From contig JACIWB010000001.1 of NCBI GenBank assembly GCA_014361245.1, forward strand, positions 4,622 through 68,621: DNA of 64,000 nt, in the 5' to 3' direction. Shown here in pieces: positions 1 to 64,000 of this stretch. The stretch comes from Thermoplasmatales archaeon (GTDB lineage Archaea; Thermoplasmatota; E2; UBA202; JdFR-43). How positions within the stretch are numbered: position 1 is the stretch's first letter; every line of letters starts with the position of its first letter. A program made the translations under genes and the position numbers. The notes under the pieces were generated by a model. That model did not search any database. It was not told the origin of the DNA and worked only from the letters and a program-made list of their open reading frames with translations.

Positions 1-129
1 TCTTCCCAATTTTAGCATATTTTTCTTGCATTTTCCAGAGCAGAAATAATAGGCTGTTCCGTCCTTCCTTATATACATTGTTCCTGTTCCAGGCTCAATG
101 TCATTCCCGCAGAATGAACATTTTTTTGC
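1..129 (-). CDS. rpl24e: Ribosomal protein L24e (N-terminal part; gene runs off the window start)
   Basis: Reverse complement of 1..129 translates to [44 protein letters not shown], the L24e zinc-ribbon signature (CSFCG...FCS.KC). It sits in the usual L7Ae-S28e-L24e order. Not in the ORF track because it is truncated by the window edge. Confidence 0.6.
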
Positions 130-131
130 CA

Positions 132-341
132 TTATTTCACGCTCAACCTCTTTGCTTCTCTCTCCGCTTCCCTGAGCATCAATATATCTCCTTTCCTTAC
201 AGGACCCATCACATTCCTCGTTATAACTCTGTTTTTATCCCTTCCTTCAAGAATTTTTACCCTAATCTGCAATACTTCCCCGCACATTCCCGTTCTTCCA
301 ATTATTTCCACAACCTCTGCTGGAATGCTTTCTTCAGGCAT
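132..341 (-). CDS. rps28e: Ribosomal protein S28e
   Basis: 69 aa: [56 protein letters not shown]. Typical S28e length and sequence, directly downstream of L7Ae. Confidence 0.85.
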
Positions 342-342
342 C

Positions 343-708
343 TCATCCCTTTATTTCCTTTACTTTCTTAACAACTTCTTCAAAAATTTCTTTTGCATCT
401 CCTTCATTCACTATCGCAACAACAGAAGTCGCCACCAGCAGGCCAGCTGAGCGCCCCAGTTCTTCTTTAGAAGGGACATATGAATACAGCACATTTTTTT
501 CCTCGCAAAGATATGGCATATGGGCAAGTATTTCCTCGGGCGAAACATCTTTTGCCATTATAACAAGTTTTGCCTCCCCTCTTTCAACTGATTTTGTTAC
601 TTCATTTGCACCCTTCCTTATTTTCCCGCTATCCCTTGCTTTTTCAACCAGCTCATACAACTTTTTAGCTAATTCATCCGGTATTTCGAATTTTACATAG
701 ATTGGCAT
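343..708 (-). CDS. rpl7ae: Ribosomal protein L7Ae (K-turn RNA-binding protein)
   Basis: 121 aa with [28 protein letters not shown]...[23 protein letters not shown], the canonical L7Ae/L30e motif. Confidence 0.9.
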
Positions 709-820
709 TTATATCGCCTCCTATCATAGGCATGAGAAATATTTTAGTTATATATAAACATAGTGGTAGCTGTTGCAGGCACTGTCAACTTAAGAAAAAT
801 ATAAAGTGAAAATGGTTTGA

Positions 821-1063
821 GGAAAAGATTGGAAAATAAAGGCACTGGCTATTCTTCTATATTTTGCTGGACTATCCTACAGAAAAACCAGCAAAATTCT
901 GAGAGATTTTGAAATATTTTCATATGAAGCAGTAAGACTGGGATTGAAATACAAGCATGAAACATTTGGAGAAAGAAATGCTATAGAAGGATGGTATAGT
1001 TTATTCAAGGCAAGAGTTAAAAGATTCTGGAAACGGTGGAGTGTGGCTTGGGCTTGTCTTTAA
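821..1063 (+). pseudogene. Fragment of an IS-element transposase (N-terminal HTH region only; no start codon, truncated)
   Basis: Frame translates to ...ALAILLYFAGLSYRKTSKILRDFEIFSYEAVRLGLKYKHETFGERNAIEGWYSLFKARVKRFWKRW. The pattern LxLYxxGLSYRKxSKIL is a typical HTH of archaeal IS transposases. No initiating Met. The surrounding 0.7 kb has no intact ORF. Confidence 0.3.
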
Positions 1064-1498
1064 AATCTGGAGGTGTTAGGTTGATAGTCCCTTTAAATTA
1101 ATCCGAATTGGCAGATATGAAAGAATTGCAAGAAATTTATTCTTTAACTATATTGCTATGAAGGAAATTTGTGTTATTGCGAATTGATATAACTTTCCAT
1201 AGAAAGCATATATTGCTCTCTTCATTTCATATTCTATTCCACAATAATTCTAATATCCTGCTTTTTTGAAATTTGGGCTCGAAGAGCTACAAAGCATATG
1301 GAAATTCTCCTGAAAATAGCATTCTCTCTTAGAATAATTTCATGCTTAAGAAGTGGAGAATAGCAAAAATTTCGATAAGATTTAATACTTATTCTCCATT
1401 TTAAATTCTCTAATTTAAAATAAATTTTTCCACTTGAAATGCAAAAATAGAAAAGTTTTTAAATAAAATAGATATTATTGTCTGACAAATGACGGACA

Positions 1499-1759
1499 AT
1501 GTCATACAAAGTCCGCCATTTAGGGGAGAAAATGGAAACAGAAAAAGTCACAGTAAGGCTGCCAAAATCTCAGATTGCGTTGATAGATACTCTAATTACT
1601 TTAGGTGAAGTTAGTTCAAGAAGTGAAGCAATAAAGAGAGCAATAAATCTTTTCCTAAGAGATATAAGCAAGGATGTTGAAGAAAGAAAGAAGATGTGGG
1701 AAAGTCTCAGGGATTTGCAAATATTGGCGGAAGAGGTGAGAAAATATGAGAAAAAATAA
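1499..1759 (+). CDS. Ribbon-helix-helix (CopG/RHH-like) DNA-binding protein
   Basis: KVTVRLPKSQIALIDTLITLGEVSSRSEAIKRAINLFL fits the beta-strand plus two helices RHH pattern; C-terminal coiled-coil tail. Same strand as ftsZ and 50 nt upstream of it. Confidence 0.5.
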   Translation: MSYKVRHLGEKMETEKVTVRLPKSQIALIDTLITLGEVSSRSEAIKRAINLFLRDISKDVEERKKMWESLRDLQILAEEVRKYEKK

Positions 1760-1760
1760 A

Positions 1761-1811
1761 GGAGGGGATGGGTTGCAACCAGCCTATATAAATAAAAAGG
1801 AGGGGATGTAA
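1761..1811 (+). other. SD-like GGAGGGGATG (x2) with mini-ORF MGCNQPI* (1768..1791) between the RHH gene and ftsZ; shares a ~30-nt motif with 24108..24140
   Basis: Seen directly: ggaggggatgggttgcaaccagcctat at 1761-1787. GGAGGGGATG occurs again at 1799-1808, followed by atg-taa-ATG(ftsZ). Confidence 0.4.
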
Positions 1812-2882
1812 ATGAAAAGCTTGATAGAAGATGCATTGAGGTTTGAAAGCGAAAAAAAAGAGATAGATAATGGGTTCGGAATACCCAAAATAGTGGTTAT
1901 AGGGGTAGGGGGAGCTGGCGGAAACACGATTAATAGATTACATAGGATAGGGATAAAGGGAGCGGAAATAGTAGCAATATATACAGATAAACAAGCGCTT
2001 GATGTAGTTGAAGCAGACAAAAAACTTGTCATAGGAAGAAACACAACCCGTGGCTTGGGAGCGGGTGGCTATCCAGATGTAGCAAGAAGAGCGGCAGAGG
2101 AAAGCAAAGATGAAATTGCCCAGATAATAGGCGAGCCAGACCTAGTTTTCATAACAGCGGGCATGGGCGGCGGCACTGGCACTGGCGCAAGCCCTTTGAT
2201 AGCGAAGATTGCAAAAAGAAATGGGGCGATTGTCGTTGGCATGGTATCTATTCCATTCAAGGTTGAGAGGGGAAGGATAGTCAGGGCTGAACAGGGACTG
2301 GAGGAACTGAGAAAGGAGTGCGATTCAGTGATAGTGCTTGATAACCAGAAATTGCTTGAATTTGTTCCTCATTTGCCCATAGATAAGGCATTTGGAGTAA
2401 TGGACCAGCTGATATCTGAGACAGTCAAGGGAATATCTGAAACCATAACACAGCCATCTCTGATAAACCTTGACTATGCGGATGTAAAAACAATCGTAAG
2501 CGGTGGGGATGTTGCGGCAATGTTCTGGGGAGAAGGGACAATAAGAGATGGTCCAGAAGCACTTGCACATGAAGCACTTCATCATCCATTGCTTGAAGTG
2601 GAAACTGCTGGAGCAAGGGGTTGCCTGATTCACATAACAGGAGGGCAGGATATGAGCCTTGAATTTGCAGAAAAGATAGCAGAATATATGACGAATGAAA
2701 TAGATCCATATGCGAATGTTATAATTGGTGCAAGAGTAAATACCGATTACAATGGAAGATGCAGGGTAATGGCAATAATGACAGGAGTAACTTCTCCATA
2801 CATTCTTTCTCCAAAAACAGACGAAGTAAGACTTGCAAGATGGGATAGCGGAAAAAGATTGGGCGTTGATATAATAGCCTAG
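1812..2882 (+). CDS. ftsZ: Cell division GTPase FtsZ
   Basis: [10 protein letters not shown] (GTP-binding N-terminus) and the tubulin/FtsZ signature GMGGGTGTG; 356 aa. Confidence 0.9.
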
Positions 2883-4096
2883 TCTCCCTCTATCTCTATT
2901 TTCTCCCCGTTTACTGGGGTATATGTTTTATTATCTATTTCCTCTGCTATCAATTCTGGTTTTTCTGAATGAAAAATAACAACATTTTCTGGATTGCAAT
3001 CATTTATAAATTTAACAAGCTGGCTGTGGCTGGCGTGGGCTGAAAAATCGTAAAACTTTACCTGGCAATTCACCTTTCTAACAACCCCATAGAGGTCTAT
3101 TTCTTTATTATCAAGCAATCTTCTTCCATTTGTCCCTTCCACCTGGTAGCCGGTTATGAAAACAGCGGATTTTGGGTCATCCTTTATTTTATCTATATAC
3201 CAAAGCACAGGCCCACCATTCATCATTCCACTTGTTGTAATAACAATTCCCGCCTTTAGTGCCAATTTTTTTCCTTTATTTGAATAAACAAAATTGATTT
3301 TTTCAATTGCTTTCCTTAATTTTTGAGGAGATCTTATATATCTTCCATTATCCAGAAATATTTCAGATATCTGATAGCCCATCCCGTCCATCCATATCTC
3401 ATGCTCTTTATCCATAAGAACCATTGCAACTTCCTGCGTTCTCCCAACTGCAAATGCTGGAATTATTGCCTTTCCCCCTCTGTTTATTACATCCTCCACA
3501 TCATCAATAAATTTCTTTTCTAACTCCTTTCTATCAGGATGCTCCACACCTGCATATGTGCCTTCAATGAAAAGATTTCTGCATTTAACTGGCTTAACTC
3601 CATGAAGCAATTTTGTATCTATTGTATTTATATCACATGCAAAAAGAGTATCATTTATTTTTATCATTGTTGAGCCAGGTATATGGCCGGCGGGATATAA
3701 ATTTATTTCAATTTCATCATATATATCAATCTTATTTTCTACATCAAAAAAATTTTGATTTGCTATTTCAATATCATTTGCATCGTAAGGAAAAGGATAA
3801 CCGCTTGCATCCGCTATTTTTAATGTATCATAAAAAAGAATTTGAGAGAGTTCTCTTGTTAGTTTTGTGGAAAAAACCTTTGTATTATGTCTTCTACATA
3901 TCCACGGTATCATGCCAGAATGGTCGAGATGGGCATGAGATAGAATAACATATTTTGTAGGAGGGGATTCAATCGGGTAAATAGGAGGATTTTGAGGGGA
4001 GATGCCGTAGTCAATCAAAATTTTTTTATTTTCTATCTCTAAAAATATTCCAACTCTTCCTACTTCCCTACCTCCTCCCAAAAATGTGGCAATCAT
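2879..4096 (-). CDS. Metallo-beta-lactamase/beta-CASP family RNA-processing nuclease (archaeal CPSF/aCPSF2-like)
   Basis: HAHLDHSG (MBL motif HxHxDH) near the N-terminus; 405 aa; glycine-rich start MIATFLGGGREVG typical of beta-CASP RNases. Confidence 0.7.
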   Translation of the reverse strand: MIATFLGGGREVGRVGIFLEIENKKILIDYGISPQNPPIYPIESPPTKYVILSHAHLDHSGMIPWICRRHNTKVFSTKLTRELSQILFYDTLKIADASGYPFPYDANDIEIANQNFFDVENKIDIYDEIEINLYPAGHIPGSTMIKINDTLFACDINTIDTKLLHGVKPVKCRNLFIEGTYAGVEHPDRKELEKKFIDDVEDVINRGGKAIIPAFAVGRTQEVAMVLMDKEHEIWMDGMGYQISEIFLDNGRYIRSPQKLRKAIEKINFVYSNKGKKLALKAGIVITTSGMMNGGPVLWYIDKIKDDPKSAVFITGYQVEGTNGRRLLDNKEIDLYGVVRKVNCQVKFYDFSAHASHSQLVKFINDCNPENVVIFHSEKPELIAEEIDNKTYTPVNGEKIEIEGD

Positions 4097-4098
4097 TC

Positions 4099-4593
4099 TT
4101 ATTCAACTTTTTCTATTTTCATTCCTTTATATTCAAGTAGTTTCGATCTCTTAACAATACATCTCATCTGCACTGGTGATAGTGCCATCTCTTTTTCAAT
4201 TTCTCTGCTCAGCTCTCCCTTTTCTTTAACCCTTTCATAAATTCTCTTCTCAATTTCTCTAAACTTTTTATCATCCATAAGAACTATTGAAAATGTATCC
4301 TTTATATTTTCTATAGAAGTCATAACATTTATATGAAATGCATTATAAAAAGCATGATATTCTTTTCTCGCCTTTCCGTCTTCTGGCATTATCCATCTTG
4401 TTTCCACCATCTTAACTTTTTCAAAAAATTTTAATGTTTCCTTTCCTTCCTTCCCATATTTTTCCTCTATTTCTTCCATTGTTTTCCATTCATTAAAAAC
4501 TTCATTGAATACATTCCTTTTCACCTCTGTATCAAATGCTTTTGAAAGCCACGCCAAATCTGTAATATCATTAATTAGTTTCGCCTGCATCAT
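4099..4593 (-). CDS. Hypothetical protein, possibly a winged-helix transcriptional regulator
   Basis: 164 aa, charged, no TM; weak wHTH-like N-terminus. Separated by 30 nt from the EamA transporter gene on the same strand. Confidence 0.25.
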   Translation of the reverse strand: MMQAKLINDITDLAWLSKAFDTEVKRNVFNEVFNEWKTMEEIEEKYGKEGKETLKFFEKVKMVETRWIMPEDGKARKEYHAFYNAFHINVMTSIENIKDTFSIVLMDDKKFREIEKRIYERVKEKGELSREIEKEMALSPVQMRCIVKRSKLLEYKGMKIEKVE

Positions 4594-4621
4594 AAATATA
4601 ATGCAGATTTAGAATAAATTT

Positions 4622-5443
4622 TTATTGTTGCTGTGCAATCAATATGCCAGTTATTGCCACAAACCCAGCAAAAATAGTCAAAATTTTTATTTTTTCATCC
4701 AAGATAAGTCCTGAAAATATAACTGAAAAAAGAGGCATCATATAAGTAAAGAATGATAATTTAGAAACTTCGATTTTTTCCATGGCAGAATACCACAGAA
4801 TGTAGGCAAGTATGGTTGTAATTATTGCAAGGAAAAGCGAAATAGCAACACCTTCATAATCAATTTCTATTTTCTCCAGAAGCAGGCAGGGAGCAAGAAA
4901 AATTGTTCCAGAAAATGATGAAAAGGACAGGATATGAATCGCTTTGTATCCATTATTCAACAAATTTTTTGCAATTATTCCTCCTGCAGAATAACTTATT
5001 GCGGAAAATAATACAAGAAGATTGCCAAGCAGGCCGCCCCCTCCCTGCGGGGAGACAACAAAATAGGTGGCAGAGAGAGCAATTATTAAGCCCGCTATTT
5101 TCTGTTTTGTTATTTTTTCTTTAAGCAAAAGATAGGCTAAAATAAGAGTATATAATGGGCCTGTGCTCTGAATAAAGCCAGATATGTATGCATGGGTATA
5201 TTTTAGCCCGATGTTTTGGAGAACTGTTGGAAAAGTAACGCTGAACAATCCCAAAATTATAAAATCCTTTATTTTTATATTAAAAGGAAAAAGAAAGGGG
5301 ATTAAAATTAAACCTGCAATTCCATATCTTAGAAAAGCGAGCATTATTGGCGAAATGCTATTAAGAGCAATTTTTGTTATTGGGAATGATGCTCCCCAGA
5401 TTAAAGATGAAATTGTTGCATATAATGGTATTTTTTTGTCCAT
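4622..5443 (-). CDS. EamA/DMT-family (drug/metabolite) transporter
   Basis: 273 aa, about 10 TM helices, duplicated EamA-type halves with GxxxG-rich segments. Confidence 0.7.
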   Translation of the reverse strand: MDKKIPLYATISSLIWGASFPITKIALNSISPIMLAFLRYGIAGLILIPFLFPFNIKIKDFIILGLFSVTFPTVLQNIGLKYTHAYISGFIQSTGPLYTLILAYLLLKEKITKQKIAGLIIALSATYFVVSPQGGGGLLGNLLVLFSAISYSAGGIIAKNLLNNGYKAIHILSFSSFSGTIFLAPCLLLEKIEIDYEGVAISLFLAIITTILAYILWYSAMEKIEVSKLSFFTYMMPLFSVIFSGLILDEKIKILTIFAGFVAITGILIAQQQ

Positions 5444-5484
5444 GGGTAATATTTAAAGATTAAAAATATATCTTTTATATTGGT

Positions 5485-6612
5485 TTGTTTTATACATGTA
5501 TGGATGGAGAAGTAGTTTATTATTTCCTTTATGATATAGGAGCATTGCTGGATATAGAAAATGTTAGAAAGCTCGATAGCATTCTAAGAGAAAAACTTGA
5601 TATGAGCTTGATTGAAATTAAAAAATCCGCTCCAAAATATGTTAAATTTCCAAAATATCTTTGCTTTAAATTCGAAGATAGAGATGTTTTAACAAATAGA
5701 GGAAGAGTTCATTTGAGAACAAATATAAAACTATTCCCTGTGGGAGTAATTTCTTATGAAATCAGAATAGAATTCTCGGACAAGAGATTTGAATATCTCT
5801 CTTCCTATTATACAATTAAAATAATCGAAAATAACGATGAAATACCTATGGAGAGGTATATAGAGAAAATTCACAAGGAAGTGCTTCAGGCAGTAAAGGA
5901 AAACATAATAGAGCCTTACGGAATTGAAGTGGAGCCAGAAACACATACAATCTTCTGCATAAGAAAAATAAGCAGGGAAGAACTTAAAAAATTAAATCAA
6001 CGCAATATTGCTTCACTCCTTGCAAATGATAAAGAAATAAGAAAGTTGAGCGATGATATAATAAAGGACAGAACAAAATACAGCTATTCCTACTATCATG
6101 AGGATTTAATAGTTATAGACTGGGATTCTGCAATAATTGTTGAACCAAGTGGAAAATATGATGATATTTTATTTACAATAGAGCTGGCAAATCTTCAACT
6201 GCTTGAGTTGAGAACATATGATAAATATTTTGATACAATTTTAACAAAAGCTTATGATGATGTTGAAAAATTCTTTTCCCAGAGAAATATTTTTAAATCA
6301 CCAAGAAAAATAATAGAAGAGTTATCGAAAACAAAAATTGATTTGACAAGAGTTACTGATTATATATCAAACATATCAAAATTTTTTGGTGACTGGTATC
6401 TGGCAAGGATATACAGGATGGCAAGCGAAAGATTTTATCTTTCACAGTGGGAGGAAAGAGTAAATAGTAAGATGGAAATTTTAAATTCTTTATATCTTAT
6501 ACTAAATCAGGAAAACACAAACAAGAAGCTCTTCATATTAGAACTTTTAATTGTAATTTTCTTCCTGATAGATATAATATTGATTATTCTTTCAGACTAT
6601 CTCAAAATATAG
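5485..6612 (+). CDS. Hypothetical protein with single C-terminal TM helix (possibly DUF155/RMD1-like)
   Basis: 375 aa, soluble charged body, C-terminal hydrophobic anchor LFILELLIVIFFLIDIILIIL; segment LIVIDWDSAIIVEPSG. No recognisable catalytic motif. Confidence 0.3.
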   Translation: MFYTCMDGEVVYYFLYDIGALLDIENVRKLDSILREKLDMSLIEIKKSAPKYVKFPKYLCFKFEDRDVLTNRGRVHLRTNIKLFPVGVISYEIRIEFSDKRFEYLSSYYTIKIIENNDEIPMERYIEKIHKEVLQAVKENIIEPYGIEVEPETHTIFCIRKISREELKKLNQRNIASLLANDKEIRKLSDDIIKDRTKYSYSYYHEDLIVIDWDSAIIVEPSGKYDDILFTIELANLQLLELRTYDKYFDTILTKAYDDVEKFFSQRNIFKSPRKIIEELSKTKIDLTRVTDYISNISKFFGDWYLARIYRMASERFYLSQWEERVNSKMEILNSLYLILNQENTNKKLFILELLIVIFFLIDIILIILSDYLKI

Positions 6613-6884
6613 TTTCCACCTTCTATTTTTATTCCTTTACCGTTTATAATTGCATCCGCTATTTTAAAGCGGGCATTTTTCAAATCATTCCATAATGTTT
6701 TTTGAGAAACTCCCATTCTTGCGGCTGCTTCATGCTGTGTCAGGCCAAGATAATCAACAAGGCGAAAAGCCTCAAATTCTTCAACACGAATAACATTTGT
6801 CTCCCTATAAGGCATATTTGGCATAAAGTAGTTTGCATGCGGAAGCATGCCTACCCAGCGTCTGCACCTTCCTCTTCCTGGCAT
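6597..6884 (-). CDS. DUF134 (UPF0251) predicted DNA-binding protein
   Basis: Starts MPGRGRCRRW...; contains EEFEAFRLVDYLGLTQHEAAARMGVSQKTLWNDLKNARFKIADAI, the sigma-70 region-4-like HTH signature of DUF134. Family members typically neighbour NifX-like/MinD-ferredoxin clusters. Confidence 0.7.
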   Translation of the reverse strand: MPGRGRCRRWVGMLPHANYFMPNMPYRETNVIRVEEFEAFRLVDYLGLTQHEAAARMGVSQKTLWNDLKNARFKIADAIINGKGIKIEGGNYILR

Positions 6885-6951
6885 AAATTTATATGTAACT
6901 TTTATATAAAACTTTTGTAGAAAATTTTATATATTAAATGCTATATATTCC

Positions 6952-7245
6952 ATGGTGAGAAAAATGTGGGGATATGGATGGTACGGCTGGCCAAGATGGC
7001 CTGGAAGAGGACCCTTTAGCTATTTGCCTCCATGGCAGAGACCTGGATGGTTATTTGGAAGAGGAGCATGCTGGTGGCTATTCAATCCATGGTATAGCAC
7101 CACTTATTTGCCAACAAGCACTGCACCTTTGCCAATACAAATGACTAAAGAAGAGGAGCAAAGAATGTTGAAAAACGAGATTGCATTGCTTGAGAAGGAG
7201 ATAGAGAGAATAAGGAATAGACTAAAAGAGCTTGAAGGTAAATAA
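6952..7245 (+). CDS. Small Trp/Gly/Pro-rich protein with C-terminal coiled coil (DUF5320-like)
   Basis: N-terminus GYGWYGWPRWPGRGPFSYLPPWQRPGW, then KEEEQRMLKNEIALLEKEIERIRNRLKELEGK. The same EI..I.NRL.ELE tail ends the next gene (7264..7686). Confidence 0.45.
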   Translation: MVRKMWGYGWYGWPRWPGRGPFSYLPPWQRPGWLFGRGACWWLFNPWYSTTYLPTSTAPLPIQMTKEEEQRMLKNEIALLEKEIERIRNRLKELEGK

Positions 7246-7263
7246 AATCGCAAAGGCGAAAAC

Positions 7264-7686
7264 ATGAAAATACTAATAGCAACAAATGCTGGCGGATTGG
7301 AGGATAATGTATCGCCGGTGTTCGGGAGAAGCCCAACCTATACAATAGTTGAAGTAGAGGGTAAAGAAATAAAAAATGTCAGAGTTATTCCAAATCAGTT
7401 TGCATCCGCCATCCACGGCGCAGGCGTGCAAGCGGGACAGCTTGCTGTAAGTGAAGGGGCTAAAGTTGCTATTGCGGGAAATTTTGGTCCAAATGTAGCA
7501 AATATTCTTAGAAGCGCTGGGATTGAGATGGTAATCTTTAATGGAAAAGTAAGAGAAGCGATTGAAAATCATATCAAAAGGGGCGATGAGGGCACAGATA
7601 TTGCAATGCTTGAAGAAGAGATAAGCAGAATAGAAGAAATGCTTCAAGAAATAAAAAATAGGTTGAACGAGTTGGAGAAAAAATGA
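7264..7686 (+). CDS. NifX/NafY-like dinitrogenase FeMo-cofactor-binding domain protein with C-terminal coiled-coil tail
   Basis: MKILIATNAGGLEDNVSPVFGRSPTYTIVEV...AIAGNFGPNVANILRSAGIEMV matches the NifB/NifX C-terminal domain fold family. Tail EEEISRIEEMLQEIKNRLNELEKK. Confidence 0.7.
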   Translation: MKILIATNAGGLEDNVSPVFGRSPTYTIVEVEGKEIKNVRVIPNQFASAIHGAGVQAGQLAVSEGAKVAIAGNFGPNVANILRSAGIEMVIFNGKVREAIENHIKRGDEGTDIAMLEEEISRIEEMLQEIKNRLNELEKK

Positions 7687-8051
7687 AAATAGCTTTTCCA
7701 ACATTAGGAAATAGAGGGTTGGAGGAGCAAATAGGTGAGCATTTTGGAAGAGTTCCTACATATACAATTTTTGATTTGGATAATAATGAAATAAAAATTG
7801 TTCCAAATTCCAGCACCCATATGGGTGGTTTGCTTTCCCCTCCTGAAATTCTTGCAAGGGAAGGGGTTAAAATAATAATATGCAAGGGCTTAGGAAGAAA
7901 AGCAATTGAGAGGTTTAGAAGCAACGGAATAGAAGTTTATAGTGCTGGTGATGCTTTAAATGTTAAGGAAGCAATTGATGCTTTTAAAAAAGGAAATTTA
8001 AGGAAGATTTCATTTGAAGAAGCATGCCATGGGCGCTCTAACCATCATTAA
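7683..8051 (+). CDS. NifX/NafY-like FeMo-cofactor-binding domain protein (second paralog)
   Basis: MKIAFPTLGNRGLEEQIGEHFGRVPTYTIFDL...IIICKGLGRKAIERFRSNGIEVY. 4-nt ATGA overlap with the upstream gene. Confidence 0.7.
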   Translation: MKIAFPTLGNRGLEEQIGEHFGRVPTYTIFDLDNNEIKIVPNSSTHMGGLLSPPEILAREGVKIIICKGLGRKAIERFRSNGIEVYSAGDALNVKEAIDAFKKGNLRKISFEEACHGRSNHH

Positions 8052-8053
8052 AA

Positions 8054-8869
8054 ATGATTGTTGCAATAGCATCTGGAAAGGGAGGGACTGGTAAAACAAC
8101 CGTCGGAGTAAATTTTGCTGTGGCAAACAATGGAATAATTTATGATTGTGATGTAGAAGAACCAAATGCAAATATTTTTATTAAAGCGGATTTAAGAAGA
8201 ATTGAAGATGTTTTCTTGATGAATCCATATTTTGAATTAAATAAATGCAAATTCTGTAAAAAATGCGCGGATCTTTGTGAATATAATGCAATTGCTGTAT
8301 TGCCATCTGATATTTTATTTTTTAAAGAATTGTGCTCTGGATGTGGCAGATGTAAAATTGTTTGTCCGCATGAAGCTATTAGTGAAGATAAAAGAAAAAT
8401 AGGTGAAATTTATCATGGTAAAAACGGAATAGAGATATATCAAGGATTGCTCAATATAGGAGAGACAAGGGCAAGCCCTTTAATAAGAAAGGTTAAAGAA
8501 CATTTAAGGAAAGAAAATTTATCAGTGTTGGATGCTTCTCCCGGTAATGCATGCCCTACTATAGAAACAATTCAGGGGGCTGACTTTGTTATTCTTGTTA
8601 CTGAGCCAACTCCTTTTGGATTGCATGATTTGAAAATAGCTATTGAAAGGGTAAAAAAATTCAATATCCCTTTTGGTATAGTAATAAATAAATATGGTTT
8701 GGGAGATAAAAGTCTGGAAAAGTTTTGCAACGATGAAGGAATAGAAATTCTAATGAAAATTCCATATAGCATGGAAATAGCAAGAAAATATTCCAGAGGG
8801 ATGATATTAGTTGAAGAAAAAAGCTGGGAAAGGAAATTCAATGAGTTGTATGAAATAATAAAGAGGTGA
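8054..8869 (+). CDS. MinD/ParA-superfamily P-loop ATPase with inserted 2x[4Fe-4S] ferredoxin domain
   Basis: Walker [14 protein letters not shown]; CKFCKKCADLCEYNAI and CSGCGRCKIVCPHEAI (two CxxCxxCxxxCP motifs). Confidence 0.8.
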   Translation: MIVAIASGKGGTGKTTVGVNFAVANNGIIYDCDVEEPNANIFIKADLRRIEDVFLMNPYFELNKCKFCKKCADLCEYNAIAVLPSDILFFKELCSGCGRCKIVCPHEAISEDKRKIGEIYHGKNGIEIYQGLLNIGETRASPLIRKVKEHLRKENLSVLDASPGNACPTIETIQGADFVILVTEPTPFGLHDLKIAIERVKKFNIPFGIVINKYGLGDKSLEKFCNDEGIEILMKIPYSMEIARKYSRGMILVEEKSWERKFNELYEIIKR

Positions 8870-8872
8870 AGC

Positions 8873-9658
8873 ATGGATTTAGATAATAAAATAGAAGAGA
8901 ATATGAAAAATGTGAAACATAAAATATCTATAATTAGTGGTAAGGGAGGGGTTGGAAAAACAACAGTCGCGGTAAATCTTGCTTATGCCCTTGCAATTAA
9001 AGGATACGAAACTGGTTTGTTGGATGCTGATATACATGGTCCAAATGTTGCAAAAATGCTTGGAATAGAAAATGAAAAAGTTTATGGAAGTGAGGATGGG
9101 ATGAAGCCAGTAAAAGTTATCCCTCACCTAAAAGCAATTTCTCTTGCCCTCCTTTTAGAAAAAGATGTGCCTGTTATATGGCGCGGTCCTCTCAAAATGG
9201 TAGCAATAAAACAACTTGTTGGTGAGGTAAAATGGGGTAATCTGGAGTTCCTTATAGTTGACCTCCCTCCAGGAACAGGTGATGAGTCCTTAAGTATAGC
9301 GCAGATTTTAAAGAATTGTAATGCTGTAATAGTTACAACCCCTCAGGATGTAGCACTGCTTGACAGCAGGAGGGCGGCGAACTTTGCCCGCCAGGTTGGG
9401 ATGAATATCATTGGTATTATAGAAAATATGAGCGGTTTTAAATGCCCATACTGCAGAGGGGAAATAAACTTATTTAAAATTGGAGGGGGAGAAGAGGCGG
9501 CTAAGGAATTAAATATAGATTTTTTGGGGAGGTTAAGCATAGATGAAAAAATTGTGATGGAAAGCGATGCTGGAATACCTTTTGTAAGTAAGGAAGGAGA
9601 GAGCAGAGAAATGTTCATGAAGATAGTGGATAAAATATTAGAAAAAATAGGAAAATGA
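8873..9658 (+). CDS. Mrp/NBP35/ApbC-family Fe-S cluster carrier ATPase
   Basis: ISGKGGVGKTTVAVNLA Walker A; conserved CPYC (KCPYCRGE) cluster-ligand motif; 261 aa. Confidence 0.85.
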   Translation: MDLDNKIEENMKNVKHKISIISGKGGVGKTTVAVNLAYALAIKGYETGLLDADIHGPNVAKMLGIENEKVYGSEDGMKPVKVIPHLKAISLALLLEKDVPVIWRGPLKMVAIKQLVGEVKWGNLEFLIVDLPPGTGDESLSIAQILKNCNAVIVTTPQDVALLDSRRAANFARQVGMNIIGIIENMSGFKCPYCRGEINLFKIGGGEEAAKELNIDFLGRLSIDEKIVMESDAGIPFVSKEGESREMFMKIVDKILEKIGK

Positions 9659-10485
9659 AGGAAATTGCAATAGCATCTGGAAAGGGAGGGACTGGTAAAA
9701 CAAGTATTGTATCATCTTTTGCAAAATTTGCTGAAGCTGTAATTGCTGACTGCGATGTTGATGCACCAAACCTTCATCTGATCTTTAATCCAGAAATAGA
9801 AGAAGCAATTCCTTTTGAGGGAATGAAGGTTGCTGAGATAAATGAGAGATGTATAAAATGCGGGAAATGCGAAAGAAACTGCAGGTTTAATGCAATAGAA
9901 AATTTTAAAGTTATAGAGGAAAAATGCGAGGGATGCGGAGTGTGTGTATCTGTATGTCCAGCAAATGCGGTTGAATTGAAAAGAAGAATTATTGGAGAAA
10001 TCTATGTTGCAAAAAGTAGGTTTGGACATCTTATATATGGTTTGCTCTCATCTGGAGAGGGAGGAGGAAAGCTCGTCAGCCAGATTAGACAGAAGGCAAG
10101 AGGATTTTCTCAAAAAAGAAACTTAATTTTGATTGATTCTCCAGCTGGTATAGGATGCCATGTAATAGCATCTATTACCAACGCAGATATGGTCATTATT
10201 GTAGCAGAGCCAAATCTATCATCAATTCATGATATGCACAGAATAATAGAGCTAGCAGAGCATTTTAAATCAAAAGTTTTGGTGATTATAAATAAATGGG
10301 ATATAAATGAAGAGATGACAGAAAGAATTGAAAAATATTGCAAAGAAAAAAATATTAAAATAGTTGGTAAAATTCCTTTTGATAAAAAATTTGTGGAGGC
10401 AGTTATTGCTGGTAAAAGCATAGTTGAATATGACGAAAAAATTGCAAATCTTATGAAAGAGATATGGAAAAAAATTGAAGAAGAA

Positions 10486-10503
<18 letters not shown>
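9655..10503 (+). CDS. MinD/ParA-superfamily ATPase with inserted ferredoxin domain (second paralog)
   Basis: [13 protein letters not shown]; [16 protein letters not shown] and [16 protein letters not shown]. The first ~37 nt of the conserved N-terminal region are identical to the paralog at 8066. Confidence 0.8.
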
Positions 10504-13168
<2,665 letters not shown>

Positions 13169-13198
13169 ATCTGTAATTAAATAACTTTTTAAATAATT

Positions 13199-14368
13199 TT
13201 ACATCATATTTTCTATATTTTTTTCGAGTCTTTTCAACTTTTCATCCATCACTTCAATCATATGATTTGCTGTTTCCATCAATATTTTTAAATATTCATC
13301 ACTCACATATATCTTCCCATCTTTTCCGATTGGCACATCCAGCCTCTCAGTGCTCAGCAATTCAACAACAAATCTTCCATCTAAACTTTTTATTGAAGAA
13401 TATTTAAAGCCACTATTGTTTGCTATGCTCAAAATTTTTTTAGCATTTAATATCGAAATTGTAGAAATATGAAAAATTGGAGATTGAACCAAAAACCATA
13501 TTTCTCCCTTCTTCCCCTTTTTAATCGCCTCCTCAAGCTCTTCCTCACTAATTTTGCGATGCCATTTTCCAAGAAATCTTGCATTCTTCTTTCTTCCAAA
13601 AAATGGAACTTCTATTATTGCTATTCTTCCAGAGCAACTGCTCGTAGTAAAGAAATCCTCCTTTTTATTTATCTTTTCTACAATTGGAATTACCTTTTCA
13701 TCCGCTTTTTCTTTCTCAATTGCCTCCTCAAGTGCTTTTAATGCTTTCCTTCTCGTATGAATAAATCCACTGCCTTTTTGCACAATGCTTAAAATATCCT
13801 TGAACTCTCCTCTCCTTATTGCCATCGTTCCAAAAAATCCAACAATTATTCCAGCAACTAAATCAGCGATTAAATCGCCCATTGTATTGTCCAGACTTAC
13901 CTGCGAAGCGGGATAGCCAAAAAAAATTTTATCATAAAAAAACTCAGCAATTTCCCACAGCCCGCCTATGGCAATGCTGAAAATAACAACAAAAAATATC
14001 ATTGCGGAAAAATCCATATATACACGAGGCGAAAAAACAGTCAGGATGTATACCAAAATCAAGGCAAAGAAAGAAATTATGGCTGAAACAATGAAATGAG
14101 CAAATTTATCATAGAAAGGAAGAGAATAAAGTCCAAGCGCTCCCCCCCATATATGCAATGAAACTGAAAAAACAATAAGAAATTCAAATATCCATGGAAG
14201 CGATATCTTCAAATTTCTCTTTATTATGGTTGGCAGAAGAGATAAAAATAAACCGAAGAAGCATGCAAGGGATTGAATAAAGTAGCCCTTATATATGCTG
14301 TAAATTCCTATCATAAATATTATAGCTTCCAGAACTCTTGATATCAAAAGTTCAATTTTAAGTTCCAT
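13199..14368 (-). CDS. Fusion protein: N-terminal polytopic membrane domain + C-terminal TYW3-like (tRNA wybutosine-synthesising methyltransferase Taw3) domain
   Basis: Residues 1-190 have 5-6 TM helices (IWGGALGLYSLPFYDKFAHF, DUF2238/YjdF-like pattern). Residues ~230-389 contain FFTTSSCSGRIAIIE...WFLVQSPIFHIS, resembling the TYW3 SCSGR motif. Single uninterrupted ORF of 389 aa. Confidence 0.5.
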   Translation of the reverse strand: MELKIELLISRVLEAIIFMIGIYSIYKGYFIQSLACFFGLFLSLLPTIIKRNLKISLPWIFEFLIVFSVSLHIWGGALGLYSLPFYDKFAHFIVSAIISFFALILVYILTVFSPRVYMDFSAMIFFVVIFSIAIGGLWEIAEFFYDKIFFGYPASQVSLDNTMGDLIADLVAGIIVGFFGTMAIRRGEFKDILSIVQKGSGFIHTRRKALKALEEAIEKEKADEKVIPIVEKINKKEDFFTTSSCSGRIAIIEVPFFGRKKNARFLGKWHRKISEEELEEAIKKGKKGEIWFLVQSPIFHISTISILNAKKILSIANNSGFKYSSIKSLDGRFVVELLSTERLDVPIGKDGKIYVSDEYLKILMETANHMIEVMDEKLKRLEKNIENMM

Positions 14369-14403
14369 AACAGGAATAATAAAAAGATATAAACATATTT
14401 TTC

Positions 14404-15297
14404 TTAATCTCCTCTACCTATTTCGATCATTCTCTCAAGCGGCTTTCTCGCATTTTCAATTATTTCATCGGGCAATTTTATTTCATGCTCCATCCTTTCC
14501 ATGCTTTTTATAACCTTTTCCAAAGTTATTTTCTTCATATTCGGACATATTGCTTTTTCTATATAATAAAAATTCTTTTCAGGCATCTCTTTTTTCATTC
14601 TATAGCATAACTCCTTTTCCGTTCCAATTATAAATTCTTTTGATTTGGAATCTTTTGCATATTTTATCATTCCTTCTGTAGAGGCAACTTTATCCGCAAT
14701 ATCAATGACATCCTCACTGCATTCGGGATGAACAATTATCTCCGCCATCGGATGCTCCTTCTTTATTTTCAATATATCCTCTTTTTTAATCCGAACATGC
14801 GTCGGGCAGAAGCCAGGCCATAGATATATATCCTTATCCTTAACAAATCTTTTTACATATTTTCCCAGATTTTCATCTGGTGTAAATATTACTCCATTTC
14901 TCATTCTATTTACAACTTTTACCGCATTTGAGGATGTGCAACATACATCGCTTATTGCCTTAACTTCAGCTGGAGTATTTACATAAGAAACAATTTCATA
15001 CCCATATTCTTTCTTTTTCTTTAATAAAGATTCTGCATCAACCATTTTTGCCATCGGACAAATTGCCTGCTTATCTGGATGAATAACAACTTTTTCTGGA
15101 TTGAGTATTTTTGCTGTCTCAGCCATGAAATCAACACCACAAAAAATTATTACATCCACATCTGTCTTCTTTGCCTTCATTGCAAGAGAAAAAGAATCAC
15201 CAACAAAATCGGCGATATCCTGTATTTCTGGAAGTTGATAATTATGGGCAAGTATAACTGCATTTCTTTTTTCTTTCAATTTTTCTAATTTTTCCAC
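14404..15297 (-). CDS. nadA: Quinolinate synthase A
   Basis: 297 aa; NadA-family sequence with conserved Cys ligands (FCGVDFMAE, FCPTH, ICPNMKK). Confidence 0.85.
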   Translation of the reverse strand: MEKLEKLKEKRNAVILAHNYQLPEIQDIADFVGDSFSLAMKAKKTDVDVIIFCGVDFMAETAKILNPEKVVIHPDKQAICPMAKMVDAESLLKKKKEYGYEIVSYVNTPAEVKAISDVCCTSSNAVKVVNRMRNGVIFTPDENLGKYVKRFVKDKDIYLWPGFCPTHVRIKKEDILKIKKEHPMAEIIVHPECSEDVIDIADKVASTEGMIKYAKDSKSKEFIIGTEKELCYRMKKEMPEKNFYYIEKAICPNMKKITLEKVIKSMERMEHEIKLPDEIIENARKPLERMIEIGRGD

Positions 15298-15397
15298 GAT
15301 GTTATATGAAAATGGTATAAATGTTTTTTTAGTTTTAACATTGCTTTAATTTTCAAAAATTTAAAAATGTTTAAATATTTTTCTGGAATTTGCTTTT

Positions 15398-15625
15398 ATG
15401 AGCTTAAAAGGAGAAGTACTTAAGGCAATGACGGCGCTCATAACCGCCGCATTCGGACTTGTGGCTGCTCTTGCGTGGAACGGGGCAATTCTTGCAATCT
15501 TCAAAGCAATATTTGGGGAGCAGGAATCTATTCCAGCGATGCTCGCATATGCAATAATAGTTACAATTATAGCAGTTATAGCAACAATAATGATAGCAAG
15601 GGCTGCAGCAAAAGTAAAGGAATAA
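15398..15625 (+). CDS. Small hydrophobic membrane protein (DUF5654-like)
   Basis: 75 aa; LITAAFGLVAALAWNGAILAIFKAIFG then a second TM helix. Locally GC-richer than the flanks. The overlapping antisense ORF 15361..15654 is judged spurious. Confidence 0.4.
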   Translation: MSLKGEVLKAMTALITAAFGLVAALAWNGAILAIFKAIFGEQESIPAMLAYAIIVTIIAVIATIMIARAAAKVKE

Positions 15626-15692
15626 AAAATTTTAATTAACCAAAAAGCTAACATAAAAGAAAGGAATTAATAGAGATTAGTATTTAATATTT

Positions 15693-16904
15693 ATGAAAAG
15701 GAAATTTTTAGCAATTGGCATAGCAATTTTTATATCTGCAATATTAGCAACTGGAAGTATATTATTTCTTTATCCTTATGAGCCGAAGCAGCCCCCAAGA
15801 GCAGATGATAGCAGTTCAACACCCGAAGGTTTGAAAGAGGTGGCAAATGCAAACAACCAATTTGCATTGAAACTCTATTATGAACTTGCTAAGAATGAAG
15901 GAAACATTTTTTATTCCCCCTATAGCATTCTATCCGCTCTTTTGATAACATATGAAGGAGCAAAAAATGATACAGCTGAAGAAATGAGAGATGTGCTTGC
16001 TCTTCCAGATGAAGAAATAATCAGACCAAATTTTGCTTTACTTTATAATAAAATTAATGAAAATGATTATACTAGAACTGGAAATGCTTTATGGGTGCAA
16101 AAAGATTTTTTATTGTTTGAAGAATATAAAAGGAATGTTGAAAGATATTATGGTGGAAAAGCATCAAATTTAGATTTTTCTGATGAAAAATCAATGGAAA
16201 TAATAAATCGTTTTATAGAAGAACAAACAAATGGCAAAATAAAAGATTTTATTAAAGAAATTGACCCAACTACAAGATTAATTATTACAAATGCAATCTA
16301 TTTTAAGGGAATATGGAAATATGAATTTAATAAATCATTCACATATGAAGAAGATTTCAAAATAAATCAAACAAATATTGTAAAAGTCCAGATGATGTGC
16401 TTGAAGCCAGATAAATTCTTTAAATATGCTGAAACAGATGATTTGCAAATTCTGGAATTGCCTTATAAAGGAGAGAAATTTTCCATGCTAATATTTTTGC
16501 CAAAAAAAGAAAGCCTGGATTTAAACAATCTCGAAGAGTGGAAAAGCATGATGAAAGAAACAATGATAGATGAAATTCACCTTCCAAAATTTGAAATTGA
16601 AACATCATACACATTAAATGAAAATCTAAAATCTTTAGGAATAATATCTGCTTTCCAGCCAGGAAAAGCGGATTTTTCAGGTATAACAAGCGAAAAAATT
16701 TGGATTGGAGCCGTAATTCATAAGGCATACATCAGTGTTGATGAGGAAGGAAGCGAGGCAGCCGCTGCAAGCGCTGTTATCATGCCCACTTCAGCGCCAT
16801 CAAAAATTATTTTTAAAGCCGACCATCCATTTATATTCATAATACAAGAAAGGGATACTGGAAGTATTTTATTTTTGGGCAAGATTGTTAATCCAACTAA
16901 ATAA
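15693..16904 (+). CDS. Serpin (serine protease inhibitor), secreted/membrane-anchored
   Basis: N-terminal signal/anchor; C-terminal hinge and reactive-centre loop EEGSEAAAASAVIM and serpin signature FIFIIQERDTGSILFLGKIVNP; 403 aa. Confidence 0.85.
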   Translation: MKRKFLAIGIAIFISAILATGSILFLYPYEPKQPPRADDSSSTPEGLKEVANANNQFALKLYYELAKNEGNIFYSPYSILSALLITYEGAKNDTAEEMRDVLALPDEEIIRPNFALLYNKINENDYTRTGNALWVQKDFLLFEEYKRNVERYYGGKASNLDFSDEKSMEIINRFIEEQTNGKIKDFIKEIDPTTRLIITNAIYFKGIWKYEFNKSFTYEEDFKINQTNIVKVQMMCLKPDKFFKYAETDDLQILELPYKGEKFSMLIFLPKKESLDLNNLEEWKSMMKETMIDEIHLPKFEIETSYTLNENLKSLGIISAFQPGKADFSGITSEKIWIGAVIHKAYISVDEEGSEAAAASAVIMPTSAPSKIIFKADHPFIFIIQERDTGSILFLGKIVNPTK

Positions 16905-16934
16905 ATATTTATACCAGAATATACTTTTTAATAA

Positions 16935-17702
16935 ATGAAATTAGGGATAATAGGTTGCGGGGCAATAGGAACCGATGTTGCAAGAGCGGCAGATGTAATG
17001 GAGGAAATTGAGGAAATTTATCTTTATGACATAGTAGAAGAGAAGGCAAAAAAGCTTGCAAAAGAGCTTAAAAAAGCAAAATTTGAGAAAGTAGAAAAAT
17101 TTTTGGAAAAAGTTGATGTAATTTTTGAAGCGGCATCCCAGCAGGCGGTTTATGATTATGCAGAAAAAATAGTAAGTGAAGGAAAGGACCTTGTAATAAT
17201 GACAATAGGAGCTCTTTTTGATGATGAATTTAGGGAAAGATTGATTAAAAAAGCAAAAGAAGGTGGGGCTAAAATATATCTTCCATCTGGAGCGGTGGCT
17301 GGCTTGGATGCAATAAAGGCTGCAAGCATAGGAGAGCTTGATGAAGTTACCCTTGTAACAACAAAAGCACCTGAAGCATTTGGAAAACATTTTGATAAGA
17401 GGACGATACTCTATGAGGGAAATGCAAGGGAGGCAATAAAACACTTCCCGAAAAATATAAATGTTGCGGCATGCCTGTCTTTGGCGGGAATTGGCTTTGA
17501 TAATACAAAGGTTAAAATCGTGGCTGACCCAGTTATAAAATACAACAGCCACAAGATATTAGCTCATGGAAAATTTGGAAGGCTTAGAGCAGAAGTAGAA
17601 AACTTGCCAAATCCAAAAAATCCGAGCACAAGCTATCTTGCCTCACTTTCAGCAATTGCAGTGCTTAAAAAGCTTGTAAATCCCTTGCAGATAGGAATAT
17701 GA
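16935..17702 (+). CDS. nadX: L-aspartate dehydrogenase
   Basis: MKLGIIGCGAIGTDVA Rossmann N-terminus; 255 aa; NadX-family body. Lies 1.6 kb from nadA. Confidence 0.75.
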   Translation: MKLGIIGCGAIGTDVARAADVMEEIEEIYLYDIVEEKAKKLAKELKKAKFEKVEKFLEKVDVIFEAASQQAVYDYAEKIVSEGKDLVIMTIGALFDDEFRERLIKKAKEGGAKIYLPSGAVAGLDAIKAASIGELDEVTLVTTKAPEAFGKHFDKRTILYEGNAREAIKHFPKNINVAACLSLAGIGFDNTKVKIVADPVIKYNSHKILAHGKFGRLRAEVENLPNPKNPSTSYLASLSAIAVLKKLVNPLQIGI

Positions 17703-18274
17703 AAAAATTATTGCTTTGCACGGCAATTATTCTTCTCGTTTCAGGAGCTTACCTATGCTATAATAAAACAAAAAAATTGAATGAAATGGTTTGCCAGGGT
17801 TGCATTGCAATAGTTTCAAAATCACAAAAATTTGGGGAATTCTGGATTGAATATCCGCATAACTATGGAATGAATGGTATACCAACTCATCCTGAATGGG
17901 CTATAAACTTCTCAAAAAATAATATTTTGATGATTTTTTTCTATGGACCCGCATGCGAGCCGTGCAAGCAGCAATGGGAGGAAATGAAGAATGAGGGCAT
18001 GGTTGAAGGGAGTGAAGAAGATGGAAAATTTTCTCAAAATTTTAGCTACGCCATACTTGTTACAATAGACATATCAAAGGATGCAGAAAATACAATAGGA
18101 ATTTATAATTCAAAAAGCTCTGTTCCTACAACAGTGATTATGTTTGAAAAAAACGAAAAAATTTACTGGTATGCCTTCTCAGGCCCGCCAGACGGAAAAG
18201 GAGGAAGACCCTCAATAGACGAACTGAAAAACATATTGGAAAAAGCGAAGGGTGAGAAATGGCCTGCAATTTGA
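17699..18274 (+). CDS. Membrane-anchored extracytoplasmic thioredoxin-like protein (TlpA/ResA-like)
   Basis: N-terminal signal anchor; FFYGPACEPCKQQWEEM (Trx W/YCxxC active-site context); cis-Pro region VPTTVIMF; additional CQGC. Confidence 0.6.
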   Translation: MKKLLLCTAIILLVSGAYLCYNKTKKLNEMVCQGCIAIVSKSQKFGEFWIEYPHNYGMNGIPTHPEWAINFSKNNILMIFFYGPACEPCKQQWEEMKNEGMVEGSEEDGKFSQNFSYAILVTIDISKDAENTIGIYNSKSSVPTTVIMFEKNEKIYWYAFSGPPDGKGGRPSIDELKNILEKAKGEKWPAI

Positions 18275-19110
18275 ATTGCCCCGCCTGCCCGCTTGCCTAT
18301 GCCTGCATACCTCTTGCAATTGCATCATTTTTTGCACTAAAAAAAGCGGGATTGCAGAAAAAAAGGATTGTTTCACAGCTTTCCTTTCTTTTAATAAGCA
18401 ATTTTTCCTTCATCTTTGGGGCAACTGGCTTAATTTATTCCTATTTTTATTGCTGGGAAAGTCCTCTGGCAATTGCTGCGTGTCCAATCGGAGTGCTTGA
18501 ACATGCATTTGCTGACAGAACTTTTTATCTTTTGATTTATTTAGGTGGTACGATTTTTACAGTTAGCATGATTTTTGGAAGGGCTGCATGTGGGTGGGCA
18601 TGCCCTATTGGTTTTTTGCAGGATTTAATTAAGGGTAGGAAAATAAAAAAGAAAGACAACAAATTCAGATATGCTAAATATTTTATTCTTATTGCAATTC
18701 CTTTCGCATGCTTTTTTACTGGAAAATTGGCTTACACGGATATTTGCCCTATAGGAGGACTAACTGGAACACTGCCTTATTTACTGATTAATCCAACAGG
18801 TTACACATTCACTGTTTTTTTCTATCCAAAGATGATTTTTGTTGCAGGATTCTTTATTTTGATAATTCTTGTAGCAAGGGGGTGGTGCCGGTATCTATGC
18901 CCTGTTGGGGCGATGATGGCTTGCTTTAACAGGATAAGTTTTTTGCAGATAAAGTATAGTGAAGAAAAATGTATAAAATGCTTTAAATGCTCTAAAATAT
19001 GTCCGATGCAGATAGAAATGCCATATGAAAATAAAAGCAATGAATGTATAAGATGTGGAAAATGTATTGATGCTTGTCCAACAAATGCTATTGAATTTAA
19101 ATGGCAATAA
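18259..19110 (+). CDS. NapH/MauN-like polytopic membrane iron-sulfur protein (2x CxxxCP + 2x [4Fe-4S] ferredoxin motifs)
   Basis: CGWACPIG and CRYLCPVG (CxxxCP), plus CIKCFKCSKICPMQI and CIRCGKCIDACPTNAI; several TM helices; 16-nt overlap with the upstream Trx gene. Confidence 0.7.
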   Translation: MACNLNCPACPLAYACIPLAIASFFALKKAGLQKKRIVSQLSFLLISNFSFIFGATGLIYSYFYCWESPLAIAACPIGVLEHAFADRTFYLLIYLGGTIFTVSMIFGRAACGWACPIGFLQDLIKGRKIKKKDNKFRYAKYFILIAIPFACFFTGKLAYTDICPIGGLTGTLPYLLINPTGYTFTVFFYPKMIFVAGFFILIILVARGWCRYLCPVGAMMACFNRISFLQIKYSEEKCIKCFKCSKICPMQIEMPYENKSNECIRCGKCIDACPTNAIEFKWQ

Positions 19111-19532
19111 GAAAATTTGAATATAAGGACATAGATGCAGTTTTGAGGATTGCTAATGAATCCTTTCCAGAAAAATATTCATCTGAATTCTTACTTTATT
19201 TATGGACTTCCTATCCAGATGGGTTTTTAGTCGCTGAAAAAAACCATGAAATTGCTGGCTTTATAATCAGTGTAAAAATTTCTAAAACAGATTTAAGAGT
19301 TCTAATGCTCGCGGTAAGTAAAAAATATAGGAGGCAGAGCATAGGAAGCTCTCTTTTAAGAGAACTTATTATAAGATTTCCAGAAGTAAGAAGGATTTTT
19401 CTTGAAGTAAGAACAGATAATGGAGAAGCAATAAAATTTTATCAGAAAAATGGCTTTAAAATAAGAGAAAAAATAAACGATTTTTATACTGATGGCTCGC
19501 CTGCATATGTTATGGAGAAAACTATTTTTTGA
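19101..19532 (+). CDS. GNAT-family N-acetyltransferase (RimI-like)
   Basis: 143 aa; VSKKYRRQSIGSSLLRELI (acetyl-CoA-binding motif A: R/Q-x-x-G-x-G/A); ...FLEVRTDNGEAIKFYQKNGF. Confidence 0.7.
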   Translation: MAIRKFEYKDIDAVLRIANESFPEKYSSEFLLYLWTSYPDGFLVAEKNHEIAGFIISVKISKTDLRVLMLAVSKKYRRQSIGSSLLRELIIRFPEVRRIFLEVRTDNGEAIKFYQKNGFKIREKINDFYTDGSPAYVMEKTIF

Positions 19533-19568
19533 AATAAAATTATAGGATAAAGGGAAGCAATTCAGATT

Positions 19569-21497
19569 TTATTTCTTCTTTTTTCTTATTAAAAAAATAA
19601 GGAATGAAAATAGTAAAATAAGGAAGGAGAAGGATGGTGTTTCATTTCTTCTTTCTATTTCCTTTTCAGTTGAAAATGAAAGAGAAAAATCATCATTTAA
19701 ATTCAATCCTCTTAAATCTTTAGCATTTTTTGATATATTTACAAAATATTTTTTTCCTTTCTCAAAATCAATTTTCAAAATTAATTTATCTTCATTCCAT
19801 TCAAAAACAGTTTCAGCAGGGGGATAAATAAATAAATTTTCCTCTACAGAACTTTTATTCATTTTACTTGAGAATTTTATTTCAATTCTTTCATTTATTG
19901 ATATATTTTCCTCTCCATCAAAAATATTTGTAGATAATATCGATGGATTTGTTATTGAAAAAGAAAAGAAAAAATTATCTTTTAATGGATTTCCATTTTT
20001 ATCTTCCATATAATCTGTTACTGTGACATTATATTTCCCCGCAGAGTAATATTTTGGATAAATTAAAAGCAATGAATCATTTTCTTCCCATTCATAACTA
20101 AAACTGATGAATGGCTTTATTTTTATTGCATTATGAAGAATAGGATACATTGGCTCCGAGAATTTAATTTTTATAAATTCATATAACTCGCTATTAAATG
20201 GCTCGGCATAGCTCACTTCCGGAGGAATGTTATCTGGAGAGGATGTAAAAAATGAAAAATAAAATTCTTCCATTTTTTGCCCGCTGATGCGGGATGCATT
20301 ACTTATTTTTATAGTATAAAGAGTATTATATTCCATATAAGGCTCCAAAATCAATTCTTTTTCATTCTTCCATTCCAGGAAATAGCTTGCATTTGGAGAT
20401 ATTTCTATTTCAATGCTTTTATTCATCTCATGGGAGAATTTTATTATAATAGAAGCATGCACCGGAACATTCTCGGATTTATTTTCGGGATAATGATAAA
20501 CAACTTTTGGGGAAGAGGTATCTACTATAAACTTATATGATATTTCACTTATCTGCCCGATGCTATCTTTTGCTCTTAAAAAAAATTCATATTCTCCATC
20601 ACTTAAGTTATAATCTGCTTTTCTGTTTTTATCCCAGTTGCTCCATTCTTCATTGCTCATCCTGTATGAATAAAGAATTTCACCCTCATCTTCTCCACTC
20701 CATTCAAAGGTTACATTCCCATAGCCCTCAACATCTCTTGGTTTCCTTGTAAAATATATATATGGCGGGGCATCTTCCGCCGGCGGGCTCGCAATGCATG
20801 CATCCACAAAATTTGCCAAAAAGGCATGCGTATCAGATGGAGGGTCTGAATATCTCATTTCCGATTGATTTCTGAAAACGACTGCTATTGCCATTACATT
20901 TTCCTTGTTTGTTGCTTCATTAAAGACTGCATCTATTCTCATTTTTTCATTTTTTTCAATATTTATTTCTCTTTTTATTGCATATCCGAGCAGTGCAAAA
21001 TGAAATGGATTTCCTCTCGCATCCTTCCATCTCGAAGTTGGTTCAACAACATAAACTTTTAAGTAGCCACTATAATTTTTACTTTCTCTATTCTCTATTT
21101 CAACTGATATGTTAAGCCCTTCATTTCTCCATATAACCCTCATTGAAAGATTTATGTTTGCTCTGCTCCTTGCAAGAGAACTTTCAATCGCTTTTATATA
21201 ATCCGATTTACTTTTCTTTCCAAATAAAACTTCATATCCACCATCAAAAAAAGCCGTTGGATAACCATACACATTGTATTCATTAACTCTTTCATTTGCA
21301 TCGCTGCTTTTATCAGCAACAAGAGAAACAAAATAGAATGGATATTGATGCGAGCTATAAATTTCATAAATAATTTCGCTCACATCAGGGCAGGCGGTGC
21401 ATGTTGTAGTTGTTGCTTCCTCACAAAATACATTTGCATTTGCCTTCAAAACGAAAAATAATAGTATGAAAGATAGGATTGCAAGATATTTTTTCAT
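19569..21497 (-). CDS. Large secreted surface protein: thioredoxin-fold CxxC module + Ig-like domains + C-terminal TM/KKKK anchor (PGF-CTERM-like variant)
   Basis: Signal peptide; CTAC...YPFYFVSLVADKSS...YNVYGYPTAFFDGG, paralogous to the Trx-like module of 22580..23995; C-terminus ETPSFSFLILLFSFLIFLIRKKKK. Confidence 0.55.
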   Translation of the reverse strand: MKKYLAILSFILLFFVLKANANVFCEEATTTTCTACPDVSEIIYEIYSSHQYPFYFVSLVADKSSDANERVNEYNVYGYPTAFFDGGYEVLFGKKSKSDYIKAIESSLARSRANINLSMRVIWRNEGLNISVEIENRESKNYSGYLKVYVVEPTSRWKDARGNPFHFALLGYAIKREINIEKNEKMRIDAVFNEATNKENVMAIAVVFRNQSEMRYSDPPSDTHAFLANFVDACIASPPAEDAPPYIYFTRKPRDVEGYGNVTFEWSGEDEGEILYSYRMSNEEWSNWDKNRKADYNLSDGEYEFFLRAKDSIGQISEISYKFIVDTSSPKVVYHYPENKSENVPVHASIIIKFSHEMNKSIEIEISPNASYFLEWKNEKELILEPYMEYNTLYTIKISNASRISGQKMEEFYFSFFTSSPDNIPPEVSYAEPFNSELYEFIKIKFSEPMYPILHNAIKIKPFISFSYEWEENDSLLLIYPKYYSAGKYNVTVTDYMEDKNGNPLKDNFFFSFSITNPSILSTNIFDGEENISINERIEIKFSSKMNKSSVEENLFIYPPAETVFEWNEDKLILKIDFEKGKKYFVNISKNAKDLRGLNLNDDFSLSFSTEKEIERRNETPSFSFLILLFSFLIFLIRKKKK

Positions 21498-21507
21498 GTT
21501 AATGAAT

Positions 21508-21894
21508 TTATTTATGCATTTTAATTTTTGCCATTATTAAAAGAGCCACTGATATTAAAATAATTTCAAACCCTGGTGTTTTTTTGCTGTTCACCTTTAT
21601 TATATCTTCCTTAATAACATTATTATCAACGATTATTGCAATTTCGAAATTCCCTTCATTTGTTGCATTGAATTTCGCAACCCATTTGCCATTTTCATAT
21701 TTCATCTGCTCATAAAAGCAAGCATCTTCATTAGGACAATATTTAAGCTTTACCACACTTGCACTTGTTACATTTTCTATTTCAGCATATACTGTTACAA
21801 CATCCCCAACTTTTGGCTGAGAGGGCTCCCAAGTAACATTTACAGCTCCGGCAAAAGAAGAAAAAAGGATGAGGAAAAGAATCACTGCTTTCAT
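21508..21894 (-). CDS. Small secreted protein with PGF-CTERM archaeal sorting signal
   Basis: Signal peptide; C-terminus KKTPGFEIILISVALLIMAKIKMHK (PGF + TM + basic tail); N-glycosylation sequons. Confidence 0.6.
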   Translation of the reverse strand: MKAVILFLILFSSFAGAVNVTWEPSQPKVGDVVTVYAEIENVTSASVVKLKYCPNEDACFYEQMKYENGKWVAKFNATNEGNFEIAIIVDNNVIKEDIIKVNSKKTPGFEIILISVALLIMAKIKMHK

Positions 21895-22583
21895 ATCTTC
21901 ACCTTGTATATCATTATCTCGTCTCTATATTCATCCCACGCAGAAGTATATCCCTTCACAATTATCTGCGTAAATTTCTCATCTAAAACCTCACTGTTAT
22001 TGTAGTCCTCGTTCCACTTCCACTCAAACGGCGGCTCGCTGTCGCTGTGCATCACTTTCAGCCCGCACCCGCAAGCCATAGGCAGCAGGAAATCAACAAC
22101 TTTTATATCGGATGTTGCATAGACCTCAACATTTATATCTCCAATTACAATCTGCCCCAATATTGGAAATACTTTTATTCCAAAAACATAAATTCCATTT
22201 CTTGGCTTTGTTATCCTGCAGGATGAAAGAGTATGGGGCATACTAACCTGCAATGTTGCTGGCTCACTTTTTGCTCCATGCTCATCTGTTGCTGTAACAG
22301 TAACTACATAAGTTCCCTTTTCCTGCCATGTATGTTTTGCCTCTACCTGCTGGCCAGAATTTACATATGGAGTGCAGAATTCATTTCCATCTCCCCACTT
22401 AAAACAGTAAAATATTTTGTCTCCATCTGGGTCATTTGCAACAGCAGTAAAAGTATATTCCTTTCCCGCTTCACCGCTTGATGGTCCATTTATTGTTGGC
22501 TTCTCTGGTGGATTGTTTGCAATTGCCAGTGCCGAAAAAACAAGCATTCCTACTATAAATATTGTCAGTTTCTTCATATTCAT
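21891..22583 (-). CDS. Secreted PKD-domain protein (short paralog of 22580..23995)
   Basis: First 108 aa nearly identical to the next gene: FTAVANDPDGDKIFYCFKWGDGN...HTWQEKGTYVVTVTATDEHG (PKD signature). C-terminal Ig-like domain related to the C-terminus of the long paralog. The middle Trx module is absent. Confidence 0.6.
   Translation of the reverse strand: MNMKKLTIFIVGMLVFSALAIANNPPEKPTINGPSSGEAGKEYTFTAVANDPDGDKIFYCFKWGDGNEFCTPYVNSGQQVEAKHTWQEKGTYVVTVTATDEHGAKSEPATLQVSMPHTLSSCRITKPRNGIYVFGIKVFPILGQIVIGDINVEVYATSDIKVVDFLLPMACGCGLKVMHSDSEPPFEWKWNEDYNNSEVLDEKFTQIIVKGYTSAWDEYRDEIMIYKVKI
22236..22579. repeat. Copy A of a ~344-bp near-identical direct repeat (5' end of PKD genes)
   Basis: Aligned by eye to 23645..23988 with only 3 mismatches. 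Confidence 0.85.
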
Positions 22584-23995
22584 ATATTTATCACATATAG
22601 ATAGATCTGCTCTTCCGCATAGTTTCCATTCACATCATATGCTCCTATGATAAGAGTATGGCTTCCAAAGGTTCCGTCATATAGGCACTCATATGGTGGC
22701 TCATTGTCATCAAGCAATGTTTCCCCACAAACTGTGAAAACAACATTTTTAACTCCTGAATCATCTGTAACATTTGCCTTCAATGTTATTTTTCCAAAAA
22801 CTATTGCGGTTTCTATGGGCAATGATAATATTTCCCTGTCAAATAGATACAGGCATCCTTTCTTTGGCTTTTCAACAATTATGTTCGGTGGGGTTACATC
22901 ACCCATTTCAAGATTTTCTATTGTAACATTTATTTTTAAAATAGCACCACACTCGCATCCGGTTAGCCAGTCAACTTTAAGATTTAGGTTTAAGTCATGC
23001 ACATCTTGTCCCATGCAATAATTTATTGCATTTTCATATGTTGCTTCATTGCTTGTTCCTCCAACAAGCACCTTTCTTCCACCGTCAAAGAATGCAGTTG
23101 GATAACCGTATAAATTATAATCATTTTTTAATCTATTATAAGCTATACTATTCACATCCCCTATCATGGAAACATAGTAGAAAGGATATACATTCTTATC
23201 AAAAATGCTCTTCAGCGCCCCTCCCATTGCGGGACAATATGGACAATATGTAGCGGTTGCCACTTCTATAAATACTGTATGAGTTGTACCCTCTTTAGAA
23301 TTGCTTCCTTCCTCGCCAGGCCTTGCGGCGGCGCAGGCATCAACATAATATGCATTGAAAGGATTCCTGCTTGGTGGGTATGCGTAACCTTTATGGGGCG
23401 AGGGGTTGAAAAGAGCGGCTATCACCATTATGTTGTCTTCACTCACATCTGGATAATTAGATTGAGAGGGGACCCAATCGACTTCTATATTTGCTTTCTC
23501 CATATAGGGAACATTTACATTTTCGTCATAAGCAAATTCAAGAAAACCAAAGTTGTAAGGATTTTTATTGTAGTCATTCCATCTTGATATTGGCTCTAAA
23601 ATATATATTCTTAATCTTCCACTATATCCAATGCTCTGGCTTAAGGGCATACTAACCTGCAATGTTGCTGGCTCACTTTTTGCTCCATGCTCATCTGTTG
23701 CTGTAACAGTAACTACATAAGTTCCCTTTTCCTGCCATGTATGTTTTGCCTCTACCTGCTGGCCAGAATTTACATATTGAGTGCAGAATTCATTTCCATC
23801 TCCCCAGTCAAAACAGTAAAATATTTTGTCTCCATCTGGGTCATTTGCAACAGCAGTAAAAGTATATTCCTTTCCCGCTTCACCGCTTGATGGTCCATTT
23901 ATTGTTGGCTTCTCTGGTGGATTGTTTGCAATTGCCAGTGCCGAAAAAACAAGCATTCCTACTATAAATATTGTCAGTTTCTTCATGTTTATCAC
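22580..23995 (-). CDS. Secreted PKD-domain + thioredoxin-fold (CPYC) + Ig-like domain surface protein
   Basis: PKD N-terminus; TATYCPYCPAMGGAL...YPFYYVSMIGD...YNLYGYPTAFFDGG (Trx/Grx-like CPYC active site and cis-Pro loop); 471 aa. Confidence 0.6.
   Translation of the reverse strand: MINMKKLTIFIVGMLVFSALAIANNPPEKPTINGPSSGEAGKEYTFTAVANDPDGDKIFYCFDWGDGNEFCTQYVNSGQQVEAKHTWQEKGTYVVTVTATDEHGAKSEPATLQVSMPLSQSIGYSGRLRIYILEPISRWNDYNKNPYNFGFLEFAYDENVNVPYMEKANIEVDWVPSQSNYPDVSEDNIMVIAALFNPSPHKGYAYPPSRNPFNAYYVDACAAARPGEEGSNSKEGTTHTVFIEVATATYCPYCPAMGGALKSIFDKNVYPFYYVSMIGDVNSIAYNRLKNDYNLYGYPTAFFDGGRKVLVGGTSNEATYENAINYCMGQDVHDLNLNLKVDWLTGCECGAILKINVTIENLEMGDVTPPNIIVEKPKKGCLYLFDREILSLPIETAIVFGKITLKANVTDDSGVKNVVFTVCGETLLDDNEPPYECLYDGTFGSHTLIIGAYDVNGNYAEEQIYLYVINI
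23645..23988. repeat. Copy B of the ~344-bp near-identical direct repeat
   Basis: See copy A; mismatches at 3 positions (CFKWG/TPYV vs CFDWG/TQYV in the protein). Confidence 0.85.
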
Positions 23996-24066
23996 CAGTG
24001 GTAAATAATTATTTATATTAAAATTTTGCTCATCATGTAATCATCTGTTTTCAAATAAATAGATAT

Positions 24067-25290
24067 ATGGAAGGACAGGCAAAAAAAGCATCTTTTGGGA
24101 GGGGATGGGATGCCTTTGCAACCAGCCTATCCTTCCAAAATTATAGAAAAAAACAATATATATTAATTTCGTTTTTTTATATTCCATGGCAATTGGTAGC
24201 ATTTGTCATTAATGCAAACTTTTTTAATCGATTTTATATAGCACATATGGAAAATGAGGAAATAAAGCTTCCGGAATTTGATGAAAAAAAATTCAAGGAA
24301 AAGGAAAAGAAAAAAGCAAAGATATATTTTATATCTTTTATTTTTGGATTAATAATGGCAATTCTATGTTCTTTCTTCTGGGTAAATTTGCCATCAAACA
24401 TTAGATGGCTTCTCTGCTTCCTGCTCGCAATTTCTTCAATTGGCTTTCTTGCAAAATTTTTCCAAATATTTAAACTGGATATCAAAAATTTCAGCAAAAA
24501 AGATTGGATTGCTTCAATATTTTATTATTTTATAACATGGTTAGCATTTTTTATACTTTTTATAAATCCACCATTCCATGATGTTTCCCCTCCAAAGATA
24601 GAGGTTGTTGCACTCCCAGAAATTCAGCAGGAAAATGGAACAATAAATCTTTTTGCTCTTATAACAGATAATTCATATGTTAGCAATGTTGTAATAAATA
24701 TATCTGGAAATGAATATGAAATTAAAAAAGATAATAACTCTGTTTATTCCTATAATCTAACCTATCCCGTAAGCGATTATTTCATTGTTGCAAAGGATAA
24801 AAACAATAATGAAGCAAAATATGAAGGAAAAGTCACATATAAAAACAATTTAATAAAGATAGAAAGCGATGAAGTTTTAAATTCCTCATCAGAGATTGAA
24901 ATAAAGGTTTATAAAAACATAAGCAAAAAAGGTTTTAGAGTATTTTATAGAATTGGAGAATATGAGGTAAATGCAACAAAATCAGGAGAGACAGGGGATT
25001 ATTTAATCTATTCAACATCCCCACAATACATTGGATGGAAAAAAAATTCATTAAATGAAATCGAAATATTTGTTGAGGTAATTCACTATTTCCCTGGTAT
25101 AAAAGATGCATATTCAAATAAAATATATGGAGGAAAATATTATTTCCAAACCACCGATGATGCCAATATAGGAGTGCTTGAATCGCCCGTCCCGAAAGAT
25201 TTGCCCCAACCCGAGCCGCTCCGCACGCCTGGCTTCGAACTCGTTTTGCTGATACTTGCAATAGCTTTATTTTTGAGAAAGAAGAAATGA
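24067..25290 (+). CDS. Membrane/surface protein with PGF-CTERM sorting signal (true start may be internal, M at 24247)
   Basis: C-terminus LRTPGFELVLLILAIALFLRKKK; 3-4 N-terminal TM helices then a beta-rich extracellular region with many NxS/T sequons. The 5' 180 nt contain the shared mini-ORF motif (24108..24156). Confidence 0.5.
   Translation: MEGQAKKASFGRGWDAFATSLSFQNYRKKQYILISFFYIPWQLVAFVINANFFNRFYIAHMENEEIKLPEFDEKKFKEKEKKKAKIYFISFIFGLIMAILCSFFWVNLPSNIRWLLCFLLAISSIGFLAKFFQIFKLDIKNFSKKDWIASIFYYFITWLAFFILFINPPFHDVSPPKIEVVALPEIQQENGTINLFALITDNSYVSNVVINISGNEYEIKKDNNSVYSYNLTYPVSDYFIVAKDKNNNEAKYEGKVTYKNNLIKIESDEVLNSSSEIEIKVYKNISKKGFRVFYRIGEYEVNATKSGETGDYLIYSTSPQYIGWKKNSLNEIEIFVEVIHYFPGIKDAYSNKIYGGKYYFQTTDDANIGVLESPVPKDLPQPEPLRTPGFELVLLILAIALFLRKKK
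24108..24156 (+). other. Second copy of the GGAGGGGATGGG...TTGCAACCAGCCTAT motif with mini-ORF MGCLCNQPILPKL* (24115..24156)
   Basis: Seen directly; differs from the ftsZ-upstream copy by a 6-nt insertion (atgcct). Confidence 0.4.
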
Positions 25291-26937
25291 AGCATCGATT
25301 TCAAAAGCAATAACTGGATAGGAAAGTTCAAAATTGCATATTACAGATGGCTTTATTTCTCCAAAATATCCCACTTCTATTCCATTATGAAACAGTGAAG
25401 CACATCTCCCGTCTATAAAAGAAGGATGCTTTTTTTCCTCCAATTCCATTTTCTTTCCAAAGTTTCTTAAAATTGCTTCAACAATTGATTTGCATTCGCT
25501 GAAATTTGTCTTCGCATCTATTTTTACTCCTGATAGCATGGTTTTCTGCTCGATTTTTTTATCGCAAATCTTAACTACATCCCCCGCTTCATATATCTGC
25601 TGTGGCAAACTATGATGCTTATTTTTTGAAAGGATATCAAGTAAAGAAGGAATTAGAGATTGCCTTATTATAGCATGCTCGCTTGATAAGGGATTTTCTA
25701 TTTCAACAGCATTTCCTTCCATTTCCATTTTCCTGAATTCCTTTTCTTTTCCTGAGATATTTAATGTCAAAACCTCATTGAAACCCAGCCCAATCATTGT
25801 AATATGCAACTTCTCATTCGAAAGAGATGAGCCAAATGTAAGCGATTTTGGTAATATTTCATTGAATTTTTCATACCCATACCCCTTAGCTATATCTTCA
25901 ACTATATCAATTTTATGAAGTATATCTATTCTCCATGGGGGAGAAAAAACAACCATTCTATCTCCTTTAAAATGTACCTCATGACCCATTTTTTCAAGCG
26001 CTTCAACAATTTTTTCTTTTTCATCAAAACCAAGCAATTTTTTTATGTATTTTGTTTCTAATTCATTTTTTGAATTTTCAAATTCAGGAGTGCATTTTTC
26101 AACCTCATCCTCTATTTTAACCTGATAAATTTTTCCTCCTCTCTCCGCGAGAGATGTTGATATTATTATTAAAGCATCCTTTACCGCCTTTTTATCGGTT
26201 CCAGTAACATCTATGAATATATTTTTTGTTTTTTCAGTTACTGCTGTTAGCTGACCATTTATTATAGGGGGAAAAGATAAAACACGCTCATGTTTATCAA
26301 TTATTATCGGATATAACTCCTTTCCTTCCAGCAAATGGGCATAGACGATGCCTTTTTCGTGTTTTTCAAGGATTTCCTTTAAATTCATCTCTTCATCTCT
26401 TGCAAGAGGAATAAATCTTATTTCGTCTGGCTTTACTCCCTTATAAACAAATGGTTGTTCAACCTTATCAAAATCATGTACTCCTATAGCAACCTTTTTT
26501 CTATTTTTTCCAATGGATAAATGGAGCTTTTCCTGCAGTTCCATAAGAGAAGCTATAGAATCGCTGTTAAATTTTATATCTTTTATCAGACAACCCATAA
26601 TATAGGGACGAACATCCTTAACACTTTTCTCAACTTTTAAAAAAACATCCGATTTTTCTATTTTATATCTTTTTATTCCTTTTTCTATTCCCATAAAATT
26701 TCTGAGGGCTCTTGCAATCCCTTCGACACTCAACATATCTGGGCGATCTGGAAATATTTCGATGAAAATTTCATCTCCATCAATTTTTTCTATATTTAAT
26801 CCCATACCTGATATTTTTTCTACTAATTCTTCTTTTTTAAATTTTACTCCAATAAGTTCAGTTAAATCGCTACAACTTATGCTGATGACTGGCATCTTTG
26901 GATAATCAAAAAATGATATATCATTTTTTTGATTCAC
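25267..26937 (-). CDS. pheT: Phenylalanine--tRNA ligase beta subunit (archaeal type)
   Basis: 556 aa; B3/4 and B5 domain pattern, archaeal PheT length, class-II-like C-terminal domain. Confidence 0.8.
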   Translation of the reverse strand: MNQKNDISFFDYPKMPVISISCSDLTELIGVKFKKEELVEKISGMGLNIEKIDGDEIFIEIFPDRPDMLSVEGIARALRNFMGIEKGIKRYKIEKSDVFLKVEKSVKDVRPYIMGCLIKDIKFNSDSIASLMELQEKLHLSIGKNRKKVAIGVHDFDKVEQPFVYKGVKPDEIRFIPLARDEEMNLKEILEKHEKGIVYAHLLEGKELYPIIIDKHERVLSFPPIINGQLTAVTEKTKNIFIDVTGTDKKAVKDALIIISTSLAERGGKIYQVKIEDEVEKCTPEFENSKNELETKYIKKLLGFDEKEKIVEALEKMGHEVHFKGDRMVVFSPPWRIDILHKIDIVEDIAKGYGYEKFNEILPKSLTFGSSLSNEKLHITMIGLGFNEVLTLNISGKEKEFRKMEMEGNAVEIENPLSSEHAIIRQSLIPSLLDILSKNKHHSLPQQIYEAGDVVKICDKKIEQKTMLSGVKIDAKTNFSECKSIVEAILRNFGKKMELEEKKHPSFIDGRCASLFHNGIEVGYFGEIKPSVICNFELSYPVIAFEIDASFLLSQK

Positions 26938-27367
26938 ATGGCACTTTCAACAAATTCTCGCCTCTGGATTTTAAATGGCTAAAATGCAGTTAAACATCTT
27001 GCTTTGAGGATGTTTTTTAATGCCCATTTATATATGGAGCCCTATCTTAATTAGTGGCTTATTCTTGCAATAAACCAAGAAGCTATTGACAAATCTTATT
27101 ACATCTATTGCCATGCAACGCCTTTATTTTCTGAATTAGTAAATAATTGGGCAGATTTATGATACCATCTGCCATGCTTCATTATTCTGCATAGTAAAGA
27201 ATTATGGCAATCATAATTTCTATCTTTTTCTTGTCCCAGCAAAAGATATTTTTTCCTAACTAATTCTATTAGTTAGTGTGGCATTTCTTATTTTTTAAAT
27301 TTTCAAATTCTTAAAGTGCCATAAAACCTTACCAAAAAACTTTAATAAATGATTTTAATTTAATCAT

Positions 27368-29515
27368 ATGAAAAAATTAATGGTTTTAGTAGGAGCTATA
27401 ATGATTTTACCTATTGCAATAGCTCAACCTACAATAAATTCCGTAAGTGATGCTCCTGATCCTGTTGAAGTTCCTGGATATAATAATATTACTGCAGATA
27501 TAACAGGAGCAACTAATGCTTATGTTGAAATATATTATCCAAATTCAACATTGAAAGGAAATTATTCAATGACAAATATTCCACCAACGACATGGTATTA
27601 CAATTCAACATATGCCTATCCTGATCCTCTAGGAACATACACATATGTAGTTAAAGCATATGATGGAGTCGATTGGGCAGAATCATCATCCTATACTTTT
27701 ACATTACAAGATACAACATCTCCATCCTCAAGCATTTCAGCAATAACTCCCTACTGGAGAAATTCATCAGTCACAATAACTGCATCTGCAACAGATAATT
27801 ATGCTGTTTCAAATGTATCATTATGGTATCGCTATTCCACAGATAATTCTTCATGGGGAACATGGACTTTCTTTGGAAAGGATGAAAACACTCCATGGCA
27901 GTGGAATTTTAATTTTCCAGATGGGGAGGGCTATTATGAATTTTATTCAATAGCAAATGATACATCCGCAAATACAGAAAGCAAAACAATAGCGGATGCA
28001 ATAGCGGGATATGATGCTTCGTCTCCCTCTTCAAGTGTTGATTCAATGGCATACTGGTATAATACACTTCCTGTTGTAATAACTGCTACCGCAAATGATG
28101 CCTTATCTGGAGTTAAAGAAGTTACCCTCTACTACAGATACAGTGCAAATAATGCAACATGGCAACCCTGGAACATTTTTTCAACAGATACATCTTCTCC
28201 ATGGCAATGGAATTTCAATGCTCCAAATGGAGATGGATATTATCAGTTTTACACAATTGCAAAAGATAATGCAAATAATATAGAAAGCGCTCCTCCAGCG
28301 GCGGATGAAGATGCCGCAATAGATACGCATGCTCCAACTACAATAATTGACCCCTCAGGAGGCTATGTTTCACCTTCTTCTTCAATAACCCTAAACGCAA
28401 CAGATACGCCAGCGGGGATAAATGCAACATATTACCGCATATGGAACGGAAGCTGGTCGCCAGCGCCAGGCACGGGCTATGGAAAGGATAGTAACTTCTC
28501 AATTTACTCTGGAGCTTTTTCCCTTACTACAGCTGGAACAAATTATGTTGAATTTTATAGCGATGATAGATTAGGAAATGAAGAAACAACACATAATGTT
28601 ACCTTCACAGTTGATAATCTGCCACCAGCAATATCTGGTATTTCAGTAAATCCATCAACACAGGTTATCGGAGGATATGTAAATATTTCATGCGATGTAA
28701 GTGATTCGGGGGCGGGTGTGGATAAAGTTTATCTGGTTATAATTTATCCATGTGGTTCGGGAGAATGCAATTTTTCAATGAATTATATAAGCTGTCATAC
28801 ATATTATTTAAATCAGACATATACAACAATTGGGACATATAGCTTTAGGATAGTCGCTCATGATAACGCATGCAACTGGGCAAGCAGCAGCATATACAAT
28901 TTTACAATAACTGGTCCAAATAGCCCACCGATCACATCTTGCATTCTTGACCCTGCCTCGCCAAGCGGAGAAAACGGATGGTATTTGGACAATGTAAATG
29001 TAACATTAAATGCAACTGATCCAGATGGAGATACAATTGTTTATACAAAATATAGAATAGATGGAGGAAGCTGGATAAACTATAATGGAACATTTACTAT
29101 AAGCGATGAAGGAGAGCATCTTTTAGAATTTTATAGTGCGGATGATAAGGGAAATATAGAAAATATAAAAAGTGTCTCTATAAAGATAGATAAATCTGAG
29201 CCATTTGTAACTCTTGAAAGACCAATTCCAGGCTATCTATATCTGTTTGATAGAGCAATCTGGCCTCTTGCAACAGGTAATACGGTTATAATAGGAAGAA
29301 TAGTTGTAAGAGCAATTGCTATAGACCAGCAATCATCTATTGCAAATGTATCATTTTATGTAAATGGATATTTGCAGAATATAGACACGGTTTATCCATA
29401 TGAATGGATATGGCGTGGCTGGATAGGGTATGCATACATAAATGTTGTTGTATACAACAAAGCTGGTTTGTATGAAGAAACTGATCCACTGCTTGTTTAT
29501 ATGATAAGCTTATAA
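27368..29515 (+). CDS. Large secreted protein with three tandem ~100-aa Ig/Fn3-like repeats (putative S-layer/surface protein)
   Basis: Signal peptide; the repeat SSPSSS...ITA(S/T)ATD...(S/T)PWQWNFN(F/A)P(D/N)G(E/D)GYY(E/Q)FY(S/T)IA(N/K)D occurs three times; C-terminal domain related to C-termini of 21891 and 22580 proteins; Ser/Thr/Asn-rich. Confidence 0.55.
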   Translation: MKKLMVLVGAIMILPIAIAQPTINSVSDAPDPVEVPGYNNITADITGATNAYVEIYYPNSTLKGNYSMTNIPPTTWYYNSTYAYPDPLGTYTYVVKAYDGVDWAESSSYTFTLQDTTSPSSSISAITPYWRNSSVTITASATDNYAVSNVSLWYRYSTDNSSWGTWTFFGKDENTPWQWNFNFPDGEGYYEFYSIANDTSANTESKTIADAIAGYDASSPSSSVDSMAYWYNTLPVVITATANDALSGVKEVTLYYRYSANNATWQPWNIFSTDTSSPWQWNFNAPNGDGYYQFYTIAKDNANNIESAPPAADEDAAIDTHAPTTIIDPSGGYVSPSSSITLNATDTPAGINATYYRIWNGSWSPAPGTGYGKDSNFSIYSGAFSLTTAGTNYVEFYSDDRLGNEETTHNVTFTVDNLPPAISGISVNPSTQVIGGYVNISCDVSDSGAGVDKVYLVIIYPCGSGECNFSMNYISCHTYYLNQTYTTIGTYSFRIVAHDNACNWASSSIYNFTITGPNSPPITSCILDPASPSGENGWYLDNVNVTLNATDPDGDTIVYTKYRIDGGSWINYNGTFTISDEGEHLLEFYSADDKGNIENIKSVSIKIDKSEPFVTLERPIPGYLYLFDRAIWPLATGNTVIIGRIVVRAIAIDQQSSIANVSFYVNGYLQNIDTVYPYEWIWRGWIGYAYINVVVYNKAGLYEETDPLLVYMISL

Positions 29516-30220
29516 ATGGACATCTCAATAATAGTTGTTGAGCCAAAATATGCTGGCAATTTAGGCGCAATTGCAAGAATAATGAAAAATTTTGGATTTA
29601 ATAAACTATATGTTGTCTCTCCTTCTTTTGATATAAATAATGATGATTGCAGAAAGTATGCAATGCACGCACAGGAAATAATCGATAAGGCTGAAATTTT
29701 TGAAAATTTTGAAGATGCTATAAAGGATATTGATTATGTAGTTGGAACAACATCAAAGGATAGCAAAAATGAAAAACATCATTTGAGGAAGGCAACTGAT
29801 GTAAGAAAATTTGCAAGAGAAATTTATAAGATAGAAGGAAATATTGGAATTGTTTTTGGAAGAGAGGATTACGGATTGCTTAATGAAGAATTAAAAAAAT
29901 GCGATTTAATAGTTAAGATTCCTGCAAGTGAAGAATATCCTTCTCTCAATCTTTCCCATGCAGTAAATATATTCCTATATGAGCTTTTTATGAACAAATA
30001 TAAGGAAAGAAAGAGAGTTCTTGCGGATGGGAAAGAAAAAGAAAAGCTATATGAATTTTTCAGAATTCTAATGGAAGAGGTGGATTATCCGGAGCATAAA
30101 AGAGAGAATACAGAAATTATGTTTAGAAGAATAATTGGGAGGGCAATGCTATCAAAATGGGAATATCATACCCTTATGGGCGTATTTAAGAAAGCAATAA
30201 ATGCGGTAAAGAAAAAATAA
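29516..30220 (+). CDS. SpoU/TrmH-family RNA 2'-O-methyltransferase
   Basis: 234 aa; SPOUT fold pattern (IVVEPKYAGNLGAIARI..., GTTS..., VFGREDYGL, KIPASEEYPSLNLSHAV). Confidence 0.75.
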   Translation: MDISIIVVEPKYAGNLGAIARIMKNFGFNKLYVVSPSFDINNDDCRKYAMHAQEIIDKAEIFENFEDAIKDIDYVVGTTSKDSKNEKHHLRKATDVRKFAREIYKIEGNIGIVFGREDYGLLNEELKKCDLIVKIPASEEYPSLNLSHAVNIFLYELFMNKYKERKRVLADGKEKEKLYEFFRILMEEVDYPEHKRENTEIMFRRIIGRAMLSKWEYHTLMGVFKKAINAVKKK

Positions 30221-31552
30221 TTATTTTGATAAATCTTTTATCATCTTCTTGTATTCTTCTGCAATTCTTTTAGCTTCCTCCTCATTTTTTCTTTCAACAT
30301 AAATTCTTATTATTGGTTCTGTTCCAGAAGGTCTTATTAAAATGAAACCATTTTCACTGTTTATTCTTATTCCATCAGTGAAATCAGCTTTTCCACCTAT
30401 ATCCTCCTTGATTTTTTCCACTACTTTTTCTTTATCCATGCATTCTATCTTCTCCTTTACTGTATAGTATTTTGGCAAATTTTTAATAATATCAGATAAT
30501 TTTCCCGCTCTTTCAGTCAGCATCTTAATCATATAAATGCTTGCCATTCCTGCATCCCTGCAATACTGATGCTCTGGAAATATAAGTCCGCCATTCTCTT
30601 CTCCTCCAAAGATTGCATTTACCTCCTTCATCTTTTTTGCAACATTTCTTGCTCCAACTTTTGTATAAAAAATACTTCCCCCTTTCATTTTTACATATTC
30701 CTCAACACATTTTGATGTAGAAACAGGAACAACAATACTTCCTTTTTTCTTTTCAAGTTTATGCCCGGCAATTATTGCAAGGCTGTAATCACCGCTGACA
30801 TATTCACCATTTTCTGTTATGAAAATTGCCCTATCAGCATCTCCATCATAAGCTATTCCTAAGTCCGCATTAACAGCTTTCACCGTCCTTATTAAATCAT
30901 TCAAATTCTCCTTAACTGGCTCATAGTTTCTCGATGGCAGCCCTCTTGGCTCGCCATTCAGCGTAAGCACATCCGCAACACTCGCAATTAAATAAGGCAT
31001 CACTAGGCAGCCAGCCCCATTCCCGCAGTCAATTACAACCTTTAATTTTGTTTCCTCCGCCTCCGCATTCTTGATTACTCCTTCAATGTAAAAATCTGTT
31101 ATATCTACAGTATATATGCTCCCGATTTCATTCCATGATGTCTTTTTGAAATTGCCTGCATAAAATATATTTTCTATTTCTTCCTCAACTTCTCTCTGCA
31201 ACTCTTCCCCATTCCTATCAACAACCTTTATTCCGTTATATTTAGGAGGATTATGAGAGGCAGTTATGATTACGCCCGCGTCTAAATCGCTATTTTTCAG
31301 ATAATATTGTAAAGCGGGGGTTGGAGCTATATTTGCATCATATACATTGCAACCGACACTTATCAGACCAGCAATTACTGAGTTTTTTAACATTTCACTT
31401 GAAATTCTTGTATCCATTGCAACCGCTATGTTTCCATTAAAATAAGTTCCAATTGCTTTTGCTATTTTAACAGCAAATTCAGGGGTAATTTCCTCATTTG
31501 CTATACCTCTTATTCCATTTGTTCCAAATAAAGGCATATTCATAAACATCAC
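30221..31552 (-). CDS. Phosphohexomutase (phosphoglucosamine mutase / phosphomannomutase, archaeal GlmM-type)
   Basis: GVIITASHNPPKYNGIK (active-site Ser loop), DGDADR metal-binding loop; 443 aa. Confidence 0.8.
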   Translation of the reverse strand: MMFMNMPLFGTNGIRGIANEEITPEFAVKIAKAIGTYFNGNIAVAMDTRISSEMLKNSVIAGLISVGCNVYDANIAPTPALQYYLKNSDLDAGVIITASHNPPKYNGIKVVDRNGEELQREVEEEIENIFYAGNFKKTSWNEIGSIYTVDITDFYIEGVIKNAEAEETKLKVVIDCGNGAGCLVMPYLIASVADVLTLNGEPRGLPSRNYEPVKENLNDLIRTVKAVNADLGIAYDGDADRAIFITENGEYVSGDYSLAIIAGHKLEKKKGSIVVPVSTSKCVEEYVKMKGGSIFYTKVGARNVAKKMKEVNAIFGGEENGGLIFPEHQYCRDAGMASIYMIKMLTERAGKLSDIIKNLPKYYTVKEKIECMDKEKVVEKIKEDIGGKADFTDGIRINSENGFILIRPSGTEPIIRIYVERKNEEEAKRIAEEYKKMIKDLSK

Positions 31553-31560
31553 CTCGTATA

Positions 31561-32700
31561 TTAAACTAATTCATAGATAATTAGCCCGGTGAGCAATTTT
31601 GGATCGAACCATGTTGATTTTGGGGGCATATTTTTTCCCGCATCAGCAACCGCCTCAACTTCATAGATACTTGTTGGATGAAGGTAAAATACTATTTCAT
31701 TTCCTTCCTCATCAACCATTCTTTCATATTCCTTCCTGCTAACTTTTCCCCCCACAAAAAATATATTTGGATCCTTTCTTATATCCTTTATTCCAAGAAT
31801 AGGGTATAGGATTTTATCCTGCAGAATGCTTACATCTAGTGATGAGACAACATCATCTGGGATTTCTTTTGGGATAATTTTCCACCATTTTTTCCTCCAG
31901 TACATTTGTATTTCATGCTTCTTTGGCTCCTCAATTTCATCCATTTCCTCTACTTCAAAATCTTTTTTAATTTTTTCAAAAAATTCACTGCTTGCCTTCC
32001 TTATAATCCTGTTATAAGGCAAAATCCTTATTTCATCATCGCTTGCCGAAAAGACCATCGCATATTTTGCTTTTTCTCCTCCATATTTTCTGAAATAATA
32101 CCAGCTAGCAGCGATGCGGTGGTGGCCGTCCGCAATGTAAAACTCAAGTGGAGAGAATAATTCTTTTATTTCCTCTATTTCATTTTCTATTCTCCATAGT
32201 TTGTGTTCATACCCATATTTCTCGAAAGAAGTTAATGGCTCCTCCTTCATCATTTCGTCCATTATTTTCTTGATTTTTTTATTTTTCTTAAAAACAGTCC
32301 ATATAAGCCCTGTCTGTGCCTTTAATTTTTCAATAAGCTTTACTCTATCCATCAGTGGCTCTTCTCTCGTTTCCTCGTGCTTTTTTATCTTTCCCCTTTC
32401 ATAATCGAGCAGGGAGGCGCATAAAATAAAACCTCTCTGCGAAAATTCATGGCTTTTTTCCTGATATAAATAAATAGAGGGGGTATCTTTTATCATTTCC
32501 TTTCTGAAATTTTCATATGCTTTCCTTGCATTTTCATATTTTTCCTCACACTCTCCTTCAGGCAGTATTATATGAATGGCACTTTTTGGATTTTTTCTTA
32601 ATTCTTTTGCTTCTTTATCACTTATAACATCATATGGTTTTGTGCAAAATTCCTGAGGGTAGGGTATTCTCAACCCCTCAAATTCTTTTATCTCAACCAT
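31561..32700 (-). CDS. DUF1015-family conserved protein
   Basis: 379 aa; IADGHHRIAAS motif characteristic of DUF1015/COG4198. Confidence 0.55.
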   Translation of the reverse strand: MVEIKEFEGLRIPYPQEFCTKPYDVISDKEAKELRKNPKSAIHIILPEGECEEKYENARKAYENFRKEMIKDTPSIYLYQEKSHEFSQRGFILCASLLDYERGKIKKHEETREEPLMDRVKLIEKLKAQTGLIWTVFKKNKKIKKIMDEMMKEEPLTSFEKYGYEHKLWRIENEIEEIKELFSPLEFYIADGHHRIAASWYYFRKYGGEKAKYAMVFSASDDEIRILPYNRIIRKASSEFFEKIKKDFEVEEMDEIEEPKKHEIQMYWRKKWWKIIPKEIPDDVVSSLDVSILQDKILYPILGIKDIRKDPNIFFVGGKVSRKEYERMVDEEGNEIVFYLHPTSIYEVEAVADAGKNMPPKSTWFDPKLLTGLIIYELV

Positions 32701-32724
32701 GCATGTAATGCTTCAACCATTTTT

Positions 32725-33087
32725 TTATTTTTCTTCTATGAGGGGCTTATAAGAAGAAATTTTATCTATTGCCTCCTCTATATTTTCAACTTTTGTAATA
32801 AGATAGTAGTCAATTTTATCATTTTTTGTTATTTTAAGGATATATCCTCCCTTACTTGAATATAAAACTTCTTTTTTTATTTCCTCCTCAATTTTCTTTT
32901 CTTCCTTAATTTTCTTTTTTCTTTCAACTCCTTCATCCACTATTCTCTCAATTTCTTCTATACTTTCTTTTGCTGTCTTTTTCCATTCCTTTTCTTTAGC
33001 AAGCTCTTCGTATCCCTTAAAAAATTCCTCCATTTTCTTCTTTTCCTCATGTTTCGAAAAGCTCTCCTCGATTGTAAATTCTGGCAT
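32725..33087 (-). CDS. Hypothetical highly charged (Lys/Glu-rich) coiled-coil protein
   Basis: 120 aa, no family motif recognised. Confidence 0.25.
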   Translation of the reverse strand: MPEFTIEESFSKHEEKKKMEEFFKGYEELAKEKEWKKTAKESIEEIERIVDEGVERKKKIKEEKKIEEEIKKEVLYSSKGGYILKITKNDKIDYYLITKVENIEEAIDKISSYKPLIEEK

Positions 33088-33129
33088 ATAACTAATTTTG
33101 TTTTTATTTAAATATTTATTGGTTAGTTT

Positions 33130-34060
33130 GGGGATTGTCGAAAAATTTCGTTAAATTATATTTCCCTCCCCCGTAGGAAGGCACAGGGGGTGGAGATGAA
33201 GAGATGGCAAAGATACTATACAAGGCATAAATTAGGCAATATAAAAAATCTTTACTATTTTGTTCTGGCAAAAGCAAGGAATTTAGAAGCACCTTTTAGA
33301 AAGAAAAGCGGGGAGGAAGAGATTTTGCAATCCTCATTATGAATATGTAGAATGTATATCATTTCTACTTTACTTGATTTAGGTTTAAGAGACGATGAAC
33401 TCTTATCCGATGTTTTGTGTGTAAAACATATCGATCATAGCACAATTGAGAAAGCAAACAATAGAATTTCTTATCATTATCTTAAAAAATTGCTCATAAT
33501 GATAGGAAATGAAATAAGGAATTTAATTGGAGAGGAGACATTTTCTGTGTTGATAGATTCTACAGGTGTGAAAACAGATAGATTATATTCTCCAACACTG
33601 ATAAGATGCAGAAGGAAGAAGTATAAAGTGGTGGATAAAATGTGATAGCAATTATAAATGCTGATGCTTTCTTTGCATCAGATGCATATTCTGCAATGAG
33701 AATGTTGAAGAAAATCCAAATAAAAGCTGAGGTGCTATTTGCAGATGCTGGTTTTGATTGCGAGGAGGTTAGTAGGGGAATGTTTCAAGCTGGGTATAAA
33801 GCCAATAATAAACAGATAAAATAAAACCCATAGAAAATATAGAAAGAAAGCTTTGGAATCATTTGATGATAAACTCTACAGGAAATTCTGAGGAGTAATA
33901 GAAGGAATATTTGGAGGATTGGAGACAAGAAGATTGTTATTCACGAGATATAAGAAAAAATCAATGAGAATGAAACACATAATTGCCATTGCTATTATTC
34001 ATAATAAACATTTACATGGCAATTTATTCTGATTTTTTCGACGATCCCGGTTAGTTGGCT
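33130..34060 (+). mobile_element. Decayed IS element (DDE transposase split by frameshifts; IS4/IS5-like)
   Basis: 33352..33645 encodes ...VLIDSTGVKTD (first Asp region). 33642..33824, in a different frame, encodes ...LFADAGFDCEE (second Asp region). Further downstream a third frame gives IEGIFGGLETRRLLFTRYKKKS (typical transposase C-terminal motif). No intact ORF. Confidence 0.5.
33352..33824 (+). pseudogene. Frameshifted DDE transposase remnant
   Basis: Two overlapping ORFs in different frames carry consecutive parts of a DDE catalytic domain. Confidence 0.5.
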
Positions 34061-34191
34061 TGTAGAATAAAAGAAAAGGAAAATGGAATTAAATAGAAAA
34101 ATAAGTGGCTTTTGCTGTAAATGAGGAGATGCGAAATTATCTCTTTTTCAGTATTTAAAAAAGAATATTTTTTAAAGATTGAAAACAATAT

Positions 34192-35517
34192 TTGAAAACC
34201 ATAAGAGCAATTACTCTTATAAACATGATTACTCTGTGCAATAAAGTAGGAAATTTAATTATTTTACAATTTTCTCCTTTATATAAAATAAACATACCCC
34301 AAAAGATATTTATCAACATTACAATACAAGTTGTGGATTCGAAAAAATCATTGGCAATAAGATTGATAATAATTTTTGGAATAGTTAGTTTATTTGGAGA
34401 TATTGTATATGAAGGAACAAGGGGTGTTATTGGTCCTTATTTAAAAATATTGGGTGCAAATGCAGTAATAATCGGCTTTATTGCGGGTTTTGGTGAATTT
34501 GTTGGCTATTTATTTCGCCTGTTTTCAGGCTATTTTTCCGATAGAACCAGAGCATACTGGCTTTTTACTTTCATTGGCTATGGCATGATTGCTTTTATAC
34601 CAGCTCTCTCGTTTGCAAATATATGGCAAATAGCTGGGGCTTTTATAATAATGGAGAGAATAGGAAAGGCACTAAGGAGCCCCGCAAGAGATACGATTAT
34701 TTCTCATTTAACAAAAAGTGTTGGCTCTGGCTTCGCCTTCGGGTTGCATGAATTACTTGATCAAGTTGGGGGAATTGCTGGTCCCTTGATTTTTGCCTTT
34801 GCTTTCCTAAATAAAGAAAATGTTTTAGTTGATGACTATAAATTAACATTTAAATTTATGTGGATTCCCTTTACATTACTAATTCTTGCCCTTATTTTCG
34901 CCTATCTTTTTGCTGGAAAAATAGAAAAAGAAAAGGAAGATGAAAGGAAGGAGGGAAAGATGCCTAAAATTTTCTGGCAATATACAATTTTTACATTTAT
35001 CACAACCTTTGGATTTATAAGTTTTGCAATATCTGGCTATCATTTCAAGACAAAAAATATTTTTTCTGACTATCAGATTCCTCTTATATATGCGCTTGCT
35101 ATGGCAATAGATGGAATTGCATCAATTTTTATAGGCAAGGCATATGATAGAATGAATGAAAAAGGCAATGGTTTGAAAATTCTTATTTCAATTCCCATCC
35201 TCACCTTATTTTCATCTATCTTTATTCTTTCCAACTTCAAATTTTTAACATTGCTAGGGGTTGCTCTATGGGGTGTTGTGATGGGAGCACATGAAACAAT
35301 TATGAGGGCGGGTATATCTGATATAACACCAGTGAAGCAAAGAGGAACTGCATACGGCATATTCAATTTTTCATATGGAATTGCTTTCTTTTTGGGCGCC
35401 TCTTTAGCTGGCTTTCTTTATGAATACTCTATAAGTATCCTAATGTTTGTTCTTGTTTCAATTCAAATTTTTGCAGCAACTTTCTTTATTGCACAAATAG
35501 AAAAATCTAAATTATGA
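34192..35517 (+). CDS. MFS-family transporter
   Basis: 441 aa, 12 predicted TM helices in two halves with a charged central loop (KEKEDERKEGK). Confidence 0.7.
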   Translation: MKTIRAITLINMITLCNKVGNLIILQFSPLYKINIPQKIFINITIQVVDSKKSLAIRLIIIFGIVSLFGDIVYEGTRGVIGPYLKILGANAVIIGFIAGFGEFVGYLFRLFSGYFSDRTRAYWLFTFIGYGMIAFIPALSFANIWQIAGAFIIMERIGKALRSPARDTIISHLTKSVGSGFAFGLHELLDQVGGIAGPLIFAFAFLNKENVLVDDYKLTFKFMWIPFTLLILALIFAYLFAGKIEKEKEDERKEGKMPKIFWQYTIFTFITTFGFISFAISGYHFKTKNIFSDYQIPLIYALAMAIDGIASIFIGKAYDRMNEKGNGLKILISIPILTLFSSIFILSNFKFLTLLGVALWGVVMGAHETIMRAGISDITPVKQRGTAYGIFNFSYGIAFFLGASLAGFLYEYSISILMFVLVSIQIFAATFFIAQIEKSKL

Positions 35518-35534
35518 ACCTATTATTTATATAA

Positions 35535-37388
35535 ATGAATATAGCGGAAGAGCTTGGTAAGAAACAAAAGGAAATATCTGTTGCGGAATTTTTTGAGAGA
35601 AATAAGCAAATACTTGGCTTTGATAATCTTACAAGGGCTATAATAACATGTGTTAAAGAAGCGGTTGATAACTCGCTCGATGCCTGTGAGGAAGCTGGAA
35701 TACTGCCAGATATAATGGTGGAAATAAGTGAATTAAAAAATGATGAATATAAGATAGTTGTTGAGGATAATGGTCCTGGCATAGTAAAAAGTCAGATTCC
35801 CCATGTTTTTGCACGCCTGCTCTACGGCTCGCGTTTCCATAGTCTAAGGCAGGCAAGAGGACAGCAGGGAATAGGCATTTCTGCGGTTGTGCTTTATTCC
35901 CAGCTAACCACTGGTAAGCCAGCAATTATTACATCTAAGATAGGTGAAGGTTTTCCGGCGCACAAACTGGAACTTTTTATAGATACTAAAAAAAATTTTC
36001 CCCATATTTTGAAAGAAGAAATGCTTCACTGGGAAAAGAAAAGCGGGACAAAAATTGAGGTTTTTGTGAAGGGTAAATATATAAAAAATAGAAAACAGAG
36101 TGTTTATGAATATCTAAGGAGCACTGCAATTGTTAATCCCCATGCTTCAATAATTCTTATTGAACCAGATGGAAACAAAATAATTTTTGAAAGGGTAACA
36201 AATGAGATGCCGAATCCGCCGAAAGAAATAAAACCCCATCCTTATGGCATAGAAATTGGCATGCTTTTGAGAATGTTAAAAGAAGCAAATGCAAGAAAAA
36301 TAAGCAATTTTCTCGCAAACGAATTTTCATCGATAAGTATTCAGAAAGCAAGGGAAGTCTTATCAAAAGCGGGAATTAGAGAAGAAATGAAACCGAGTGA
36401 AATAACCCTTGAAGAAGCAAAAAATATTATAGAAGCATTTAAGAAAACAAAATTTCTTCCCCCGCCAACAAACTGTCTTTCCCCAATAGGAGAAGAGCTT
36501 ATCAGGAAAGGTTTAAGAAAAGAAACTCAGATGCTTTCACCAGAGTTTATAGCAGTTAATACAAGAAACCCTAGTGTTTTTTCAGGAACTCCATTTATGG
36601 TTGAAACAGGAATAGTTTATGGGGGAAACTTGCCATCGGATGAAAGGGTTGAAATTCTGAGATTTGCAAACAGGGTTCCGTTACTTTATCAGGAAGGAGG
36701 TTGTGTAATAACAGAGGCAATAAAAAATATTGACTGGCGCAGATACGGACTAGAGCAGAAAGGAGGAAAGGGGTTGCCATATGGTCCAGCCATAATTCTT
36801 GTTCATGTAGCTTCTGTAAATGTTCCATTTACATCTGAATCAAAAGAAGCGATAGCTAATATTGAAGAAATAGAAAGGGAGATAAGATTATCTCTTCAGG
36901 AATGTGCTAGGAAAATGAAAATTCATCTCTCAAAAAAGGAAAAGAGAGAGAAGGCGAGAAGTAAATTCTTTCTTGTTGCTAAAATAATTCCAGAAATTGC
37001 AAAAAAATCATCGAGTATGCTTGGTAGGGATGTTCCCGATGTCAGTAGGATAATAACAAAGATAATGAATGTTATATGGATTGAAGATGAAGTATCAGCA
37101 AAGAATGGAAATGCGGAAAGCAGGCTTTATATAACAAATTATAAGAATAAGCCGTGTAGTTTTGTGCTATATTTAGAAGCCCCCAAGGAAAGAATAATAA
37201 GCATTTCTCCAGAGCCAGCTGAAGTAAGGGATAGAGTTATAAAATGGGAGATAAAGGATATAAAGCCAACCGAAAAAAGAGAGCTTTCTATACTTCTTAA
37301 AGGAGATGAATTTGAAAACAATATATATGTTGGAAAAATAGACCCAATAAATGTTATAGGAGCAGAGAAATGGGAGGGTGAAGAATGA
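35535..37388 (+). CDS. top6B: DNA topoisomerase VI subunit B
   Basis: GHKL/Bergerat ATPase motifs: EAVDNSLDA (N-box), VEDNGPGI (G1), GQQGIG (G2); 617 aa; 4-nt overlap with subunit A. Confidence 0.85.
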
Positions 37389-38467
37389 TAAATGTGCAAG
37401 AAAATTTGAAAAAAATTGTTGAAAAATTATATGAAGATATGGTAGATGGAAAAATTCCTTCTGTGGAGCTACCAGCAAGAATAAAATCAAACATAATTTT
37501 TGATGAAAGATATAGAGTGTGGAAGTACGGAAATGAAAAAAGTTTGCGCTCCGCCGCCGTGCTGGCGGGTGCGGTTTCTCTGCTCAGGATGCTATATACA
37601 ATTGAATTTATAAATCAGATGATAGAACAGAAGAAAAGCTCAACGCTGAGGGAAATGTATTATATATCTGAGGGATGGGGGGAGGCAAAATTTGAGAGCC
37701 AGGATGAATCTGATAAACTTGCTGAAGACCTTGAGATATTAACAAAGGCTTTGAGAGAGGATTTTAAACTTCGTCCTGAGGAAGATGGGGCAAGCATAAT
37801 CGGGAACATTGTAATAGAAGAAGTAACAAGAAAAGGGGAAAGAAAAAAAATACATTGTCAGGATGATGTTGGAGATAGTGGATATTCAATTCCATATAAT
37901 GTTGAAAAGGATAAAATAAGATTTATTGAAGCAGGCGCGGACAGAATAATAGCAATTGAAACAGGTGGTATGTTTGATCGCCTTGTTGAAAATGAATTTG
38001 ATGAGAAAAGCAACAGCATTTTGATACATCTGAAAGGCCAGCCCGCAAGAAGCACAAGAAGGTTAATAAAAAGAATGAATGAAGAGTTAAATTTGCCTGT
38101 TATTGTATTTACTGATGGTGACCCATGGAGTTACAGGATATACGCATCAATAGCATATGGTGCAATAAAAACCGCCCATATATCTGAATATCTAGCTACC
38201 CCTTCCGCACAATTTTTAGGGATAACTCCGTCAGACATTCTTTCATATGAACTTCCCTCAGATAAACTTACAGAGGAAGACATAAATGCTCTTAATGCCG
38301 AGCTCACTGACCCCCGCTTCCAGGATGAATTCTGGAAGGAAGAAATAAAATTGCAACTGGAAATAAATAAAAAATCAGAGCAGCAGGCTCTGGCAAAATA
38401 TGGGTTGGATTATGTAACCGATGTATATTTGCCCGAGAAGATGGCAGAGATGGGGTATGAAATATAA
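37385..38467 (+). CDS. top6A: DNA topoisomerase VI subunit A (Spo11 homolog)
   Basis: 360 aa; Toprim [13 protein letters not shown], winged-helix/CAP domain with catalytic Tyr region. Confidence 0.9.
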
Positions 38468-38954
38468 TCTATATGTTTATCATTCAAATGATGATGACCC
38501 AAAAAAATGCACCGCAAAAAAACTTGCGAGATTTGGTTTAATAAAAATTGTAAAAAACTTAAGAAATTTGCCTTATAATGCAATTTTGCTGGATCCTTTT
38601 TCTGAAAAATCTTTATCAAGAGAAGACTCAAAACTCAAAAATATAATTGCAATAGATTGTTCTTGGAAAAATGTGGAATTGCTTTTTTCAAAGATAAGAT
38701 GTAATAACCGCAGAGCTTTACCCTATCTTTTAGCGGCAAATCCTGTAAATTATGGAAAGGTATGCATGCTTAGCACTGTAGAAGCTCTTGCTTCAACTAT
38801 TTTCATTTTTGGAGAAGAAGAGCATGCAAAACTCTTGCTTAGTAAATTTAAATGGGGATTGAATTTTCTTGAATTAAATAGAATGCCTCTCGAAGATTAT
38901 AGGAAAGCAAATAATAGCAGGGAAGTGATTGAAATGATGAACAGGTATATATGA
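38457..38954 (+). CDS. Tsr3-like (DUF367) rRNA aminocarboxypropyltransferase
   Basis: [28 protein letters not shown]...[10 protein letters not shown]...AIDCSWKN pattern of Tsr3/DUF367. Start taken at M 38457 rather than the track's 38421, which overlaps top6A. Confidence 0.5.
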
Positions 38955-39407
38955 TTAAATACGCTTTATTGATGAAGCAGAAATTGGAACTGGGGTGTGT
39001 TGGGTAAAATCCCATCCTTCTTCAAAAACCTCAAGTTCATATGTCCATATACTGCTGTTTATTGCTTTTTTGAAATTATCTTTCTTTATGTGCAATTTTA
39101 CTTCAACATGATCGCCTTCCTTTAAATCTGTTAAGTTTGCATTGAAATATATTCCATAATCCGGAGATGAAGTGAAAGATAAAAATGTTATATTCTCTTG
39201 AGACATTTTTCCAGATATATTATCTTCTATTATCAATATATCCCCTTCCTCAAGGGATTTATATCCATAATAGTAATACAACGATTCATTATAAACCTCC
39301 TTTTCAGCATCATTTATAAGCTCGTTCATATTCATTCTTATTGTTTTTCTTTCAACACATCCAGAAATTAAAAAAATGCTGACGAGCAGTATTATTATTT
39401 TTCTCAT
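38955..39407 (-). CDS. Small putative lipoprotein/secreted protein
   Basis: MRKIIILLVSIFLISGC (signal peptide with lipobox-like Cys); 150 aa. Start taken at the internal Met. Confidence 0.35.
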   Translation of the reverse strand: MRKIIILLVSIFLISGCVERKTIRMNMNELINDAEKEVYNESLYYYYGYKSLEEGDILIIEDNISGKMSQENITFLSFTSSPDYGIYFNANLTDLKEGDHVEVKLHIKKDNFKKAINSSIWTYELEVFEEGWDFTQHTPVPISASSIKRI

Positions 39408-39487
39408 GAAGGAAAATTTAAGGAAATATAAAAACATATCCTTTTAAAAACAAAAAACTCTTAAATATTGTTTATTTATTATCTTAC

Positions 39488-41701
39488 ATGAACTTAAAAC
39501 ATTCGGTATTTGCATTGGCAATAGTATTTTTTATAATCTCGCCTACTCTCTCATTTTATTTTGTTCCTTCAATGAAAAAAATACCTTCAAATCTAAATGA
39601 AATTATATTTTATGAGGGAGAGCTTAGAATGCTAAATCCAAAGACAGCAACCCTTGATTACAAAAAAGTAGAGATTTTGAGAAAAATAAGTAGCATGGGG
39701 TATGAAGGAAATGTTCTTTTAATAAGAGAAGATATAGAAGTATTTGATAAAGTTACCAATGAAAGGATAGATGAACTATGCATGGTAAAATTGTATGGAA
39801 TAAATCCTTACAATGCTGAAAATATAGAAGGCTTTGGAGATATAGATAGGGCGGGGCAATGGATATTTCCTGTTGGAGTGCAAAAGAAGGATTATCTTGT
39901 ATGGAATAGCGACCTCGACGACCCTTTTAAAAAGGGTTACATTTCTAAGGAGGAGGCGCAATCCTGGGGGCGGTATGCTGGGGAGGAAAAAAGAGGAAGG
40001 ATAAGAACATATAAGTTTTCTGGGGGGCAGGAAAATGTGTTTTTTGGATATCTGCCAATGTTGCCTGAAGTAAAAATTTTTTATAGTGGAGATTTAACCG
40101 CATGGGTTGAGCCGAATACGGGAACAATAGTTGATTTACAGAAACATATATGGGAGTATGCTCAATTTCCAAATCTCAGAAAACTTCCCTCAAATCTTAA
40201 TATAAGTGTTTTTTTGGATGGTAAGATTGTAATTCTTAATACATCAAATGCTCTTTATGAGGAAAAAAATATAAGTGTTTGCAATCACATTGAAAATCTG
40301 AGAAATTTTGAACACTATTATATAATAAAGAATGAAGTAATTGCAACAGATGAAAACGGTGAAAGAATAGAAGATCTATGCTCTTATTCAGAGGATGCAG
40401 TAAATCCATATACAATGGAATTAATTGAATTTTTATGTGGAAAAAAAGGATTGCTTACATTTCCAGTAGGTGTTGAAAAAAAAGATTATGAAATATGGAA
40501 TTCAGATATAAATGATGTATCAACTGTAAAATTTATGGGAGAGGAAGAAATTGGCGGGCTAAAAGTTTATAGATATGAAAGTGATGTAAAAAATTATTTT
40601 ATAGGAAATGAAAGTATAGAAGGACTGAGTGACAGGTATATAAAACTTTACTATGATGGAAAAACAACTTATTTTGTTGAGCCATCGACAGGTTTCATAG
40701 TTTATCTTGAAAAAAATGGAGATATAAATGCAAATTTTCCAAATTTATATACCATACCAGAAAATTTTGAAACAAGCGTGAAAATGGAAGGTGAGCTCTC
40801 AATTGCATCTATTTTAAGAGAAATAGAAATGGAAAGAAATTTAAGGGTGGGAAATGTTTGTTGGGAAGACGGGAAAAAGGTTATTGTTATAGAGGATATA
40901 ACCGAAACGAGGGATAAAAGAAATGGTGAAAAAATTGATATGGCGTGCAAGAAAGAATATCATGGGGTATATGCAGATACATGCGAGGAGGCAAAAAATT
41001 ATGGGGATATGGAGAGGGAGGGACTTTTTACATTTCCACCGGGTGTTGAAAAAAGAGATTATTTGATGTGGAATCCTGAAATAAATTTGCCATCAATAGT
41101 TTCATTTATAAGAGAAGAGGACCATGAAGGAATTCATACCTACCTTTTTGAGACAGAAGAAGATAGATTTTTGTATGATTCAACAATCGGCATGAATGTA
41201 AGATATATTACCAAAACAGATTACTGGGTTGAGCCGAAAACGGGTCTTATTATTGATATGAAAAAAAATTCAGTTAAAAAGATAAATCCTCTGGAGATAA
41301 TAACTGGATTAAGAGGGTTTTTTTGGATTGATGTATATAAGGTAAATTTATCGTTTAAAAAAGAAACAATTGAGGAAATGAAAGAAAAGTCAATTACAAT
41401 GGCTCGCCTGCTAAATTTTTCAGAATCAATTAGTAGTGTTGTTAGGATAAATCTTAAAACAAAAGATATTTTTGAAAATATGGAAAAAGCAAAAGAACAA
41501 AAAAATCAGATAGAAAAACTATCTGAAAATAAAGTAAAAGTTCTTGATTTTAGATACTGGATGAAAGAAAAATCGGTTAATGAGATGGCAGAAAAAGCAA
41601 AAAAAGCATCTTTTTTAATCATTTTCCTGCAGATAGTTATTCCATCTTTGCTTATTTTATTTGGAATCATTCTAATGATTTACTGGATAAAAAACAAATA
41701 A
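39488..41701 (+). CDS. Surface-anchored protein built from three ~190-aa internal repeats, N-terminal signal anchor and C-terminal TM helix
   Basis: Three repeats beginning (I/L)P(S/E)N(L/F), each with FP(V/P)GV(Q/E)K(K/R)DY..WN and (W/F)VEP.TG.I(V/I)(D/Y)(L/M)(Q/E/K)K; conserved Cys pairs per repeat; C-terminal FLIIFLQIVIPSLLILFGIILMIYWIKNK. Confidence 0.5.
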   Translation: MNLKHSVFALAIVFFIISPTLSFYFVPSMKKIPSNLNEIIFYEGELRMLNPKTATLDYKKVEILRKISSMGYEGNVLLIREDIEVFDKVTNERIDELCMVKLYGINPYNAENIEGFGDIDRAGQWIFPVGVQKKDYLVWNSDLDDPFKKGYISKEEAQSWGRYAGEEKRGRIRTYKFSGGQENVFFGYLPMLPEVKIFYSGDLTAWVEPNTGTIVDLQKHIWEYAQFPNLRKLPSNLNISVFLDGKIVILNTSNALYEEKNISVCNHIENLRNFEHYYIIKNEVIATDENGERIEDLCSYSEDAVNPYTMELIEFLCGKKGLLTFPVGVEKKDYEIWNSDINDVSTVKFMGEEEIGGLKVYRYESDVKNYFIGNESIEGLSDRYIKLYYDGKTTYFVEPSTGFIVYLEKNGDINANFPNLYTIPENFETSVKMEGELSIASILREIEMERNLRVGNVCWEDGKKVIVIEDITETRDKRNGEKIDMACKKEYHGVYADTCEEAKNYGDMEREGLFTFPPGVEKRDYLMWNPEINLPSIVSFIREEDHEGIHTYLFETEEDRFLYDSTIGMNVRYITKTDYWVEPKTGLIIDMKKNSVKKINPLEIITGLRGFFWIDVYKVNLSFKKETIEEMKEKSITMARLLNFSESISSVVRINLKTKDIFENMEKAKEQKNQIEKLSENKVKVLDFRYWMKEKSVNEMAEKAKKASFLIIFLQIVIPSLLILFGIILMIYWIKNK

Positions 41702-41703
41702 AT

Positions 41704-43545
41704 TCATCTGAATTTTGCTCTCTTACTCAGCATGAGCGGCATTGAAAGATTTCTGAAAGGATAACCTCTCATTTTTTCTTTTATTATAAGATTTAACTCT
41801 TTTAAGTTCACCTCTTTTCTATCGCATTCAAATCGGTATCTTGGCTTTAGTTTTCCTTCTTTTTCTTTCTCTCCATATACAATTATTATTGGCACCCATT
41901 CTTTTTCTGCATCTCTTATCTTTTTAGCAACACTTTCATCTCTATCATCGATATCTACTCTCGCCTTTATTTTTTTAGCAATTTTTTTACAATCTTCTAA
42001 AAAATTCTCATTTACAGGAATTATCCTAACCTGTGTAGGGGACAGCCAGAAGGGAAGAGATGGTTTAATGCCTTTTTTAATTTTCATTGCTTCTGTTTCC
42101 AAAATAGCACAAACACATCTATCAATTCCTCCAGAAATTGATGCATGAAGTAAGTAGGGGTATTTTTTTTCTCCATTTTCATCTGTATATGTAATCTCAA
42201 ATGATTTTGGATTATCCACATCTATCTGTACAGTTGAAAGAGCAAATGATTTTCCAACAGAATCATTTAAATTTATCTCAAATTTTGCTACAAAATAAAA
42301 ATATTTTTTATCCCACATTTCAACAAGAGCAGGTTTTCCCCATTTTTTAATAAGAGATACAAAAAAATCCTTATTTTTTTCAAAGAAATCCCTTACAAAC
42401 CTTATAGCAATTTCCCCTTTTATATCAATTATTTTTGACCATTCAACAGATAAAAGAAATTGTCTTTTAAATTCCTCAAGAGATTGTTTTTCATCTTTGC
42501 ATATAGTATGCATATCAGGCATTGTAAATGCTCTCAGCCTCTTTATGCCCGCAAGCTCGCCGTGTTGCTCCCTCCTGAATGACTTTGCAAGCTCAAAAAA
42601 CCTTATTGGTAGATTCTTATAGGAAATATTCATCTCGTGCGCCATCAAATACTGCCCAAAACATGCAGCAAACCTAAGGAAGAACTCTCTGTTTTTATCT
42701 CCTTTCACGACATACTGGCGGGCGGGAAACTTTTTTATATACTTACTTAGCGATGGATGGCTCATATCATACATAATCGGCGTCTCCACCTGCATGGCGC
42801 CCGCGGAGAGGCACATTTCTTCTACCTTTTCTTCGAGCAATCTCTTTATTAAATAGCCCTTTGGATACCATCTCATGTTTCCGTAATCCGAGGCATTTTC
42901 GTAATCTACAATTTCATGCTCTTTCATTAACTTTATATGGGCTGGTTCTTCCTCTGATTTTCTGCTGCCAAAGGCTTCATATTCATAAAATTTTTTTAGT
43001 TCTTCATTATTTGAAAAATCAAATTTTTCTGCTTCGATTAGCTCTCCTTCTGGGGTAAGAATATACCATTCAGATTTTATTTCCTCTTCCCTCCTTTCTT
43101 TTCTGCATATAATATGGCGAGAAAGCTCAGATAGAGGATGCCCTTTACAACTTATTTTAAAGGATTTATACCATCCAAATGGTGCTCTTTTTACATTATA
43201 ATCTTTTTTTAAATTCTCCTCGATATTTTTCAATATTTCAATTGCATTTTCTGGAGAAGCAAGTTCGCTTGAAAGATGGGCATAAGGATACAGCATTATA
43301 TTCCTTGTATTAACCATATCTGCAACATTCCTTATTTCGTTGCATGCTATTTCATAAGCTTCATCATCTTTCTCTACTGAAATAAATGCAACAAGAGCAT
43401 TTTCCATCCTGTCATTTTTTATATCCCTTTCTTCTGCTTTTTCAATTGCTTTTTCTTTTGCCTCATATTCCATGAAATCAGCGTGTATGAAGAGAATTTT
43501 CATGAAGGTAAAAACCTGAATTATATAAAAATTTAAGCATAGCAA
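41704..43545 (-). CDS. thrS: Threonine--tRNA ligase, archaeal type with N-terminal D-aminoacyl-tRNA-deacylase-like editing domain
   Basis: 613 aa; N-terminus MKILFIHADFMEYEAK (archaeal editing domain); class II motif 2 FRREQHGELAGIKRLRAF; motif 3 GGIDRCV. Confidence 0.9.
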   Translation of the reverse strand: MLCLNFYIIQVFTFMKILFIHADFMEYEAKEKAIEKAEERDIKNDRMENALVAFISVEKDDEAYEIACNEIRNVADMVNTRNIMLYPYAHLSSELASPENAIEILKNIEENLKKDYNVKRAPFGWYKSFKISCKGHPLSELSRHIICRKERREEEIKSEWYILTPEGELIEAEKFDFSNNEELKKFYEYEAFGSRKSEEEPAHIKLMKEHEIVDYENASDYGNMRWYPKGYLIKRLLEEKVEEMCLSAGAMQVETPIMYDMSHPSLSKYIKKFPARQYVVKGDKNREFFLRFAACFGQYLMAHEMNISYKNLPIRFFELAKSFRREQHGELAGIKRLRAFTMPDMHTICKDEKQSLEEFKRQFLLSVEWSKIIDIKGEIAIRFVRDFFEKNKDFFVSLIKKWGKPALVEMWDKKYFYFVAKFEINLNDSVGKSFALSTVQIDVDNPKSFEITYTDENGEKKYPYLLHASISGGIDRCVCAILETEAMKIKKGIKPSLPFWLSPTQVRIIPVNENFLEDCKKIAKKIKARVDIDDRDESVAKKIRDAEKEWVPIIIVYGEKEKEGKLKPRYRFECDRKEVNLKELNLIIKEKMRGYPFRNLSMPLMLSKRAKFR

Positions 43546-43575
43546 AATAAATAAATTATTTTATAATTATGAAAT

Positions 43576-43797
43576 ATGAAAATAGAAATAAAGATAGAGG
43601 GGGAAAGCTTGCAGGAGATAGTTGGGGATATAATAAAACTTATTGAAATGAATAGGGAAGAAATAAAAAAATTACTCGAAATTATGGCGGAAGAAGCAAT
43701 TTCTGTATTAAATGATAAAAAAATAATTGAGAAAGGAGCGGAGCTTTACATAAAGTTAAATAAGGAAATAAATTTAAAATACAGGGAAGAAAAGTGA
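43576..43797 (+). CDS. Small hypothetical charged protein
   Basis: 73 aa; no motif recognised; precedes the phosphoesterase gene with a 1-nt gap. Confidence 0.2.
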   Translation: MKIEIKIEGESLQEIVGDIIKLIEMNREEIKKLLEIMAEEAISVLNDKKIIEKGAELYIKLNKEINLKYREEK

Positions 43798-43798
43798 T

Positions 43799-44347
43799 AT
43801 GATTATCATATGTGCTGCTGATTTTCACGGTAAAAAAGAAAGATATGAACATTTTATAAGGGGGATAGAGAAAGAAAAACCAGATATTTGTGTAATTGCT
43901 GGAGATATGGGATATATTGACGAAAGCATTTTCAATAAAATAGATCTTCCTTTTTATGCAGTTCATGGAAACACAGATTCAAATCTAAAATATGAAAAAA
44001 TAAATTTTATTGATGGTAAAAATTTGAAAATAAATTCTCTGAAATTTTCTGGAATAGGAAAATTATTTCCAGAAATAGAAGGAGTAGATATAATTATAAG
44101 CCATTTTCCTCCCTATAAGACAAAAGATAAAGCATTTTTTGGAATGCATATCGGTGATAAGAAATTAAGAAAAATAATGGAGGAAAAGAAACCTTCCTAT
44201 ATTATATGCGGGCATGTGCATGAAGATGCGGGATATGATAAATTTTGCGATACAATTGTTGTGAATTGTAGCGTTGGAAAATCTGGAGAATATACAATTA
44301 TTGATACTGATAAAGGAAAAATCGTTATGGTTGGATACGATGTCTAA
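43799..44347 (+). CDS. Calcineurin-like metallophosphoesterase (YfcE-like)
   Basis: AADFHG, GDMGY, HGNTD, GHVHE metallophosphoesterase motifs; 182 aa. Confidence 0.65.
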   Translation: MIIICAADFHGKKERYEHFIRGIEKEKPDICVIAGDMGYIDESIFNKIDLPFYAVHGNTDSNLKYEKINFIDGKNLKINSLKFSGIGKLFPEIEGVDIIISHFPPYKTKDKAFFGMHIGDKKLRKIMEEKKPSYIICGHVHEDAGYDKFCDTIVVNCSVGKSGEYTIIDTDKGKIVMVGYDV

Positions 44348-46061
44348 CCTTTATTGCTTCCCCGCTTTGGCTTTCTATCATTTCTTCTGAATTCATTTTT
44401 GCAATCCCAACAGCCCTAACTTCATCCTTGTGAAAAACAATTGCTTCATCCCCTATTCTTATTTTTTTATCTGCATCTATTACCCCGCAAGCAAAAATAC
44501 TTCCTTTTGGATAAAAATCTTCTATTTCAACCCAGTAATTTTTACCAATTTTTCTTCCTCCTTCAATGGTTAAAGAAAAAAAACCTCTTTCAGGAACAAA
44601 AGATGCAATTTGCTTATTTTCGTAATATACTTTATAATTTGGAAAATTTCCTCTTACATAGCATTTTTCCATAAATTTTTCAGGTTTTGAAAATTGAAAA
44701 TATAGCATCGAGAGAGCATTTTCATAATCTCTTTTTTCTTTGCTTACATATTCAAAATCTTCGCAAATTTTTAGGGCATCTGAGAGTTTTTTAAGAGAAG
44801 ATGTTGATGTTGGATGCTCTACACATGTATTTATAGCATCTAACTCAACAATTGAAGATATTGGGTAAGGAAGATGATTTATTACAACATCATACTTATT
44901 ATTGTAAATAAATTTCTCAAAACATTTCTTTATTATATCAATTTCTTCCTTATCCCAGTAGCCAATTGTTGAAATATCATAGTGGGCAGATGGATATGTA
45001 TATTCAAGTTCTCTTGGAACGATAGCAAGAGGGGATGTTATTATAACCTCATGTATAACATTTTTATTTTTGAATGAGGAAACTATTTCATTAAATTTTT
45101 TATGGGATTTTGATTTTGAATAAGGTTTTTTTGAAGAGCATGGAAGAAGCAATAATATTTTTGTGGATTTCGGCTTCCTGTAAATATTACAGATTTTTTC
45201 CCTGAACCTTAAAATATCAGGTCTGTAAAAGGAGTAGGGAGATACAATTATTTTTTTTCCATTTACAGGATATCTCTTTTCTTGATAGGCATATTTTTCA
45301 ATATCAATAATTCTTATTATTGATGCAAGATGCGTTGAAAAATGGATTTTTGCTTCAACATATTCCCTCAGATTTCCATTTCTTATATACTCCCTTACTT
45401 TTATTAATTCATTTCTCATCGTTTCATAATTATGAAAGAGTAAATCCTCAAAATTTTTTATACCTTTTCTGCAATAAATGCATGAGCATGGATATTCATT
45501 CATCTCTCTTAAATCAAATTCACCTTCTGAGGTAAAATATATTTTTTTTCTGCTTTTAAAAATTAAGTCAATTGAATCAAAGAGGTCAATTCCGCAATAG
45601 GATAAAACTGGAAGATTTATAGGATTTGCTATTGCGGGAGCATATAAAATTTTGTATCCTATTTTTTCTCTTATTTCAGTTAAATACTCAACAAAATCTC
45701 TTGGATTTGAATAAGCCTCTTTTGAATTAGCCATAATGTATATCTTATTTTCCTTATGAGAGATATTTTTGGATACATAACTGAAAAAATCATTTTCTCC
45801 TAAATAACTTGGAAAATCATCTGGAAAAAAATATGGATAGAATAGGGAAGGGGGAATGCAAAACTCGCATTCCTCTGGATAAAAAAAACTCCCTCCTATT
45901 TTTATTTCTTCCCCAAGTTTGATTTCTGCAAACTCCGGAGTTTTTATTCTATCTGAAGAATACCATAAAATATTTGGAATCTTTAATTTTTTTCCTTCTA
46001 TTTCAATATAACCCTCTCTTGTATTGCAACTCCTTGTATCTATTTCAACTTTCAAACTCAT
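44325..46061 (-). CDS. tRNA-guanine transglycosylase-family protein with C-terminal PUA domain (archaeosine pathway; ArcS/TgtA2-like rather than canonical ArcTGT)
   Basis: 578 aa; Zn-site YPCSCIYC...FHN; C-terminal PUA-like domain. The N-terminus lacks the canonical TGT substrate-pocket start, which fits the archaeosine synthase paralog better. Confidence 0.6.
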   Translation of the reverse strand: MSLKVEIDTRSCNTREGYIEIEGKKLKIPNILWYSSDRIKTPEFAEIKLGEEIKIGGSFFYPEECEFCIPPSLFYPYFFPDDFPSYLGENDFFSYVSKNISHKENKIYIMANSKEAYSNPRDFVEYLTEIREKIGYKILYAPAIANPINLPVLSYCGIDLFDSIDLIFKSRKKIYFTSEGEFDLREMNEYPCSCIYCRKGIKNFEDLLFHNYETMRNELIKVREYIRNGNLREYVEAKIHFSTHLASIIRIIDIEKYAYQEKRYPVNGKKIIVSPYSFYRPDILRFREKICNIYRKPKSTKILLLLPCSSKKPYSKSKSHKKFNEIVSSFKNKNVIHEVIITSPLAIVPRELEYTYPSAHYDISTIGYWDKEEIDIIKKCFEKFIYNNKYDVVINHLPYPISSIVELDAINTCVEHPTSTSSLKKLSDALKICEDFEYVSKEKRDYENALSMLYFQFSKPEKFMEKCYVRGNFPNYKVYYENKQIASFVPERGFFSLTIEGGRKIGKNYWVEIEDFYPKGSIFACGVIDADKKIRIGDEAIVFHKDEVRAVGIAKMNSEEMIESQSGEAIKVRHRIQP

Positions 46062-47005
46062 TACTTAATCAAATTTTTATTAACCCAGTAATCGGGCTCT
46101 TCACCATCAAGAACCTTCAATATTTGCTCCGCACATATTATTCCAGCTCTAATTTGCCCTTCAACTGTGGATGCACCTATATGGGGGGTAAAAATAGCAT
46201 TTTCAAGCTCGAAAAGCGGAGAAGCTTCGGGAGGCTCCTTTTCATACACATCAATGGCGGCGCCAGCAATTCTTTTTTCTTTAAGCATTTTGTAAAGGGC
46301 TTCTTCGTCTACAACTCCTCCTCTTGAGCAATTTATAAGATAAGCGCTCTTTTTCATAAGGGAAAGCAATTTTTCATTTATCATATGGTATGTTTCTTTT
46401 GTCTTCGGGATGTGAATTGAAACAAAATCTGATTCTCTGAAGATTTCTTCAATTCTCTTCAATTTTGCTCCCATTTTTTTGGCTTTTTCCTCACTGCAGT
46501 TCGGGCTGTATACAATTACATTCATTCCCAAAGCATTTGCAATTTTTGCCACTTCCTGAGCAATATTTCCAGAGCCAATCAAGCCAACTGTTTTTCCCTG
46601 CAATTCTATTCCTTCCATCTCTTTTTTCGCCCATATTCCCTTTCTCATTTTTGCATCCCCATAACAGATTTTCCTTGCAAGCGCAAACATGAAGGCAACG
46701 GCTAGCTCCGCAACAGAGCGGGTTGTTCCAGTTGGCGAGTTAACAACAATTATTCCTTTCTTTGATGCAGCTTCCACATCTATGTTATCAACTCCTATGC
46801 CCGCCCTTCCGATAACCCTTAATTTTTTTGCATTTTCTATAATTTCCTTTGTAACTTTTGTTGCACTTCTTACCATCAAGGCATCATATTCTCCTATTTC
46901 TCTTGCCAGTTCTTCTCCTCTCAGTTCCTTAAAATAAACTTCATGCTTTTCCCTTAATTTTTCAATCGCTTCCTCAGATATCTTGTCAGTAACAAGTATT
47001 TTCAT
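46061..47005 (-). CDS. D-3-phosphoglycerate dehydrogenase / D-isomer-specific 2-hydroxyacid dehydrogenase (no ACT domain)
   Basis: GLIGSGNIAQEVAKIANALGMNV (NAD-binding GxGxxG), catalytic His region FTPHIGAST; 314 aa. Confidence 0.75.
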   Translation of the reverse strand: MKILVTDKISEEAIEKLREKHEVYFKELRGEELAREIGEYDALMVRSATKVTKEIIENAKKLRVIGRAGIGVDNIDVEAASKKGIIVVNSPTGTTRSVAELAVAFMFALARKICYGDAKMRKGIWAKKEMEGIELQGKTVGLIGSGNIAQEVAKIANALGMNVIVYSPNCSEEKAKKMGAKLKRIEEIFRESDFVSIHIPKTKETYHMINEKLLSLMKKSAYLINCSRGGVVDEEALYKMLKEKRIAGAAIDVYEKEPPEASPLFELENAIFTPHIGASTVEGQIRAGIICAEQILKVLDGEEPDYWVNKNLIK

Positions 47006-47009
47006 TTTT

Positions 47010-47771
47010 TCACCTTATATTAATCGAAAATTTCTTTAAATTTTTTACTATTCCTAAATTTGTTCCATCCAAAAGATACACATAAGAGTTTTCTATGTCA
47101 GCAATTTTTGGAATTATTCCCCCTATTTTATTTTCATTTATAGCACTACCCCCGCAGAGCGGATTGAAAGAGGGCATTATTACAAAATTCATTTTTTTAT
47201 TCCATTTTCTATATTTATTCAAATTTTTATTTAATGGCCCTCTCACCCAGCAGGGTTTTGTATAATAGGTATAATTGTTTTTGATTTTAAGCACGGGATG
47301 AACATGAGCAAAAACAAGATTTTTTCCGCTCATTATTTCTTCAGATGGCCAAGCATGACCGTGAGCAAATGAAATATTTCCCATTTTAAAACCCCCTGCA
47401 TTATATATATTCGCCCTTTTACTTCTTAAAAAAACATCATGATTTCCCTTAACTATTATTAAATCAACTATTTTATCCAATCTATTTATAAAAAAGCTCG
47501 TCTCTTTTCTTTCTTTTTCCATAAAATATCTATTATTTTTTGCATCAGAACCGCATATCACATGTTTTAAATCTCCAACAATTATAAGTTTATTTGCATT
47601 ATTTTCATCAATTAAAAACTCAATTTTTTTTAACATATTAGATGTCTGAATAGGAATATTTATTCCCTGCATATGATATTCAAATTCTATACCTATATGC
47701 AAGTCAGCTATAACAATCGCCTTTTCTTTTTTTATATACAAAGCCCTTTCATTTGGCAGAGGATATATCAT
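47010..47771 (-). CDS. Metallophosphoesterase (DNA-repair-exonuclease-like fold)
   Basis: IADLHIG, GDLKH, KGNHD, HGH, AHVHP motifs; 253 aa; 4-nt overlap with the upstream membrane protein gene. Confidence 0.65.
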   Translation of the reverse strand: MIYPLPNERALYIKKEKAIVIADLHIGIEFEYHMQGINIPIQTSNMLKKIEFLIDENNANKLIIVGDLKHVICGSDAKNNRYFMEKERKETSFFINRLDKIVDLIIVKGNHDVFLRSKRANIYNAGGFKMGNISFAHGHAWPSEEIMSGKNLVFAHVHPVLKIKNNYTYYTKPCWVRGPLNKNLNKYRKWNKKMNFVIMPSFNPLCGGSAINENKIGGIIPKIADIENSYVYLLDGTNLGIVKNLKKFSINIR

Positions 47772-48925
47772 TTTAGCCCCATTAAATACAAATAGTATTT
47801 TAGGAAAGGAGATATTGTAATATTCATAAAAAATGGAAGAAAAACTATACCCAATATAAAAATCATTAGGAAACCAATCAAGCGAGCAATTGTTCTTCCG
47901 ATATTAATCATCCCAAAGAATTCAAAAAAGGAAGATATTGCAATTCTTATTGGAAAGCCAATCAGTGCAAAAGAAAAAAGATAGATTATTAAGGAAAATG
48001 AAAATTTTAAAAAATCTCTTAAATCGAAAATATTTAAACCCGCAACTCTTCTGATTTCGCAGTTCCATAGGAATATTGAGATGCAGAAAAAGAAAATGGA
48101 CGAAACTATAGAAAATCCAAGATAATTTTTGTCCTTTTCAATCTGCTCTCTCTTAAAAAATAGGGATGGTATAAATATTATTAAGGAAAATATCCAGATA
48201 TAGATAATCCATTTATAACCCAATTTTTCATAAAACTTATTATCTATGAAAATTATTTTTGCCTCACCATAAAATTTCTTTTCTTTTGTTACATATTTTC
48301 CAGTTCCAGTAAAAGCAATCAAAGAAAAATTTTCATTTTTATCCATAAAAAAACTGCCATTTTTTGAAAAAACAAAATTTTTTAATTCAAGAGGTATTGA
48401 AACATTTATCTCTATTTCTTTTTCACTTTTATTCAAGAAAATTATTTCGCAAGGATAAATAAAAATCTCTCCTTCTAATTTTCCCTCAACAATTTCATAA
48501 AATTTTTTTTCATTGTCAAATGTGACAATGCAGTTTTTACCCAGAAAATAAGTTTCGTTTGTAGTCAATATATCCGAAATAACAATTCTTTTACAGTTAA
48601 AAGATATGTTTCCTTCAATATAAACCTCTTCTCCATTATTTTCTATACCATTATAAAGAATGGAAAAATTTTTTGAATATAATGCGGATGCGCCGCCGCT
48701 TATATTTCCAAAAAGCATCATTTCGCCTTCCATTTCTATTTTTGTGGATGGAGCAATTTCTATTCCCTCTGGAAAAATCTTTAGGAAAATGAAAAATAAG
48801 ATTAAAAATAAAAAAATTGATAGAAATGTTATTGCTGATCCTTTACCCATAAAAATATATATGTGTTTGTAAATAAACTTAACTATTGGTTTGGTTGAAA
48901 TTTCAAAAAGGATTTTATATAACAA
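47768..48925 (-). CDS. Hypothetical polytopic membrane protein
   Basis: 385 aa; N-terminal TM, central soluble beta-rich region, C-terminal 5-6 TM helices; no family motif recognised. Confidence 0.35.
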   Translation of the reverse strand: MLYKILFEISTKPIVKFIYKHIYIFMGKGSAITFLSIFLFLILFFIFLKIFPEGIEIAPSTKIEMEGEMMLFGNISGGASALYSKNFSILYNGIENNGEEVYIEGNISFNCKRIVISDILTTNETYFLGKNCIVTFDNEKKFYEIVEGKLEGEIFIYPCEIIFLNKSEKEIEINVSIPLELKNFVFSKNGSFFMDKNENFSLIAFTGTGKYVTKEKKFYGEAKIIFIDNKFYEKLGYKWIIYIWIFSLIIFIPSLFFKREQIEKDKNYLGFSIVSSIFFFCISIFLWNCEIRRVAGLNIFDLRDFLKFSFSLIIYLFSFALIGFPIRIAISSFFEFFGMINIGRTIARLIGFLMIFILGIVFLPFFMNITISPFLKYYLYLMGLK

Positions 48926-48941
48926 AAATATTTAACGAAAA

Positions 48942-50420
48942 ATGATGGATAAACTACTCGGAGTATATCAAGTGTCTTCGCAATTGATGCTTGCAAATTC
49001 TTACAATGAGTTATATGGGTTATTTTCATCTATCCTTAAAAATGTATTTAACTTTGATGCTTTTGAATTATTAATAAAGGAAGAAAATGAGTTGAAGGAA
49101 GTAGAGGTTGTTGGATTGTTTAAATTGCCAGAACCACTGCTATTAAATGGTAAAAAAGGAATAACCGTGGCTTGTGCAAAAGAGAAAAAAACCATATATG
49201 TTCCTGATATATCTAAGGATAAAAGATATATTGAAGGGGCAAAAGGAATGAAAAGCGAGGTTGCAGTTCCAATAATTTATAGAGACGAAGTAATTGGAGT
49301 TATAAATGTTGAGAAAAAGGAAATTAATGGATTTGGTGAAGAGGATATAAAATTGCTCGAAATTTTTTCAAATATTCTGGCTACTGCTATAAAAAATCTA
49401 GAAATAAAGACAAAGCTTGAAAATTCCGAGAAAAAATATAGGAGTATTTTTGAAAATTCGGTGGAGGGCATATATAGAGTTAAGGAAGGAAAGCTTATTG
49501 AAGCAAACAGGGCGCTTGAGGAATTTTTTGGTTATAGCCAAGAAGAGTTAGAAAACATGAATCTTGAAAAATTATATAAAAATCCCGAAGATAGAAAAAA
49601 TTTTGTTGAAAAACTGAAAAGATATGGCTCGGTAAAAAATTATGAAGTTGAATATATAAGGAAAGACGGGAGTATTGTAATAGGAAACGAATATGCAATT
49701 CTTGTAAAAGAAGGGAATGAAGAATATATGGACGGTATCATCCACGACATCACAAGCCTCAAGAAGGCGCAGGAAGAAGCTGAATTTTTCAATGCCCTCC
49801 TGCGCCATGATGTTGCGAATAAGTTACAGCTCATAATTGGGTATCTTGAAATATTGAAAGATGAAGAATTGAAGGATGAACATCATGAAATGATAGAGGC
49901 TGCCTTGAATTCTGCTCTATCTGCAGGCAGGATAATAGATAATGTGAGAAAGTTACAGTTTTTAAAGAAGGACTGGGAAAAAAGAGAATTTGATTTTGAT
50001 AAATTTATTTTGGATCTGATAAAAGAATACAGCAGAGAGGCGAGTGAGAAAGATATCAGAATCGAATATAAAAAATATGGAAAGAAAATAGTTGTTGCAG
50101 AACTTATAAGCGAGGTTATTTCAAATTTGCTTGGAAATGCAATATCTCATTCAAAAGCAAAGAATGTAAGAATTGGAGTTGATGGTGATGGTAAGGAATT
50201 AAGGATATATGTGGAGGATGATGGAATTGGAATAGACGAAGAATTGAAAAAAAATTTATTCAAAATAGGGGCTAAAGGAAAGAATAGCAAGGGGAGTGGT
50301 CTCGGATTATATCTATCGAAAAAGATTGTTGAAAAAATGGGCGGGAGACTTGAAGTAAGAGATGCTATAAATGAAGGAAAAAATAAAGGAACTATTTTCG
50401 AAATATATTTACCAAAATGA
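48942..50420 (+). CDS. Sensor histidine kinase (GAF-PAS-HisKA-HATPase_c), cytoplasmic
   Basis: GAF-like N-terminus; PAS (KKYRSIFENSVEGIYRV...); H-box FFNALLRHDVANKLQ; N-box LLGNAISHS; G-boxes DDGIGI and GSGLGL. Confidence 0.8.
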   Translation: MMDKLLGVYQVSSQLMLANSYNELYGLFSSILKNVFNFDAFELLIKEENELKEVEVVGLFKLPEPLLLNGKKGITVACAKEKKTIYVPDISKDKRYIEGAKGMKSEVAVPIIYRDEVIGVINVEKKEINGFGEEDIKLLEIFSNILATAIKNLEIKTKLENSEKKYRSIFENSVEGIYRVKEGKLIEANRALEEFFGYSQEELENMNLEKLYKNPEDRKNFVEKLKRYGSVKNYEVEYIRKDGSIVIGNEYAILVKEGNEEYMDGIIHDITSLKKAQEEAEFFNALLRHDVANKLQLIIGYLEILKDEELKDEHHEMIEAALNSALSAGRIIDNVRKLQFLKKDWEKREFDFDKFILDLIKEYSREASEKDIRIEYKKYGKKIVVAELISEVISNLLGNAISHSKAKNVRIGVDGDGKELRIYVEDDGIGIDEELKKNLFKIGAKGKNSKGSGLGLYLSKKIVEKMGGRLEVRDAINEGKNKGTIFEIYLPK

Positions 50421-51202
50421 TTTTTAATTCTCACACCCATATAGGAGATGCTTTTATTTCAATTGATAGAAAATACAGTATAGAGGAACTTTTTTCTCCA
50501 TCGGGGATTAAAAATAAAATGCTTGAAAAAGCAAGCAAAGAGGAAATTATTAGTGGAATGAGAAAAGCAATTGATATAATGGAGAGGTGCGGAACAAATT
50601 TTTTTGTTGATTTCAGAGAAGGAGGAATTGAAGGAGTAAAAATTCTTAAAGAAGCAATAAGAGGAAGGAAAATAAAAGCAATTGTCTTGGGGAGACCTAA
50701 AAATTTGTTATATGATGAAAAAGAAGTTGACGAATTGCTTGATATATGCGAGGGTATAGGTTTAAGCAGCGTATATGACTGGGATGAAAATGAGATTGAA
50801 ATGATTGCAAATCATGTTAATGAAAGAAAAAAAATTTTTGCAATACATGCAAGCGAGGCAAGAAGGGAAAATATCGAACAAGTTATATCATTAAAGCCAA
50901 AATTTGTTGTTCATATGTGCAACGCAAGTGATGAGGATATAAAGAAGATAGTAAAAGAGGGTATAGGTATTGTTATCTGTCCTCGTTCAAATTTTAATTT
51001 TAATTTATCTCCTCCAGTGAATAGATTAATTGAATATAAAGCAAATATAATGCTTGGAACAGATAATGCAATGATTGTCAAGCCAGATATAATTGAAGAA
51101 ATGAATTTTCTTATAGAAAAATTTAATATAGAAAAAAATAGAGCATATGAGATGATAAGCAAAAATCCTTACAATTTTTTTATTAAAATGAGGAAATTTT
51201 AA
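50417..51202 (+). CDS. Amidohydrolase-superfamily metal-dependent hydrolase
   Basis: MIFNSHTHIGD (HxH metal-ligand start), later HASE and HMCN motifs; 261 aa. Confidence 0.45.
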   Translation: MIFNSHTHIGDAFISIDRKYSIEELFSPSGIKNKMLEKASKEEIISGMRKAIDIMERCGTNFFVDFREGGIEGVKILKEAIRGRKIKAIVLGRPKNLLYDEKEVDELLDICEGIGLSSVYDWDENEIEMIANHVNERKKIFAIHASEARRENIEQVISLKPKFVVHMCNASDEDIKKIVKEGIGIVICPRSNFNFNLSPPVNRLIEYKANIMLGTDNAMIVKPDIIEEMNFLIEKFNIEKNRAYEMISKNPYNFFIKMRKF

Positions 51203-51227
51203 AAAAGATGATGTATTACATAGGGTA

Positions 51228-52082
51228 ATGAAGGAATCAAAAAAGGAATTTAAAGTTAAGGAGTTGATGAATAAAAATCCTGTAGTTGCTGAAATACCTG
51301 GAAGCAGAGAAGAAGTGCTCAGAATATTTGGAAAATACGAGGTAAGCAGTGTGCCGGTTGTAAAGGCGGGAACTAAAAAATTTGTTGGAATGATTACAAG
51401 AAATCGCATATTTGAAAATCCAGAAGAACAACAACTCGCCCTCCTTATAGATAAAAATCCTATAGTGCTCTCACCAGATGCAAATATAAAAAAAGCAGCA
51501 AAAATATTTTATGAAAGACGCATTCATGGCATTCCTGTAGTAAGAAAAAATGAACTTGTTGGTGTGATTTCTCCTCCAGATCTGTTAATCTTGCTTAAAG
51601 AAAAAACAGACAGGGTGGATAAATATCTCTCACCCTTATGTGTGCCTCTATATCAGGAAACACCCCTACCCGCAGTTATGAAAATATTCAGAATAACAAA
51701 TGCCCCCGCCCTGCCTGTGGTGGATGATAATGGAGAGCTTGTTGGAATAGTTGCGGACGGGGATCTTTTTACTTTTTCTCATCTGCAGGAAAGCGTGAAG
51801 AAATCGGACTTGGGAATAGGGGAGGATGAGGATATGTGGACATGGGAAGGAATAAGAGATGTGATGCGCCTTTACTATGAAACATCAAAAATTCAGCTTC
51901 CTTCTGTGCCAGTCAAGGAAGTAATGGTAAAAAAAGTAATAACAGCCTATATCAAATCAAAAATTTCTGATGTAGCCAAAAAAATGCTTGAGCATAGAAT
52001 TGATCAACTTCCTGTAATAAATGAAAATGATGAGCTTGTTGGCATGTTATATGATGTGGATTTGATGAGTTCTCTAATATGA
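51228..52082 (+). CDS. CBS-domain protein (four tandem CBS domains)
   Basis: Repeated ...VPVV(K/R/D)..G.LVG(I/M)(I/V)...D(L/I) CBS signatures x4; 284 aa. Confidence 0.75.
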   Translation: MKESKKEFKVKELMNKNPVVAEIPGSREEVLRIFGKYEVSSVPVVKAGTKKFVGMITRNRIFENPEEQQLALLIDKNPIVLSPDANIKKAAKIFYERRIHGIPVVRKNELVGVISPPDLLILLKEKTDRVDKYLSPLCVPLYQETPLPAVMKIFRITNAPALPVVDDNGELVGIVADGDLFTFSHLQESVKKSDLGIGEDEDMWTWEGIRDVMRLYYETSKIQLPSVPVKEVMVKKVITAYIKSKISDVAKKMLEHRIDQLPVINENDELVGMLYDVDLMSSLI

Positions 52083-53671
52083 CAGATATATACGAAAAAA
52101 TAATGGCAATGGCAAAAAGGCGGGGGTTTATATATCCCTCTTACGAAATTTATGGAGGTGAGGCTGGTTTTTATGATTATGGGCCTTTGGGTTGCCTGAT
52201 GAAAAACAACATAGAGAATGAATGGAGAAATTTTTATGTTATTAATGAAGGATTTTATGAGATATCCACACCAGTTATAACTCCTTTTGCAGTTCTGAAG
52301 GCATCTGGTCATGTTGATGAATTCATAGATGAAATAGGATATTGCAAAAAATGTGAATTAAGTTTTAAGGTTGAAGAGTTAAAAAATGGAGCATGCCCTG
52401 TTTGTGGGGGAGATGTTACAAGAAGCGAGGTAAATCTGATGTTTGAGACTGGTATAGGAAGAAAAAAAGAAAAAGCATTTTTGAGGCCAGAGACTGCACA
52501 GGGAATATTTGTTGATTTTCCTTTCCTTTATGAATTTTCAAGAAAGAAAATACCATTTGGAATTGTTCAAATCGGGAAAGGATTCAGAAATGAAGTTTCT
52601 CCAAGGCAGGGAATGATAAGGTTAAGAGAGTTTTCGATGGCTGAAGCTGAAATATTTTTTGATGGAGAAAATAAAAAACATGAGAGATTTAAAGAAATTG
52701 AGAACGAAGAACTGAATGTATTCTATGAAGGAAAGGAAGAGAGAATAAAACTCATAGATGCAATTGGAAAAATATTTGGAAATGAGGCAATTGCATATTA
52801 TCTTGCATTAACAAAAAGATTTTTGATAAAAGTTGGGATAGATGAAAAAAAAATTCGTTTCAGAAAACATGCAAAAGATGAACTTGCCCATTATGCAAAC
52901 GAATGCTGGGATGCGGAGATTTATTCCAGCAGGTTTGGATGGGTTGAATGCGTAGGTATTGCAGACCGTTGCACTTATGATTTAGAAGCCCACATGAAGG
53001 CAACAGGTGTGGATATGAACGCAATAGAAACATTTGATAAGCCAATAAAAATAAGGAAAAAGATAGTAAAGCTAAAAATGGATAAACTGGGGAAAAAATT
53101 TAAAGATAAAGCAAAAATTATTAAGGAAAAATTGGATGGGACTGAATTAAAAGAAAATTTATTTATTGAGATAGATGGAGAAAAATATGAAATAGGCGAG
53201 GAATTTTATGAGATAGTTGAAAAAGAGGAAAATGTATATTTAAGAAAATTTCTGCCACATGTAATAGAACCATCATATGGAATAGATAGAATTTTTTATT
53301 TTATAATGGAGCATAACTACATAGAAAAGGAAAAAGGGGGAGAAAAATATGTGATTCTATCACTTCCACATAATATTGCTCCTATAAAAGCGGGTGTTTT
53401 TCCTCTTGTTGCCAAGGATAATCTGCCGGAAATTGCAAGAGAAATTGAAAAAGAGCTGAGAAGAAATAAAATAATGTCTTTTTATGATGAAAGTGGAAGT
53501 ATAGGAAGAAGATATGCAAGAATGGATGAAATTGGAACACCTTTCTGTATTACTGTTGATTATCAAACAAAAGATGATGATACAGTAACCATAAGATTTA
53601 GAGATACTTCAGAGCAAATAAGAATAAAAAAAGATGAAATAGTTAAATGGATAGAAGGAAGAATTAGATAA
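52079..53671 (+). CDS. glyS: Glycine--tRNA ligase (archaeal/eukaryal alpha2 type)
   Basis: YGGEAGFYDYGPLG, class II motif 2 FRNEVSPRQGMIRLREFSMAE, motif 3 region GIDRIFY; 530 aa. Confidence 0.9.
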   Translation: MTDIYEKIMAMAKRRGFIYPSYEIYGGEAGFYDYGPLGCLMKNNIENEWRNFYVINEGFYEISTPVITPFAVLKASGHVDEFIDEIGYCKKCELSFKVEELKNGACPVCGGDVTRSEVNLMFETGIGRKKEKAFLRPETAQGIFVDFPFLYEFSRKKIPFGIVQIGKGFRNEVSPRQGMIRLREFSMAEAEIFFDGENKKHERFKEIENEELNVFYEGKEERIKLIDAIGKIFGNEAIAYYLALTKRFLIKVGIDEKKIRFRKHAKDELAHYANECWDAEIYSSRFGWVECVGIADRCTYDLEAHMKATGVDMNAIETFDKPIKIRKKIVKLKMDKLGKKFKDKAKIIKEKLDGTELKENLFIEIDGEKYEIGEEFYEIVEKEENVYLRKFLPHVIEPSYGIDRIFYFIMEHNYIEKEKGGEKYVILSLPHNIAPIKAGVFPLVAKDNLPEIAREIEKELRRNKIMSFYDESGSIGRRYARMDEIGTPFCITVDYQTKDDDTVTIRFRDTSEQIRIKKDEIVKWIEGRIR

Positions 53672-55265
53672 ATCCTTTTCTTTTCTTTTCAAGCTCTCTT
53701 AATTCCGCTCTCTTTATCTTACCGCTTATTGTTTTTGGCAGATTTTCAACAAACTCTATTTCTCGGGGATATTTATATGGAGCAGTATTCTGTTTGACAA
53801 ATTCCTGCAGTTCATTAACAAGTTTTTCGCTTGGCTCATATCCCTTTGCAAGAACAACAAATGCCTTAACAATATTCCCTCTTATTTTGTCTGGAGATGC
53901 AACAACAGCCGCTTCCAGAACCGCTGGATGCTTTACAAGAGCATCTTCTACTTCAAAAGGTCCTATCCTATAGCCAGATGATTTTATTACATCATCAGCC
54001 CTTCCCTCAAACCATATATAGCCATCTTCATCTTTTCTTGCAAGGTCACCTGTAAGATAGAAGCCATTTACAGCAATCTCTTCAATTCTCTTGCCATTCC
54101 AGTATCCAACCATAAGCCCGGGATGATTTATTGGCACAGCAATCTGGCCTGTCTGCCCCGCCGGCAAAATATTTCCGTTTTCATCAACTATTTCAATTCC
54201 GGCGCCAGGCATTGGCTTGCCCATTGAGCCAGGCTTCACCTTTATGCCATCGTAGTTGCATACAAGCCCTGTTGTTTCTGTTTGCCCGTAGCCATCATAG
54301 ATAAGAAGGCCATATGCTTTTTTGAATCTATCAATTACTTCTCTATTCAATGCTTCTCCTGCGCTTAAAAACTTTTTCATATCCTTTAAATCATAGCTTT
54401 CTAAATCTTCCTGTGCGAAAAGCCTGTATTCTGTTGGTGTTGAACAAAATCTATTGATGCGATACTTTTCCATCAATTCAAGATATTTTTTTGCATTAAA
54501 TCTGCCATTGTATATCAGCTGTGATGCTCCTATTGCAAGAGCAACTCCTATCGGAGACCAGAACCATTTTGCCCATCCAGGGCTTGTAGTTGCCCATAAC
54601 AGCTCATTTGGTTTTGCGTTCCACCAGTAAACAGCATTTGTTTTTGCCATGCAGTAAATCCATGCATGATTATGCATTACTCCTTTTGGCTCACCTGTAG
54701 TGCCCGAAGTATAGTTTATTGTCATTATATCGCTTGATTTTATCCTTCCATATTCAAAGTTCCTCGATTCTTTCCTTATTTCTTTATAGCTTATCCATCC
54801 ATCTTTTTCTCCATCAACTATGATATAATTCTCCACATTTATTTGATTTCTTACTTCATCAACAAAATTTGTTGAATTGCGATGAGCAATTATTGTTTTT
54901 GCCTCGCTATTGCTTGCTCTATATTCAATATCTTTTGCACGAAGCATATCAGGACATGGAATTACTATTGCCCCCGCTTTAAAGCTTCCTATTTGAGCGA
55001 CAAAAACCTCAGGCAGGCGGGGCATTATTATGAGTATTCTATCCCCTTTTTTCATACCCAAACCCTTTAAAAAGTTTGCAAATCTGTTTGATTCATCTCT
55101 TAATTCCCAATAAGTCATTTTTTCTCTGTTCCCGCTCTCATCTTCATAATATATTGCTACTTTGCCCCTTTCCTTAGCTGTTTTATCAACGACCTCACAT
55201 ATTGAATAATATTCTGGCAGATCCCAATTAAAATTTTTTATCCATTCTTCGTATTTATCCTTCAT
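53664..55265 (-). CDS. AMP-forming acyl-CoA synthetase (acetyl/medium-chain-CoA ligase family)
   Basis: AMP-binding signature YTSGTTGEPKG; YGQTE, GDLARKDEDGYIWFEGRADD; 533 aa. Confidence 0.8.
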   Translation of the reverse strand: MKDKYEEWIKNFNWDLPEYYSICEVVDKTAKERGKVAIYYEDESGNREKMTYWELRDESNRFANFLKGLGMKKGDRILIIMPRLPEVFVAQIGSFKAGAIVIPCPDMLRAKDIEYRASNSEAKTIIAHRNSTNFVDEVRNQINVENYIIVDGEKDGWISYKEIRKESRNFEYGRIKSSDIMTINYTSGTTGEPKGVMHNHAWIYCMAKTNAVYWWNAKPNELLWATTSPGWAKWFWSPIGVALAIGASQLIYNGRFNAKKYLELMEKYRINRFCSTPTEYRLFAQEDLESYDLKDMKKFLSAGEALNREVIDRFKKAYGLLIYDGYGQTETTGLVCNYDGIKVKPGSMGKPMPGAGIEIVDENGNILPAGQTGQIAVPINHPGLMVGYWNGKRIEEIAVNGFYLTGDLARKDEDGYIWFEGRADDVIKSSGYRIGPFEVEDALVKHPAVLEAAVVASPDKIRGNIVKAFVVLAKGYEPSEKLVNELQEFVKQNTAPYKYPREIEFVENLPKTISGKIKRAELRELEKKRKGFI

Positions 55266-55350
55266 GTTTTCTGAAATGTTTTTGATGTTATTAATAATTT
55301 CGCTAAAGCAAATTGATAAAAAATTCTATTTTCTTACTATTTCAAATCCG

Positions 55351-55364
55351 ACATTTTTATATAT
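55351..55364 (+). promoter_or_regulatory. Archaeal TATA box/BRE candidate for the HMG-CoA synthase operon
   Basis: TTTTTATATAT centred ~26 nt upstream of the ATG at 55385 (leaderless-type spacing) in a divergent intergenic region. Confidence 0.4.
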
Positions 55365-55384
55365 GCAAAAATTATGTTGCAGTA

Positions 55385-56407
55385 ATGAGCTATATAGTGA
55401 GTTATGGGGCTTATGTTCCAAAATATAGAATAAAGGTTGAAGAAATAGCTCGCGTATGGGGAAGAGATGCAAAAGCGATTTCATCTGGCTTATATATTTT
55501 TGAAAAATCTGTTCCTGCAATAGATGAAGATACTGCAACAATATCTGTTGAGGCAGCGAGAAAAGCGGTTAAAGCTGGCAGGATAAATCCAAAAGAGATA
55601 GGGGCAATTTATGTGGGCTCTGAAAGTCATCCGTATGCAGTGAAGCCAACAGCAACAATAGTGGCTGAGGCAATAGAAGCAACCCCATGCCTGACAGCAG
55701 CTGACTATGAATTCGCCTGCAAGGCGGGCACCGCCGGCATGCAGAATTGCATCGCTCTGGTAAAATCAGGAATGATAAAATATGGCATGGCGATAGGGGC
55801 GGATGTGGCGCAGGCCGCGCCTGGCGATGCTCTTGAATATACTGCTGCTGCTGGGGGGGCTGCATTTATTATAGGGAATGATGGAATAGCGAAAATAAAT
55901 TGCACTCTTTCCTTCACCACCGATACACCTGATTTCTGGAGAAGGGAAGGGGAGGCTTATCCAGGGCATGGAGAGCGATTTACGGGTGAGCCAGCTTATT
56001 TCCGCCATGTTACAAATGCGGCTAAAATGCTGATGGAAAAAATGGGAACAAAGGCTAGTGATTACACTTATGCGGTTTTTCATCAGCCAAACGGAAAATT
56101 TCCAACGAGGGTTGCAAAAATTCTTGGTTTTGAAAAGAAGCAGATAGAGCAGGGATTGCTATGCCCTCATATCGGCAATACATATTCCGGCTCGACAATG
56201 CTTGGACTTGCTTCAATTTTAGATGTCGCGAAAAGTGGAGATAGAATATTTGCGGTTTCATATGGCTCAGGGGCTGGCTCGGATGCATTCGATATAACTG
56301 TTACTGATAAAATTGAGGGTTATGAGAGATGCAATTTAAGGAAAATGATAGAAAATAAGAAATATGTTGATTATTCAACCTATATGAAATTTAGAGGTGA
56401 AATATGA
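55385..56407 (+). CDS. Hydroxymethylglutaryl-CoA synthase (archaeal)
   Basis: [16 protein letters not shown] start; active-site Cys context [11 protein letters not shown]; ~340 aa. Start moved to the internal Met 55385 from the track's 55313. Confidence 0.85.
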
Positions 56408-57570
56408 GAGATGTGGCAGTTATAGGAGTTGGCATGACTGAATTTGGTGAGCTATGGGAAAAATCCTTCCGTGAGCTTGTTGGTGAGGCAGGAATAAAGG
56501 CAATTGAAGATGCTGGAATAGAAGGAGAAAAGATAAATGCCCTATATTTGGGAGGAATGTCAGCGGGTCGCTTTGTGGGACAGGAACATATAGCAAGTAT
56601 TGCAATAGAAGTGGCTGGCTTACAGGATTTGCATATTCCCTCAACAAGGGTTGAAGCCGCATGCGCATCTGGAGGGGTTGCAATGCATCAGGCATATATG
56701 GCGGTGGCAAGCGGGATGTATGATATAGTCGTGGTAGGTGGAGCGGAAAAAATGACAGATGTGGTTGGGGGAGAAGCGACGGATATACTTGCATCTGCAG
56801 CAGATAGGGAATGGGAGGCATTTCTTGGTCTGACATTTCCTGGTTTATATGCTCTTATGGCAAGATATCACATGCACAAATATGGCACAACTCAGGAACA
56901 GCTTGCGATGGTAGCAGTGAAGAATCATTATAATGGAAGTTTGAATCCAAAAGCCCAGTTCAGGAACAGAATAACGGTTGAGGATGTTCTCAATTCACAG
57001 ATTGTTGCGGACCCTCTTCACCTTCTTGATTGCAGTCCAATAAGCGATGGCTCAGCTGCGGTAGTGCTTGCTCCTCTTGAATTTGCCAAAAAGCACTGCG
57101 AAAAGCCAGTTAAAATTTCTGCGAGCGTGCAGGCAAATGATGCAATTTCATTGCATCGCAGGAAGGTTTTTGATGGCATACCAGCAGCCCAATATGCGGC
57201 AAGAAAAGCTTATAAGATGGCAGGAATTGAGCCAAAGGATATTGATATTGCAGAAGTTCATGATTGTTTTACAATCGCTGAAATTATGGCAATTGAAGAT
57301 TTGGGATTTTTTGAAAAGGGTAAAGGAGGAAAAGCAACTGAAGAGGGCTTAACATCTCTTGATGGAGAAATTCCAGTAAATACCTCGGGAGGGCTCAAAG
57401 CGAAAGGTCATCCTGTTGGAGCAACTGGGGTTGCCCAAATAATTGAAATTGTTCAACAGCTAAGAGGTGAGGCGGGGCAAAGGCAGGTAAAGGATGCAAA
57501 AATAGGGCTAACACATAATATAGGAGGTTCAGGTGGAACAGCGGTTGTGCATATTCTGGAGGTGATATGA
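56404..57570 (+). CDS. Acetyl-CoA C-acetyltransferase (archaeal thiolase)
   Basis: 388 aa; thiolase fold with active-site Cys (VEAACASGG), C-terminal GGSGG/His region; 4-nt overlaps on both sides. Confidence 0.85.
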
Positions 57571-57971
57571 TGGGAGTTGCTCGCTACTGGCGTGAGATAC
57601 CTGCGAGATACAATCTTGTAGGGAGCAAATGCAATGTATGCGGAGAAATATTTTTCCCTCCAATTAAAATTTGCCCGAATTGTAGGAGGAAATCGATTGG
57701 AAAAATTGAAGATTATAAGTTGAAAGGCACTGGAATCGTTGAAAGTTTTACAATCATAAAAAATGCTCCCCCAGAATTTGAAAAGAATGTTCCTTACGCA
57801 ATTGCCATTATAAAAATGGAGGAGGATTGCTATGTAACCGGTGAAATAGTTGATTGTGAGCTCGATGAAATCCAAATAGGAATGAAAGTTGAGGTTTGCT
57901 TCAGGCGCATCCAGCAGGATGGCAGTGCAGGAGCAATATATTATGGCTACAAGTTCAGGAAAGCAGATTAA
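57567..57971 (+). CDS. DUF35 OB-fold/zinc-ribbon protein (scaffold of the thiolase/HMGCS complex)
   Basis: Zn-ribbon [18 protein letters not shown] followed by an OB-fold; 134 aa; canonical position after the thiolase. Confidence 0.8.
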
Positions 57972-57972
57972 T

Positions 57973-58695
57973 ATGTTCGGAGTATATGGATTAAATTTGA
58001 AAATTGAGGAAGGGGATATAAAAATAGAGTTAGCTGGTGATGGAAAAGAGAAAAATTATTTCAGAAAAGTTGGAGATGAATCTGTTGAGAAAAAAATTTA
58101 TGCAGATAGAGGGGAAATTATTGTTTCTCCAGTTCCTCCTGTAAATCTGCCAGTTAATGTTTCAAATCATCTAATGATAGAGTTTGATAAAAGCATTTTT
58201 ATTGAGCCTGGAGTGGAGCAAAAAATATTTATTAAATTTCCTCTTGAGATAGGTGTTTTTCTATCAGATGAAAAGGATGTTGAGCCATTTGATATTTTTA
58301 CAAAGACAAAATTAAAATATACACTCTATGGGCGCCCTGAAGATGGGTTTGTATGCAGGTGGTGGAAAAGTGAGGTATATGAAAAAATTCCTAGCATTGA
58401 GAAATTATATGAAGGGGTTATTGAGCTGAAAATTAAGAACAATTATAATGAATGGACTGAAATAAATAAAATTGTTTTTAACACAATTAACATGAAAATT
58501 TTCTATAAGGATTATGCATATTGTTCTGCAAATCTTGAAATAGTTAAGAAGAGTATTGGAAAAACATATTTTAATGAAAAAATTGAAGGAATGAAGGGGG
58601 CAGTAGATTTATATCTTGCAAAGAGTAGAAAACTTGGAATTTCTCTTGTAAAAGAAATTGAAAAAGAATTTTTCATGGAGCGTGGTTTTAAATGA
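57973..58695 (+). CDS. Hypothetical conserved archaeal protein
   Basis: ~240 aa from internal Met MFGVYGLNLKIEEG...; no motif recognised. The track ORF start 57889 overlaps the DUF35 gene. Confidence 0.35.
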   Translation: MFGVYGLNLKIEEGDIKIELAGDGKEKNYFRKVGDESVEKKIYADRGEIIVSPVPPVNLPVNVSNHLMIEFDKSIFIEPGVEQKIFIKFPLEIGVFLSDEKDVEPFDIFTKTKLKYTLYGRPEDGFVCRWWKSEVYEKIPSIEKLYEGVIELKIKNNYNEWTEINKIVFNTINMKIFYKDYAYCSANLEIVKKSIGKTYFNEKIEGMKGAVDLYLAKSRKLGISLVKEIEKEFFMERGFK

Positions 58696-59492
58696 CAATA
58701 TGGGATATCCTTAAATATAAAATAGCAGGAATTGAGATTGAAGCGATATTGAAATTTATAGGAGCAATTCTTATTATAGTAATAGTAGCAAAAGTTGTCA
58801 GAATAAATATAAGGAGAGGACTAAAGGATAAACTACCCGATGCAACTGTTAAAAATTTTGAAAAATTTGCATATTATATCATAATAATAATTGGTTTTGT
58901 TGCATCTCTTTCAATTATAGGTATTTCTTTATCTGGCCTGCTTGTGGCTGGAGGAATTCTTGGTATAGTAATTGGTTTTGCCAGCCAGACAGTTGTTTCA
59001 AATCTTTTAAGCGGTATATTTCTTGTAATTGAAAGACCAATTGGGATAGGAGATGCAGTAAGAATAGAAGATGTTGATGGAATTGTTGAGGAGATAAAGA
59101 TTCTATCAACAACAATAAGGACATGGGATGGGATATATGCCCGCTTTCCAAATGAAAAAGTTTTTACATCAAAGATATACAACTATTATAGTAGCCCTGT
59201 AAGGAGATTTGAGTATAAAATAGGGATAAGATATAGTGATGACGCAAACAAGGCAATAGATATAATAAAAAGAGTGCTTGAAGAGCATCCTTTTGTTCTT
59301 AAACAACCAGAGCCAATTGTTTTTGTTGATGAACTTGGTGAGAGTAGCGTAAATTTATCAGTTAGAATATGGGCTCCTTCCGCTGTGTGGTTTTCTGTAA
59401 AAACTGAAATGCTATGGAAAATAAAAGTTGCTCTTGAGAAAGAAGGAATTCAGATACCATTCCCACAGCGTGTGATATGGATGGCAAAATAA
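58692..59492 (+). CDS. Small-conductance mechanosensitive channel (MscS family)
   Basis: 3 TM helices then the conserved MscS beta-domain PIGIGDAVRIEDVDGIVEEIKILSTTIRTWDG; 266 aa. Confidence 0.8.
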   Translation: MTIWDILKYKIAGIEIEAILKFIGAILIIVIVAKVVRINIRRGLKDKLPDATVKNFEKFAYYIIIIIGFVASLSIIGISLSGLLVAGGILGIVIGFASQTVVSNLLSGIFLVIERPIGIGDAVRIEDVDGIVEEIKILSTTIRTWDGIYARFPNEKVFTSKIYNYYSSPVRRFEYKIGIRYSDDANKAIDIIKRVLEEHPFVLKQPEPIVFVDELGESSVNLSVRIWAPSAVWFSVKTEMLWKIKVALEKEGIQIPFPQRVIWMAK

Positions 59493-59866
59493 TTTTTTCA
59501 ATAGGTTATTCAAACAGAAGCAAGGAAGAATTCCTTGACTTACTGAAAGAATACAAAATTGAAGCAATTGCTGATGTAAGACGCTTCCCTACTTCAAAAA
59601 TTGAAATTTATAAGAAGGAAAATTTAAAAAGAATTCTTGATAAAATTGAATACTTCCATTTTGAAAATCTCGGAGGCTTGAGATATGACTATGCTAACTG
59701 GATGGAAAGTGAGGAATGGAAAAAGGATTATGAAAAACTAAAAGAAATAGCGGAAGCAAAAAGAACCGCAATTCTTTGCGCCGAAAAGAAGCCAGCTGCG
59801 TGTCACAGAAGGCATATATTGAAAAAGATGGAGGAGGAAGGATGGGAAGTTATAAATATAATATAG
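59477..59866 (+). CDS. DUF488-family protein
   Basis: IIFSIGYSNRSKEEFLDLLKEYKIEAIADVRRFPTSK matches the DUF488 N-terminal signature; 129 aa. Confidence 0.65.
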   Translation: MDGKIIFSIGYSNRSKEEFLDLLKEYKIEAIADVRRFPTSKIEIYKKENLKRILDKIEYFHFENLGGLRYDYANWMESEEWKKDYEKLKEIAEAKRTAILCAEKKPAACHRRHILKKMEEEGWEVINII

Positions 59867-60459
59867 AAAAGCAAAAAATCAGGGAAGAAATATGGAAGAA
59901 AATGGAAGAAATGAAAATAGCAATATTTCCGTATGCATATGGAAGAATACCAAATTTTACTGGAAGTGATATAGCTGGAAATAAAGTAACAATACTTGAA
60001 GAATGGAAAAAAGCTAAAATTGTATTTTCAAATCCAGATTTTGCACAGCAAAAAGTTAGAGAAAATGCTTTAAGAGCGGATAAAATTTTGATAATGGCTT
60101 CTCCAAAATTAAAGCATGGTTTTATAAGAGTTGATCCATCTATAGTTAAGGATAAGGAAAGGTTTGCAAGCACAATTTCTGGAGCATTTATTTATGGAAA
60201 AATAATTGACGAGCTTATAAAACCTGATTTAATAATCACTGGATGTGTGGCGGTTGATGAAGAAAATTTTATTCGCCTTGGAAAAGGAGGAGGATATGGA
60301 GATAGAGAAATAAAAATGATTGAAGAAAAATTTGGTAAAGTTCCAGTGATAACAACAGTTCATGATATTCAGGTTGTTAAAAATATTCCTTTCGATGAAA
60401 ATGATGCAAGAGTTGATATAGTAGTTACTCCAACAAGAATAATAAGAAGGAAAATATGA
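59842..60459 (+). CDS. 5-formyltetrahydrofolate cyclo-ligase-family protein
   Basis: GKGGGYGDRE (family G-GGGYYD motif region); ~205 aa from Met MGSYKYN. Overlaps the DUF488 gene end by ~25 nt in another frame. Confidence 0.55.
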   Translation: MGSYKYNIEKQKIREEIWKKMEEMKIAIFPYAYGRIPNFTGSDIAGNKVTILEEWKKAKIVFSNPDFAQQKVRENALRADKILIMASPKLKHGFIRVDPSIVKDKERFASTISGAFIYGKIIDELIKPDLIITGCVAVDEENFIRLGKGGGYGDREIKMIEEKFGKVPVITTVHDIQVVKNIPFDENDARVDIVVTPTRIIRRKI

Positions 60460-60504
60460 AATAAAAATTTATCAAAATATTTTTATCCTCCGATATATAA
60501 AGGT

Positions 60505-60729
60505 ATGATGAACTATTTGCTATTGCTTCTTACCGCCCTGCTTGCATTTACATGGGGTATGCTGTTTGCATTCTGGCTTATATTTGCAAGAACAGCAAGC
60601 AAGCTATCTTATTTAATAGAGGAGATAAGCAAGGGAGAATTAAAACTTGAAGAGGTTTATCAATTGATAAAAAATGTTATAGATAAAGCATATGAAGAAA
60701 TAAAGAAAGGTAAAAATGAAAATCTTTGA
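60505..60729 (+). CDS. Small membrane protein (1 TM + amphipathic helix)
   Basis: 74 aa; overlaps the next membrane protein gene by 14 nt. Confidence 0.25.
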   Translation: MMNYLLLLLTALLAFTWGMLFAFWLIFARTASKLSYLIEEISKGELKLEEVYQLIKNVIDKAYEEIKKGKNENL

Positions 60730-61318
60730 TGCAATAAATGAGATTTATAAACAAATTCAGAAGACAAGACATAGCTTGAGTCATCTTTATAAAGTTCTTA
60801 TATTCATAACTCCTTTTCTTACAATAGCATTTTATTTTGTATTCGTTTTTGATTATCTGCCAAGCGAAATTGATGCAAAATATGCAGGGCTTGTTGTTGC
60901 TTATCTTTTTCCTCCTCTTGGAAAAGAATCAATTATTCCTTTAATGCTTTTTAGTGATATTCCAGCGTGGATAACAGGCAGCACAATAATAATAATGGAT
61001 ATAATTTCATCTGCAATAATTGCATATAACTGGTGGTTTGCAGAACTTATAATTTATCATATTCCCTATCTGGATAAGGGTTATGACAAACTGAAAAAGA
61101 AATCAGAAAACTTTAGCAAAAGAAAACTTGTTACAGTTGCCATGATAATTTTTATGGCTGTTCCTTTTCAGGGAACTGGAGGAATAAGCACAACAATACT
61201 ATCCCGCCTTCTTGGCTTCAAAGCAAAAAAAACAGTTGCAATTGTTGCTCTTGGCTCATCAATAACAACATCTCTCATGATAATGGCTTATCTCGGGCTA
61301 TTTAATTTCATTTATTAG
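60716..61318 (+). CDS. Hypothetical integral membrane protein (4-5 TM)
   Basis: 200 aa, hydrophobic; no family motif assigned. Confidence 0.35.
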   Translation: MKIFDAINEIYKQIQKTRHSLSHLYKVLIFITPFLTIAFYFVFVFDYLPSEIDAKYAGLVVAYLFPPLGKESIIPLMLFSDIPAWITGSTIIIMDIISSAIIAYNWWFAELIIYHIPYLDKGYDKLKKKSENFSKRKLVTVAMIIFMAVPFQGTGGISTTILSRLLGFKAKKTVAIVALGSSITTSLMIMAYLGLFNFIY

Positions 61319-62254
61319 CCACTTTGCCGCAAGTTGCACCGCCTCCTTGCTCGAGTATTTTGGCTTCCAACCAGTTCGCATTATTTTTGAGATATCAAGT
61401 GTCATGAATTTTACATCTCCTTTCCAACCTCTCCCGTCAATTCCTCCTGTGAAATAATATTCTGGCTTTACATTCATTTCCTCACTTATTATATCAGCTA
61501 TTTCCTTTACTTCTATGCTATCAAGAGAGCCGATATTATATATTTCTACTTTACCCTTCCATCTTTCAATTGTATGAAAAATTGCATCTATGCAATCATC
61601 TATATAAAGATATGATTTTCTCTGTTTTCCATCTCCAAGTATTTCAAGTTTTTCTCTGTTGGCTTGCAATTTTTTTATAAAATCATATATAACTCCATGT
61701 GTTGATCTACCTCCAACAACATTTGCAAATCTGTAAATTATTGTTTGCATGTCAAAAGTATGGCAATATGAGCAAATCATTGCTTCACAAGCAAGCTTTG
61801 TTGCTCCATAGATAGAAATTGGAATAAGGGGAGAATAATCCTCTGGAGTTGGTATTTTTTCAGCATCTCCATATACAGCTGAGGAGGATGTAAATATTAT
61901 TTTTTTAACTCCTTCCTTCCTCATTCCTTCGAGCAAATTATATGTTGCAATAACATTATTTTCAAATATCGATTTTGTATTTTTTTCTCCCGCCCTTACA
62001 TCTGGATTTGCTGCAAGATGAAAAACAATTTCACAATCTTTAACTGCATTAATTGCAACTCTTTTACTTAGTAGATCTCCCTTTATAAGCTCTATTTCTT
62101 TAATGTTTTTCTCAATAAATTCAATTTTTCCGGATGAAAAGTTATCAACGCATCTTACTTCATATCCTCTCTCAAGCAAATGCTCAACAAGGTGACTTCC
62201 TATAAATCCTGCTCCACCTGTAACCAGAACTTTCATAAGAGAAAATAAAATCAT
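61298..62254 (-). CDS. NAD-dependent sugar-nucleotide epimerase/dehydratase (UDP-glucose 4-epimerase-like)
   Basis: KVLVTGGAGFIGSHL Rossmann motif, catalytic YGATK (YxxxK); 318 aa. Confidence 0.8.
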   Translation of the reverse strand: MILFSLMKVLVTGGAGFIGSHLVEHLLERGYEVRCVDNFSSGKIEFIEKNIKEIELIKGDLLSKRVAINAVKDCEIVFHLAANPDVRAGEKNTKSIFENNVIATYNLLEGMRKEGVKKIIFTSSSAVYGDAEKIPTPEDYSPLIPISIYGATKLACEAMICSYCHTFDMQTIIYRFANVVGGRSTHGVIYDFIKKLQANREKLEILGDGKQRKSYLYIDDCIDAIFHTIERWKGKVEIYNIGSLDSIEVKEIADIISEEMNVKPEYYFTGGIDGRGWKGDVKFMTLDISKIMRTGWKPKYSSKEAVQLAAKWLINEIK

Positions 62255-62329
62255 TTAAAAATATTTTTCTTTAACAAAATTGCAAACAATATGGAAAAAG
62301 TTATTTATTAGTAAATCAATTTTACTCAG

Positions 62330-63406
62330 ATGAAAACACTGGTTCTTTGCATAGACAGGGACAACGACTTCGGTGAGAAGGCGGGCATAGCATCGCCAAT
62401 AATAGGCAGGAAAGCAAATCTGGAAGCAGCCCAGAAATTAGCTCTTAAAGACCCTGAGGATACAGATTCAAACTGCCTTTTTTCTGCCATCTCAACCTGT
62501 GAAAGCATAGAGAATGCAGAAATTGCAACAATATGCGGTGATAAAAGGGTGGGTGTTGTATCAGATTCAATTCTTGCAAAGCAGCTGGACGAAGTTCTGG
62601 AAAAAATAAAGCCTGATAAGGTAATTCTTGTTACAGATGGTGCAGAAGATGAATATATAATTCCTATAATAAGCTCCAGAGTAAAAATAGATTCCTTAAA
62701 GAGGGTTGTTGTTAAACAGAGCCAAACTATAGAAGGGACATATTATTTAATCACAAAACTAATGAAGGAGGAGAAATTGCAGAAGAAAATTATGCTACCT
62801 ATTGCCATAATCCTGCTTATCTGGGGATTTGCAATAATATTTGGCTCATTCTCTCTCGGCTTATCCTCTATTTTTATTGTTCTTGGGGCATACCTGCTTG
62901 TGAGGGTTTTACATATTGAAGAACCTATTGTAAGAGCTTTTAAGGAATTTGTTTTGGGCTTAAAAATAGGGAGAATGACTGTTTTTTCTACAATACTCTC
63001 TTTTTTTATAATAATTCTTGCTTTTGTATCAGAAGTAGAGTTGCTTAAAAATGCTAATTTAAAAACTTTAGAATATGTTATAAAATTTTTAAATGATACA
63101 ATATGGTGGATCATAATAGCAATTCTAAATATTGCTTTGGGAAGGTTCATAGATGTTTATTTTAAAGAGAGGAGAGTTTTATGGAGCTATTCAATAGTCC
63201 CCTTCTCACTTGTAGCATTTGGTTTAATTTTTTCTGCCTCACTTACAATTCTTCTTGAAATAATAAGAGAGAAATCAATACACTCAATATTCAGTGAATA
63301 TGTTCTATCAGTTCCATTTCTTGCAAAAATTACAGGTGGAATACTCGTTGCTTTTATCGGAAGCGTATTATATCACATACTTGAGGATATCTATGGAAAA
63401 GAATGA
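62330..63406 (+). CDS. DUF373-family archaeal integral membrane protein
   Basis: N-terminal soluble domain MKTLVLCIDRDNDFGEKAG...DTDSN followed by 6-7 TM helices; 358 aa. Confidence 0.55.
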   Translation: MKTLVLCIDRDNDFGEKAGIASPIIGRKANLEAAQKLALKDPEDTDSNCLFSAISTCESIENAEIATICGDKRVGVVSDSILAKQLDEVLEKIKPDKVILVTDGAEDEYIIPIISSRVKIDSLKRVVVKQSQTIEGTYYLITKLMKEEKLQKKIMLPIAIILLIWGFAIIFGSFSLGLSSIFIVLGAYLLVRVLHIEEPIVRAFKEFVLGLKIGRMTVFSTILSFFIIILAFVSEVELLKNANLKTLEYVIKFLNDTIWWIIIAILNIALGRFIDVYFKERRVLWSYSIVPFSLVAFGLIFSASLTILLEIIREKSIHSIFSEYVLSVPFLAKITGGILVAFIGSVLYHILEDIYGKE

Positions 63407-64000
63407 AATATTTTTCTATATTTTTATCATATTTGCACTATGGTTTATTCTCATTTATTCGTTAAAAAAAATTGGTAAAAAATACGGGCTTGAGGCATCC
63501 TTCCCACTGCTGATATGGAAAACTGAAAAGGGTAAAAATTTAATTGACAGAATATCAAAAAAAGTTGACTGGAAATATTATGGAAATTTATCAATTTTAA
63601 TCTGTTTTTTAGCGATGATAGCAACAACCTATCTTATTTTAAGGAATGCAATTCTTTCTTTTATCATCCCGCCAGCCATGGCGCCCTCCCCGAGGCTCAT
63701 GCTTGGGATACCGGGGGTAAATCCAATTATACCTGTTGGATATGGAGTGACGGCTCTTGCAATTGCAATAATAATACATGAATTTTCTCATGGGATACTT
63801 GCAAGATATGGGGGGCTGAAAATAAAGTCACTTGGGCTCATTTTCCTTATTTTCCCCATAGGAGCATTTGTTGAGCCGGATGAAGAGAGGTTGAAAAGAG
63901 TTAAAAAAATAAAGAGAAGCAGAGTTTTTGCTTCAGGACCAGCCTCAAATATAATTGTTGCAATAATATGTATATTATTGCTTTCATTTTTATCAATGAA
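63393..64000 (+). CDS. Site-2 protease (M50-family zinc metalloprotease), N-terminal part; runs off the window end
   Basis: Frame gives MEKNEIFFYIF...ALAIAIIIHEFSHGILARYGGLKIKSLGLIFLIFPIGAFVEPDEE with the HExxH zinc motif in a TM helix. Absent from the ORF track because there is no stop in the window. Confidence 0.7.
   Translation, partial: MEKNEIFFYIFIIFALWFILIYSLKKIGKKYGLEASFPLLIWKTEKGKNLIDRISKKVDWKYYGNLSILICFLAMIATTYLILRNAILSFIIPPAMAPSPRLMLGIPGVNPIIPVGYGVTALAIAIIIHEFSHGILARYGGLKIKSLGLIFLIFPIGAFVEPDEERLKRVKKIKRSRVFASGPASNIIVAIICILLLSFLSM

Follow-up and report, generated by a model that had tools for sequence, protein, structure and literature searches.

The window, by which we mean the whole 64,000-nt stretch of Thermoplasmatales DNA analysed here, encodes a small ribbon-helix-helix (RHH) protein and, directly downstream on the same strand, FtsZ (Table 1). 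The best NCBIfam match of the RHH protein is 'transcriptional regulator CdrS' (NF058555, E 3.9e-09), with 36.4 bits against an equivalog cutoff of 100 bits for a model built from haloarchaeal sequences; we call it CdrS-like. All relatives fetched have the small RHH gene next to ftsZ, on its 5' side and in the same orientation, within an RHH-ftsZ-betaCASP synteny that is common to all of them and joined by ArsR-EamA in nearly all. The arrangement recalls the cdrS-ftsZ2 pair of Halobacteria, in which a small RHH gene likewise lies directly 5' of ftsZ, on the same strand and co-transcribed with it; the cdrS-ftsZ pair has been reported as conserved across Euryarchaeota (PMC7439475, PMC8406309). 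By analogy with the haloarchaeal pair, we infer that RHH and ftsZ are co-transcribed here as well. The present locus differs from the haloarchaeal one in its RHH protein, which falls under the CdrS equivalog cutoff, and in its spacing: the Haloferax ORFs are 3 nt apart, whereas here a spacer of 40-58 nt across lineages (52 nt in the window) carries a two-box element together with a separate strong Shine-Dalgarno sequence (SD). A spacer element of this kind is not described in the cdrS-ftsZ2 literature searched, and no Rfam family matches it.

In the window, the first gene of a transcription unit is leaderless and its TATA box ends near -21, and internal genes are preceded by SDs of the GGAGGTGA type. 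By this usage, the second GGAGGGGATG of the spacer is therefore the SD of ftsZ. It stands at 1799-1808, as an earlier, sequence-only reading of this DNA had it, as does the ATG-TAA-ATG run at 1806-1814, and all orthologues have an SD here; the ATG inside GGAGGGGATG is part of the extended SD and is no start codon. Site A, the copy of the two-box element that lies inside the spacer, begins with Box 1 only 2 nt past the RHH stop codon, and the first 10 nt of Box 1 are the same as the ftsZ SD region 1799-1808. The octamer CTATATAA occupies the TATA position (ending near -21) of the unit-leading genes and could be an internal promoter giving a leaderless ftsZ mRNA, in the window subclade only. It is absent from L017, L032, L037, L038 and L048 (L numbers denote loci of relatives), and our promoter matrix, described below, gave it no score.

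Table 1. Features of the ftsZ locus (site A) and of the second locus (site B), in window coordinates
Feature	Position	Strand	Remarks
CdrS-like ribbon-helix-helix gene, 75 aa	1532-1759	+	Pfam RHH_1, E 6e-07; immediately 5' of ftsZ
Site A Box 1	1761-1772	+	GGAGGGGATGGG; ribosome-binding-site-like; contains ATG 1768-1770
Site A variable spacer	1773-1777	+	TTGCA; shortened form of ancestral ATGCCTTTGCA
Site A Box 2	1778-1787	+	ACCAGCCTAT; sole C-rich segment of the RHH-ftsZ spacer
TATA-like octamer CTATATAA	1784-1791	+	-28 to -21 from the ftsZ ATG
True ftsZ ribosome-binding site	1799-1811	+	GGAGGGGATG then TAA; 8-nt spacing to ATG 1812
ftsZ, 356 aa	1812-2882	+	Pfam Tubulin, FtsZ_C; TIGR00065, 375.8 bits, above cutoff
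Conserved non-coding block around site B	24063-24178	+	TATA-like 24055-24066; predicted start about 24088; T7 run 24172-24178
Predicted irregular RNA hairpin, 21 bp	24093-24140	+	Upper part is the Box 1:Box 2 pairing
Site B 33-mer	24098-24130	+	Box 1 24098-24109, spacer 24110-24120, Box 2 24121-24130
Surface/membrane protein gene, 347 aa	24247-25290	+	TM region, Ig-like domains, C-terminal PGF-type anchor

The pattern GGAGGGGATGGG-N(0-12)-TTGCAACCAGCCTAT matches the window exactly twice, each time on the + strand: once at 1761-1787 (site A) and once at 24098-24130 (site B). It has no match in any of 100 dinucleotide-preserving shuffles. This confirms the sequence-only claim that GGAGGGGATGGG and TTGCAACCAGCCTAT recur 22 kb apart by more than chance. 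The second copy had been placed at 24108-24140, 10 nt too high, and the six additional bases that set its halves apart (ATGCCT) had been taken for an insertion. The change lies instead at site A: the RHH-ftsZ spacer of L015/L016 carries the full-length 33-mer GGAGGGGATGGGATGCCTTTGCAACCAGCCTAT, identical to site B of the window, so that the long form is ancestral and site A of the window has lost six bases, probably through slippage between two TGC repeats. Outside the 33-mer the flanks of sites A and B are without detectable homology, and extended flank similarity of the kind that a segmental duplication would leave was not significant.

The copy number is low in all DNA scanned. Exact and relaxed patterns turned up only two genomic contexts, the ftsZ spacer and site B, among GTDB species representatives, JGI metagenomes and 307 kb of related DNA, so that the suggested footprint of a small repeat element finds no support; the remaining pattern matches were GC-rich chance matches or phage coding sequence, and a scan of viral contigs for more copies likewise returned phage coding sequences only. 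We rejected a reading of the two sites as att sites of a 22-kb integrated element, as there are genomes that have site A but lack site B, and the window is free of tRNA genes; the genes between the sites are housekeeping genes in conserved synteny. A fragment of a tRNA or other known RNA was rejected on the same lack of tRNA genes and on the lack of any Rfam match at gathering score in the window.

Orthologous spacers were collected via RHH homologues (L004-L016), via a metagenome pattern scan (L017, L019) and via FtsZ homologues (L032-L048); the relatives are all Thermoplasmatota MAGs or metagenome contigs, originating from hot-spring and hydrothermal samples. DNA was available for the window, L004, L005-14, L015/16, L017, L019, L032-36, L037, L038/39, L040-47 and L048. 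A lack of conservation in relatives would have counted against the sequence-only reading, but the element was recovered from all relatives fetched, always past the RHH stop codon and ahead of the ftsZ SD, at FtsZ identities as low as 72-78%; this conservation marks it as a real functional element. An alignment of 11 distinct copies gives a Box 1 core GGGGATGGG, usually followed by ATGC and invariant or nearly so, and a Box 2 of A(C/T)CAGCC, usually followed by TAT, in which CAGCC is invariant in 11 of 11. The invariant alignment columns are G.G.TGGG and C.A.CAGCC. Between the boxes lie 5-11 nt of variable sequence.

More distant FtsZ homologues (57-63% identity) point to a wider distribution. 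Their gene calls bear N-terminal extensions (MGC..., ..GGDGMHP.., ..RRGWDA.., ...NYQ...), and extensions of the types MGCTP..., MHPL..., ..GGDGMHPL.. and ..RRGWDA.. all end in ..NYQ.. or ..TTTN.. before the real start. Back-translated, these extensions give Box 1, in all three frames, and a Box 2 of the form ACTACCAG plus SD, with a middle of 60-75 nt between the boxes in what we term long-form lineages. From this indirect evidence the element appears to be widespread in the phylum.

What is conserved at the nucleotide level is not conserved as a peptide. The two mini-ORFs of the sequence-only reading translate as it claimed, MGCNQPI at 1768-1788 with its stop at 1789-1791 and MGCLCNQPILPKL* at 24105-24146, and its proposal of a conserved upstream ORF or leader peptide is right in one part: an SD-like GGAGG followed by ATG or TTG stands 3-11 nt past the RHH stop in nearly all lineages. 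The peptide part of that proposal fails. Box 2 is read in all three frames, as NQPI, QPAY/PPA or TSL by lineage, which places the constraint on nucleotides and not on a peptide. A frameshift breaks the MGC frame in the L005 group; in L017, L032, L038 and L048 this frame runs on into that of ftsZ, and elsewhere it is stopped. No frame holds a conserved peptide (MGCNQPI, MGMQPAY.., MGITTTSL.., MPLPPAKGG, MHYQPIGRG). To judge from the aligned spacers, it is an architecture that is kept, namely an SD-like run and an ATG opening a short ORF of arbitrary sequence across Box 2.

Site B had been assigned to the 5' part of a membrane protein gene. We find it to be intergenic: the ORF at 24067-25290 is over-extended, and the real start is the ATG at 24247 (MENEEIKL). 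A coding role for 24067-24246 was rejected, since changes among orthologues fall off the codon pattern, 1-nt indels occur, and distant homologues start at the position equivalent to MENEE. The surface protein, with weak Pfam matches to EMC6_arch and Big_7, belongs to a family with 52 homologues in Thermoplasmata. Site B lies 117-150 nt upstream of its gene and is flanked by two divergent surface-protein genes, each about 117-150 nt away.

Site B orthologues are available from four sources (the window, L001, L022 and L024/L025), and the 33-mer is invariant in all of them. L024 and L015 belong to the same genome, whose site A and site B 33-mers are identical. Between the window and L024 the block is 98% identical over its first ~105 nt, against 77% for the adjacent coding sequence and 53% for 4-fold degenerate sites; such sites are only 51-61% identical across the genomes that share the invariant site B 33-mer. 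In L001 the upstream neighbour differs (gdh), and conservation begins exactly at the AT-rich run before GGAAGG. The block is found only in the window subclade. In homologues of 53-59% identity the gene is preceded by only 36-44 nt of intergenic DNA and the site B block is lacking; a promoter-like CTTTTTAAA..TTTTAnATAGCA stands directly before the ATG and is kept even in relatives without the block. In the genome represented by L001 and L007, Box 1 of site A has drifted and site B is unchanged, so that the two sites are not under identical constraint.

Promoter and terminator scans of the sigma-70 type are not applicable to archaea; in their place we used a matrix trained on the window's own leaderless genes, which is weakly discriminating in AT-rich DNA. 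On the + strand it matches at 24055-24064 (predicted start about 24089), at 24152-24161 and at 24213-24222, the last with its predicted start at the gene ATG and within the promoter-like element 24213-24228 of the surface-protein gene. By this matrix the surface-protein gene looks leaderless, and the simplest candidate reading of the site B block would be a separate small transcription unit on the + strand, ~90 nt long and placed ahead of the promoter of that gene. The predicted hairpin at site B builds its lower part from the B-specific flanks UUUUGGGAGG and CCUUCCAAAA. Its minimum free energy is -19.7 kcal/mol at 37 C (z-score -1.7; 12 of 200 shuffles fold as well), and at 70 C the prediction persists with -7.2 kcal/mol. 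It contains G.U pairs and is thereby specific to the + strand RNA. In L001 its terminal pair is changed on both sides, with one U lost from the 5' arm and an A to U change in the 3' arm. Rfam 15 returned only chance-level matches over the block, all with E >1.

At site A, two pairings are open to Box 2. It can pair with Box 1 (GGAUGG:CCAGCC), and it can pair with the ftsZ SD, through CCU:AGG and CC:GG around a tandem AG/AG. The sole consensus helix that RNAalifold finds joins Box 1 GG(A)UGG to Box 2 CCA(G)CC, includes a G.U pair and has the variable spacer as its loop. Its six consensus pairs are invariant or changed on one side only; since no pair covaries, the structure is without comparative support, and the alignment speaks neither for it nor against it. 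The pairing of Box 2 with the SD is possible in every lineage with DNA, with loops of 3-14 nt, and in the window it extends to UUGCA:UGUAA and is the minimum free energy structure (-9.6 kcal/mol). In predicted ensembles, the SD is the main partner of Box 2 for the window, L005, L015, L032 and L048, and Box 1 is its main partner for L017, L037 and L038. Sequestration of the SD exceeds that of shuffles in the window (12/300), L005 (4/300), L015 (19/300) and L040 (11/300) and does not exceed it in L017, L037 and L038. The folding z-scores of site A are unremarkable (-0.8 and -0.4), and its hairpins are marginal at 55-70 C, with predicted energies of -1 to -5 kcal/mol. In the long-form lineages, which are deduced from protein extensions, Box 2 stands directly against the SD (CCAGGAGG) and the pairing of these two cannot form; the back-translated centres allow stems of 9-19 bp (for example GAAGGGUGC-AAGU-GCACCCUUC in P0113), which 6-272 of 300 shuffles equal in what is an underpowered test.

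Several other RNA-level candidates were set aside. Inspection rejected a K-turn (L7Ae site), C/D or H/ACA sRNAs and a G-quadruplex, as the GA/GA boxes, the C and D boxes, the ACA position or the four G-tracts that these need are missing. GGAGGgGAU plus CCAGCC is the complement of ...GGCUGGAUCACCUCC, which made bipartite pairing with the 3' end of 16S rRNA a candidate; it is weakened by the long-form lineages, which apparently have CCAGCA or CCAGGA, and by the location of the GGCU of the 16S 3' end inside helix 45.

We give a somewhat better than even chance to the whole class of readings in which the element acts as an RNA-level leader. Within that class, the best explanation, to which we assign a probability of roughly 0.4, is a cis-acting leader made of a ribosome-binding-site mimic and an imperfect anti-SD. 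The element would be carried on the transcript of the CdrS-like RHH gene and ftsZ. Box 1 (GGAGGGGAUGGG, with one or two AUGs) would mimic a ribosome-binding site 0-12 nt past the stop codon of the regulator gene, and Box 2 (ACCAGCCU) would serve as the imperfect anti-SD, both of them in competition with the true ftsZ SD. Two hairpins would exclude each other: H1, in which Box 2 pairs with Box 1 and the variable spacer forms the loop, and H2, in which the partner of Box 2 is instead the true ftsZ SD, a few bases further on. Whichever hairpin wins would set the accessibility of the ftsZ ribosome-binding site. The balance might be shifted by ribosomes that end on the regulator gene, by ribosomes that initiate at Box 1 and cross Box 2 or, alternatively, by a bound factor, and the result would be an FtsZ synthesis tuned relative to the regulator. 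Within one subclade, a copy of the 33-mer would have reached a second locus, in which it tops a longer predicted hairpin at the 5' end of an apparent separate transcript of ~90 nt.

Leaders that act by translational attenuation (the ermC and cat types) and the coupling in phage MS2 by unmasking of a downstream ribosome-binding site are comparable systems. As in such leaders, a first SD and a short ORF are followed by a segment that can pair upstream or with the SD of the regulated gene. The present element differs from them in having no conserved stalling peptide and no covariation, in helices that are short and marginal when hot, and in its archaeal host.

The switch between H1 and H2 does not explain the conservation of site B, since no SD-led gene lies downstream there and the adjacent gene looks leaderless. 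Site B is explained better by the main rival, in which the two boxes are a site on RNA that a trans-acting factor binds, be it a small RNA or an RNA-binding protein. As common targets of this factor, the ftsZ leader and the transcript of site B would form a small regulon or a target-and-decoy pair, and the hairpin would be incidental or would serve to present the boxes. We consider this unlikely overall, yet it accounts for much: boxes conserved by sequence and not by covariation, an identical 33-mer at two unrelated loci whose flanks share nothing detectable, the invariance of every base of that 33-mer at site B where 4-fold sites have fallen to 51-61% identity, and a variable spacer, far longer in distant lineages, that would be a dispensable linker between two contact sites. 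It is weakened by the lack of a candidate factor, of a complementary sequence elsewhere in the window and of a k-turn or other known protein-binding RNA motif, with nothing in Rfam, and by the drift of Box 1 at site A of L001/L007 that site B does not share.

A related proposal assigns the activity to site B itself: the block would encode a hairpin RNA of ~90 nt, with the ftsZ leader element in exact copy in its stem, that acts in trans as a mimic of the ftsZ leader, a decoy for ribosomes or for a regulatory protein. We hold this to be improbable. If true, it would amount to an RNA-based throttle on FtsZ synthesis that ties division to the surface-protein cluster.

We next consider DNA. The element might be an operator for the CdrS-like RHH protein, whose gene it adjoins, or for another factor, co-regulating an internal ftsZ promoter and the surface-protein cluster. 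The CdrS of Haloferax recognises a specific motif located 41-110 nt ahead of transcription starts, that of ftsZ1 among them (PMC8406309), and site B, upstream of promoters and about 117-150 nt from two divergent surface-protein genes, is at a distance near that range; in the window subclade, moreover, Box 2 abuts the TATA-like octamer before ftsZ. The form of the element fits this role poorly. A place beside an RHH gene is what it has in common with operators of RHH proteins of the CopG/Arc/MetJ type. The CdrS ChIP-seq motif is described as having 'notable symmetry', whereas the two-box element is asymmetric, with neither a dyad nor regular direct repeats; its boxes are unrelated to each other, and its box spacing of 5-11 bp varies by about half a helical turn. 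The predicted helices contain G.U pairs, which suit RNA and not duplex DNA, and with just 2-5 nt between Box 2 and the SD, L032, L037, L038 and L048 have no space for a promoter downstream of the element. A better candidate for the operator of the RHH protein lies elsewhere. Three TGTCnGACA-like units at 1479, 1490 and 1500 (span 1479-1508, with 10-11-nt phasing) sit between the promoter-like element and the SD of the RHH gene, and equivalent repeats precede the RHH gene in distant orthologues. These repeats, which are absent near site B and do not resemble the two-box element, are plausibly the autoregulatory operator. The operator proposed for the adjacent RHH regulator is thus poorly matched by the element, and we rate any DNA operator at this place as improbable.

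The functional unit could instead be a translated micro-ORF, either as a conserved small peptide or as a relay upstream ORF that starts at the Box 1 ATG. To the SD-like sequence and start codon 3-11 nt past the RHH stop can be added a second ATG or TTG at the ideal 7 nt from GGAGG, an ORF that stops inside the spacer between the ftsZ SD and ATG in the window, L004, L005, L015, L032, L037 and L038, indels in the spacer that are mostly multiples of three (the gap from ATGC to CAGCC is 9, 9, 6, 5 or 3 nt), and, at site B, an order of SD, ORF and T-run that is the layout of a mini-gene. Apart from the lack of any conserved peptide, it is opposed by L040, which is without a second start codon, by L024, in which the MPLQPAY.. 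ORF of site B has no stop, and by the burial of the site B SD and ATGs in the predicted -19.7 kcal/mol hairpin. We regard a micro-ORF as quite improbable in this role; a relay ORF with no sequence requirement is compatible with the cis-acting leader and is not a rival to it.

In Escherichia coli, the small RNA DicF controls the translation of ftsZ by an antisense mechanism. As with DicF, a case that PMC8303175 cites (its ref. 44), a second locus here matches the region around the ftsZ ribosome-binding site and hints at control of FtsZ synthesis in trans. It differs in that site B has the same sense as the ftsZ leader, and a + strand transcript would be a mimic or decoy and not an antisense RNA. 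A DicF-like RNA that blocks the ftsZ ribosome-binding region would have to come from the minus strand of site B. The complementarity of that strand to site A covers 12+15 nt in the window and, for the genome of L015 and L024, 33 of 33 nt; the strand also has a T7 run, the complement of 24081-24087, that could act as terminator for such an RNA. In Haloferax, an antisense RNA close to the ftsZ2 5' end has been reported, together with hints of post-transcriptional control there (PMC8303175). At site B, the matrix finds no minus-strand promoter match at a suitable distance, and the nearest match (24226-24217) meets a T7 run at 24153-24147 before it reaches the motif. On that strand the G.U pairs of the predicted helices turn into C.A, and the divergence of Box 1 at site A of L001/L007 from site B has no matching change. 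An antisense origin is very unlikely on these grounds.

The remaining alternative, a site B that has no function of its own and is the relic of a small duplication, similar by chance or hitch-hiking, would fit the mere two copies and the confinement of site B to one narrow subclade, but is strongly disfavoured by a 33-mer that is 100% conserved across four site B orthologues and site A of L015 with synonymous sites near saturation, by flanks diverged beyond recognition and by the retention of site A over a much wider range of lineages.

How the level of FtsZ is set in archaea is poorly understood. The best-studied module so far, cdrS-ftsZ2, has been characterised in haloarchaea at the level of transcription only, and a conserved non-peptide element between the two genes, with one part that resembles a ribosome-binding site and another that resembles the complement of one, would be a handle on the post-transcriptional control of archaeal division. 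The extra copy, in a conserved non-coding block beside surface-protein genes, hints at a possible second player. The element also has a bearing on annotation: public FtsZ gene calls in many Thermoplasmatota start inside it and carry spurious N-termini (MGC..., MHPL..., RGWDA...) that should be trimmed.

Public gene calls in many Thermoplasmatota place the FtsZ start within the upstream element, the two-box conserved sequence that in the window lies in the spacer between the CdrS-like RHH gene and ftsZ, and thereby give the protein an N-terminal extension of 10-30 aa (MGC..., MHPL... and ..RGWDA.. are examples). The extended calls are P0059-P0061, P0069, P0073, P0081, P0105, P0108, P0113, P0120, P0125, P0128, P0134, P0136, P0139, P0149, P0153, P0154, P0159, P0160, P0168 and P0175. 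We consider these extensions to be probable annotation artefacts. The MGC frame is truly open and in frame with ftsZ at the related loci L017, L032, L038 and L048.

Promoter architecture was read 5' of ~25 unit-leading genes of the window (e.g. 5443, 16935, 35535, 39488 and 48942). In this genome an A-rich BRE-like run is followed by YTTTWAAWA ending ~21-25 nt before the ATG, so that the gene heading a transcription unit is in most cases leaderless; genes internal to the units have Shine-Dalgarno sequences of the GGAGGTGA type. Upstream of the CdrS-like RHH gene, three TGTCnGACA-like units stand in tandem, spaced by 11 and 10 nt, after a promoter-like element and before the Shine-Dalgarno sequence. 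Comparable repeats precede the orthologous RHH gene at L032, L038, L040 and L048, and the units are likely an autoregulatory operator.

On its other side, ftsZ is convergent with a beta-CASP ribonuclease gene that overlaps its end by 4 nt, an order conserved in all relatives examined. ArsR(PF09824) and EamA genes come next in most relatives; at L040-L047 other genes follow.

Features of the window
Feature	Position	Strand
TGTCnGACA-like units (starts 1479, 1490, 1500)	1477-1510	
beta-CASP ribonuclease gene, 405 aa	2879-4096	minus
Surface-protein cluster, five genes	19569-25290	
Gene with PGF-type anchor	19569-21497	
Gene with PGF-type anchor	21508-21894	
Secreted-protein gene sharing 300-nt repeat	21891-22583	minus
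Secreted-protein gene sharing 300-nt repeat	22580-23995	minus
300-nt direct repeat, two copies	22236-22535; 23645-23944	
Membrane-protein gene with PGF-type anchor	24247-25290	plus

Site B, the second copy of the element, lies within a cluster of surface-protein genes with PKD/Ig-like domains, and the products of three of the five terminate in a hydrophobic anchor of the PGF type with basic residues after it. In the ORF list and in certain public calls (P0004, 365 aa; P0005, 415 aa) the downstream membrane-protein gene is prolonged 5' across site B; orthologue comparison shows 24067-24246 to be non-coding. The left edge of the conserved site B block is a synteny breakpoint (3160-3260 of the related locus L001 versus 23996-24066 of the window): the gene 5' of the block encodes glutamate dehydrogenase in the MAG with L001 and a PKD protein in the window. 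The N-termini of two neighbouring secreted proteins in the cluster, each comprising signal peptide and PKD domain, are encoded by a direct repeat of 99% identity, which suggests that duplication or gene conversion took place recently.

Follow-up and report, generated by a model that had tools for sequence, protein, structure and literature searches.

In bacteria, thiol-redox control outside the cytoplasm is well understood (DsbA/B, DsbD/CcdA, TlpA/ResA), whereas very little is understood of it in archaea. The archaeal membrane disulfide reductase MdrA of Methanosarcina unites iron-sulfur clusters with a membrane domain of the DsbD/CcdA type, not a NapH-like one. A loose bacterial precedent for a NapH-thioredoxin pair is found in the mau clusters, which hold the NapH-like MauN and the thioredoxin-like MauD. 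NapH-like proteins have been described as modular transmembrane electron conduits to extracytosolic redox partners, and canonical NapH as a putative quinone-binding subunit (PMC8238504). No description of a NapH-thioredoxin surface system like the one presented here was found in the literature searched.

The locus lies in a window (the whole stretch of DNA analysed) of 64,000 nucleotides from a Thermoplasmatales archaeon. Its genes are the following:

17699..18274, plus strand: TrxM (Trx191), 191 aa, signal-anchored thioredoxin-like protein, predicted N-in and outward-facing
18259..19110, plus strand: NapH-like membrane polyferredoxin (NapH283), 283 aa, with Fer4_5 and TIGR02163 matches
19101..19532, plus strand: RimI-type GNAT acetyltransferase (TIGR01575 rimI)
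19569..21497, minus strand: P4, surface protein with a signal peptide, an HBP35/Omp28-like module, three Big_5 domains and a PGF-like C-terminal anchor
21508..21894, minus strand: P5, small secreted protein with a Cys pair and a PGF-CTERM anchor
21891..22583, minus strand: P6, secreted PKD-domain protein with a C-terminal C171-G-C173
22580..23995, minus strand: P7, surface protein with a signal peptide, PKD, a circularly permuted HBP35-like module and Big_7

The TrxM and NapH283 genes overlap by 16 nt, with the NapH283 ATG at 18259, preceded by GGGTGA, and the TrxM stop codon at 18272-18274. An earlier note on this DNA had described a signal-anchored CEPC thioredoxin with this overlap to a NapH/MauN-type protein, and its coordinates and motifs were all confirmed. 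It had also placed two paralogous surface proteins immediately downstream and convergent. Both paralogs, P4 and P7, are present and convergent to the pair, but a GNAT gene separates NapH283 from P4, and P5 and P6, which lie between the paralogs, had been overlooked. The minus-strand operon reads P7-P6-P5-P4, with overlaps of 4 nt at both the P7/P6 and P6/P5 junctions and a gap of 10 nt between P5 and P4. The GNAT gene overlaps the NapH-like gene by 10 nt and scores 93.8 bits against TIGR01575, above the cut-off of 86.4 bits. It was found in loci arranged as in the window (window-type) and not in core-type loci, and it probably does not belong to the redox system.

NapH283 has five predicted transmembrane helices, two CX3CP motifs (CGWACP and CRYLCP) and two CxxCxxCxxxCP motifs (2x 4Fe-4S). 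It matches Pfam Fer4_5 (4.7e-14, 52.5 bits, cut-off 22 bits), and its matches to TIGR02163 NapH/MauN (1.5e-30, 106.5 bits) and NF007013 (96 bits) stay below the family cut-offs of 213 and 234 bits, respectively. Judged from sequence, its likeness to NapH/MauN is at the superfamily level only. The CcoG family is also matched weakly (TIGR02745, 3.7e-10). The DsbD-type membrane domain (PF02683) was not found in NapH283, which matches Fer4-type families only, and no DsbD-family match was recorded among the annotated neighbours of NapH-like loci. As in NapH, MauN, NosR and PceC, transmembrane helices are each followed by CX3CP, and a ferredoxin domain with two [4Fe-4S] clusters forms the C-terminus. 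However, the surroundings of NapH283 contain no nap, nos or rdh genes, an FMN-bind domain is lacking, and the partner is thioredoxin-like instead of a flavinylated or heme protein. Specifically, napA/napG or mau genes were found neither in the window between 14 and 28 kb nor in the Pfam-annotated neighbourhoods of loci L016 and L017.

The CX3CP and 4Fe-4S motifs, which are invariant in all 82 NapH-like sequences, lie on the predicted cytoplasmic side. This orientation is reflected in the loop charges (K+R), with values of 3.7 and 9.0 for the inner loops versus 1.2 and 0.4 for the outer ones. The predicted outer side of NapH283 presents C65, C75 and C163 plus an N-terminal C7xxC10P. C65 and C75 are conserved in 82/82 sequences and C163 in 81/82, while the outer CxxCP belongs to loop 1 in 54/82 and, in 27/82, to an N-terminal tail accompanied by an extra helix; the two positions are mutually exclusive, and a single sequence has neither. 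E. coli NapH is not known to have cysteines in its outer loops, unlike the archaeal protein. A cofactor linking the inner Fe-S/CX3CP sites with the outer cysteines across the membrane is not evident, and these conserved cysteines could have a structural role (disulfides or a metal site) instead of acting as a relay.

TrxM starts with a hydrophobic N-terminal anchor. The CxxC of its thioredoxin-like domain is C86-E-P-C89 (17954-17965), which is also the motif of the reductive ResA. A second CxxC, C32-Q-G-C35 (17792-17803), is membrane-proximal, just past the anchor, and was missed by the earlier note. The four cysteines are kept in 68/68 homologs, and Pro143 is conserved at the thioredoxin cis-Pro position, although the structure model is of low confidence (pLDDT 64.8). 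Across the 68 homologs, the net charge of the anchor flanks is +2.0 on the N-terminal side versus -0.7 on the C-terminal side, the former being higher in 60/68. Furthermore, two loci (L070 and L092) encode a fusion in which a P5 domain with a signal peptide comes first and is joined to the TrxM domain by a two-helix hairpin, which puts both domains on the outer side. From the flank charge bias and this natural fusion, the catalytic domain of TrxM is predicted to be extracytoplasmic, in agreement with the outward orientation suggested before.

P5 is predicted to be beta-rich, with weak matches to Ig-like families, and has an invariant Cys pair in the middle of the domain (C53-x5-C59). PGF-CTERM (PF18204) was detected in 10 of 31 P5 family members, and at this locus it is P5 that bears the typical anchor of this kind. 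P6 matches the PKD domain (2.2e-12), its C171-G-C173 belongs to the C-terminal domain, and in L003, L016 and L053 its orthologs immediately precede the HBP35-like gene.

Regarding the surface proteins, the P4 module spans aa 20-245 (20763-21440) and carries C33-T-A-C36 (CTAC, 21390-21401) and the loop YGYPTAFFDGG; the three Big_5 domains are Ig-like, and the C-terminus consists of a PGF-like TPSF, a hydrophobic stretch and a KKKK tail. In P7 the module (aa ~124-365) is circularly permuted relative to that of P4 and holds C251-P-Y-C254 (CPYC, 23234-23245) and the same loop. The permuted type accounts for 39 of the best 150 family representatives. The motifs and the loop are as the earlier note described them, but the module of P4 is N-terminal instead of central and that of P7 is permuted. 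Similarly, the PGF-CTERM-type anchors proposed for both proteins hold for the PGF-like tail of P4, whereas no C-terminal anchor was found on P7.

The structure model of the P4 module (pLDDT 95.9, pTM 0.92) shows the succession beta-alpha-beta-alpha-beta-beta-alpha, with the CxxC located where helix 1 begins and, ahead of strand 3, a Pro that takes the thioredoxin cis-Pro position. The expected thioredoxin fold was thus recovered for the P4 module, and the invariant residues of the family are the CxxC and the conserved-Pro loop of this fold. The thioredoxin fold with its CxxC is followed by a beta-sandwich in one unit, as in HBP35/Omp28-like modules. The structural relatives are HBP35 of Porphyromonas gingivalis (PDB 5Y1A), Omp28 (2R2C) and DUF1223/Atu2684 (2AXO), with a sequence identity of just 12-18%. 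In fact, the gathering score of Pfam Omp28 (PF11551, 34.9) was not reached, the best value being 27.8 bits; five of eight members match below the threshold, one homolog (P0168) has a precomputed PF11551 match, and a HMMER profile search of PDB sequences did not recover HBP35. The anchors also differ, being PGF-like in the archaeal proteins and a T9SS C-terminal domain in HBP35, and the archaeal module is combined with PKD, Big_5 and Big_7 domains and exists in a permuted form as well. HBP35 is a bacterial surface protein with measured, CxxC-dependent disulfide-reductase activity in vitro (PMC2907840). The statement that surface thioredoxin modules are unusual needs softening, given this characterised relative and a family of 1122 clusters at 50% identity.

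The conservation of the linkage was followed in 89 NapH-anchored loci, corresponding to 50 clusters at 80% identity, 19 of them with enough flank. Their MAG and contig names, as we read them, presumably indicate hot-spring, vent and sediment metagenomes. TrxM adjoins the NapH-like gene in 47 of the 50 clusters and in all 19 with enough flank. Sixteen of these 19 also contain P5, and 14 have an HBP35-like CxxC gene no more than 10 kb away, mostly directly adjacent. In the core-type operons, P5 is directly upstream of the NapH-like gene, a signal-less cytoplasmic thioredoxin is the opening gene in 11/13 and a TlpA-like lipoprotein occurs in 12/13. The last two genes, not found in the window itself, are additions in more distant lineages. 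The gene set appears in at least three orders (window type, L003/L016 type and L017 type) and in both strand arrangements, and the linkage persists down to ~40% NapH identity. Its recurrence in many lineages places the arrangement far beyond chance. The proposed linkage of the Trx-NapH pair to surface Trx-domain genes is thus conserved through several rearrangements.

From these data we consider, with a probability of roughly 60%, that the cluster encodes an extracytoplasmic thiol-disulfide relay of Thermoplasmatota that resembles DsbD and has a NapH-like protein as its core. The comparison with E. coli DsbD (alpha-beta-gamma) and with CcdA and its partners ResA, TlpA and Etrx reveals several analogous parts: a cytoplasmic thioredoxin gene in the core-type operons, a membrane-anchored, outward thioredoxin-like CxxC domain (TrxM), an extracytoplasmic Cys-pair domain (C-x4-5-C; C103-x5-C109 in DsbD-alpha) and TlpA-like and other putative thioredoxin-fold clients outside. 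The DsbD layout of Ig-like Cys-pair domain, thioredoxin-like domain and membrane core is paralleled by these parts. Nevertheless, the archaeal core belongs to the NapH-like Fer4_5 proteins, carries two 4Fe-4S motifs and is not a DsbD/CcdA domain, and the parts are separate polypeptides. Moreover, the Cys pair is near the C-terminal end in DsbD-alpha and mid-domain in P5, and no homology between the two was detectable (hhalign probability 13%).

In the proposed relay, the NapH-like protein would be the membrane core, with its 4Fe-4S clusters and CX3CP inside and C65/C75/C163 and CxxCP outside. TrxM would be its translationally coupled, N-in partner, exposing both the membrane-proximal and the thioredoxin-fold CxxC; P5 would be the third constant component, held at the surface by its anchor; and P4 and P7, with their thioredoxin and beta-sandwich modules, would be likely clients or terminal oxidoreductases. 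Electrons could come from ferredoxin, or from the cytoplasmic thioredoxin encoded in most related operons, and pass through the Fe-S/CX3CP sites of the NapH-like protein to its outer-face cysteines. From there they would reach TrxM and then P5, together with the TlpA-like lipoprotein where present, and finally the HBP35-like surface thioredoxins, which would reduce disulfides of surface or extracellular proteins. The earlier note had already proposed that the Trx-NapH pair may supply surface Trx-fold proteins with reducing equivalents. Topology, fold and linkage agree with this, while the electron exchange among the proteins, its direction and the donor-substrate relation are what we infer. 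As for the parts, TrxM, NapH, P4 and P7 had been recognised, but not P5, nor the TlpA-like lipoprotein and cytoplasmic thioredoxin found elsewhere.

The flow could also run in the opposite direction. In a DsbA/DsbB- or VKOR-like system, the surface CxxC would oxidise secreted cysteines, and electrons would travel via TrxM and P5 to the outer cysteines of the NapH-like protein and on to quinone or, through Fe-S, to cytoplasmic acceptors. All the topology and linkage evidence is compatible with either direction, and the neighbouring secreted proteins are Cys-rich (11 Cys in P7, 5 in P6). On the other hand, the frequent cytoplasmic thioredoxin and TlpA-like genes of core-type operons are both typical of reductive branches, and the CEPC of TrxM is the ResA motif. 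The hot-spring, vent and sediment origin that we read from the names would also make an oxidant sink less obvious. HBP35 points both ways, since an hbp35 plasmid complemented an E. coli dsbA mutant whereas the activity measured in vitro is that of a reductase (PMC2907840), and the putative quinone binding of canonical NapH (PMC8238504) would suit oxidation. On balance, an oxidising system seems unlikely.

Metal or heme handling at the surface, for example Cu(II)/Fe(III) reduction or hemin capture, is less probable still. Here the NapH-like protein would be a CcoG-type reductase and the CxxC would be ligands, as its weak CcoG match and the binding of hemin by the C-terminal part of HBP35 (PMC2907840) might suggest. 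In addition, TlpA-like proteins of related operons also match SCO1-SenC, L003 and L016 have genes for an ArsR-type HTH_5 regulator and anion transporters just upstream, and L016 has in addition a complete ars-type set of ArsP, an Acr3-like SBF and an LMWPc arsenate reductase, along with ZnuA and NikR genes for metal uptake. However, those TlpA-like proteins carry CxxC and not the CxxxC of Sco, copper oxidase, Sco and heme- or metal-transport genes are never constant members of the cluster, and the invariant residues of the module are those of a redox-active thioredoxin fold.

Finally, a chance juxtaposition, with the Trx-NapH pair serving an unrelated membrane redox task beside ordinary S-layer-associated neighbours, could explain why P4, P5 and P6 were not found near the window-type clusters of L011 and L012 despite long flanks, why, of the six HBP35-like homologs that were looked up without reference to NapH, three lack a NapH-like neighbour while the other three have one, and why the window-type pair is embedded among housekeeping genes (aspartate dehydrogenase, RimI), but it is largely refuted by the linkage counts, by their persistence across gene orders, strands and NapH divergence, and by the P5-TrxM fusion, and we regard it as very improbable.

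The DsbD-like relay is thus the reading that we favour, and the recurrence of the gene set in about 50 related lineages points to an undescribed electron route to or from archaeal cell-surface cysteines. Tentatively, it could even represent a transmembrane disulfide oxidoreductase of a new class, in which NapH-like Fe-S-to-disulfide chemistry, in place of the cysteine-only domain of DsbD/CcdA, would carry reducing power from cytoplasmic ferredoxin or thioredoxin to outer cysteines, and then by way of a membrane thioredoxin with two CxxC motifs and a Cys-pair protein to HBP35-like thioredoxins, as a split, convergent, archaeal relay of the DsbD kind. If so, its role may be to maintain extracellular substrate proteins or surface cysteine peptidases in the reduced state, and its hosts would be anaerobic, possibly protein-degrading Thermoplasmatota.

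The cluster offers a concrete and widely conserved archaeal candidate, in which both the parts and the cysteines are defined and which is seen in 50 clusters of Thermoplasmatota-type loci. Moreover, the structural link to HBP35 is a first functional lead for a large unnamed archaeal surface family. If the NapH-like protein links its Fe-S sites to the outer cysteines, the uses of NapH conduits would extend from flavin and heme to thioredoxin partners, and these archaea would have a second, independent solution for moving thiol-redox equivalents across the membrane.

Seven genes lie at positions 17699-23995 of the window, three on the forward strand and four on the reverse strand. The reverse-strand genes form one tight operon (P7-P6-P5-P4), convergent with the forward-strand genes. 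Coordinates and family matches are as follows.

Genes of the region and their family matches
17699-18274, forward strand, Trx191, the membrane-anchored thioredoxin-like protein (TrxM); weak thioredoxin matches only (E 0.015, Pfam)
18259-19110, forward strand, NapH283, the NapH-like membrane polyferredoxin; Pfam Fer4_5 (4.7e-14) and several 4Fe-4S families
19101-19532, forward strand, GNAT gene; RimI equivalog (93.8 bits against a cut-off of 86.4)
19569-21497, reverse strand, P4, surface protein with a CxxC module; three Big_5 (Ig-like) domains
21508-21894, reverse strand, P5, small Cys-pair protein of the operon
21891-22583, reverse strand, P6, secreted PKD-domain protein of the operon
22580-23995, reverse strand, P7, surface protein with a CxxC module; PKD and Big_7 (Ig-like) domains

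The Trx191 stop codon falls 16 nt within NapH283, whose ATG is preceded by GGGTGA. Database names of the cluster proteins are generic: the exact sequences of Trx191 and NapH283 are GenBank MBC7128134.1 ('hypothetical protein') and MBC7128135.1 ('4Fe-4S binding protein'). NapH283 scores 106.5 bits with the NapH/MauN family TIGR02163, under its 213-bit cut-off, and the stretches around the CxxC motifs of P4 and P7 match Omp28 and thioredoxin weakly. The window has neither a TlpA-like gene nor a further Trx gene. A scan for sigma-70 promoters and terminators stayed at background level, the sigma-70 model being inapplicable to archaea.

Other genes of the stretch were also recorded. A serpin (PF00079, 1.8e-111) is encoded at 15693-16904, two genes upstream of Trx191; it has an N-terminal hydrophobic segment and is therefore probably secreted. 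Directly adjoining P7 on the opposite strand, 24067-25290 encodes a 407-aa protein with several TM helices, an Ig-like region, a PGF-like C-terminal tail and a weak EMC6-arch match (2.4e-4, under cut-off). At 7683-10503, three MinD/ParA-type P-loop genes come after the gene of a small Nitro_FeMo-Co-like protein; the first and third of them, the two scanned, have 4Fe-4S motifs inserted. The homologous locus L003 likewise has a Nitro_FeMo-Co gene upstream of the redox cluster. Finally, a 737-aa protein at 39488-41701 is matched three times by Pfam PorA (PF11271, 6.8e-58), a family name one would not expect in an archaeon.

The linkage of these genes was examined across related loci. When GTDB genomes were scanned with NapH283, nine loci came up, of which eight carry the title of a Thermoplasmatota, Thermoplasmatales or Thermoplasmata MAG. 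The order aspartate dehydrogenase - TrxM - NapH-like - GNAT was the same in all nine, and convergent P4, P5 and P6 genes were also present in four (L006, L007, L009 and L010). L006 (JAWBPV010000026.1) is titled 'Candidatus Aenigmatarchaeota archaeon'; its gene order and its protein identities to the window (82-96%) match the Thermoplasmatota contig L007, and this contig is probably mis-binned or mislabelled.

A separate look-up followed the neighbours of homologs of the P4 and P7 module, called HBP35-like here, without using the NapH-like gene as anchor, and found the same partner genes in other orders. L003 and L016 present Trx - P6-like PKD - HBP35-like - TlpA-like lipoprotein - (P5 domain + Big_7) - NapH-like; the L003 sequence stops inside the NapH-like gene, and in L016 this gene is followed by a 209-aa protein and a second HBP35-like gene. 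In L017 the HBP35-like gene is convergent with Trx - TlpA-like - P5-like - NapH-like - 209-aa protein. The 209-aa protein is a Trx191 homolog: its N-terminal anchor is followed at once by one CxxC, and another CxxC and the conserved Pro are present as well. Three other HBP35-like homologs looked up had no such neighbours.

Furthermore, scanning metagenomes with the NapH-like alignment brought in 80 more loci, and component profile HMMs were run over all ORFs of all loci. A five-gene core recurs in more distant lineages, namely cytoplasmic Trx - TlpA-like lipoprotein - P5 domain protein - NapH-like - TrxM, often with an HBP35-like gene directly beside it; the source names of these core-type NapH-like proteins are likewise Thermoplasmatota or Thermoplasmata. 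The 89 NapH-anchored loci fall into 50 clusters at 80% NapH identity, with TrxM adjacent to the NapH-like gene in 47 and enough flank in 19.

Components found in the clusters with enough flank
TrxM, 19/19
P5, 16/19
HBP35-like gene within 10 kb, 14/19
TlpA-like lipoprotein, 12/13, core type only
Cytoplasmic Trx, 11/13, core type only

The co-occurrence of the Trx-NapH pair with Trx-domain surface proteins in relatives, which the earlier note put forward as a check, is borne out by the HBP35-like counts. The GNAT gene was considered as a component and left out of the system because it is linked in the window-type arrangement (TrxM - NapH-like - GNAT) only.

Regarding the surface proteins, a word-indexed search with the N-terminal 245 residues of P4 returned few relatives. 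A seven-sequence module profile run against 1.84 billion representatives reached 1122 clusters with E<=1e-3, and 408 with E<=1e-30. Their sources are Thermoplasmata-type or unnamed archaea, and the names given are 'hypothetical', 'glutaredoxin' or 'thiol-disulfide isomerase'. Aligning the family brings out E-x6-C-x2-C-P as invariant, together with a Y-N...P loop and D-G-G, and the CxxC is retained by nearly all representatives. The AlphaFold2 model of the P4 module (42 sequences; pLDDT 95.9, pTM 0.92) predicts a beta-alpha-beta-alpha-beta-beta-alpha fold of thioredoxin/glutaredoxin type followed by a seven-strand sandwich; helix 1 has the CxxC at its N-terminus, and ahead of strand 3 a Pro occupies the thioredoxin cis-Pro position. 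P7 and its relatives are circularly permuted: the later part of the sandwich leads, the Trx domain follows and the first strands come last, versus Trx then sandwich in P4. Of the best 150 representatives, the P4 order is found in 106 and the P7 order in 39.

According to the model, the CxxC modules are thioredoxin folds, as the earlier note had supposed, and their characterised bacterial structural relative is HBP35 of Porphyromonas gingivalis, plain thioredoxins coming lower among the structural relatives. The relation is structural. Run against PDB sequences, a HMMER profile built on the module yielded weak thioredoxin matches only and did not recover HBP35; sequence-level membership in Omp28 was not reached either. 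HBP35 is a surface-attached protein. In recombinant form it outpaces E. coli thioredoxin in the reduction of insulin disulfides, an activity abolished by C48S/C51S, and its C-terminal part binds hemin (PMC2907840). A metal or heme role may also be considered for the archaeal cluster.

Two further features of P6 and P7 were noted. A 300-nt direct repeat with 99% identity (22236-22535 and 23645-23944) makes their PKD-domain coding sequence (aa ~17-116) nearly identical, which suggests a recent duplication or gene conversion. Moreover, CxC motifs are present in P6 (MACGCG, aa 171-173) and P7 (GCECG, aa 347-349); the L016 ortholog of P6 shares its motif, and in some module homologs CPC or CC takes the corresponding position. 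Such cysteines may be additional redox-active or metal-binding sites.

In the NapH-like protein, the eight Fe-S and four CX3CP cysteines are present in all 82 distinct sequences, as are C65 and C75 of loop 1, and C163 of loop 3 in 81. C75 and C163 each belong to a C-P-[IVL]-G motif, which echoes CX3CP-x-G on the inner side. A further CxxCP is found either in loop 1 (C65-x2-C68; 54/82) or in the N-terminal tail after an extra helix (C7-x2-C10; 27/82, NapH283 included). The two sites never co-occur, and a single sequence has neither. This relocation is taken as a sign that the motif is required on that face of the membrane. The single exception is encoded in L091 (9980-11634), where P5, TlpA-like and Trx neighbours are missing and the TrxM gene is on the opposite strand. 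Loops 0 and 2 are placed inside by charge statistics (K+R 3.7 and 9.0), and loops 1 and 3 together with the N-tail outside (1.2, 0.4 and 0.0). Hence, the Fe-S domain is predicted on the inner side, as in NapH; the positions of the outer cysteines come from hydropathy and charge statistics only, and these cysteines may also be structural.

Concerning TrxM, C32, C35, C86 and C89 are invariant in 68 distinct sequences. The net charge is +2.0 in the N-flank and -0.7 in the C-flank, N exceeding C in 60/68, with Trx191 itself ambiguous on this measure; its AF2 model is low-confidence (pLDDT 64.8) and weakly supports a Trx fold. Two loci encode one 530-aa protein composed of a signal peptide, P5 domain, Ig-like repeats, two-helix hairpin and TrxM domain.

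P5-TrxM fusions
L070, 5579-7171
L092, 318-1907

Such an architecture puts the Trx domain necessarily on the same side of the membrane as the secreted P5 domain, which independently supports the TrxM topology. Together, flank charges and fusions predict that the Trx191 domain faces outside, in agreement with the earlier note.

P5 family proteins share a signal peptide and a P-x-x-P start; their Cys pair (C-x4-5-C) is invariant and one Met is conserved, and a G/N/D-rich linker and a PGF-CTERM anchor (PF18204 match in 10/31 members) complete the definition. HMMER searches of P5 against PDB sequences and Pfam found nothing, and hhalign with DsbD-alpha aligned only the 16-residue Cys loop (13% probability); P5 was therefore rejected as a DsbD-alpha homolog, and the likeness is kept as an analogy.

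DsbD, the bacterial transmembrane thiol reductant relay, has an Ig-like domain bearing C103-x5-C109, a Trx-like domain, and a membrane core that cytoplasmic thioredoxin supplies. The archaeal parts run parallel to these, except that a NapH-like iron-sulfur protein takes the place of the DsbD core. Proteins of this kind have been described as modular conduits that serve extracytosolic partners, with flavinylated domains (PMC8238504). On these grounds a reductive thiol relay is proposed, every electron-transfer step of which we infer. Electrons would pass from a cytoplasmic donor to the NapH-like protein, then to TrxM, from there to P5 (plus TlpA-like proteins where present), and finally to the HBP35-like surface thioredoxins. 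The flow may also run in the oxidising direction.

The individual folds of the proposed reductive relay are already known. The literature searched gave no account of the NapH-like/thioredoxin pairing or this archaeal cluster, nor of archaeal extracellular thioredoxin systems or Thermoplasmatota with polyferredoxin, and on Omp28 with thioredoxin or on DUF1223 it offered nothing of use; as far as found, the combination, the outer-face cysteine pattern and the wide conservation in Thermoplasmatota are new. In L004 (3945-9506), a permuted HBP35-like gene adjoins Peptidase_C25 (gingipain-type) and Peptidase_C1 + PKD genes, which hints at a link of surface thioredoxins with extracellular cysteine peptidases. 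With this neighbourhood in mind, it could be speculated that the system reduces extracellular protein substrates or keeps surface cysteine peptidases active.

Follow-up and report, generated by a model that had tools for sequence, protein, structure and literature searches.

Introduction

Long-lasting, recurrent gene conversion limited to one domain has been described for mtrA-1 and mtrA-2 of Methanococcales and Methanomicrobiales (Wang et al. 2015, PMC4632066), and a survey across genomes listed no more than seven archaeal genes with long-lasting concerted evolution (PMC6053082). Gene conversion also equalises the genome copies of the polyploid Haloferax volcanii (PMC11276520). Here we report on two adjacent genes in a 64-kb stretch of DNA from a Thermoplasmatales archaeon (the window), which encode secreted or surface proteins; the relatives that carry their counterparts are MBG-D/Thermoprofundales-like archaea. 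Genes for surface proteins are also the substrate of recombination in Neisseria pilE/pilS and Borrelia vlsE, where silent donors feed variable segments to one expression site and thereby create diversity.

Results

Repeat searching, MAFFT alignment and base-by-base comparison upheld the near-identical duplication reported in the first-pass annotation as a direct repeat in which 339 of 342 positions agree; the measured unit is 342 nt rather than 344 nt, and the number of substitutions is exactly the three that had been claimed. Copy A (23645..23986, minus strand) constitutes the 5′ 342 nt of the long gene, running from the start codon through a Sec-type signal peptide and a PKD domain to ...QVSMP, and copy B (22236..22577, minus strand) constitutes the 5′ 342 nt of the short gene, with a start-to-start spacing of 1409 nt. 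Identity begins at the ATG of MKKLTIF and ceases after ...QVSMP (residue 114), and the sequences past both ends are unrelated in the base-by-base comparison. Between the copies lies a 1067-nt segment unique to the long gene (22578..23644, minus strand), which is the part lost if a repeat-to-repeat deletion or an assembly collapse occurs. Self-BLAST of the whole window found no other repeat besides one of 39 nt, so chance is excluded as the source of the identity, and a search of the window for a third PKD copy as donor of the three differences found none.

These differences, at offsets 177, 179 and 208 from the ATG (window positions 23809, 23807 and 23778 in the long copy; 22400, 22398 and 22369 in the short copy), are all nonsynonymous and lie within 32 nt. 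On the minus strand, codon 60 reads GAC (Asp) in the long gene (23807..23809) and AAG (Lys) in the short gene (22398-22400), while codon 70 reads CAA (Gln) in the long gene (23777..23779) and CCA (Pro) in the short gene (22368-22370). The split of zero synonymous to three nonsynonymous changes is not statistically significant. The idea that the 32-nt patch is an unconverted island was set aside after comparison with L084, a metagenome contig 95% identical to the window and with the same arrangement, which was the sole contig returned by one metagenome scan with a 24-nt repeat probe. The comparison suggests that the short copy of the window newly acquired the changes at offsets 179 and 208. A177 is common to the short copies of the window and L084, so that at least one paralog-specific site may resist homogenisation. 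At offset 315, the only site readable in both L084 copies, both of these have G and both window copies have C.

The long gene (22580..23986, minus strand) encodes 468 aa from the ATG at 23986, a start supported by homology and by NCBI model P0001 (468 aa, 100% identical; named 'PKD domain-containing protein, Thermoplasmatales archaeon'). Of the extent originally annotated, 22580..23995, one end stands and the other moves from the alternative GTG at 23995 to this ATG. The short gene (21891..22583, minus strand) encodes 230 aa from the ATG at 22583, which shares bases with the long-gene stop codon (ATGA), or 228 aa from the ATG at 22577. The long protein comprises, in order, a signal peptide, a PKD domain, a beta-sandwich with an inserted thioredoxin-like fold and a Big_7 Ig domain, and the short protein a signal peptide, a PKD domain and a Big_7-like C-terminal domain. 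As previously noted, the short protein is without the thioredoxin-like middle, and the remainders of the two proteins are only distantly related (residues 124-230 of the short against 374-471 of the long, 24% identity, E 1e-5). The PKD assignment is above cut-off in both proteins with PF00801 (47.1 and 47.2 bits against 23.5) and PF18911 (45.8 and 46.5 bits against 27). Residues 28-113 form the PKD beta-sandwich in the structure model, and repeat identity ends directly before a low-confidence linker (residues 115-117, pLDDT <50). The best structural match of the module is PDB 4xed, from Thermoplasmatales archaeon SCGC AB-540-F20, where a PKD domain is joined to an M14-like peptidase; the thioredoxin-like and Ig-like proteins of the present locus carry it as their N-terminal module.

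In the model, the middle of the long protein looks like a thioredoxin-like fold, making it a putative CxxC oxidoreductase. The motif CPYC occupies residues 248-251, with C248 and C251 invariant in 62 homologues, and lies at the N-terminus of helix 1 of a predicted beta-alpha-beta-alpha-beta-beta-alpha fold (strand 238-244, helix 251-264, strand 269-275, helix 280-289, strands 297-300 and 305-308, helix 314-325). A Pfam thioredoxin search gave no match for the long protein of the window, PF13098 matched faintly on relatives only, and phmmer comparison with PDB thioredoxin domains gave E 0.015-0.02; many homologues carry the JGI label 'thiol-disulfide isomerase/thioredoxin'. Omp28 (PF11551) had no match on the long protein, and neither a PGF-CTERM motif nor the accompanying helix was found at the C-terminus of the long (...YLYVINI) or short (...MIYKVKI) protein.

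The operon continues with two further genes on the minus strand. The third (21508..21894) encodes a 128-aa protein with a signal peptide, a small beta domain and the C-terminal sequence ...TPGFEIILISVALLIMAKIKMHK, which looks like a PGF-CTERM signal as far as its letters can tell. An HMM search including NCBIfam gave no match for this protein; by eye, both it and a neighbouring 407-aa protein, also without an NCBIfam match, end in TPGFE... followed by a helix and K/R. The fourth gene (19569..21497) encodes 642 aa with a signal peptide, a thioredoxin-like (CTAC) plus beta-sandwich unit in non-permuted order, Y_Y_Y and Big_5 domains and a C-terminal membrane anchor, on which Omp28 scores 22.3 bits, under its gathering cut-off of 34.9. 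A TATA-box-like TTTTAATATA (24014..24023, minus strand), located 37 nt upstream of the long-gene ATG, belongs to a motif that all lineages examined share ahead of their first operon gene, and is a putative archaeal promoter. Scans for sigma-70 promoters and terminators returned shuffle level only, the sigma-70 model not being applicable to an archaeon, and Rfam models had no match on either strand of 19.0-25.5 kb. The neighbours in the window are housekeeping genes (NadA, serpin, aspartate dehydrogenase, a Fer4 protein, GNAT and PheRS-beta).

Orthologous four-gene operons were found in at least seven other Thermoplasmatota lineages, with 50-65% protein identity and a gene GC content of ~36-66%. 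Those of L001 and L002/L003 consist of long, short, ~135-aa and ~650-aa genes and adjoin the same GNAT and Fer4 genes; short orthologues of 234-237 aa and syntenic third-gene counterparts of 134-140 aa are present in L001, L002, L005, L085 and L086. The lineages counted were W/L084 (W being the window's own locus in all comparisons), L001/L005, L002-L004, L085, L086, L006, L025 and, with the caveat of an N-gap, L024; Wang & Chen 2018 ask for at least five species as a sign of recurrence. L006, L024 and L025 pair the long gene with another paralog (~371 aa), and even there the same module is homogenised. Copy number varies across lineages from 1 to 4.

A homogenised module is found in every related lineage examined that has at least two copies. 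Adjacent paralogs of the same genome are 95-100% identical over the module, with 339/342 positions in W, 363/363 in L001, 371/371 in L085, 359/359 in L025, 382/382 in L002/L003 (ribosome-binding site included), 99.5% over 374 nt in L005 and 95.4% over 395 nt in L006; all compared sequences are short-read metagenome assemblies and De Bruijn-graph assemblers can merge near-identical copies, so that the 100% values may be inflated and only a figure of at least ~95% is safe. Between genomes, the 282-nt mature PKD segment is 49-86% identical (close strains excepted), a divergence matched by the remainder of the genes across lineages (nucleotide identity of 52-70% for the long and 59-72% for the short gene). 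Inside a genome, module dS amounts to 0-0.016; between lineages it runs from 0.56 to saturation, with a dN of 0.14-0.25. Signal peptides differ freely between genomes and are identical within each. Strains L001 and L005 (~99% identical) differ at eight module positions, four of them synonymous, and all eight differences occur in both paralogs of each strain, a concordance that the same merging of copies may have inflated.

In a neighbour-joining tree of the module, paralogs pair by genome. The C-terminal-domain tree is the opposite, setting a long clade apart from a short clade, and the C-terminal domains of the long and short proteins of one genome have 26-35% identity. Because this tree splits by paralog type, the duplication must be older than the lineage splits. 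The unique parts of both genes have dN/dS of 0.07-0.17, indicative of purifying selection and therefore of two functional genes. The 3′ boundary of the module falls at the same linker in all lineages; the 5′ boundary varies, including the ribosome-binding site in L002, coinciding with the ATG in W and lying inside the signal peptide in L025. A GC3 test revealed no excess in the module, hence no sign of GC-biased conversion, which we regard as neutral evidence.

The locus is hazardous for assembly, as had been anticipated. Contigs L004, L006 and L084 end within a repeat copy, L024 has an N-run inside the repeat, and the four-copy locus of L086 has an ambiguous path with a suspicious exact duplication of 1561 nt. 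Three loci (L018, L020 and L021) have a short gene without the long gene and may represent repeat-to-repeat deletions or collapses; L021 matches such an event exactly, being its relative L005 minus one repeat and the long-unique part.

Discussion

The locus displays concerted evolution with sharp domain limits that recurs from lineage to lineage. We consider it probable, at roughly 0.85, that the shared 5′ module is kept near-identical by recurrent gene conversion between old tandem paralogs. The first-pass annotation had proposed recent gene conversion or recombination in a diverged pair; conversion or homologous recombination between diverged tandem paralogs is retained, but a single recent event is not, given recurrence in all multi-copy relatives examined. 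Non-reciprocal homologous recombination between copies 1.4 kb apart would homogenise the start codon, signal peptide and PKD domain, with conversion tracts bounded where homology ends. Upstream, this limit would arise because the putative promoter precedes one copy and the final part of the long gene precedes the other; downstream, because one copy enters the beta-sandwich/thioredoxin-like unit and the other goes straight into the Ig-like domain. High identity favours the next exchange, which would make the homogenised state self-perpetuating, and crossover resolution of the same recombination should delete or duplicate the long-unique segment. We infer that the molecular pathway is RadA-type homologous recombination, and efficient gene conversion in the euryarchaeon H. 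volcanii (PMC11276520) makes such a mechanism plausible.

The same pattern might have arisen from independent, recent partial duplications or domain swaps, once per lineage, instead of continuing conversion. The tandem arrangement of the genes, the variable copy number and the slight differences in 5′ boundary between lineages (L002, W, L025) are consistent with such swaps. However, the orthology of the unique parts and the constant position of the 3′ boundary indicate that the recipients already bore a homologous module, and its replacement by that of a paralog is itself gene conversion. A one-off swap would moreover be needed recently in at least seven lineages, and again after the L001/L005 and W/L084 splits, which amounts to recurrence; we regard this alternative as very unlikely. 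The protein sequence of the PKD module is well conserved, and strong purifying selection by itself could be invoked to hold the modules identical, but synonymous sites that are identical within genomes and saturated between them refute this through the contrast in dS, as do signal peptides that are free to differ between genomes and yet identical within each, and its probability is negligible.

Misassembly is a further alternative; the first-pass annotation had raised the prospect of the short gene being a chimera. A repeat that was really a node collapsed or mis-joined by the assembler would make the short gene, or just its 5′ end, a chimera, and the contig breaks inside the repeat, the N-gap in L024, the four-copy path of L086 and the loci devoid of a long gene, with L021 fitting a repeat-to-repeat collapse, all lend this some credence. 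Against it, long and short genes were assembled independently in W, L084, L001, L005, L002, L003, L004, L085 and L086, representing five lineages, from different samples and, to judge by contig names, with different assemblers; neither ORF is broken or out of frame, and purifying selection acts on both. Copies with 60-75% identity cannot be made identical by an assembler, those more than ~5% apart would escape merging, and the retention of copy-specific differences (three in W, nine in L006) means that the copies were resolved separately. The chimera proposal is thus rejected, and an artefactual origin of the repeat is highly unlikely. Programmed variation, in which the repeats would serve for switching or varying surface proteins, had likewise been suggested in the form of phase or antigenic-like variation. 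The proteins are secreted or surface-associated, the long gene could be lost through the direct repeats with some frequency, and short-only loci exist in three lineages. Nevertheless, silent or promoterless cassettes and a third copy are absent from the window, both copies head complete ORFs of one operon that are under purifying selection, no inverted repeats lie around a promoter, those found being weak and at chance level, and the neighbourhood is without a recombinase. The shared segment is identical rather than hypervariable, with the PKD domain conserved at the protein level, and a repeat-to-repeat deletion is irreversible and so is not a switch. We therefore abandon this suggestion as extremely unlikely, in favour of recurrent conversion between paralogs.

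Identical modules may confer a selective benefit, and one tentative, rather doubtful, possibility is that the signal peptide and PKD domain form a common export or docking module whose identity is selected and not just tolerated, with conversion as the synchroniser. Two to four co-transcribed secreted proteins would then have to share the module exactly and evolve as one unit, perhaps to engage a common anchored partner, candidates being two other products of the operon, the PGF-CTERM-like protein and the 642-aa protein with its membrane anchor. Were this true, the arrangement would have persisted across a deep Thermoplasmatota clade, one with a wide range in gene GC content and saturated dS, and would be among very few domain-limited, long-lasting archaeal cases and the first for cell-surface proteins. 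More generally, the analysis delimits an operon, conserved between lineages, for thioredoxin-like and Ig-like proteins outside the cytoplasm; its members may act together, which offers a lead for the surface biology of these archaea.

On a practical level, users of metagenome-assembled genomes should be aware that this repeat breaks contigs and can scramble gene order and copy number. Since it can drop the thioredoxin-carrying gene silently, calls of operon presence or absence in short-read bins are unreliable.

Conclusions

Comparison with known systems places the locus within a known evolutionary process, of which it is a clean new example rather than a new type of system. In common with Neisseria pilE/pilS and Borrelia vlsE it involves non-reciprocal recombination between partial homologues of surface-protein genes, but here two expressed genes are made alike, and silent donors and a hypervariable segment are absent. 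In H. volcanii, conversion acts between chromosome copies, whereas we propose that here it acts between paralogs in cis. None of the seven archaeal genes of the genome-wide survey comes from Thermoplasmatota or encodes a surface or PKD protein, and they are mostly homogenised over nearly the full gene length, as opposed to the first 114 codons only. The operational pattern of that survey (PMC6053082), whose pipeline is iSeeCE, is nevertheless seen at this locus, as judged by its criteria: paralogs within a species are more alike than orthologs between species, orthology is backed by synteny, and at least five lineages are involved. The closest analogue is mtrA-1/mtrA-2 of methanogens. Both are tandem paralogs of one archaeal operon in which one domain is homogenised and the remainder is structurally different, and in both the pattern recurs in many species. 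They differ in that the mtrA genes encode a subunit of the energy-conserving methyltransferase complex of methanogens and those described here secreted PKD proteins of Thermoplasmatota, in which homogenisation extends to the signal peptide, and in one lineage to the ribosome-binding site, and up to 3-4 paralogs take part. The locus thereby adds to the mtrA example a well-documented case of domain-limited concerted evolution in surface proteins from an uncultured, globally abundant sediment group.

Results

The window contains a single long direct repeat, recovered by repeat search at 22236-22535 and 23645-23944 with 99% identity, which alignment and a base-by-base walk extended to 342 nt (22236-22577 and 23645-23986), with unrelated sequence directly beyond both ends. 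The copies differ at three positions (offsets 177, 179 and 208, counted from the MKKLTIF start ATG), confirming the near-identical tandem repeat described in the first-pass annotation, whose length of 344 nt and start codon for the long gene require correction. Self-BLAST of the entire 64 kb found only one other repeat, an exact 39-nt direct repeat (8061-8099 and 9665-9703, plus strand) that spans the P-loop sequence. It lies at the 5′ ends of ORFs 8054-8869 and 9655-10503, which encode MinD/CooC-like Fe-S ATPase paralogs that have diverged elsewhere, and may be another conversion patch, albeit a very short one, within this genome.

The 342-nt module opens the first two of four co-directional operon ORFs on the minus strand: the long gene (22580-23995; 471 aa from GTG, or 468 aa from the ATG at 23986), the short gene (21891-22583; 230 aa), and a third and fourth gene at 21508-21894 (128 aa) and 19569-21497 (642 aa). 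The operon neighbours are housekeeping genes, and neighbourhood annotation revealed no recombinase or mobile element nearby; an Rfam scan of both strands of 19.0-25.5 kb gave zero matches. Three genes past the GNAT gene flanking the operon is a full-length serpin gene (15693-16904, plus strand; PF00079, E 2e-111), here in an archaeal genome.

An NCBI protein encoded by a “Thermoplasmatales archaeon” MAG (130-kb contig) matches the long protein at 100% identity. In both the long and short proteins a PKD domain (PF00801, 47 bits; cut-off 23.5) follows a Sec-type signal peptide. With 62 homologues as input, AlphaFold modelled the long protein at a mean pLDDT of 92. In order, the model comprises the PKD sandwich (residues 28-113), a linker that is disordered (115-117, the sole stretch with pLDDT <50), a beta-sandwich bearing a thioredoxin-type fold whose first helix has CPYC (248-251) at its N-terminus, and, at the C-terminus, a Big_7 Ig domain. 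All 62 homologues keep both C248 and C251; sequence support for the predicted thioredoxin-type fold is otherwise weak. Sequence comparison and the model place the 3′ limit of identity at the interdomain linker. After residue 114 the two proteins share 24% identity over ∼110 C-terminal residues (E 1e-5) and the short protein lacks the middle part of the long one, in agreement with the earlier description of these regions as only distantly related.

The thioredoxin-like and beta-sandwich unit is circularly permuted between the long protein (22580-23986, minus strand) and the 642-aa protein (19569-21497, minus strand); the segment order is swapped, because long residues 252-360 match residues 37-138 of the latter (E 1e-19) while residues 103-227 match 124-243 (E 2e-18), a similarity also seen as repeat D2 in the window repeat search. 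The proteins encoded at 24067-25290 (plus strand; 407 aa, also with a weak EMC6-arch-like membrane segment) and 21508-21894 (minus strand) end in TPGFE(L/I)..., a hydrophobic helix and a basic tail. These C-termini look like PGF-CTERM, and NCBIfam models gave no match to either protein; the C-terminus of the 642-aa protein carries a TPSF variant.

Homologues of the long protein with 50-65% identity were located on their contigs. The same operon (long, short, ∼135-aa and ∼650-aa genes) adjoins the same GNAT and Fer4 genes in loci L001 and L002/L003, its gene order is kept in L005, L085 and L086, and the L004 contig stops within the second repeat copy. Module identity between adjacent paralogs is 339/342 in the window, 363/363 in L001, 382/382 in both L002 and L003 (9 nt with the ribosome-binding site included), 99.5% over 374 nt in L005, 371/371 in L085 and 374/374 across four copies in L086, bearing in mind that graph simplification may remove a few copy-specific SNPs from the “100%” values. 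In L006, L024 and L025 (gene GC 45-66%) the long gene's partner is a different paralog of ∼371 aa, consisting of PKD and a non-permuted thioredoxin-like unit, and the module is likewise 95-100% identical between the two. Protein P0014 (585 aa, JGI, 121-kb contig) is a fusion in one ORF of a long-type protein without Big_7, a second PKD and a short-type C-terminal domain; by eye its PKD copies are similar and clearly non-identical, and conversion seems to have lapsed or been merely partial. Just upstream of the operon in L002 (4776-5905) and L003 (4498-5627) are divergent genes for a DsbD_TM/CcdA membrane protein and an AhpC-TSA/redoxin-type thioredoxin-like protein, an arrangement consistent with the CxxC modules of that lineage acting in extracytoplasmic thiol-redox chemistry; the upstream neighbour in the window differs.

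The mature PKD segment (282 nt) is 99-100% identical within genomes and 49-86% identical between lineages, the latter comparable to the unique parts of the long (52-70%) and short (59-72%) genes. A neighbour-joining tree of PKD pairs the paralogs by genome, whereas the C-terminal domains form one long and one short clade, with 26-35% identity between long and short in the same genome and 44-99% among short orthologues. For the module, dS is 0-0.016 inside a genome and runs from 0.56 to saturation across lineages; purifying selection by itself does not account for the identity. Between L001 and L005, strains ∼99% identical, eight module sites differ, and at 8/8 of these the two paralogs within each strain agree. 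The JGI metagenome contig L084 has the same arrangement and 95.3% identity to the window. Its short copy differs from both window copies, themselves alike, at 11 sites; at the only site readable in both L084 copies, both are G and both window copies are C. Outside the shared module, both genes evolve under purifying selection (dN/dS 0.07-0.17 for their unique parts). Together, the opposing trees, the dS contrast, the L001/L005 and L084 comparisons and the dN/dS values show that one module of old paralogs has been homogenised recurrently.

All three differences in the window are nonsynonymous and together alter two codons (D60K and Q70P); 0 synonymous against 3 nonsynonymous changes is suggestive of selection, yet not significant. 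Comparison with L084 shows that two of them, at offsets 179 and 208, are confined to the window's short copy; these look like mutations that arose after the last conversion. At offset 177, A is common to both short copies and the window's long copy has G, like most orthologues; this difference may be older and specific to the paralogs, at a residue that varies naturally among D, N and K and sits just ahead of the WGDG motif. That residue, encoded by codon 60 (23807-23809 and 22398-22400), is D in the window's long copy, K in its short copy, N in the L084 short copy and D or N in other lineages. It may be the one site resisting homogenisation.

A motif, AACGATAGTTAA[AG][TC]TTTAATA, is strongly conserved ∼35-45 nt before the start codon of the operon's first gene (24014-24023, minus strand, in the window) in L001, L002, L004, L005, L006, L018, L020, L021, L024 and L025. 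It is kept in all lineages whichever gene leads (long, third-type or short), despite a wide GC spread, and is likely a BRE/TATA promoter. A Shine-Dalgarno spacer, GAAGGAGGTGAAAAA, precedes the short gene in L002/L004, with a near-identical version in L001/L005. It is absent from the window (22575-22600, minus strand) and L084 (1140-1195), where the short gene abuts the long gene via an ATGA stop/start overlap that suggests translational coupling.

Discussion

The homogenisation is gene conversion in the broad sense, confined to the segment that is still homologous. The first-pass annotation was right to propose conversion but understated it: the module and C-terminal trees and dS indicate a recurrent, lineage-wide and domain-limited process in old paralogs rather than one recent event. 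The probable mechanism is ordinary homologous recombination between the two direct repeat copies, which lie 1.4 kb from each other; non-crossover outcomes would homogenise the copies, and crossovers would delete or duplicate the long-unique segment. One possibility is that an identical export/docking module is selected for on account of a partner shared by the operon proteins.

In L018, L020 and L021, all sisters of two-copy lineages, the short gene stands alone behind the operon promoter. Removing exactly one repeat and the long-unique segment from L005, a relative 90% identical to L021, yields L021 itself. Repeat-to-repeat deletion predicts precisely this structure, and an assembler skipping the loop would produce the same one. 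Assembly trouble at this locus, anticipated earlier, is real: the L004, L006 and L084 contigs terminate 112-131 nt into a repeat copy, L024 has an N-run in the repeat, and L086 (1-4166; ENA ERZ650341 NODE_6604) contains four tandem genes (third-type, long, third-type, short), all opening with one and the same 374-nt module, together with an exact duplication of 1561 nt. The duplication is probably an ambiguous path through four identical nodes of the assembly graph, the alternative being a very recent unequal crossover. Misassembly as the source of the repeat itself is unsupported, as an assembler cannot turn 60-75%-identical copies identical, and copy-specific differences are kept in the window (3) and L006 (9).

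The phase or antigenic-like variation suggested earlier finds no support, as repeat search, self-BLAST of the window and neighbourhood annotation yielded no silent donors, hypervariable segment or recombinase, the defining features of cassette-type systems. Gene conversion is a well-established cause of concerted evolution. A survey that looked systematically for its long-lasting, recurrent form listed 19 bacterial and 7 archaeal genes, none from Thermoplasmatota and none a surface protein (PMC6053082). Genes for PKD-bearing extracellular proteins are reported to be among those highly transcribed in MBG-D/Thermoprofundales (PMC6461988). The closest analogue of the long/short pair is mtrA-1/mtrA-2, tandem paralogs in the mtr operon in which the MtrA domain is homogenised and the other domain differs (PMC4632066); the same logic holds here in a different protein family and a different lineage.
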